From Thermoplasmatota archaeon (GTDB lineage: Archaea; Thermoplasmatota; Penumbrarchaeia; Penumbrarchaeales; Penumbrarchaeaceae): a DNA stretch of 22,832 nucleotides. Of the stretch, positions 1 to 22,832 are shown in pieces. Position 1 is the stretch's first letter; every line of letters begins with the position of its first letter. The stretch spans positions 1-22,832 of the forward strand of contig CBDDUX010000064.1 in the NCBI GenBank assembly GCA_965234725.1, in the 5' to 3' direction. Position numbers and translations under genes: made by a program. Under the pieces are notes generated by a model. The model did not search any database, had not been told where the DNA came from, and worked only from the letters and a program-made list of their open reading frames with translations.

Positions 1-426
1 TTCTTCCCTAAACAATGACCAACTTATAAATTTCCGTATAAATATGTCATAATTTAGGGGTCTAAAAATGCTCGACAGGAAACCCCCCACCCCCTGAAAT
101 GCTCGGAATTTCAAGGTTTTTATGGATATCCTTCAAGATCACATCCAGGAAAAAGGAACCTAAGAGAGAAAGGATTAATTACTATACTGGACACCCCTTT
201 TACATTGGCTAAAAAAAAGGCCTTTTCCTCGATTTCATCCAAATGTTCCCGAGCAACATTCACCATAGAGCAATTCCCGAGCACTTGAGAAATTAAGTAC
301 TTACTGATTTTCTTCTATATTTCATGGAATTATATGAGAAGTGATTAATAGAGTGCGGAAGATAATGTGTTGGTCAGATCCCTGTAATTCTTTGGGATAA
401 TTACTTTCCATCAAAATGATACTTAA

Positions 427-562
427 GGATGCGAAGCGGGCCTCATGCAAAGACCCGCCAAAGCTTCGCGTCCAACTACAAACCAGTTGGAACAGCGTTT
501 GCTTTGGATTACTAATTTTTGTGCTTGAATCCTCAGTTAGCTTTAGCTAACAAGAAATTCAA
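427..562 (+). other. Multi-hairpin structured leader inside the IS left end
   Basis: Stems: GGATGCGAAGC 427-437 / GCTTCGCGTCC 463-473; GCGGG 436-440 / CCCGC 454-458; TCCAACT 471-477 / AGTTGGA 485-491; CCAAAGC 458-464 / GCTTTGG 501-507; GTTAGC-TTTA-GCTAAC 536-551 nested in TTGAAT 525-530 / ATTCAA 557-562. Confidence 0.55.
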
Positions 563-612
563 CATGAAATGAAGAAAATGTGCATGGAACCGTTCCGCAG
601 GAGGCGAAAAAA

Positions 613-1968
613 ATGGACATCCAAATGGGCTTGAACGGATATTATGCACTCCCGGATATCAAGAACGATTTCGGGAATTCAAAAGCTCGGAGAGAATATA
701 ACAAATCATTGAAAAAGATACTGAAAAAATTGACGAGACTGAACAGATCAAGAAATGCGAAAAGAGTGTTGGCAGAAATAAAGTCTATGAAAACATGTGA
801 GAATTGCGGATCAACAAGGATGATCAACTGGGGCAATTATAGAAGAAGAGTCAAGACATACTTCAGCAAAAAGATTAGACGAATAAAAGTACGGAGATTG
901 AAATGCAAAAGATGTGGAAAGACGAAAAGCATTCTACCGAAATTCCTTACGAACCTGAGAAGATTCTCGAACAAGGCACTAAGGGATATGATAGATGCAA
1001 AACTGTGGTTGATCTCAGGTTACAGAAAGATCGCAAAATGGAGCAGGATCGGAGGATGCAGTCATACACATCTCATTCGGGAAATGAAGAAGCTGGGGCC
1101 GGTATGCAGGGATATCCTCAGGGCTGTGAAGTTGCCCTTTTCCGGTATAGTATGTGTGGATAAAGTGTGGTTCAGACGTGTCAAAGGAATCTTCTGCTAC
1201 AGTGCGACTGCTGTGGATGCAAGAACTGGATGTGTCATATTCGCAGAAACCTACTATGTGAACACGGTGAAGGCAAAAGAGAGATTCGGTGTTCTCGAAG
1301 GAGAGAACATTGTTGCCACGAAAACAAAATGCATCGAAATGTTCATGAAAGATCTTGTTGGGGTTATCGATCCGAAGGTAATCATAACGGATAATAATTC
1401 GAGCTATGACAAGATCATAGAGAAATATTTCCCAAAGGCAAAGCACATGTTGTGTTCCTTTCACATTGTCTGGGATATCGAGAAGAAGTGCAGGGTTCCA
1501 CGTGGTTTCAAACGCAGTCCAGAATTCAAGGCCATCAGAAAGGAGCTGTTGAATGTATTCGAAGCTAGAACGTTGACCGAAGCAAAAAAAAGGCTTGAAA
1601 ATGTACTTGGAAAGAGCAAGGACTTCATCGGTACGAGACTCGAACCGTTATTCAAAACATTGAATAACAACCGAGAAAAGATCTTTCCGTATCTCAGATA
1701 TGGCATCAACCGAACCAACAATCCGGTTGAGCATTATTTCGGATTTGTGAAGCGATTTCAGGATGTGTCTCACAAGTTCTCGACGCTTGAAGGTTTGAGA
1801 TCCTTGTTGAGTGTATTCGCATTGTTTTACAACTTCGCTCCCAAGATGGAGGGTCTTAACAAGGACGTGTCTCCTTTCATGAGATCAGGTTGGGACCATA
1901 AGATGGACATGTGGACTTACATAGATTATCCACATTGTTTTGATGCGAAACGGATGTGTGGGCTTTAA
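613..1968 (+). CDS. DDE transposase with N-terminal zinc ribbon (IS256/Mutator/ISH6-like, with IS6-like DDE motifs)
   Basis: Zinc ribbon CENC...CKRC; DDE motifs VCVD, IITDNNSSY and RTNNPVEHYF; Mutator-type C-x-x-H motif (HMLCSFH). ATG 613 follows a GGAGG RBS; the track starts at GTG 580. Confidence 0.85.
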   Translation: MDIQMGLNGYYALPDIKNDFGNSKARREYNKSLKKILKKLTRLNRSRNAKRVLAEIKSMKTCENCGSTRMINWGNYRRRVKTYFSKKIRRIKVRRLKCKRCGKTKSILPKFLTNLRRFSNKALRDMIDAKLWLISGYRKIAKWSRIGGCSHTHLIREMKKLGPVCRDILRAVKLPFSGIVCVDKVWFRRVKGIFCYSATAVDARTGCVIFAETYYVNTVKAKERFGVLEGENIVATKTKCIEMFMKDLVGVIDPKVIITDNNSSYDKIIEKYFPKAKHMLCSFHIVWDIEKKCRVPRGFKRSPEFKAIRKELLNVFEARTLTEAKKRLENVLGKSKDFIGTRLEPLFKTLNNNREKIFPYLRYGINRTNNPVEHYFGFVKRFQDVSHKFSTLEGLRSLLSVFALFYNFAPKMEGLNKDVSPFMRSGWDHKMDMWTYIDYPHCFDAKRMCGL

Positions 1969-2410
1969 ATAAAAGATGGTGAGGTCATGAGGTTCACGTT
2001 CAAAATCGACATTATACAACTGAAGCACCAACACTAAATGTTCCGCGCTCGTTTAGATATAAATCAATTTCACTATTTATTCGTCGTTTTATAGATACCC
2101 CCCTTTTCTGTTGTGAATTCCCCCAAATTGAGCAGGATCCATTTTCTGAACTGGTGTGTGATAAACATTCGTTTATCCCACACCCCTGATATGTCATTTT
2201 TTAACTGGATTTCCTTAAAATTCTCAGATACCCCTTTTTCAACCGTTCCTAAAACGTCCCTTAATGGGACACGGTTCAAGATCCTTTAAACTTGAGATTA
2301 TTATCTTTTCAAAGTGGGAAAGGAAGATTCATTAATCAATAATGCAATATATCCTTAAGGGAGGTCTTGGAAAAGAGTTCCTCAGAATGGATAAGTAAGG
2401 AAGTGAATGA

Positions 2411-3385
2411 ATGTCTCTCTCATTTTTTATTAGTTATATAACAAAAAATGATTTCCCTTACGTGAAGGAATTAAAAAAAACATTAGAAAATGATTATAGT
2501 TATGAGGTTTTTTTAGCGCCTGAAAGAAGTGAATATTCAATAAAAAATTCAGAAAAAATTTCTAAATACATAGATATGAGTCAAATATTTATTTCTATTA
2601 TGTCAGAAGATGCTTTGAAACTATATCCCGATTCTCCAAATTGGCTTCATCAAGAATTGGGATATGCATATAATCATTTTTTACATGGATATTTGCAGAT
2701 TATAATTATTTCAGATAATAAAGATTATATTAAAGGTTTCATCAATCCAATCACACATGATTTATCAATAATAAAAGGGGACCCCCATTTGAACGCCAGT
2801 GAAATTCATGACGCGATAACTGGTGGAATTCTTAAAAAAGAGGACCTTTATCCTTTGAAGTTAGATGTTATTACAAAACAGATATCTCCGAAAGGTATAC
2901 CTGGTATAAGACAGTTTAATTTAGAAGTGGAATTTATCATTCATAACAATTCATTTAGAGATCTAAATGATGGTACAATTTCATTTATTTTCCCAAAAGA
3001 AATATTTCCAGATTTTACTTCATCTGAAATTTCCATACCAATTAATATCGATCGAAAGGGAGTTTATGTTTACAATCATAAATCTAATAATCTACCAGAA
3101 AAAGTTTCAGAATTATTTGAAGGTGAACTTGACAAAATTGCAAGAAATACATTCTATTTGGGTACTGTTCACGCCCTTAATGCATATGAGTTTTCGATTT
3201 TACTCCAAAAAGGAGACGGGTCTAAAGATTATTGGGAATATAATAAGATTAAATTTGGTATACTTATAAAATTACCAATATTTGGCATATCGTTATATCA
3301 AGGTTGTGTAAGTCATATTACCGATTATAAAATAGAAATGTCCATTAAGAGAATTGACAACAATTGTTTATTATCTGTTGAATGA
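2411..3385 (+). CDS. TIR-domain protein with beta-rich C-terminal domain (putative anti-viral defence)
   Basis: N-terminal TIR signature FFISY...VFLA...I.KYIDMSQIFISIMS...NWLHQELGYA, with the catalytic Glu retained. The C-terminal ~180 aa is beta-strand rich (LEVEFIIHNNS..DLNDGTISFIFP). AT-rich DNA. Confidence 0.8.
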   Translation: MSLSFFISYITKNDFPYVKELKKTLENDYSYEVFLAPERSEYSIKNSEKISKYIDMSQIFISIMSEDALKLYPDSPNWLHQELGYAYNHFLHGYLQIIIISDNKDYIKGFINPITHDLSIIKGDPHLNASEIHDAITGGILKKEDLYPLKLDVITKQISPKGIPGIRQFNLEVEFIIHNNSFRDLNDGTISFIFPKEIFPDFTSSEISIPINIDRKGVYVYNHKSNNLPEKVSELFEGELDKIARNTFYLGTVHALNAYEFSILLQKGDGSKDYWEYNKIKFGILIKLPIFGISLYQGCVSHITDYKIEMSIKRIDNNCLLSVE

Positions 3386-3501
3386 ATACAAATCAAATAT
3401 TGTTATTATAACAATTTCTAAGTTTCGTCGAAATTGGTAACCAAAGACTATGGAAAGAGATATGAATAATAATGAATATAATGGAATAAAGAAGGGATGA
3501 T

Positions 3502-5010
3502 ATGATTGAAAATATAAAGTTGCAAAATTATAAGGGAATTAATCTCATTGAAATTAAGGATTTGGAACACATAAACGTTTTTTGTGGTAGAAACAATAGT
3601 GGGAAAACTACAATATTCGAAGCGATTCAAAATAAACCAAATATTGGAAAAAAAATTACAGATGATGACATTGAAAAAATCATCAAATTATGCTTTCCTG
3701 ATTCAACTTATGAGAGTTTTATTAAGGGTTATTTCGAGGAAAGGCGAGATGAAATACTCAAAGAAAATAAAATATGGTATAGAGAAAATGCGCCCGATTT
3801 TCAAAAGTGGGTATTAAAAATCTTTCAAAATCCCTATACTTTAACAAATGTTAGAGTGAATTATTACATTGAAAATCAAAAAATGATTACTTATATTGAA
3901 AATATAATTCCAGAAGGTAAATTGAATACTGCGTATTTACCCGCAAAAAGAATTATTAAACCATTTGCAAAATTTATAGCAAATCCTAAGTTAAATATAG
4001 ATGATGTAAATTTTCTAAACTATTTATTCTTTTGTAAAAATCAACTTCCTAATGATCCTAAGTTTAGTTATTATAAGAAAATTCAGATTATATTTGAAAA
4101 AATTACTAATGGATTTAATTTTGAAATAATTGCACGACCCGGTGATGAGCAAATAGAATTAAAATTCTCCAATTTAGAAAATGATTGGTACAGTGCTAAT
4201 AATTTTGGTATTGGATTAATCGATGTATTATTAATTTTAACTTTCTCAATATTACCAGATAATGATATTATTATTATTGAAGAACCTGAAAACCATTTGC
4301 ATCCTGAAATGCAAAGAAATCTGTTAAAATATTTAATTAGTATTGAAGAAAAGCAGTTTTTCATTTCGACACATGGAAATGTCTTTCTTGACAATAAGTT
4401 GGTGGATAAAATATATTATACCTATTATCAAAATAAGAATGTTTATATCAATGATGCAACAAGTAAAGCTCAAATACTACAAAATATTGGTTATTCAATT
4501 AATGAAAATTTAACATCTGATTTAATAATATTAACAGAAGGCCCCAAAGATAAAATTATTATTGAACATTTCATGATTGAATTAGGATTTTATTTTGATT
4601 ATAATATAAAAATATGGCCTCTTGGTGGAGATATTATGAATCAGTTGGATTTAGAGGTATTTTCTGACATGTATAATGTTATAGCATTAATTGATAATGA
4701 TCCCGAAAGTAGTAAAGTTAGAAATGAATTCATGGAGAATTGTCAAAAATATAATATTCATTGCCATAAATTGCATAGATATTCTATTGAGAATTATTAT
4801 ACATTGAGTGCAATAAAAGTAGTTTATGGTGAAAAAATTCCTGCTTCCGTGAATAATATTAAACCAAAAATAAAAGTTGATAAACAAATTGGTTTTAGTA
4901 TTAAAAGACAAGCGAATTCAATAGTGCAAAATATGTCATTATTGGATATTGCAGATACCGATCTATACTCATTTCTTCTTGAAGTAAAAAAGAGATGTGA
5001 AAATAATTAG
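3502..5010 (+). CDS. OLD-family ATP-dependent nuclease (ABC-type ATPase + TOPRIM)
   Basis: Walker A GRNNSGKTT; Walker B/D-loop IIIIEEPENHLHP; H-loop FISTH; TOPRIM motifs LTEGPKD and LIDND; SIENYY motif typical of OLD/GajA-type nucleases. Confidence 0.88.
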   Translation: MIENIKLQNYKGINLIEIKDLEHINVFCGRNNSGKTTIFEAIQNKPNIGKKITDDDIEKIIKLCFPDSTYESFIKGYFEERRDEILKENKIWYRENAPDFQKWVLKIFQNPYTLTNVRVNYYIENQKMITYIENIIPEGKLNTAYLPAKRIIKPFAKFIANPKLNIDDVNFLNYLFFCKNQLPNDPKFSYYKKIQIIFEKITNGFNFEIIARPGDEQIELKFSNLENDWYSANNFGIGLIDVLLILTFSILPDNDIIIIEEPENHLHPEMQRNLLKYLISIEEKQFFISTHGNVFLDNKLVDKIYYTYYQNKNVYINDATSKAQILQNIGYSINENLTSDLIILTEGPKDKIIIEHFMIELGFYFDYNIKIWPLGGDIMNQLDLEVFSDMYNVIALIDNDPESSKVRNEFMENCQKYNIHCHKLHRYSIENYYTLSAIKVVYGEKIPASVNNIKPKIKVDKQIGFSIKRQANSIVQNMSLLDIADTDLYSFLLEVKKRCENN

Positions 5011-5113
5011 AACGTTCAATTTTAAGAAATTTATTTTATTATAGAGAACTTACAGTGTTCAGAAGAAACTGTTTCAATCAGTGGAACCTTCTCAATACCA
5101 TGTAATGGGTAAC

Positions 5114-5824
5114 TCAAAATTTTGAAGAGACCTTGATAATATCATCAATCCGATCGATCTCATCAATGAGTTTTTTCCGGATCTCGATTAACTCTTCCAA
5201 GGATTGACCATTGGAAGAGGATCTCTTCATGATCCCGTCCTTTCTCAATCGATCAACCATCTCATCAACAGAATATCCTTCATACTCCTCCATTAAGACC
5301 CGGGCAGTATCCCCGGTTTGATCCATCACCCATCGAATATCCCTTCCCATCTCTTTGGAGAGCCTTACAAACGTTGTTCGGAGAGAATGGAACTTGAGCT
5401 TCTTCTTGATCGATGTTCTCTTCAAGACGTTCTGAAGGTAATTATAGGCCGTTCGATCACTGATATCAAAAAGATCCTTTTGTCTTGGATCCAAGGTTGA
5501 AATATACATTCGGAGAGTGATTACTGTTTCAGGTTCGAGAGCAACCTCCCACCATCGATCCTTTTTCTCTTCCCAGAATTTTATCCGGGATCCTTCCAGA
5601 TCTACATTTGCGATTTGAATGGAAACGATATCATTCCTCCGGATCCCGGTGGTTAATCCTAACTCGAGAAGAGCCCTTTCCAGGGGAGTCTCACAAGATT
5701 TGAGGAACTCCTGAACCTCCTTGAATGATAGGGATGGTTTGGATCTCTTAATGGCCCCGATATCAAGCTTTTCCGTTTTGTGGTGGAAATCGGAAAAACC
5801 CCTCTTTTTCGGACCTGGTTTCAT
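5114..5824 (-). CDS. Tyrosine recombinase/integrase (catalytic domain only, 236 aa)
   Basis: Motifs TGIRRNDI (Arg), FHSLR (HxxR) and QTGD...EEY (Tyr nucleophile). RBS GAGGGGGTGA precedes ATG 5824. Confidence 0.88.
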   Translation of the reverse strand: MKPGPKKRGFSDFHHKTEKLDIGAIKRSKPSLSFKEVQEFLKSCETPLERALLELGLTTGIRRNDIVSIQIANVDLEGSRIKFWEEKKDRWWEVALEPETVITLRMYISTLDPRQKDLFDISDRTAYNYLQNVLKRTSIKKKLKFHSLRTTFVRLSKEMGRDIRWVMDQTGDTARVLMEEYEGYSVDEMVDRLRKDGIMKRSSSNGQSLEELIEIRKKLIDEIDRIDDIIKVSSKF

Positions 5825-5901
5825 GGATTCACCCCCTCAAAACATGGGATTTTTGCCTTTTCTCGCTGGAATCGGAATCGTAAATTATAAAACACCGTCA
5901 T
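5821..5901 (-). CDS. 26-aa linker ORF (MTVFYNLRFRFQREKAKIPCFEGVNP) coupled to the integrase start
   Basis: ATG 5901 overlaps the end of ORF 5885-6265, and its TGA overlaps the integrase ATG (ATGA). Read by hand; below the track's length cut-off. Confidence 0.35.
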   Translation of the reverse strand: MTVFYNLRFRFQREKAKIPCFEGVNP

Positions 5902-6265
5902 CCCATTCAATTTTGAAGATGATTGAAGAGCCTGTCTGAGTAATGATTTGTATTCTCACAGAAAGGTATCTTTGCATGGAAAATACCTCAGTTATTGATA
6001 GCAACATACCCTTTGATGCGATTGCTAATGATTTCTCGGACAGACTCTGAATATGAATAATATTCATCAAATGGTTTCTAGATTTAAAGAAAACCTTCGA
6101 AGGGCTGGGATACAAGAACCTGAATTGAGTGAAATGGCGAGAGATTATGAAAATGATCTCAGAGAAGTTCAAGAGTCCGTCGAAAGAAGCATTGAAGATG
6201 CAAAGAGGAGAGCAGACATTGAAAAACGGAGGATAGATTACATGATTATGTAAAGATTTAACCAT
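5885..6265 (-). CDS. Hypothetical ORF in the coupled chain, antisense to 6053-6253
   Basis: AAGGGGGGGTG RBS upstream of ATG 6265; start overlaps the end of the upstream ORF. Composition is partly antisense-shadow-like. Confidence 0.35.
   Translation of the reverse strand: MVKSLHNHVIYPPFFNVCSPLCIFNASFDGLLNFSEIIFIISRHFTQFRFLYPSPSKVFFKSRNHLMNIIHIQSLSEKSLAIASKGMLLSITEVFSMQRYLSVRIQIITQTGSSIIFKIEWDDGVL
6053..6253 (+). CDS. Small charged helical hypothetical protein (66 aa)
   Basis: E/R-rich amphipathic-helix pattern (ELSEMARDYENDLREVQESVERSIEDAKRR) that looks protein-like. Confidence 0.5.
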   Translation: MNNIHQMVSRFKENLRRAGIQEPELSEMARDYENDLREVQESVERSIEDAKRRADIEKRRIDYMIM

Positions 6266-6989
6266 TTATTGAGCACCCCCCCTTTACCTCTTCAATGCAG
6301 ATTCGGAAAGAATATGATTTGGTCAATTCTTCATCTATAGTCATTACTATTATTATTCTCGAAAATCGATATAATAAAAGATAACTCCTTAAGATAATCC
6401 TATTTATTAATAAATGATGATCGAGGTTGGTGGAGCTACATTTTGTGAGGGCAGTAACCTTCCGATCTTTAACCTTATACAATTTGTTTGTCCAAAGTGC
6501 AATTCTGATAAAATTACCTCGGATATGAATAAATCCATTTGTGGACACTATATGTGGCAATGCCTTGAGTGCGAATTTAGTTGGTGTAATTAACATTATT
6601 GTACGCAATTGTAAGTTACATTTGCGTTGATTGATCATGATAACGAACAACATAAATACATTATTCAAAATCGTTTTCCTATGGATGAGAGATCCTTGTA
6701 ATGTGAAGAATGCGGACATCGTCCGTTCATTGCTTATACATTTGGAAGAGTCATTGAAAGGGAATGTGTTAATGAAAAATGCACAATGTTTAGAAAAGTA
6801 ATCTGATTTTACATTATCGATAATACCGATAATATAAGATTTTTTAAAATGAAAATGGCCTAAATTATTTGGAAAAAAGAAGAAGCAACCCAGGATCGGG
6901 AAGAGAGGAGATTGGAATTTCTGAGAGAAATGAACTCCCCGGGTTGCGATTCCAATCATGGGATGGCCAGTATTAAATAATCGGTCCAT
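6258..6989 (-). CDS. Hypothetical ~243-aa ORF in the coupled chain, antisense to plus-strand mini-genes
   Basis: Stop-free for more than 240 codons in AT-rich DNA; TAATG stop/start overlap at 6987-6991; AAGGGGGT upstream. F/I/H-rich and E/D-poor composition. Confidence 0.4.
   Translation of the reverse strand: MDRLFNTGHPMIGIATRGVHFSQKFQSPLFPILGCFFFFPNNLGHFHFKKSYIIGIIDNVKSDYFSKHCAFFINTFPFNDSSKCISNERTMSAFFTLQGSLIHRKTILNNVFMLFVIMINQRKCNLQLRTIMLITPTKFALKALPHIVSTNGFIHIRGNFIRIALWTNKLYKVKDRKVTALTKCSSTNLDHHLLINRIILRSYLLLYRFSRIIIVMTIDEELTKSYSFRICIEEVKGGCSING
6414..6593 (+). CDS. Small zinc-ribbon protein (59 aa)
   Basis: Manual translation MMIEVGGATFCEGSNLPIFNLIQFVCPKCNSDKITSDMNKSICGHYMWQCLECEFSWCN shows a CPKC...CLEC..W zinc ribbon. 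Missed by the ORF track. Confidence 0.6.
   Translation: MMIEVGGATFCEGSNLPIFNLIQFVCPKCNSDKITSDMNKSICGHYMWQCLECEFSWCN
6681..6806 (+). pseudogene. Small zinc-finger gene relic with in-frame TAA
   Basis: MDERSL*CEECGHRPFIAYTFGRVIERECVNEKCTMFRKVI*: CxxC...Cx4C knuckles interrupted by TAA at 6699-6701. Confidence 0.4.
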
Positions 6990-7465
6990 TAACAAAGACA
7001 AAACCCCCTTGAGTTGGTTGGTATTTTGAATACTACCCTCTCTTGGATTCGTAAGAATCTCCTTTTAGATATTATTGAGAATAACAGAGATATCTTTTTC
7101 AGCCAACTCTTCCAATCATGAATGTGGTAATAGAAATGAAACCACCATTCTTTGATAGACTCAAATTTCATTTCGAAAAAAAAGAACAAATGAAAAGGCT
7201 GGTGATATGTGGAACCATTGATCCAGAGCCTTTGAAAAAGGGTGAGAAATATTTGATCACTCTTTTCGAAAACTCTACTTGTCCACATTTCTATAAAACC
7301 GATATTGTTGAACATGGAATGGATGCCCATGGAAATATCGTTCCAAAATACATTGTAGGAATTATTGATGAGGATAATGAGAGTATTATTCCGACTCAAA
7401 TCAAGGAAGAAACGGCATATGACGGGAAAATTGAATTGATTTAAGATGATTATTTTCGAGGCCAT
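6989..7465 (-). CDS. Hypothetical 158-aa ORF in the coupled chain, antisense to 7118-7444
   Basis: GAAAGGGGGG immediately before ATG 7465, which overlaps the end of the upstream gene; stop overlaps the next ATG. Confidence 0.35.
   Translation of the reverse strand: MASKIIILNQFNFPVICRFFLDLSRNNTLIILINNSYNVFWNDISMGIHSMFNNIGFIEMWTSRVFEKSDQIFLTLFQRLWINGSTYHQPFHLFFFFEMKFESIKEWWFHFYYHIHDWKSWLKKISLLFSIISKRRFLRIQERVVFKIPTNSRGFCLC
7118..7444 (+). CDS. Hypothetical protein (108 aa)
   Basis: Normal globular-protein composition (E/K/D/I-rich); no family recognised. Confidence 0.55.
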   Translation: MNVVIEMKPPFFDRLKFHFEKKEQMKRLVICGTIDPEPLKKGEKYLITLFENSTCPHFYKTDIVEHGMDAHGNIVPKYIVGIIDEDNESIIPTQIKEETAYDGKIELI

Positions 7466-7662
7466 TCCCCCCTTTCATCTTCTCGACAATGTTGATGTCT
7501 CTTACAGAATTTCTTGGATTTTACAACGTAATCATTGATCGAGATGGGATATTCGACCTCTTCTATCTCACCACACCGAAGACAACGGAAAACAGCAGGT
7601 TGGACAGAATCGTCAATGACGCACCAGGTGATATTCTTGAACGCTGTCCACTTCTCACCCAT
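7450..7662 (-). CDS. Small Cys/His zinc-binding hypothetical protein, phage/plasmid-like
   Basis: FRCLRCG...FCKRHQHC; GGTGGTG RBS before ATG 7662 (the track starts at GTG 7674). Confidence 0.65.
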   Translation of the reverse strand: MGEKWTAFKNITWCVIDDSVQPAVFRCLRCGEIEEVEYPISINDYVVKSKKFCKRHQHCREDERGEWPRK

Positions 7663-7810
7663 GGACAACACCACCCGGGTTTATTCGTTCCATTATTAGA
7701 CGGTTGATGATTATATCAGGGGATTCTAAGATATCTTCGAAATCAGTCCGGAGACCTTCACCTTCATACTGTTGAATATCCGATTCACATTCTACAAGAT
7801 ATCCATCATT
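7655..7810 (-). pseudogene. 3' remnant of a gene truncated by the IS110 fragment
   Basis: Open frame NDGYLVECESDIQQYEGEGLRTDFEDILESPDIIINRLIMERINPGGVVHG* with no proper start; its end overlaps ATG 7662. Confidence 0.45.
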
Positions 7811-8118
7811 TCATTTTGGAGCTCCTCTCATCAACGCTGAACGAAGTAATCGATTGCCTTGCTTGGAAATATGACCCACTCGTTTCAATGATTTTCCTGA
7901 CTCATATACACTGGATCCAGACCAACATATGCATCAAGGGAATTATACCCGTGAAAATGGTTGACATCACCAAGGATGGCAAGAGATGTTGCACCAATGA
8001 TAGTACCTACACCATTTATGGAACTGACATACTGGTTCATCTCACTGTAGTGTTTCTGGATCTTGCCAAATATCTGTTTGGTCTGTTTGTTATTAGGGTC
8101 TAGACCTCCATTGATCAA
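7811..8118 (-). pseudogene. IS110-family transposase fragment (C-terminal Transposase_20 region), frameshifted
   Basis: SINGVGTIIGATSLAILGDVNHF...LDAYVGLDP, then after a 1-nt shift near 7906, YESGKSLKRVGHISKQGNRLLRSAL. This matches the IS110 GLxP..xSG...ISKxGNxxLR motif. The N-terminal RuvC-like domain is absent. Confidence 0.85.
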
Positions 8119-8166
8119 AAGCTCAACAAAGTAACCTCTGCCCGAAATGCAGGATATAATTAGTGT

Positions 8167-8199
8167 GGGGGGAAGGGATCGTAATAAACTCTTCCCCCC
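8167..8199. terminator. GC-rich hairpin downstream of the large surface-protein gene
   Basis: GGGGGGAAG 8167-8175 pairs with CTTCCCCCC 8191-8199, about 20 nt after the stop at 8221. Confidence 0.5.
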
Positions 8200-8220
8200 T
8201 AGGTTAGGAGGTACTTTCAG

Positions 8221-11200
8221 TTATTTCTTGTTGGTTTTTATTAGTAAACCAGATCCAACAAGAGCGACAATGGCCAGAAGGATGATGAGCATGGTGGAGA
8301 TAATCGGATTGTTGTTCACCAGCTCCTTCACAACAAAGCTGCCCTGGACCTTGACGGTCCTACTAACTGAGTTGCTGTCTCCTTCTCCTCCGGGTGCTTC
8401 CACAACGGTGTTCTCAGGATCGAGGACAACCTCAACCTTATGATCACCCGCTTCTGCGACCCATGAGAAGATGACCGTCTTCTCATCGGTCTCGTTGTCT
8501 CCGTTCCTTACCGACCTCAAGGTAGAGATCTTCTTCTCCTCACCATCGATCTTGAGCTGGACATCCACGTTCTCCGCGGGGATATCACCGACGTTCTTGA
8601 TCTTCACTATAATGGTGAGGACATCGCCGACGGTGGCATGATAGCCGCTGTCTGCATTTCCGCCCGAGAATTCCACTGCCCTGCCCTTATCGTCCTTCAC
8701 GAAGATAAGATCGGGGAACAGGACCTCGAGCTTTATGATGGTCTCATTCCAGTCACTTGGACCACCCTCTCCGCGACCTGCAACGGATATGTCTGTGGTC
8801 GCTGAGGATTGGACCTCGAACCTCGGAGCCTTCAAAGTCAGATGGATCCATGCGGTCTGACCCTTATCCAGGACAAGGGTTATGTCGCGGATCTCGTTGA
8901 GGTTGGATCCCGAAACCGCAGCTGCGGTGAAGTTCGGTGTGTAGTATACATCCGCCACCAGATTCGAGATCGGGATCTCGTTGGTGAAGTCGAAGGGTCT
9001 TATGTTGGTCGTGAAGTCAGGTGTGTTGGCGATTGCAACAAACTTACCTTCCCAACCATCATAGAGGACCTCCATCTGGTCCCTGACCGGATCATACTGC
9101 TTTCCAAGCCTCAGGGTTACCCTCTCGAGGCCGTTTCCGTAGTTGCCGACCCGGAGGACGAATGGTTTCTCCTGGTCAGGCTGGATCTGGGCGGTCATGA
9201 CATTGGTATCGTCCAGGGTTTCGACCTGTAGATCGTATGTCTGATTCACATAGACCTTAACGTATACGACCTTGGATGAGCCTTCACCTGTCAGATTCAC
9301 TCCAACAACATACCAACCGGTCCTTGTGTTTTCCGGGACCTTGATACGGCCGTTGATGAAGATATTGCTCTTCCAGTCCATGGTGAACTCATACTTCTGG
9401 TAACCTTCCAGATTGTAGAAGGTCAGATTCCAATCAAGGAGGATCTCGTAGGCATTGGGCATGATCATGTCCTCGCCGTTCCCAAGGTTGGATACCTGCA
9501 TCCTGAACCATACGTTGTTGCCGGGATCCACCCTTACACTGTCCTTTTCAATTACCACCGCATCGAACTCATAGACATGGTTGACTATGACCGTCAGCGG
9601 AGCAGAAGCACGGATATTGGTGGCATCTTTGACCACACCTATCACATTCAGGACCAGCTTCTGATTTGCTCCAACGTATCCGGGGGCAGTTACTCTGATG
9701 GTAACAGGTCTTGTCTGTCCCTGGTATACCGCCTGGGGTTCCTCGGGATATCTAACTGTCCAGCCAGGCTGCTTACCTTCTATTGAGAGTACAACATAGA
9801 TAATATCCTTGTTACCAAGGTTGGTTATCTCAAGTGTGTATTCCACAGTTCCGTTCGGATCAACATATTTGGTGGAATCCTCGATCCTGAGCTGAAGTTC
9901 GTTCACCTCACCGACTATCATGATCAGTTTGTCGACCTTGATGATATCCTCGATAACTGCTTCCTTGGACCTTCCGGAAACACCGGTCAATATGATGGGG
10001 ATCTGTGTATCCTTGGTAGCATCGATGGGACATTTCACCTTTACGGTGAATGAAGTTCCGGTGATCCCACCGAACTGTTCGGCAAGAGGCGGCGCAGTAA
10101 GGGATATGTTCGCTGTAATATCTCCGGTCTCAACGAAATACCAATCCCAACCAGCATCCAGTGGAGGCGGGCTGAGTGTAAGCTCGTAGGTATCATTGAG
10201 GTTGCCCTTGTTCAGTACGGATATCGTGTATATACCTTCAGCTCCCGGATTGATCTTGTCCCATTTCTCACCTACAAGCGGATCGAGGGGATCTGTGGAA
10301 GCCTGTTTCAGGTAGTTCAACTCGAAATCCACGAACAGGTCCAGGATCGTCAAGGTGGTTATCGTATCCGAAGCGAACTGGTCCTGTGAGGAGTTGGCCG
10401 AGATATTGATCCTTGCCATCTCTCCGATGTCACCTTCCCATGGCGCATAGACCGTCAACTGAAGGAAAGCGACCTGTTGAGAAGCGAGTCTCACATAGCT
10501 CGGATTGTCGTTCCCTTTGTCCGGTGGTGTGTCCAGTAAGGCAGACCATCCCTCGGGGATCGAATCCTGCTCGATTGCGACATAGATTACGTCCTTATTG
10601 ACCTCTGAGATGCCCTTTCCGGTGTTCTCAACGGTCAGGTTGTATGTGACATATGATCCGGGCTGGACGGACTTCACAAGGGTATCCAGGGGTTGCCCGG
10701 TCTCCATGTCCTTCCTGGGATAGATATCCACACCGAAGGAAAGCTGGGGGTTGTAGAATCCGGTCCTGTTGAGATCATAGTGGAACTCGGGCCAATCGGC
10801 CTGGCCCTTAACGGATCTTCCACCAGCGGAGATGCAATAGACATGTCCTTCCTGATCGCCGATGACGACCTCGAGCATTCCGTCGAGGTCTATGTCACCA
10901 ACAACAGGTGATGAGATACCGATGGGGACTCCGGTGTCGTAGACCCAGAGAACATCCTGAAGGGGACCGTCCCCGGGGTAGGGTACTCCCTCATCTATAC
11001 CATCCGATGGATCTCCATCGAAACAAAAGACCTTACCTGAATCGGAACCTATCACGATCTCCAGTTCATCATCATTGTTGATATTGCATATTGCAGGAGA
11101 TGACATGCACCTTCCACCTGTATCGAAAGTCCATAATGCGTTATGGAACTCGGAGTTCAAAACATACATCATTCCATTGTCAGCACCGAAGATGACCTCA

Positions 11201-12453
11201 TAGTCGAGATGCTTCTCTTCAGGATCGTCCTTTGCTACCTGAAGATCGGCTATTGCCGGTGATGAGAAGATGGATGCACGGGAGTTACCAGTCTGGTAGT
11301 CCCAGAGCTTCTTCCCGGAAGGAGTATAAACAAAGAGCTTTCCACCCCATCCGGTCCAGGTCAATTCCCATCCTTCGGAGCTTCCGATGAATATTTCGCA
11401 CTCTGGTGTACCCGTGACGTTTGCAACTGCCGCTGTTGCATAGGTCTGGTGACCAGCAAGCATTCCTGAAGTTGATTCGTCGTAATTGGGTTTCCCCTCA
11501 GCATTCTCTCCCTGCCTTTCAAAGATCCTCAGACCTCTGTCGTGGTTTCCGATGATGAGTTCTGTATCCCTCTCCTTTGACGGGTCCGGGTCGATCAGAG
11601 TAGGACCATCCCAGAAATCACCATCAAGATCATGGGCAACGACAGAGCATCCGATAAGACCCCCCTCTTCACCTGTAGGAGCTTGTTCTCTGAAGATCGC
11701 ACCACCGTCGACCTCGAAGGCCTCCAGCCATCCCTTCCGTCCTTCATCGTCGGATGCAAGGACGATCTCAAGGTCCTCCTTATCGCCTGTCCATTCTCCC
11801 TCAAGATCGGTGATACAGGCTGTGGAGAAGTAATATCCAGTTGTCAATCCCTTCTTCCACTGCTTCTCACCGTCGGACCCGATACATAGAGCACCATCCT
11901 TAACACCGAGGATTATCTCAGGCGTATCACCGAGGTTCACGTCAGCGGTTATAACGGAAGCAAAGATAGGCGGAGGAACGAAATCGAGACCGGATGTACC
12001 AGCCGTTTGTCCGAGATAGTCTATAACATCGTCACCATACGGATTGGACCAGAAATAGCTTCCGTCCGGTCTCAATGCATAGATGTAATCACCAGCCGAG
12101 GCGATAACGACCTCAAGATCGTTGTCATTGTCCAGATCGACAATGGCAGGGGATGAGAGATATTCTCCCTCAGCCTCGAATAGAGTCGTCTGCCATTCAA
12201 GCTGACCTCCTCCAGACCTGGTGATGTAGTCATTCACAAGCGGGTTTCCAGTATCATCTACGGGTGCCTTGATCTGACCAAATTTCTCGAAGAGATCCCT
12301 CTTCGAATTGAGCCAGGTATCGAAAACAAGGTTGTCGACATCGACGGTATCGACATACTTGTAAAGCACATATCCTCCAATGGCCGAAGCCGTGAGGAGC
12401 ATCAGGATGCCCCCGATGAGCAGTAGTCCCTTGGGTTCAGATCTTTTCGACAT
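8221..12453 (-). CDS. Large cell-surface protein: FG-GAP/PQQ-like beta-propeller, tandem Ig-like (NEW3/CARDB-like) domains, C-terminal membrane anchor
   Basis: Repeated SSPAIxDLDxDxxLEVVI blades; repeated V.PG...Y.L.V.N.GN modules; CARDB-like tail (IKNVGDIPAENVDVQL...VVLDPENTVVE); N-terminal hydrophobic segment; C-terminal TM helix with a basic tail. AGGAGG RBS favours ATG 12453. Confidence 0.88.
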   Translation of the reverse strand: MSKRSEPKGLLLIGGILMLLTASAIGGYVLYKYVDTVDVDNLVFDTWLNSKRDLFEKFGQIKAPVDDTGNPLVNDYITRSGGGQLEWQTTLFEAEGEYLSSPAIVDLDNDNDLEVVIASAGDYIYALRPDGSYFWSNPYGDDVIDYLGQTAGTSGLDFVPPPIFASVITADVNLGDTPEIILGVKDGALCIGSDGEKQWKKGLTTGYYFSTACITDLEGEWTGDKEDLEIVLASDDEGRKGWLEAFEVDGGAIFREQAPTGEEGGLIGCSVVAHDLDGDFWDGPTLIDPDPSKERDTELIIGNHDRGLRIFERQGENAEGKPNYDESTSGMLAGHQTYATAAVANVTGTPECEIFIGSSEGWELTWTGWGGKLFVYTPSGKKLWDYQTGNSRASIFSSPAIADLQVAKDDPEEKHLDYEVIFGADNGMMYVLNSEFHNALWTFDTGGRCMSSPAICNINNDDELEIVIGSDSGKVFCFDGDPSDGIDEGVPYPGDGPLQDVLWVYDTGVPIGISSPVVGDIDLDGMLEVVIGDQEGHVYCISAGGRSVKGQADWPEFHYDLNRTGFYNPQLSFGVDIYPRKDMETGQPLDTLVKSVQPGSYVTYNLTVENTGKGISEVNKDVIYVAIEQDSIPEGWSALLDTPPDKGNDNPSYVRLASQQVAFLQLTVYAPWEGDIGEMARINISANSSQDQFASDTITTLTILDLFVDFELNYLKQASTDPLDPLVGEKWDKINPGAEGIYTISVLNKGNLNDTYELTLSPPPLDAGWDWYFVETGDITANISLTAPPLAEQFGGITGTSFTVKVKCPIDATKDTQIPIILTGVSGRSKEAVIEDIIKVDKLIMIVGEVNELQLRIEDSTKYVDPNGTVEYTLEITNLGNKDIIYVVLSIEGKQPGWTVRYPEEPQAVYQGQTRPVTIRVTAPGYVGANQKLVLNVIGVVKDATNIRASAPLTVIVNHVYEFDAVVIEKDSVRVDPGNNVWFRMQVSNLGNGEDMIMPNAYEILLDWNLTFYNLEGYQKYEFTMDWKSNIFINGRIKVPENTRTGWYVVGVNLTGEGSSKVVYVKVYVNQTYDLQVETLDDTNVMTAQIQPDQEKPFVLRVGNYGNGLERVTLRLGKQYDPVRDQMEVLYDGWEGKFVAIANTPDFTTNIRPFDFTNEIPISNLVADVYYTPNFTAAAVSGSNLNEIRDITLVLDKGQTAWIHLTLKAPRFEVQSSATTDISVAGRGEGGPSDWNETIIKLEVLFPDLIFVKDDKGRAVEFSGGNADSGYHATVGDVLTIIVKIKNVGDIPAENVDVQLKIDGEEKKISTLRSVRNGDNETDEKTVIFSWVAEAGDHKVEVVLDPENTVVEAPGGEGDSNSVSRTVKVQGSFVVKELVNNNPIISTMLIILLAIVALVGSGLLIKTNKK

Positions 12454-12692
12454 CAAGTGAATTCCTCCTTTCCAAGAACCCAAGAGCGTATCCTATATGA
12501 TTCATCATTTTTGAGTGTATAAATAATCATCTGTACATAAATTGTAACAAATTTCTTGGGAAAGAAGATATTCTTGTACAGTATTTGTATTATTATACAT
12601 AGTTACACAATATTGAAAGATTCCGGATGGATTAAAATCTCAAATTTCGCTATGACAGGGTGTTGCAACCAACAAAATGAGAAATGAATAGA

Positions 12693-12745
12693 GGGTCATG
12701 GGGTCTTCAAGCAGAAAGCTAGAAGCGTTGACAAGCCCATGACCC
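12693..12745 (+). promoter_or_regulatory. Hairpin directly upstream of the transposase start
   Basis: GGGTCATGGG 12693-12702 / CCCATGACCC 12736-12745 form a perfect 10-bp stem ending 10 nt before ATG 12756. Confidence 0.5.
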
Positions 12746-12755
12746 AGTGCTTAAA

Positions 12756-14342
12756 ATGCCAACAGAACGAGTATATCCTTCCCAGATAAAGATTGTTTCG
12801 GAATACTTGAACGATGTCACTCTGTCAACCATCATGGATCTCAAGGAAAATACGGGGATCACTCACCAACAATATCGAAGGATGGTCAAAGACAAGACAC
12901 TCACAACATCGCTCAATTACGAACACAACTGGATCACATTGACAAGCATCATCAGGAAGAACAAAGATCATTGGGGTTTTTTCACACACCGTATTGAAAG
13001 ATACTCAAGGACAGTTGCGATATTCCACATAAAGAGAACCGGAAAGGACACGCTGCCATACCTGGCTTCAAAGAGACCATGGGGATTGTCAGAAAAAGAA
13101 GCAGAAGAACTACTTGGAAGGGACTGCAAGAGACCTCTTAGAGAACTGGAGAAGAACAATTCCATCCAGTCCAGAATCATACATGGTGATAGAGTTTACC
13201 TGAACAGGGTCAACAAGAAAGCGGATATCCAGGTAAAAGAGAGAAGGATCAATCCAAAGTTCCATACAGATGATAATGAAGAGGATGAAGATAAGGTCGG
13301 ATACATCAAATACGAAGATTTCTGCAAGACCTTCAAGGAAGCTTTGAACGAAATGGACGAACAATGTCCGGTATCCGATGACAGGATATCCACACTGATG
13401 ATGATGTTCAACACGAACAGATCGCTCAGAACAATGGAGACATGGGTGAGGTTCAATACCAGGGTGCAAGAAGCTGTAGGTCTCAATTGGGACATCGATC
13501 ATTCAACATTATGCCGGGACATGGGCCAGATAGATGAAAGTTACCTGAAAAGACTATTCCATCATCTGGTGATGAAACTGCATGATAAGGGCATAATAAC
13601 AGGGAAGTTCCTTGTTGTAGATGCTACGCATATCTATGCATTCTGCAATACCAGAAAAGACACTGATAGATACGGTATTGAAGGTGCAACCTGGGGCAAC
13701 CATCATGGGAGTTTCTATGGTTACAAGATACATATCCTGATAGATGCCGAATCAGAACTGCCTGTTGCGATGATATTCAGCACCGGTAAAGACAACGATT
13801 CCCCTCATTTCATTCCACTCTTAGATGATCACGTTGAGAACAACGATCTTGGTGAAGCTGGAGCACTCCTAGCCGATGATGGATACGATGTGAAGAAGTT
13901 CAGAAAAGAGGTTTTAAACAAGACTGGCGGGATATTCCTACCTGCCTGCAATCCGAGGAAAAGCAAGATACTTAAGAGGATGAAAGCCAGGATTAAGAAA
14001 CTGTTTGACACTCATGGTGACAAGATCCATTCTGTTGAAGATGGTTTCAGGTATCTTGGTCAGACGTTCCTGACGATGTTCGGAATAGAGCTTGGTGATC
14101 CGGGTGCCAATAAACTTGTTGAGCTGATAGCTGAGAGATTGCACAGACCTCTCCGTGCGGGAGTAGAACGTGTATTTTCACGGTTGAAAGCTTTGACATC
14201 ATTTGAAGAACCGAAAGCTAGGATTCTGGATACTGTGAAGAAGACGGTGTGGTTCTGTTTGATAGGTCAGCTTGTTCAGGCCAGGACTGCTGTTGACAAA
14301 GGTTTGAGAGGATCTATGCGTAAACGAACAGCTCTGGTCTGA
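12756..14342 (+). CDS. DDE transposase (DDE_Tnp_1-like) with long N-terminal HTH-like extension
   Basis: Motifs DHSTLCR, LVVDATH, YGYKIH, LLADDGYD and RAGVERVFSRLK. Confidence 0.9.
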   Translation: MPTERVYPSQIKIVSEYLNDVTLSTIMDLKENTGITHQQYRRMVKDKTLTTSLNYEHNWITLTSIIRKNKDHWGFFTHRIERYSRTVAIFHIKRTGKDTLPYLASKRPWGLSEKEAEELLGRDCKRPLRELEKNNSIQSRIIHGDRVYLNRVNKKADIQVKERRINPKFHTDDNEEDEDKVGYIKYEDFCKTFKEALNEMDEQCPVSDDRISTLMMMFNTNRSLRTMETWVRFNTRVQEAVGLNWDIDHSTLCRDMGQIDESYLKRLFHHLVMKLHDKGIITGKFLVVDATHIYAFCNTRKDTDRYGIEGATWGNHHGSFYGYKIHILIDAESELPVAMIFSTGKDNDSPHFIPLLDDHVENNDLGEAGALLADDGYDVKKFRKEVLNKTGGIFLPACNPRKSKILKRMKARIKKLFDTHGDKIHSVEDGFRYLGQTFLTMFGIELGDPGANKLVELIAERLHRPLRAGVERVFSRLKALTSFEEPKARILDTVKKTVWFCLIGQLVQARTAVDKGLRGSMRKRTALV

Positions 14343-14528
14343 CCAATAACCGGGCAACATCTGTCCGAGAAATCAGCTTCAGCTTTGTCAATATCCATCA
14401 ATAGTTCGTATAATGGTCCAAATATTGTCTTTTTATGACATCATTCACTTGCATTTCTCATTTTGTTGTGGATGTTAGAAACCGATTTTACATTTTATAT
14501 TCCCATCTTGTTCATGCAACACCCTGTA

Positions 14529-14651
14529 GGAGTGTGTCCGAGAAATAAAAAAACAATCTCATCGGAGGGTATATTCAATCTTCAAACTACCCGTTTTTCA
14601 AGGTAAAGTTACCCGTCCGTGTGGTTGAAAGTCATTTCTCGGATAGGCTCT
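14529..14651. mobile_element. MITE, 123 bp, with IS5-like ends
   Basis: IR GAGTGTGTCCGAGAAAT 14530-14546 / ATTTCTCGGATAGGCTC 14634-14650 (14/17 match); flanked by TA on both sides; no ORF. Confidence 0.6.
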
Positions 14652-14739
14652 TAACATATCTTATTTCACCCTTGTTATATACTCTTCAACAATAAGTCTA
14701 CTGTAATACTATAACTCCTACTTTAGATAAAATCTGTTT

Positions 14740-14960
14740 GTCCCATTACTACAAATGCAATGTGTAATCCCCTGTTGTGGCCTTTGAAGGCAAACACATA
14801 ACCCCAGCCGAAGGATAAAAACAGCACAGAGACATAAGGCCTCGCCAATAGTCTCTAACACGAAGAGGAAAAATTGTACGGATATAAATTTGATTACAAA
14901 GTTAATTCCATGTCCTTCTGTCCCATTAAGTATACATATTGTTCAAATTTCGTCCCATTA
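14740..14960 (+). promoter_or_regulatory. Repeated GTCCCATTA motif upstream of the regulator gene (candidate operator)
   Basis: Exact 9-mer at 14740-14748, 14920-14928 and 14952-14960; degenerate copy near 14973. Confidence 0.4.
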
Positions 14961-14993
14961 TGATTATATCTTGTCCATGATAATGTTGGCATC

Positions 14994-16484
14994 ATGTCCA
15001 AGAGAAATGTATTCCTCTCAGTTTCGATCCTAATTTTGATTCTGATGATGGCAATCCTGATCTGCTTCCCAGGGGATGGGGAAGAAAATGACCTGGATTA
15101 TATCTTCCCTTCGGACGGACTTGAAGATGAGACAAACAGAGACCAATTGGCAAATTGGTTTCTTGAAGGATTCAACATTAGCAATGATTTGGTCGATCCT
15201 TGGAAGACTTCAAATGAATCTTGTTGCGGGATGAATGGATTCGTATCATATCAGTACAATGTTACTGAGGAAATCACACTGAGGCTCATTTATATTAATG
15301 GATATTTTACACAACTTGAACTATTCAGCAGATGGGGAGTATATTCGGATCCTGTTCAGAATATCCATGATATTGCGTCGATCATTAGTGTGAACATGAA
15401 TGATCCAAATATTGATACATCAAAGATTAGCAGCAGTTACGTACCCAACTACAATCCAAAATACGAGATAAGAGGTTACTACAACATTTCATCGACGAAC
15501 GATATGGATAAACGAGGATTCACAAATTCCAATTCCATCGATTTCAGGGAGGTTCCCAGGGGCGAACATACTTACAGCCAAATCACAATTAACGCTTGGT
15601 ACTCGGGAATCCATTCATTCGCGGGCTCGGAATATGAACTGATCGAGGGATCATTGGACGCATTTTTATTATTGGAACCTGAATTCAAAGATAGAAGATT
15701 ATTGAAGTCTAAGGTTTCCACAATAAATGAGAATAAAACAACCTTATATTATCCAGATTTCGAACCTTCATTACATATCAATCACCATTTCGAACATGAG
15801 GATGAGGATTCATTATACTCAGTTCGGACCTTGACCAGTATTGAAGATGGATCTGTAATCTCGTATGAGGTGGGAACCATCACAAATTCATCCGTATATT
15901 GGCCTGAGGATCTTGATCCAAGGGTCAAAGGGACCGATGATCCTGATATAATTACATTGATTATTTCGATATTAACAGTCGTTGGGGTGATCGCAACATT
16001 CCTTCTGATCCTGCTATTTTCAGTATTTGTTATGGCCAACAGAAGGTCAAAGGGAATAATGGATACATTGCTGAGAAAAAGGATCTTTGAATTAATACAA
16101 AAGGAACCGGGAATTCATTTTCGACAGATCATGAGGGAATTGGACATTAAACAGGGTGTATTAGGGTATCATCTGAATGTCTTAGAGCAAGAAAGCTATA
16201 TCAGATCTATCCAGAAGGGGGTCTACAGGTGTTTTTACGGATCGGACACTAAAAGCGTTCTTCATTTGAAGCTCAACAAAGCTCAGCAGAAGATCCTTCA
16301 CGAGATCGATAAGAATCCTGGCATTTCGCTTTCAAAGATCTCTAACACTCTTTCAAAAACGAAGACCCTTGTGTATTATCACACTTCTATACTTAATGAA
16401 GCAGGATTGATAGACAAGGAAAAGGATGGAAAAGTTACGAGTTTCTTTATAACAGGGGTAGGAAAGGAATACCTTGTGGGATGA
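14994..16484 (+). CDS. Membrane-anchored transcriptional regulator: extracytoplasmic domain, TM helix, tandem winged HTH (ArsR/MarR-like)
   Basis: N-terminal hydrophobic segment and a second TM (IITLIISILTVVGVIATFLLILLFSVFV), then RKRIFELIQKEPGIHFRQI...YHLNVLE and ILHEIDKNPGISLSKIS...YHTSILNEAGLI. Confidence 0.85.
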   Translation: MSKRNVFLSVSILILILMMAILICFPGDGEENDLDYIFPSDGLEDETNRDQLANWFLEGFNISNDLVDPWKTSNESCCGMNGFVSYQYNVTEEITLRLIYINGYFTQLELFSRWGVYSDPVQNIHDIASIISVNMNDPNIDTSKISSSYVPNYNPKYEIRGYYNISSTNDMDKRGFTNSNSIDFREVPRGEHTYSQITINAWYSGIHSFAGSEYELIEGSLDAFLLLEPEFKDRRLLKSKVSTINENKTTLYYPDFEPSLHINHHFEHEDEDSLYSVRTLTSIEDGSVISYEVGTITNSSVYWPEDLDPRVKGTDDPDIITLIISILTVVGVIATFLLILLFSVFVMANRRSKGIMDTLLRKRIFELIQKEPGIHFRQIMRELDIKQGVLGYHLNVLEQESYIRSIQKGVYRCFYGSDTKSVLHLKLNKAQQKILHEIDKNPGISLSKISNTLSKTKTLVYYHTSILNEAGLIDKEKDGKVTSFFITGVGKEYLVG

Positions 16485-17716
16485 TAGAACATCTCTCTGA
16501 TGATGGAATGATATTAGAAACAGGGTGGTCACTATGAATCGGATTGGGAAATTTACTTTGATATTCTTGTGAATGTGATACTTGATCATTTCCAATATCA
16601 TCATTACCGATATAACCTATCCCTCCATTATTCAAGATAACATTCACCAATTCATCCAATCGTTCCCTCCAGTTTTTTTTGAGATATCCAAGGGTTTCGA
16701 TAACTGTCAGGTATCTTTTTAAAATGAGAAGGACTGCCTTTTGTTCTGGAAGGAAAGCTGTCATCCCGGAACAGAGCATTAGGATCATTTCACAATCGAC
16801 GATGAAGCCACAATCCTTTTGAAGACACTCCGGAAGGAATTTAAAAATCATTTCCCTGTATTTTTCGCAATTGGATTTATGAGAAGAAAGAGAAAGATTT
16901 GGGAGTTCTTGTAATTTCTGGAGTATCTTTTCCCCTTTCTCTCTCTCCTTTTCATCAATATTGACATTGGAGAAATCACAAACTATTGACCTTCTCATAT
17001 GCTGTGGTTCAAACTTGATCCTCTCCCCGATTCCTTCCTCAACCTTTGGATTGTATATCAATATCGGGACCGGTTCAATTTTCATCGCTTTATCTTCAAC
17101 TGTGATATATTTCTCACCCTGAATATAGACCAGGTTGTTCTTCCGGATATTCTTATTTGCCTCATGATACTCATCGAAGCATACTAACGAAGAGGTAAGT
17201 ATCTCGCTCTTCCATACCAAATTTCCTTGAGGTCCTTTCCGAAATAATGTGGAGTTCCCTCTTTCAACCATCGTCTTATGGATATGTTTCAATGGGTCCA
17301 ATCCAAGAATGTGACAGCATCCTTCAACGGTCCATGTCTTTCCTAAAGAAGGTCGGTCCGAAGAGAACGAAGGTCGGGTGGTGTTTTTTCGATATTTCAT
17401 CTTTTCGAGCGATCATAGCCGGTAGAAAAAGTTCGATCAGGCTACGTTGTAATTCATTGGTTATGTATTTCAAATGTGGAATCTTTTGCTCTAACAAGTT
17501 CCAATTGATTCCGGCCTCATCTTCTTTCATGGCTAATTGTCCTTTAGAAGTGGTCCGATATTCATGGTTATTTTTATCCAGGTATCCATTATCGACAAGT
17601 GAAGATACCCTTCTGTGGATACTAGTCCTCGGGGCCTTATCATATAGTGGTTTCATCGGTGCAAATCCATCAGAACAATACTTCAGTATTAACATCTCTA
17701 CATCATCCAATGTCAT
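16447..17716 (-). pseudogene. Frameshifted wHTH + AAA+ P-loop ATPase (mobile-element replication-type protein)
   Basis: ORF 17324-17716 (wHTH, then TFVLFGPT) joins ORF 16447-17400 (SLGKTW) when one base at ~17350 is removed, restoring Walker A GPTSLGKT. Walker B LVCFDE and an RRS arginine-finger-like motif are present. AAGGTGA RBS. The C-terminus runs into the convergent gene. Confidence 0.75.
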
Positions 17717-17729
17717 CTCTTTTCACCTT

Positions 17730-17825
17730 CGGGAATGGTAATAGAATAAGTGGGAAAACGTGGGAATCAATGGGAATATAACGGGAAATACGTGGGAAAA
17801 ACAGTGGGAATATGGGAATGGGAAT
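17730..17825. repeat. Iteron-like array of nine (T/C)GGGAA hexamers
   Basis: Copies start at 17730, 17751, 17761, 17771, 17782, 17793, 17805, 17813 and 17819; spacing is mostly 10-12 bp. Confidence 0.75.
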
Positions 17826-17859
17826 GGCTTCTAAGTTCAGGACCGGATAAATTTTATAG

Positions 17860-17996
17860 TGGGGTATCAGCTTAAGCCCAAAAAATAATATCTAAATATC
17901 ATTGTATATCAAAATTTATATTGTTATTATATTCTTTTTTGAAATCAGTTATGTTTTAAGATTTTATGTGTCTATTGGAGTTAAGCTGATACCCCA
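17860..17996. repeat. Perfect 16-bp inverted repeat flanking an AT-rich 105-bp core (MITE or origin element)
   Basis: TGGGGTATCAGCTTAA 17860-17875 / TTAAGCTGATACCCCA 17981-17996; no TSD visible. Confidence 0.75.
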
Positions 17997-18149
17997 TTAA
18001 TTTTATTTTTATTTTGTGCAACACTCTGTTATAATAATAAAAAAAACAACAACTTCGTGACAGGCTCGATTTTTCAGAACATTTCTTTCATTTTTTATGT
18101 AAATATCATCAGCCAGATATTTTCAACAATGATAATTTAAAAAGCAATA

Positions 18150-18157
18150 TTTATAAA
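18150..18157 (+). promoter_or_regulatory. Probable archaeal TATA box for the giant repeat-protein gene
   Basis: TTTATAAA preceded by an A-rich stretch, about 40 nt upstream of ATG 18197; GGAGTGA RBS at 18186-18192. Confidence 0.45.
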
Positions 18158-18196
18158 GTATAAGGTTGTGGTTTATTTGATCATTGGAGTGATTAA

Positions 18197-21100
18197 ATGA
18201 AGAGAAGGATAAGCATTGCAGTTATAGTACTGTTAATAACATGTACTTTGGGGTTTGCACTGAACCACCTTCCGGGTGTTTTGGGGGCGGCCCCCGTGAT
18301 AATCACGGCCGACCAGACCTCGGTCGCAGAGGACAGTTCCTATTCGGTCGATTATGATGCCAGTGATTCCGATATGGATGAACTGACCTGGAACTTGAAT
18401 ACGGATGCATCGTTTTTAAGCATAAACAGCACCAACGGCTGGCTGAATGGAACACCCGCGAACGATGATGTCGGCACCTACTGGGTAAACGTGACCGTTT
18501 CGGACGGATCGGATGTCGATTGGTCCAACTTCACCCTCGTGGTAACAAACGTCAATGACGATCCTGTCATTTCCACCACACCTGAAACGATCGCAAAGAC
18601 CGGAGTCCTCTATTCAGAGGACTTCGAGGCCTCGGATGTAGACCCCACATCGGACACCCTCACCTGGGCTCTCCACACTAATGCCAGCTTTCTGAGTATC
18701 GTTGCGGGAACAGGGGTTGTATCCGGTACTCCTGCTGTGGCAGATGTCGGCGACTTGTTCGTCAACGTTTCTGTTAGCGATGGAAATGTCGGAACTGACT
18801 GGGTTAACTACACCCTGAGCGTTTCAGTCAACAGTGATCCTGTGATCTCCACCGCCGATCCTGTCAAGGACTGGAAGGCCGGGTCCCTCTATTCGGAGGA
18901 CTTTGATGCAACCGATGCCGACACCATGGATTCGCTTACCTGGTCACTTCACACAAATGCAAGCTTCCTAAGTATCAGTTCAACGACCGGGGTCGTTTCC
19001 GGAACGGCATCGGATTCCCAGACCGGACTTTTCTTCGTGAACGTTACAGTCGAGGATGCCTACGATGGAGAGGATTGGCTGAACTACACGTTGAACATGA
19101 CTATCAACCACCATCCGGTTATCACCACAACGACACCTCACGGGACCGCAACCGAGGAGGTCCCCTACTACTTTGATTTCAATGCAACCGACAGCGATAC
19201 CGAGGATACCCTCTCATGGTCCTTGACCACCAATACAACCTTCCTGAGCATCAACTCCACAACGGGTAATGTTTCCGGAACCCCCGGGAACTCCGATGTG
19301 GGAGACTGGTTCTTCGTGAACGTTTCCGTGAGCGACGGGTTCAACGGAACAGCATGGATCAATTACACCCTGAACATATCCAATGTCAACGACGAACCGG
19401 TGATCACAACGATCCCCGGTGTTTATGCAAAGGTAGGCGTCCAATATTCTGAGGATTTCGATGCAACGGATGTAGATCCCGGTCCTGACACTTTAACCTG
19501 GGAGTTGAAGACCAATTCAAGTTTCCTGAGCATCGTTGCATCCACCGGAGTTTTATCGGGAAAACCGACAGGATCCGATACGGACATGTGGTATGCCAAC
19601 GTATCAGTTGGTGACGGCAACGGCGGCTCGGACTGGTACAATTATACTGTCTATGTGTCAATAAACAATGATCCCGAGATCACAACCACGACCCCGCTAA
19701 AATACGGGAAAGCCGGATTCCTCTATTCGGAGGATTTCGATGCAACGGATGATGACACCATGGATTCTCATTCATGGTCCCTTTATACCAATTCAAGCTT
19801 CCTTGATATCAACACTACAACCGGTGTTGTGTTGGGAATCCCTCTTTTAAGCGAGGTGGGAATATATTTCGTCAATGTTACAGTTGAAGACAACTACGAA
19901 GGTGTAGATTGGCTGAACTACACAATCGATGTGTCCATCAACACCTTCCCCGATATCACAACTACAACACCTACACTTGTCGGAACGGAGGATATGGCTT
20001 ACTCATTCGATTTCGACGCATCCGAAAGCGATACTGGAGACACCCTGATGTGGGCGATCCATACGGATTCCTCTTTCCTATCCATCAACTCCACAACCGG
20101 TGTAGTATCCGGGACACCATTGAATGACGATGTTGGAATGTGGTTCGTGAACGTATCCGTGAGTGACGGATTCAACGGAACCGATTGGATCAATTACACC
20201 CTTGTAATTGGAAATTCCAACGACGATCCTGTTATAACAACGGCTCCCGCAATGTTTGCCAAGGTGGGATATGCATATTCTGAGGATTTCGATGCTACTG
20301 ATGTCGATCCAACAATGGATACTTTAACATGGACTCTGCATACGAATACAAGCTTCCTCTCGATAGTTGGAGATACCGGTGTAGTATCCGGAACCCCGAT
20401 TGCCACCGATGTGGGTCACTGGTTCGTCAATGTTTCAGTGGGAGACGGAAACGGTGGAACCGATTGGATCAACTATACCATCAACGTATCGGTGAACGAG
20501 GATCCTGTTATCACATCAACCAATCCTGCACTCAGAGGAAAGGTGGATGTTGGGTACATGGAGGATTTCGATGCAACCGATGTTGATCCCTATGATACAC
20601 ACACATGGGCATTGCATACCAATTCGAGCTTCCTTTCTATCAATCCCACAACCGGCATAGTGTCCGGGATACCTACAAGTTCGGATACTGGACTCTGGTT
20701 CGTGAATGTAAGCGTGGACGATGGCTTTGATGGCGTGGACTGGATCAATTACACGGTCAATATCACAGTCAACGACATCCCCGAGATCACAACAACACCG
20801 GTCCTTACCGGAAACGAGGATGAGCTCTATTCCGTTGATTTCGATGCAACGGATGAGGACACGATCGACACCCTTGTCTGGTCTCTTGAGACCGATGCAG
20901 GATTCCTGTCGATAGAAACCTCCACGGGAGTTGTATCAGGGACGCCTTTGATGGTCGATATCGGTGAATATTATGTCAACGTATCAGTTGACGACGGATT
21001 CGATGGCGTGGACTGGATCAACTTCACACTGAACATTTCTGCGGTGAACGACGATCCTGTGATCACCACGACATCTCCTTCCGGGACAGGGACCGAGGAC

Positions 21101-22832
21101 GTACTCTACTTCGTGGACTTCGATGCAACGGATGAGGAATCCACCAATTTCACCTGGTCTGTCAACACCAACGCCATGTTCCTATCAATTGATCCCACCA
21201 CCGGCATTCTCTCCGGAACGCCTGGGGATGCCAATGTCGGTGCATGGTTCGTGAACGTGACAGTTACCGACTGGGAAGGTGGATACTCCTGGATCAACTT
21301 TACATTGGATATAACCAACGTCAACGACGATCCTGTGATCACCACAACACCTTCGGAGACTGCAACCGAGGATATCCTCTATTCGGAGGCATTCACTGCA
21401 ACCGATGACGATCCCACAATGGATACGCTTGTATGGACCATGAACACGGACGCCTCCTTCCTGAACTTCGTTCCCGCAACCGGAGTACTCTCAGGGACAC
21501 CCTCGGATGCGGATGTCGGAACCTGGTTCGTCAACGTTTCCGTAACCGACGGGAATGGTGGAATGGACTGGATCAATTACACTCTGAGGGTTGTAAACGT
21601 CAATGATGCTCCTGTAATCACAACAAACCCGGTAACCTACGCCACCGAGGATGAATTGTACAGTGAGGATTTCGATTTCACAGATGATGATCCTCCCGGT
21701 TCAGGTGATGTTTATACATGGTCGATGACATCCAATCCCACAGCAAACTGGCTTTCCATTGATTCCAGAACCGGTGTACTGTCCGGAACCCCGAGAAATC
21801 CCGAAGCTCTTATTGTCTTCTTCGACATCAATATCACAATAAGAGACGGAAACGGTGGATCGGATTCTCTTGAATACCAGCTAGTAGTGGATAACACCAA
21901 TGACGACCCCATTATCGATAATCCCATCTCGGGAGTATACTCCTGGGACGAGGACATTTATGACGAGATCGACTTCGAGGCAACTGATATGGATCCCACC
22001 AACGATGATCTGAGATGGAGGGTCACTCCAGATACTTTCTGGTTCACTATAGATGCCTTCACCGGTGTCCTCTCCGGAATCCCCGGAAACGATGATGTCG
22101 GAGACTGGGAAGTGAACGTGACCGTTTCCGACGGTAACCAGGGATTCGACACCAATATTTTCACCATCACGGTAGAAAATGTTAACGATGATCCTGTGAT
22201 CGATCCTGTGATGATAGATGATCTTACCGAGGACCAGCCTTTTTGGCAGATGATCATGGGAACTGATATCGATCCCACGGACGATGTCCTAACATGGTCT
22301 ATCATGACAGATACATCGTTCCTATTCATCAATGAGGATACCGGTAATCTCTCCGGGACACCCTTAAACGATGATGTGGGGATCTGGTGGATCAATATAT
22401 CGGTCACGGATGGAATGGGAGGTTCTACTTACCAGAACTTGTCATTTACCGTTGTCAATGTGAACGACCCACCCGTGATCCAGACACAGTCAATCCCGGA
22501 TGCAGAGGAGGATACACTCTACTTCATCCTGCTTGATGCCAGCGATATAGATCCCACCATGGATGCCATCACCTGGTCGATCACTGACACAAACGCTGAT
22601 TTCATCCACATGGATGCGACCACCGGGAACCTCAGCTTCACACCGACCAATGAGGACATCGGTGATTTCTGGGTGATAGTCAAAGCCTCCGATCCTTACC
22701 TTGGCTTCAGTGAGGTGAACCTCACTTTCTCGGTTATCAACGTCAACGACGATCCGGTGATCATCACCGACATGCTACCTGACGCAACAGAGGACGAGGA
22801 ATACTGGTTCATTCTAAACGGCTCCGATATGG
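18197..22832 (+). CDS. Giant secreted cadherin-like / putative-Ig repeat surface protein (partial, >1545 aa)
   Basis: Signal peptide MKRRISIAVIVLLITCTLGFAL, then 16 complete and one partial ~92-aa repeats (NDDPVITT...EDxxYxxDFDAxDxD..DTLTWSL.T.ASFLSI...TGxxSGTP...DVG.WFVNVxVxDG..G.DWINYTL.V.NV). Repeat starts stay in one frame to the window end; no stop was found, which explains its absence from the track. Confidence 0.92.
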   Translation, partial: MKRRISIAVIVLLITCTLGFALNHLPGVLGAAPVIITADQTSVAEDSSYSVDYDASDSDMDELTWNLNTDASFLSINSTNGWLNGTPANDDVGTYWVNVTVSDGSDVDWSNFTLVVTNVNDDPVISTTPETIAKTGVLYSEDFEASDVDPTSDTLTWALHTNASFLSIVAGTGVVSGTPAVADVGDLFVNVSVSDGNVGTDWVNYTLSVSVNSDPVISTADPVKDWKAGSLYSEDFDATDADTMDSLTWSLHTNASFLSISSTTGVVSGTASDSQTGLFFVNVTVEDAYDGEDWLNYTLNMTINHHPVITTTTPHGTATEEVPYYFDFNATDSDTEDTLSWSLTTNTTFLSINSTTGNVSGTPGNSDVGDWFFVNVSVSDGFNGTAWINYTLNISNVNDEPVITTIPGVYAKVGVQYSEDFDATDVDPGPDTLTWELKTNSSFLSIVASTGVLSGKPTGSDTDMWYANVSVGDGNGGSDWYNYTVYVSINNDPEITTTTPLKYGKAGFLYSEDFDATDDDTMDSHSWSLYTNSSFLDINTTTGVVLGIPLLSEVGIYFVNVTVEDNYEGVDWLNYTIDVSINTFPDITTTTPTLVGTEDMAYSFDFDASESDTGDTLMWAIHTDSSFLSINSTTGVVSGTPLNDDVGMWFVNVSVSDGFNGTDWINYTLVIGNSNDDPVITTAPAMFAKVGYAYSEDFDATDVDPTMDTLTWTLHTNTSFLSIVGDTGVVSGTPIATDVGHWFVNVSVGDGNGGTDWINYTINVSVNEDPVITSTNPALRGKVDVGYMEDFDATDVDPYDTHTWALHTNSSFLSINPTTGIVSGIPTSSDTGLWFVNVSVDDGFDGVDWINYTVNITVNDIPEITTTPVLTGNEDELYSVDFDATDEDTIDTLVWSLETDAGFLSIETSTGVVSGTPLMVDIGEYYVNVSVDDGFDGVDWINFTLNISAVNDDPVITTTSPSGTGTEDVLYFVDFDATDEESTNFTWSVNTNAMFLSIDPTTGILSGTPGDANVGAWFVNVTVTDWEGGYSWINFTLDITNVNDDPVITTTPSETATEDILYSEAFTATDDDPTMDTLVWTMNTDASFLNFVPATGVLSGTPSDADVGTWFVNVSVTDGNGGMDWINYTLRVVNVNDAPVITTNPVTYATEDELYSEDFDFTDDDPPGSGDVYTWSMTSNPTANWLSIDSRTGVLSGTPRNPEALIVFFDINITIRDGNGGSDSLEYQLVVDNTNDDPIIDNPISGVYSWDEDIYDEIDFEATDMDPTNDDLRWRVTPDTFWFTIDAFTGVLSGIPGNDDVGDWEVNVTVSDGNQGFDTNIFTITVENVNDDPVIDPVMIDDLTEDQPFWQMIMGTDIDPTDDVLTWSIMTDTSFLFINEDTGNLSGTPLNDDVGIWWINISVTDGMGGSTYQNLSFTVVNVNDPPVIQTQSIPDAEEDTLYFILLDASDIDPTMDAITWSITDTNADFIHMDATTGNLSFTPTNEDIGDFWVIVKASDPYLGFSEVNLTFSVINVNDDPVIITDMLPDATEDEEYWFILNGSDM

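Follow-up and report, generated by a model that had tools for sequence, protein, structure and literature searches.

The minus-strand frames that run between positions 7683 and 5114 of the window (the whole stretch of DNA analysed, 22,832 nucleotides) form a gap-free tiling that leads into an integrase gene, and we read this chain as a composite rather than as one operon, a reading to which we give a probability of roughly 0.45. We take the region from 5114 to 8118 of this archaeal genome to be decayed mobile DNA that carries genes on both strands. The real plus-strand genes would be p102, p59 and perhaps p66, and the real minus-strand genes would be the integrase, with a Shine-Dalgarno (SD) sequence and a promoter-like box of its own, and probably m70. 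Of the remaining minus-strand frames, m158 would be an in-register antisense (shadow) frame of p102, m126 would likewise shadow p66 together with a MITE-like repeat, and m243 would be a candidate antisense overlapping ORF, in register with the conserved zinc-ribbon gene p59, which lies entirely inside it.

All ORFs listed in the first-pass annotation were present at their coordinates on both strands. The overlapping minus-strand frames comprise 76, 161, 268, 126, about 29 and 240 codons; from stop to stop they are m70/m74 (7450–7683), m158 (6989–7477), m243 (6258–7067), m126 (5885–6268), the linker m29 and the integrase (5114–5839). In-register open frames lie opposite the chain on the plus strand at 7447–7707, 7082–7444, 6411–6593 and 6029–6253, and m158, m243 and m126 each share their register with one listed plus-strand ORF (7118–7444, 6414–6593 and 6053–6253, respectively), as had been claimed. 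At all five chain junctions the upstream stop has an ATG no more than 16 nt away (ATGA, TAATG, ATGGTTAA). G-rich tracts had been said to precede most minus-strand starts, and this was borne out: between 5800 and 7500 the plus strand holds exactly four runs of at least five C (at 5832, 7004, 6276 and 7467), each 1–17 nt upstream of a minus-ORF start codon. GGTGA and GGGGG are 6-fold enriched at −20 to −3 of host genes with a spacing peak of 5–8 nt, and three or four of the six chain starts carry an SD-like tract at usable spacing. Convergent pairs are formed by p66 with m243 and by p102 with m70 (stops 4–5 nt apart), and an AT-rich spacer of 135 nt separates the divergent m243 and p102. T8 and T6 tracts are present in the minus sense of the chain, the T8 tract at 7176–7183 inside m158. 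A search for DNA related to 5830–7810 gave no match in any collection searched.

The chain pattern exceeds chance. An in-register antisense frame can be stopped only by TTA, CTA or TCA codons in the sense strand, and a calculation of stop-free runs given the plus-strand codons, which the first-pass annotation had proposed, found the frames more open than any null we built. The analytic probability of openness was 0.0007–0.006 for m158, 0.0013–0.005 for m126 and 1e-7 to 5e-7 for the 268-codon m243 frame, and 1e-13 to 1e-11 jointly for the three middle frames, taken as pre-specified. Gap-free chains whose every overlap contained a start codon came up in 2 of 20,000 first-order Markov simulations and in 2 and 1 of 10,000 codon-resampled simulations (two codon tables), in which the plus-strand proteins and m70 were kept and their synonymous codons redrawn. 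Open frames of at least 268 codons arose in none (0/20,000 Markov simulations; 0/10,000 with each codon table). About 250,000 windows were screened in the first stage, so single coincidences at 1e-4 to 1e-6 are expected somewhere. The three plus ORFs contain no Leu or Ser codon of the kinds that stop an antisense frame (0/23), with a joint probability of 0.008 under mean host usage and 5e-5 under low-GC usage. Among 49 host genes of GC 0.33–0.40, in-register shadows had a median of 83 and a maximum of 198 codons; shadows of at least 268 codons were found in 22 of 1039 long host genes and in 0 of 70 host genes below 40% GC. The frames had been described as open across non-coding, AT-rich gaps: their openness is indeed non-random, but positions 5927–6047 are a copy of a 121-nt repeat.

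Judging from homologues, p102 and p59 are real genes, and the description of the plus ORFs as protein-like stands for these two; for p66 no homologue was found. The p102 gene (7136–7444; annotated in the source as p108, 108 aa from 7118) would encode a conserved small all-beta protein with three homologues at 91, 71 and 65% identity and an almost invariant 35-residue core. The start at 7118 was rejected in favor of the ATG at 7136, the Met of which is the start in all three homologues. The best AlphaFold model reached a pLDDT of 71.8 and a pTM of 0.62 with seven strands (the other four models, 35–42), and a fold search returned no match at E ≤ 0.001. Codon scoring of p102 favoured the plus sense (+0.09/+0.14), and its G at codon position 1 was 0.29 versus 0.13 in m158. 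The unannotated gene p59 (6414–6593), predicted to encode a four-Cys zinc ribbon, lies wholly inside m243 on the opposite strand. A 64-aa homologue, P0009 (E 1.4e-4), was all that the read-through query matched in 1.84 billion representatives, and the two proteins share 26 identities over 60 columns (43%). Conserved between them are all four Cys of the zinc ribbon, the Cys at the end, both Trp residues and the C-terminus, a pattern that calls for plus-frame selection; a genome of the same genus has a 57-codon ORF with this signature. The status of p66 (6053–6253), a charged, helix-like ORF of 66 codons, is uncertain, and it is perhaps a real plus-strand gene: its sense-versus-antisense codon score was +0.14/+0.17 (real genes, +0.13 ± 0.09 at such window size), and a homologue search found none. 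In a divergent contig (run X1) covering 6119–6187, the p66 frame gains a stop and the minus frame is still open, a comparison that rests on 13 changed codons with 17 of the contig's 25 differences listed.

At the downstream end of the chain, the integrase (5114–5824, minus strand) is a short (236 aa), apparently intact tyrosine recombinase (Pfam PF00589, 50.4 bits against a cut-off of 27.1; PHROG integrase, E 2.5e-21). It is 46–52% identical to homologues of 228–242 aa in three related genomes, and R62/R63, H146, R149 and Y181/Y184 are invariant in all four sequences. Its leader (5825–5892) bears a near-consensus SD, GAGGGGGTGA, 4–7 nt from the ATG, and a TATA-like box 57–68 nt upstream of it (plus coordinates 5881–5892), a look-alike of a promoter element. 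The relatives L012 and L013 have TATA-like boxes about as far upstream, and host TATA-like hexamers peak nearer the start, at −21 to −50. No chain of overlapping ORFs leads into the integrase in the 1–1.4 kb upstream at L011, L012 and L013, where the integrases (52–54% identical) stand by themselves beside host or tRNA-like sequence (at L009, about 190 nt upstream was visible). At the upstream end, the Cys-rich ORF m70/m74 (7450–7674; GTG start, ATG at 7662) is convergent with p102, their stops 5 nt apart, and is probably a real minus-strand gene. An SD, GGGTGGTG, precedes that ATG by 7 nt, and the value for G at codon position 1 is 0.33; the ORF showed no family and no close relative. The chain is headed by a start-less open frame resembling the remnant of an acidic protein (7655–7810; codon periodicity chi2 17.8, p 0.007), the 5′ end of which is cut by the C-terminal part of an IS110-family transposase in two frame-shifted fragments (7811–8118, minus strand; Pfam PF02371, E 7e-8 and 0.009).

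Between these ends, m158 and m126 are most likely shadow frames, since both are in register with a plus gene, have lengths within the host shadow range and reach probabilities of openness of only 0.0007–0.006; for m158 (6989–7465; 158 codons, not annotated), the G-run a mere 1 nt from its ATG and the T8 tract in its own sense point the same way. It would be the p102 shadow extended into the spacer. The frame of m126 (5885–6265; 126 codons, a protein in the source annotation) is antisense over codons 72–113, a third of its length, to the 121-nt hairpin-forming, MITE-like repeat (5927–6047, plus strand). This copy is the most divergent of seven in the genome; the other six are 69–73% identical to it, all lie between large ORFs, and all carry 2–3 stops in the equivalent frame, of which the window's copy has none. 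The repeat consensus folds at −38.3 kcal/mol with 37 pairs and had no match in Rfam. The composite reading would have m158 and m126 open because the plus genes happen to lack TTA, CTA and TCA and 48–56 spacer codons happen to lack stops. This reading still depends on two coincidences, each of about 0.005, and on a short linker ORF, and the number of windows screened is the only thing that makes them plausible. That linker, m29 (5821–5910; 26–29 codons, ATG at 5901, its stop overlapping the integrase start as ATGA), has no SD-like tract before either start and is probably without function. The middle minus ORFs did not prove to be ordinary conserved proteins: m158, m243 and m126 matched no Pfam or PHROG family, a test of codon periodicity found none in any of them, and G at codon position 1 was 0.13–0.17, with D+E at 5–6% and Phe at 10–14% in the minus ORFs.

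The longest frame, m243/m247 (6258–7001, minus strand; 243–247 codons, a protein in the source annotation), is the candidate translated ORF. It may start at a TTG (7001 in the ORF list) or at the ATG at 6989, which joins the preceding stop as TAATG; a GGGGG tract precedes a TTG at 6995 by 8 nt and that ATG by 14 nt. The frame is too long for chance. Only 60 of its 268 codons lie opposite a known gene, and the rest is spacer with a stop chance of 0.059 per codon; the other two minus frames over 6594–7001 hold about 9 and 11 stops. It exceeds the longest shadow (198 codons) of the 49 host genes of like GC, and TTA makes up 11 of its 27 Leu codons, a share in line with an AT-rich sense strand. 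A long inverted repeat (6189–6298) spans the convergent stops of p66 (6253) and m243 (6258) and holds the G-run and start of m126; it folds at −45.1 kcal/mol as minus-sense RNA (z −7.4; 0/200 shuffles as good) and at −26.6 kcal/mol as plus-sense RNA (z −2.25; 2/200). Its length cannot be put down to chance, and it carries the SD-like tract and the stable minus-sense 3′ hairpin; we infer that m243 most likely is, or recently was, translated. Together with p59 it may be a true gene-inside-a-gene case.

As an amino-acid sequence, m243 looks unlike a protein. Its codon periodicity (chi2 10.4) was the 16th lowest among 2117 ORFs of at least 200 codons, and 0 of 241 real-gene windows were that low. 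G at codon position 1 was 0.17, D+E 5% and the atlas recognition value 907, on a scale where 91 in 100 proteins of known families reach 2300. Fold prediction was not confident (pLDDT 32.9), prediction of membrane helices gave none, and large protein databases held no homologue. No amino-acid constraint is visible, and selection on m243, if any, would act on frame openness or on a very young product.

Alternatively, the whole chain (m70, m158, m243, m126, m29 and the integrase) could be one translationally coupled minus-strand unit whose frames are selected to stay open, either as sequence-free bridging ORFs that guard the transcript against early termination or as several genuine antisense overlapping genes. 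We consider this unlikely, though it would account for the joint openness of the pre-specified frames and for gap-free chains arising only once or twice per 10,000–20,000 simulations. It would also explain features that speak against the composite reading, namely an ATG close to the upstream stop at every junction, as in a coupled operon, the avoidance of antisense-stop codons by the plus genes and the minus frame still open in the divergent contig. All four C-runs stand just upstream of minus starts, and the window's repeat copy lacks the stops of the other six. Because the genome carries TBP and a beta-CASP (FttA-like) frame of 657 codons, the termination machinery cited for bridging probably exists. 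Against a coupled unit, the integrase has an SD and a TATA-like box of its own and its relatives stand alone, T8 and T6 tracts lie in the minus sense, and the first chain ORF is start-less behind the IS fragment. Moreover, the m158 G-run is badly spaced and m29 has none, a third of m126 is a repeat that carries stops elsewhere, and the m126 G-run would be locked in the −45 kcal/mol hairpin, which could equally end the m243 transcript. Coding periodicity is absent from the middle ORFs, and we know of no ORFs of 126–268 codons selected for openness alone. The first-pass idea that bridging ORFs carry ribosomes to the integrase therefore found no support.

Somewhat less probable still is that m158, m243 and m126 are all without function, arising by chance or as shadows, and that length alone led to two of them being called proteins. 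The absence of families, of an m243 homologue, of periodicity and of a confident fold or membrane helix in m243 agrees with this, as do codon scores of 0.00/+0.02, which favour neither strand, and atlas recognition values of 907 and 995. Long empty frames are common at higher GC (the 22 of 1039 host genes), and many windows were screened. However, the mostly spacer-borne m243 frame has a probability of 1e-7 to 5e-7, no host gene below 40% GC has a shadow as long, the other minus frames over the same spacer are full of stops, and the SD-like tract and 3′ hairpin are placed as in a real gene. That the minus ORFs are instead ordinary fast-evolving operon genes and the plus ORFs artefacts (shadows) is very improbable. 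In its favor, an operon would agree with the junctions and with the statistics of open frames, plus frames of 59–119 codons are ordinary shadow lengths at such GC, and p108 relatives are detectable only where the plus frame is open and called. Against it, the residues kept between p59 and P0009 would call for conservation of minus-frame third positions, p102 has plus-sense codon usage and one start in all three homologues, and the minus ORFs are poor in D+E and rich in Phe.

Stop-start overlaps such as ATGA and TAATG are typical of translationally coupled operons, and the chain resembles these in its five junctions and in the SD-like tracts at three or four of its six starts. Unlike them, it includes three ORFs without a coding signature, encloses real genes on the other strand, and is broken up by a promoter-like box within it and by a T8 tract. 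Polarity, in which untranslated RNA is ended by a termination factor (FttA/aCPSF1 in archaea), is the mechanism invoked in the first-pass annotation; the termination described is linked to U-tracts (PMC11616081, PMC8716108), and the beta-CASP frame is of the right size. We know of no account of ORFs kept open to escape such termination. Long ORFs in alternative frames are commoner than codon bias predicts (Mir et al. 2012, PMC3454372), and like such shadow ORFs each middle minus ORF is in register with a plus gene, with m158 and m126 within shadow sizes. Unlike them, the longest frame here lies mostly opposite spacer, and three frames adjoin one another, each junction with a start codon. Antisense overlapping genes are described in bacteria, two long ones in Pseudomonas aeruginosa (PMC8850804) and others in E. 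coli O157:H7 (PMC9927249), and m243/p59 likewise pairs a long ORF with a conserved gene on the opposite strand. Those genes have ribosome profiling and evidence of purifying selection behind them, whereas m243 is a candidate; its SD-like tract and the failure to find relatives match what is described for evolutionarily young overlapping genes (reviewed in PMC7457138, which leaves archaeal data sets still to be examined). Compared with the bacterial cases (PMC8850804, PMC9927249), the nesting of m243 and p59 is inverted, the conserved gene being the small inner one, and the host is an archaeon.

All of the minus-strand open reading frames (ORFs) listed in the first-pass annotation were found, and the chain of overlapping frames that it traced toward an integrase was confirmed. 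Measured from stop to stop, these frames run over 7450-7683 (76 codons; m70, 7450-7674), 6989-7477 (161 codons; m158, 6989-7465), 6258-7067 (268 codons; m243 or m247, 6258-7001), 5885-6268 (126 codons; m126, 5885-6265) and 5114-5839 (240 codons; the integrase), with a short ORF, m29 (5821-5910), preceding the last. Each of the first four has the same codon register as a plus-strand open frame (7447-7707, 7082-7444, 6411-6593 and 6029-6253, respectively), as also claimed for the three middle ORFs. The five same-strand junctions overlap by 4 to 26 nt, with stop and start overlapping or abutting, and at each an ATG lies at most 16 nt from the upstream stop (ATGA, TAATG, ATGGTTAA). All four plus-strand runs of at least five C between 5800 and 7500 sit directly upstream of minus starts. 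We graded each start by host enrichment and spacing against 1330 long host ORFs (positions -20 to -3), where GGGGG, GGTGA, AGGTG and GGAGG are enriched 5- to 6-fold and spacings of 5-8 nt are the most frequent. The reported RBS-like tracts stood for some starts and not for others: they are good for the integrase, m126 and m70 and usable for m243 (8 nt before a TTG at 6995, 14 nt before the ATG at 6989), misplaced for m158 (a G-run just 1 nt from the ATG) and absent from m29. When each ORF was tested as part of a coupled operon, the parts outside plus genes lacked a protein-coding signature (periodicity chi2 5.2-6.9, p 0.33-0.52).

The plus-strand ORFs p66 (6053-6253) and p102 (7136-7444) converge on m243 and m70, with stops 4 and 5 nt apart, respectively, and m243 and p102 diverge from an AT-rich spacer of 135 nt. 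Both convergent junctions (6245-6298 and 7436-7485) follow a common pattern of TAA, 4-5 nt, TTA, a run of six to seven C, TTT and a CT-rich tract, perhaps because a module was duplicated or a signal is shared; the C-run begins 23 nt past the plus-gene stop at both, and a significant hairpin was found only at the first.

The window, one entire 22.8-kb contig of a 3.54-Mb genome (114 contigs, 45% GC), is occupied over 1-8200 by mobile and defence genes (an island of 24-42% GC), beyond which lies a host surface-protein gene of 1420 codons. The organism is an archaeon: a TBP family, among controls restricted to archaea, was found in the genome, as was a beta-CASP frame of 657 codons. On the plus strand, the island encodes an intact-looking Mutator-type transposase (Mutator/DUF6431; 580-1968), a TIR-domain protein (2411-3385; its PF13676 match, E 1e-5, falls slightly short of the cut-off, and PADLOC gave none) and a 502-aa GajA/NsnB/OLD-like ATPase with a TOPRIM domain (3502-5010). 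The latter two form a defence-type pair (2411-5010, 24-29% GC) convergent with the integrase and may, by analogy with related integrase loci, be its putative cargo. On the minus strand lie the integrase (5114-5824) and the C-terminal part of an IS110-family transposase, broken into two frame-shifted fragments (7811-8118). One sequencing run, X1, which may be the source sample, contains a second IS110 variant (9 differences and one gap over 7871-8034).

Tyrosine recombinases share a catalytic Arg, a His-x-x-Arg motif and a C-terminal Tyr, and the corresponding R62/R63, H146, R149 and Y181/Y184 of the integrase are invariant in all four aligned homologues. The protein matches PF00589 over residues 32-171 (50.4 bits, cut-off 27.1) and scores 68.5 bits against the NCBIfam XerA-type model (cut-off 220), so it is not a XerA equivalog. 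At 236 aa it gave no match to an N-terminal core-binding (SAM-like) domain; its relatives in four related genomes (52-54% identical) are likewise short, at 228-242 aa. The proposal that the chain carries ribosomes through antisense genes to this integrase was not supported. The integrase has its own near-consensus SD, which ends 4 nt before the ATG, and 57-68 nt upstream there is a TATA-like box; three related integrase loci (L011, L012 and L013, over 1-1.4 kb upstream) lie beside tRNA-like or host sequence with no leading chain of overlapping ORFs; in two of the three a TATA-like box is similarly spaced. This putative promoter was assigned by look-alikes only, with host TATA-like hexamers peaking at -21 to -50. 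The first frame of the chain (7810-7655) is start-less and adjoins the decayed insertion sequence fragment. Minus-sense RNA would contain a T8 tract (7176-7183) and a T6 tract (6873-6878), and runs of at least seven T occur in low-GC host genes at 0.16 per kb in sense versus 0.46 per kb in antisense. Archaeal termination is linked to U-tracts in an excerpt of PMC8716108.

Within the chain, m126 runs antisense through a MITE-like repeat (5927-6047) at its codons 72-113; this repeat is present in seven copies of 121-122 nt on four contigs: a second in the window (14530-14651) and five elsewhere in the genome (C22:39480-39600, C108:12796-12916 and C109:18633-18753, 29743-29863 and 31001-31121). 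The six other copies are all intergenic. The repeat has terminal inverted repeats of ~17 bp and a consensus hairpin of -38.3 kcal/mol (37 pairs, two with compensatory changes), and might represent either a MITE or a family of small structured RNAs; Rfam gave no match in the window, repeat included. The frame equivalent to m126 holds two to three stops in six of six other copies and is open only in 5927-6047, the most diverged. In the antisense sense, at least two of the three frames contain stops in every copy, and all three do in the six others. Because of the integrase's own SD and TATA-like box, its stand-alone relatives, the start-less head, the T tracts and the repeat in m126, we do not read the chain as one integrase-feeding operon.

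A second element, an inverted repeat at 6189-6214 and 6275-6298, spans the stops of p66 and m243. It folds at -45.1 kcal/mol in minus-sense RNA (z -7.4, 0 of 200 shuffles as good) and at -26.6 kcal/mol in plus-sense RNA (z -2.25), an asymmetry that suggests a minus-strand transcript at 6189-6298 and may come partly from G-run pairing with the pyrimidine tract. As judged from sequence, the hairpin could be the 3' end of a minus transcript or a mask on the m126 start.

Our preferred reading, to which we assign a probability of roughly 0.45, is a composite in which m158 and m126 would be shadow frames linking real genes by chance, the integrase would be autonomous, and m243 would be a candidate translated ORF enclosing the plus-strand ORF p59 (6414-6593) antisense and in register. 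Plus genes cover 103 of 158 codons in m158, 67 of 126 in m126 and 60 of 243-268 in m243. A survey of shadows opposite 1039 long host genes, 70 of them below 40% GC, found in-register shadows of at least 268 codons in 22 of the 1039 and in none of the 70. At GC 0.33-0.40 host shadows have a median of 83 and a maximum of 198 codons; m158 and m126 fall below this maximum and the m243 frame above it. We then computed the stop-free run probability given the plus codons, as had been proposed, using a null in which plus proteins were fixed and codons resampled, with spacers drawn from a first-order Markov model (stop chance 0.059 per codon). It came to 0.0007-0.006 for m158, 0.0013-0.005 for m126 and 1e-7 to 5e-7 for the 268-codon frame, in agreement with the claim that frames stay open across gene-free spacers more than expected. 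Gap-free chains arose in 2 of 20000, 2 of 10000 and 1 of 10000 simulations, and an open frame of 268 codons in none. Of the 12 Leu and 11 Ser codons in the three plus ORFs, none is TTA, CTA or TCA (joint P 0.008 under host mean usage, 5e-5 under low-GC usage). Since about a quarter of a million windows were screened overall, two coincidences of ~0.005 are believable.

It is doubtful that selection has kept the whole chain open. We would also place low odds on the proposal that the minus frames from 7465 to 5885 were selected open since ribosomes must traverse them, as sequence-unconstrained translated ORFs or young antisense overlapping genes, through real plus genes of an archaeal mobile element. 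Translation itself would then be the function, via coupling or protection from termination. In favour is a 136-nt contig of run X1, 81% identical over 6087-6216, in which 13 of 23 codons differ: the plus frame has 1 silent change and 12 that are not, including one stop, and the minus frame has 4 silent changes and is still open. This evidence is weak because it draws on the 17 of 25 differences listed. A look-up of sequencing runs for this DNA listed none of RNA. Runs X1-X3 yielded short contigs only across the region; X2 contributed two of 151 nt that match 6602-6752 and 6834-6984 exactly. Contig word depth in X1 was ~600-13000 over 5926-8300, 4-7 at the integrase (divergent contigs) and zero over 5356-5925, where holes are uninformative. 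A DNA search of 41 related genomes gave matches limited to the integrase part. The p102 family profile found nothing in 37 class genomes and, bar one marginal match (E 0.005), nothing in 400 phylum genomes, and neither the profile nor a degenerate pattern for the invariant FENSTCPHFYK matched JGI metagenome contigs, GTDB genome contigs or IMG/VR. IMG/VR queries with m247, the p59 family and m70 returned nothing usable, and tblastn against plasmids and phages found no match. Also in favour, among 10 weakly related zinc-ribbon loci, which are distant look-alikes and not related elements, antisense runs were 17-77 codons and in 7 of 10 the gene was interrupted by one or more antisense stops; therefore the opposite frame is not generally kept open by such genes.

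It is unlikely that all three middle frames are accidents, including the 268-codon frame, for which chance is not believable unless the whole scan contains a few such accidents and this is among them. The shadow-like composition first attributed to these ORFs is borne out, with G at codon position 1 at 0.13-0.17 versus 0.28 in real genes; m126, m243 and m158 contain 10-14% Phe and 5-6% Asp+Glu. Over the 136 codons of m243 lying opposite no known gene, the periodicity chi2 is 6.1 (p 0.41), a value that low in only 0.75% of 532 real-gene windows; the entire m243 (chi2 10.4) lies under all 241 real-gene windows of equal length, and the 268-codon frame (chi2 13.0) is 16th lowest among 2117 ORFs of at least 200 codons. 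Its predicted fold has a pLDDT of 33. We also considered a membrane protein as the cause of the Phe/Ile-rich composition and rejected it: the maximum 19-residue hydropathy is 1.52, none reaches 1.6, and m126, m243 and m158 have no helix-length hydrophobic segment.

The same three ORFs do not look like ordinary conserved proteins, having no Pfam, PHROG, PADLOC or NCBIfam match; PADLOC and NCBIfam gave nothing for any small ORF. Searches of the large protein databases covered p108, m243, p66 and a read-through query. A word-based search of 5.8 billion proteins, blind to distant relatives, found no m243 homologue of 133-426 aa, a protein atlas held no match of at least 0.9 for m243 or m158, and 400 phylum genomes gave only five marginal m243 matches (16-18 bits), three with internal stops. 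We likewise rejected the idea that one large minus gene had decayed into a frameshifted pseudogene, given no homologue, no periodicity and real plus genes inside.

The plus ORFs, as first suggested, are more protein-like, with homologues backing p102 and p59 and composition alone backing p66. Starting at 7118, p102 is extended to p108, for which a search of 5.8 billion proteins yielded three homologues (91, 71 and 65% identity; 102-107 aa); their common start is the Met encoded at 7136, and a 35-residue core is almost invariant. The deposited p108 start lies 18 nt upstream of this common start. From a four-sequence alignment, one of five AlphaFold models of p108 is a seven-strand beta fold with pLDDT 71.8 and the other four score 35-42; a structure search with the p102 model gave no match at E≤0.001. 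For p66, codon scores of +0.14/+0.17 compare with +0.13 ± 0.09 in real low-GC genes (windows of p66 size), and a protein-database search found no homologue.

Among 1.84 billion representatives, a 218-residue read-through query matched solely in its p59 part, to a 64-aa protein (E 1.4e-4), with 26 identities in 60 columns and the four zinc-ribbon Cys, the terminal Cys, both Trp and the C-terminus all retained. Retaining these Cys and Trp needs fixed third positions in the minus codons and therefore places selection on the plus frame, making it highly improbable that the minus ORFs are ordinary genes and the plus ORFs artefacts, even though the deposited annotation calls m243, m126 and p108 as proteins and leaves out p59 and p66. 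The p59 signature recurs in a 57-codon ORF of another genome of the same genus. As p59 lies entirely within 6258-7001, m243 overlaps a conserved opposite-strand gene extensively. The putative expression signals seen for m243 are its SD-like tract and the hairpin. The plus frame after p59 (6594-7067) is protein-like, with a second CxxC...CxxxxC motif, and has no homologue among the 1.84 billion representatives. Stop-codon recoding across 6414-7067 (plus frame 2; six TAA and one TGA, read through with X) was rejected because the match is confined to p59 and the p59 homologue stops at p59's TAA.

If m243 is translated, it would provide a clean archaeal case in which a small conserved gene sits antisense and in register within a longer ORF. 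Selection on the whole chain, if real, would mean that frames persist for the sake of being translated and not for their product, which would bear on the coupling of archaeal translation and transcript survival. If neither applies, the locus is a warning, as two frames have been deposited as hypothetical proteins and a conserved opposite-strand zinc-ribbon gene left unannotated. Documented cases of antisense overlapping genes come from a few bacteria; in archaea, according to an excerpt of one review (PMC7457138), such genes are still unexamined. As portrayed in excerpts of the literature, the known kinds most resembled here are shadow ORFs (PMC3454372), for the in-register antisense of the supported genes p102 and p59, and bacterial antisense overlapping genes (PMC8850804, PMC9927249, PMC7457138), for the m243/p59 pair.
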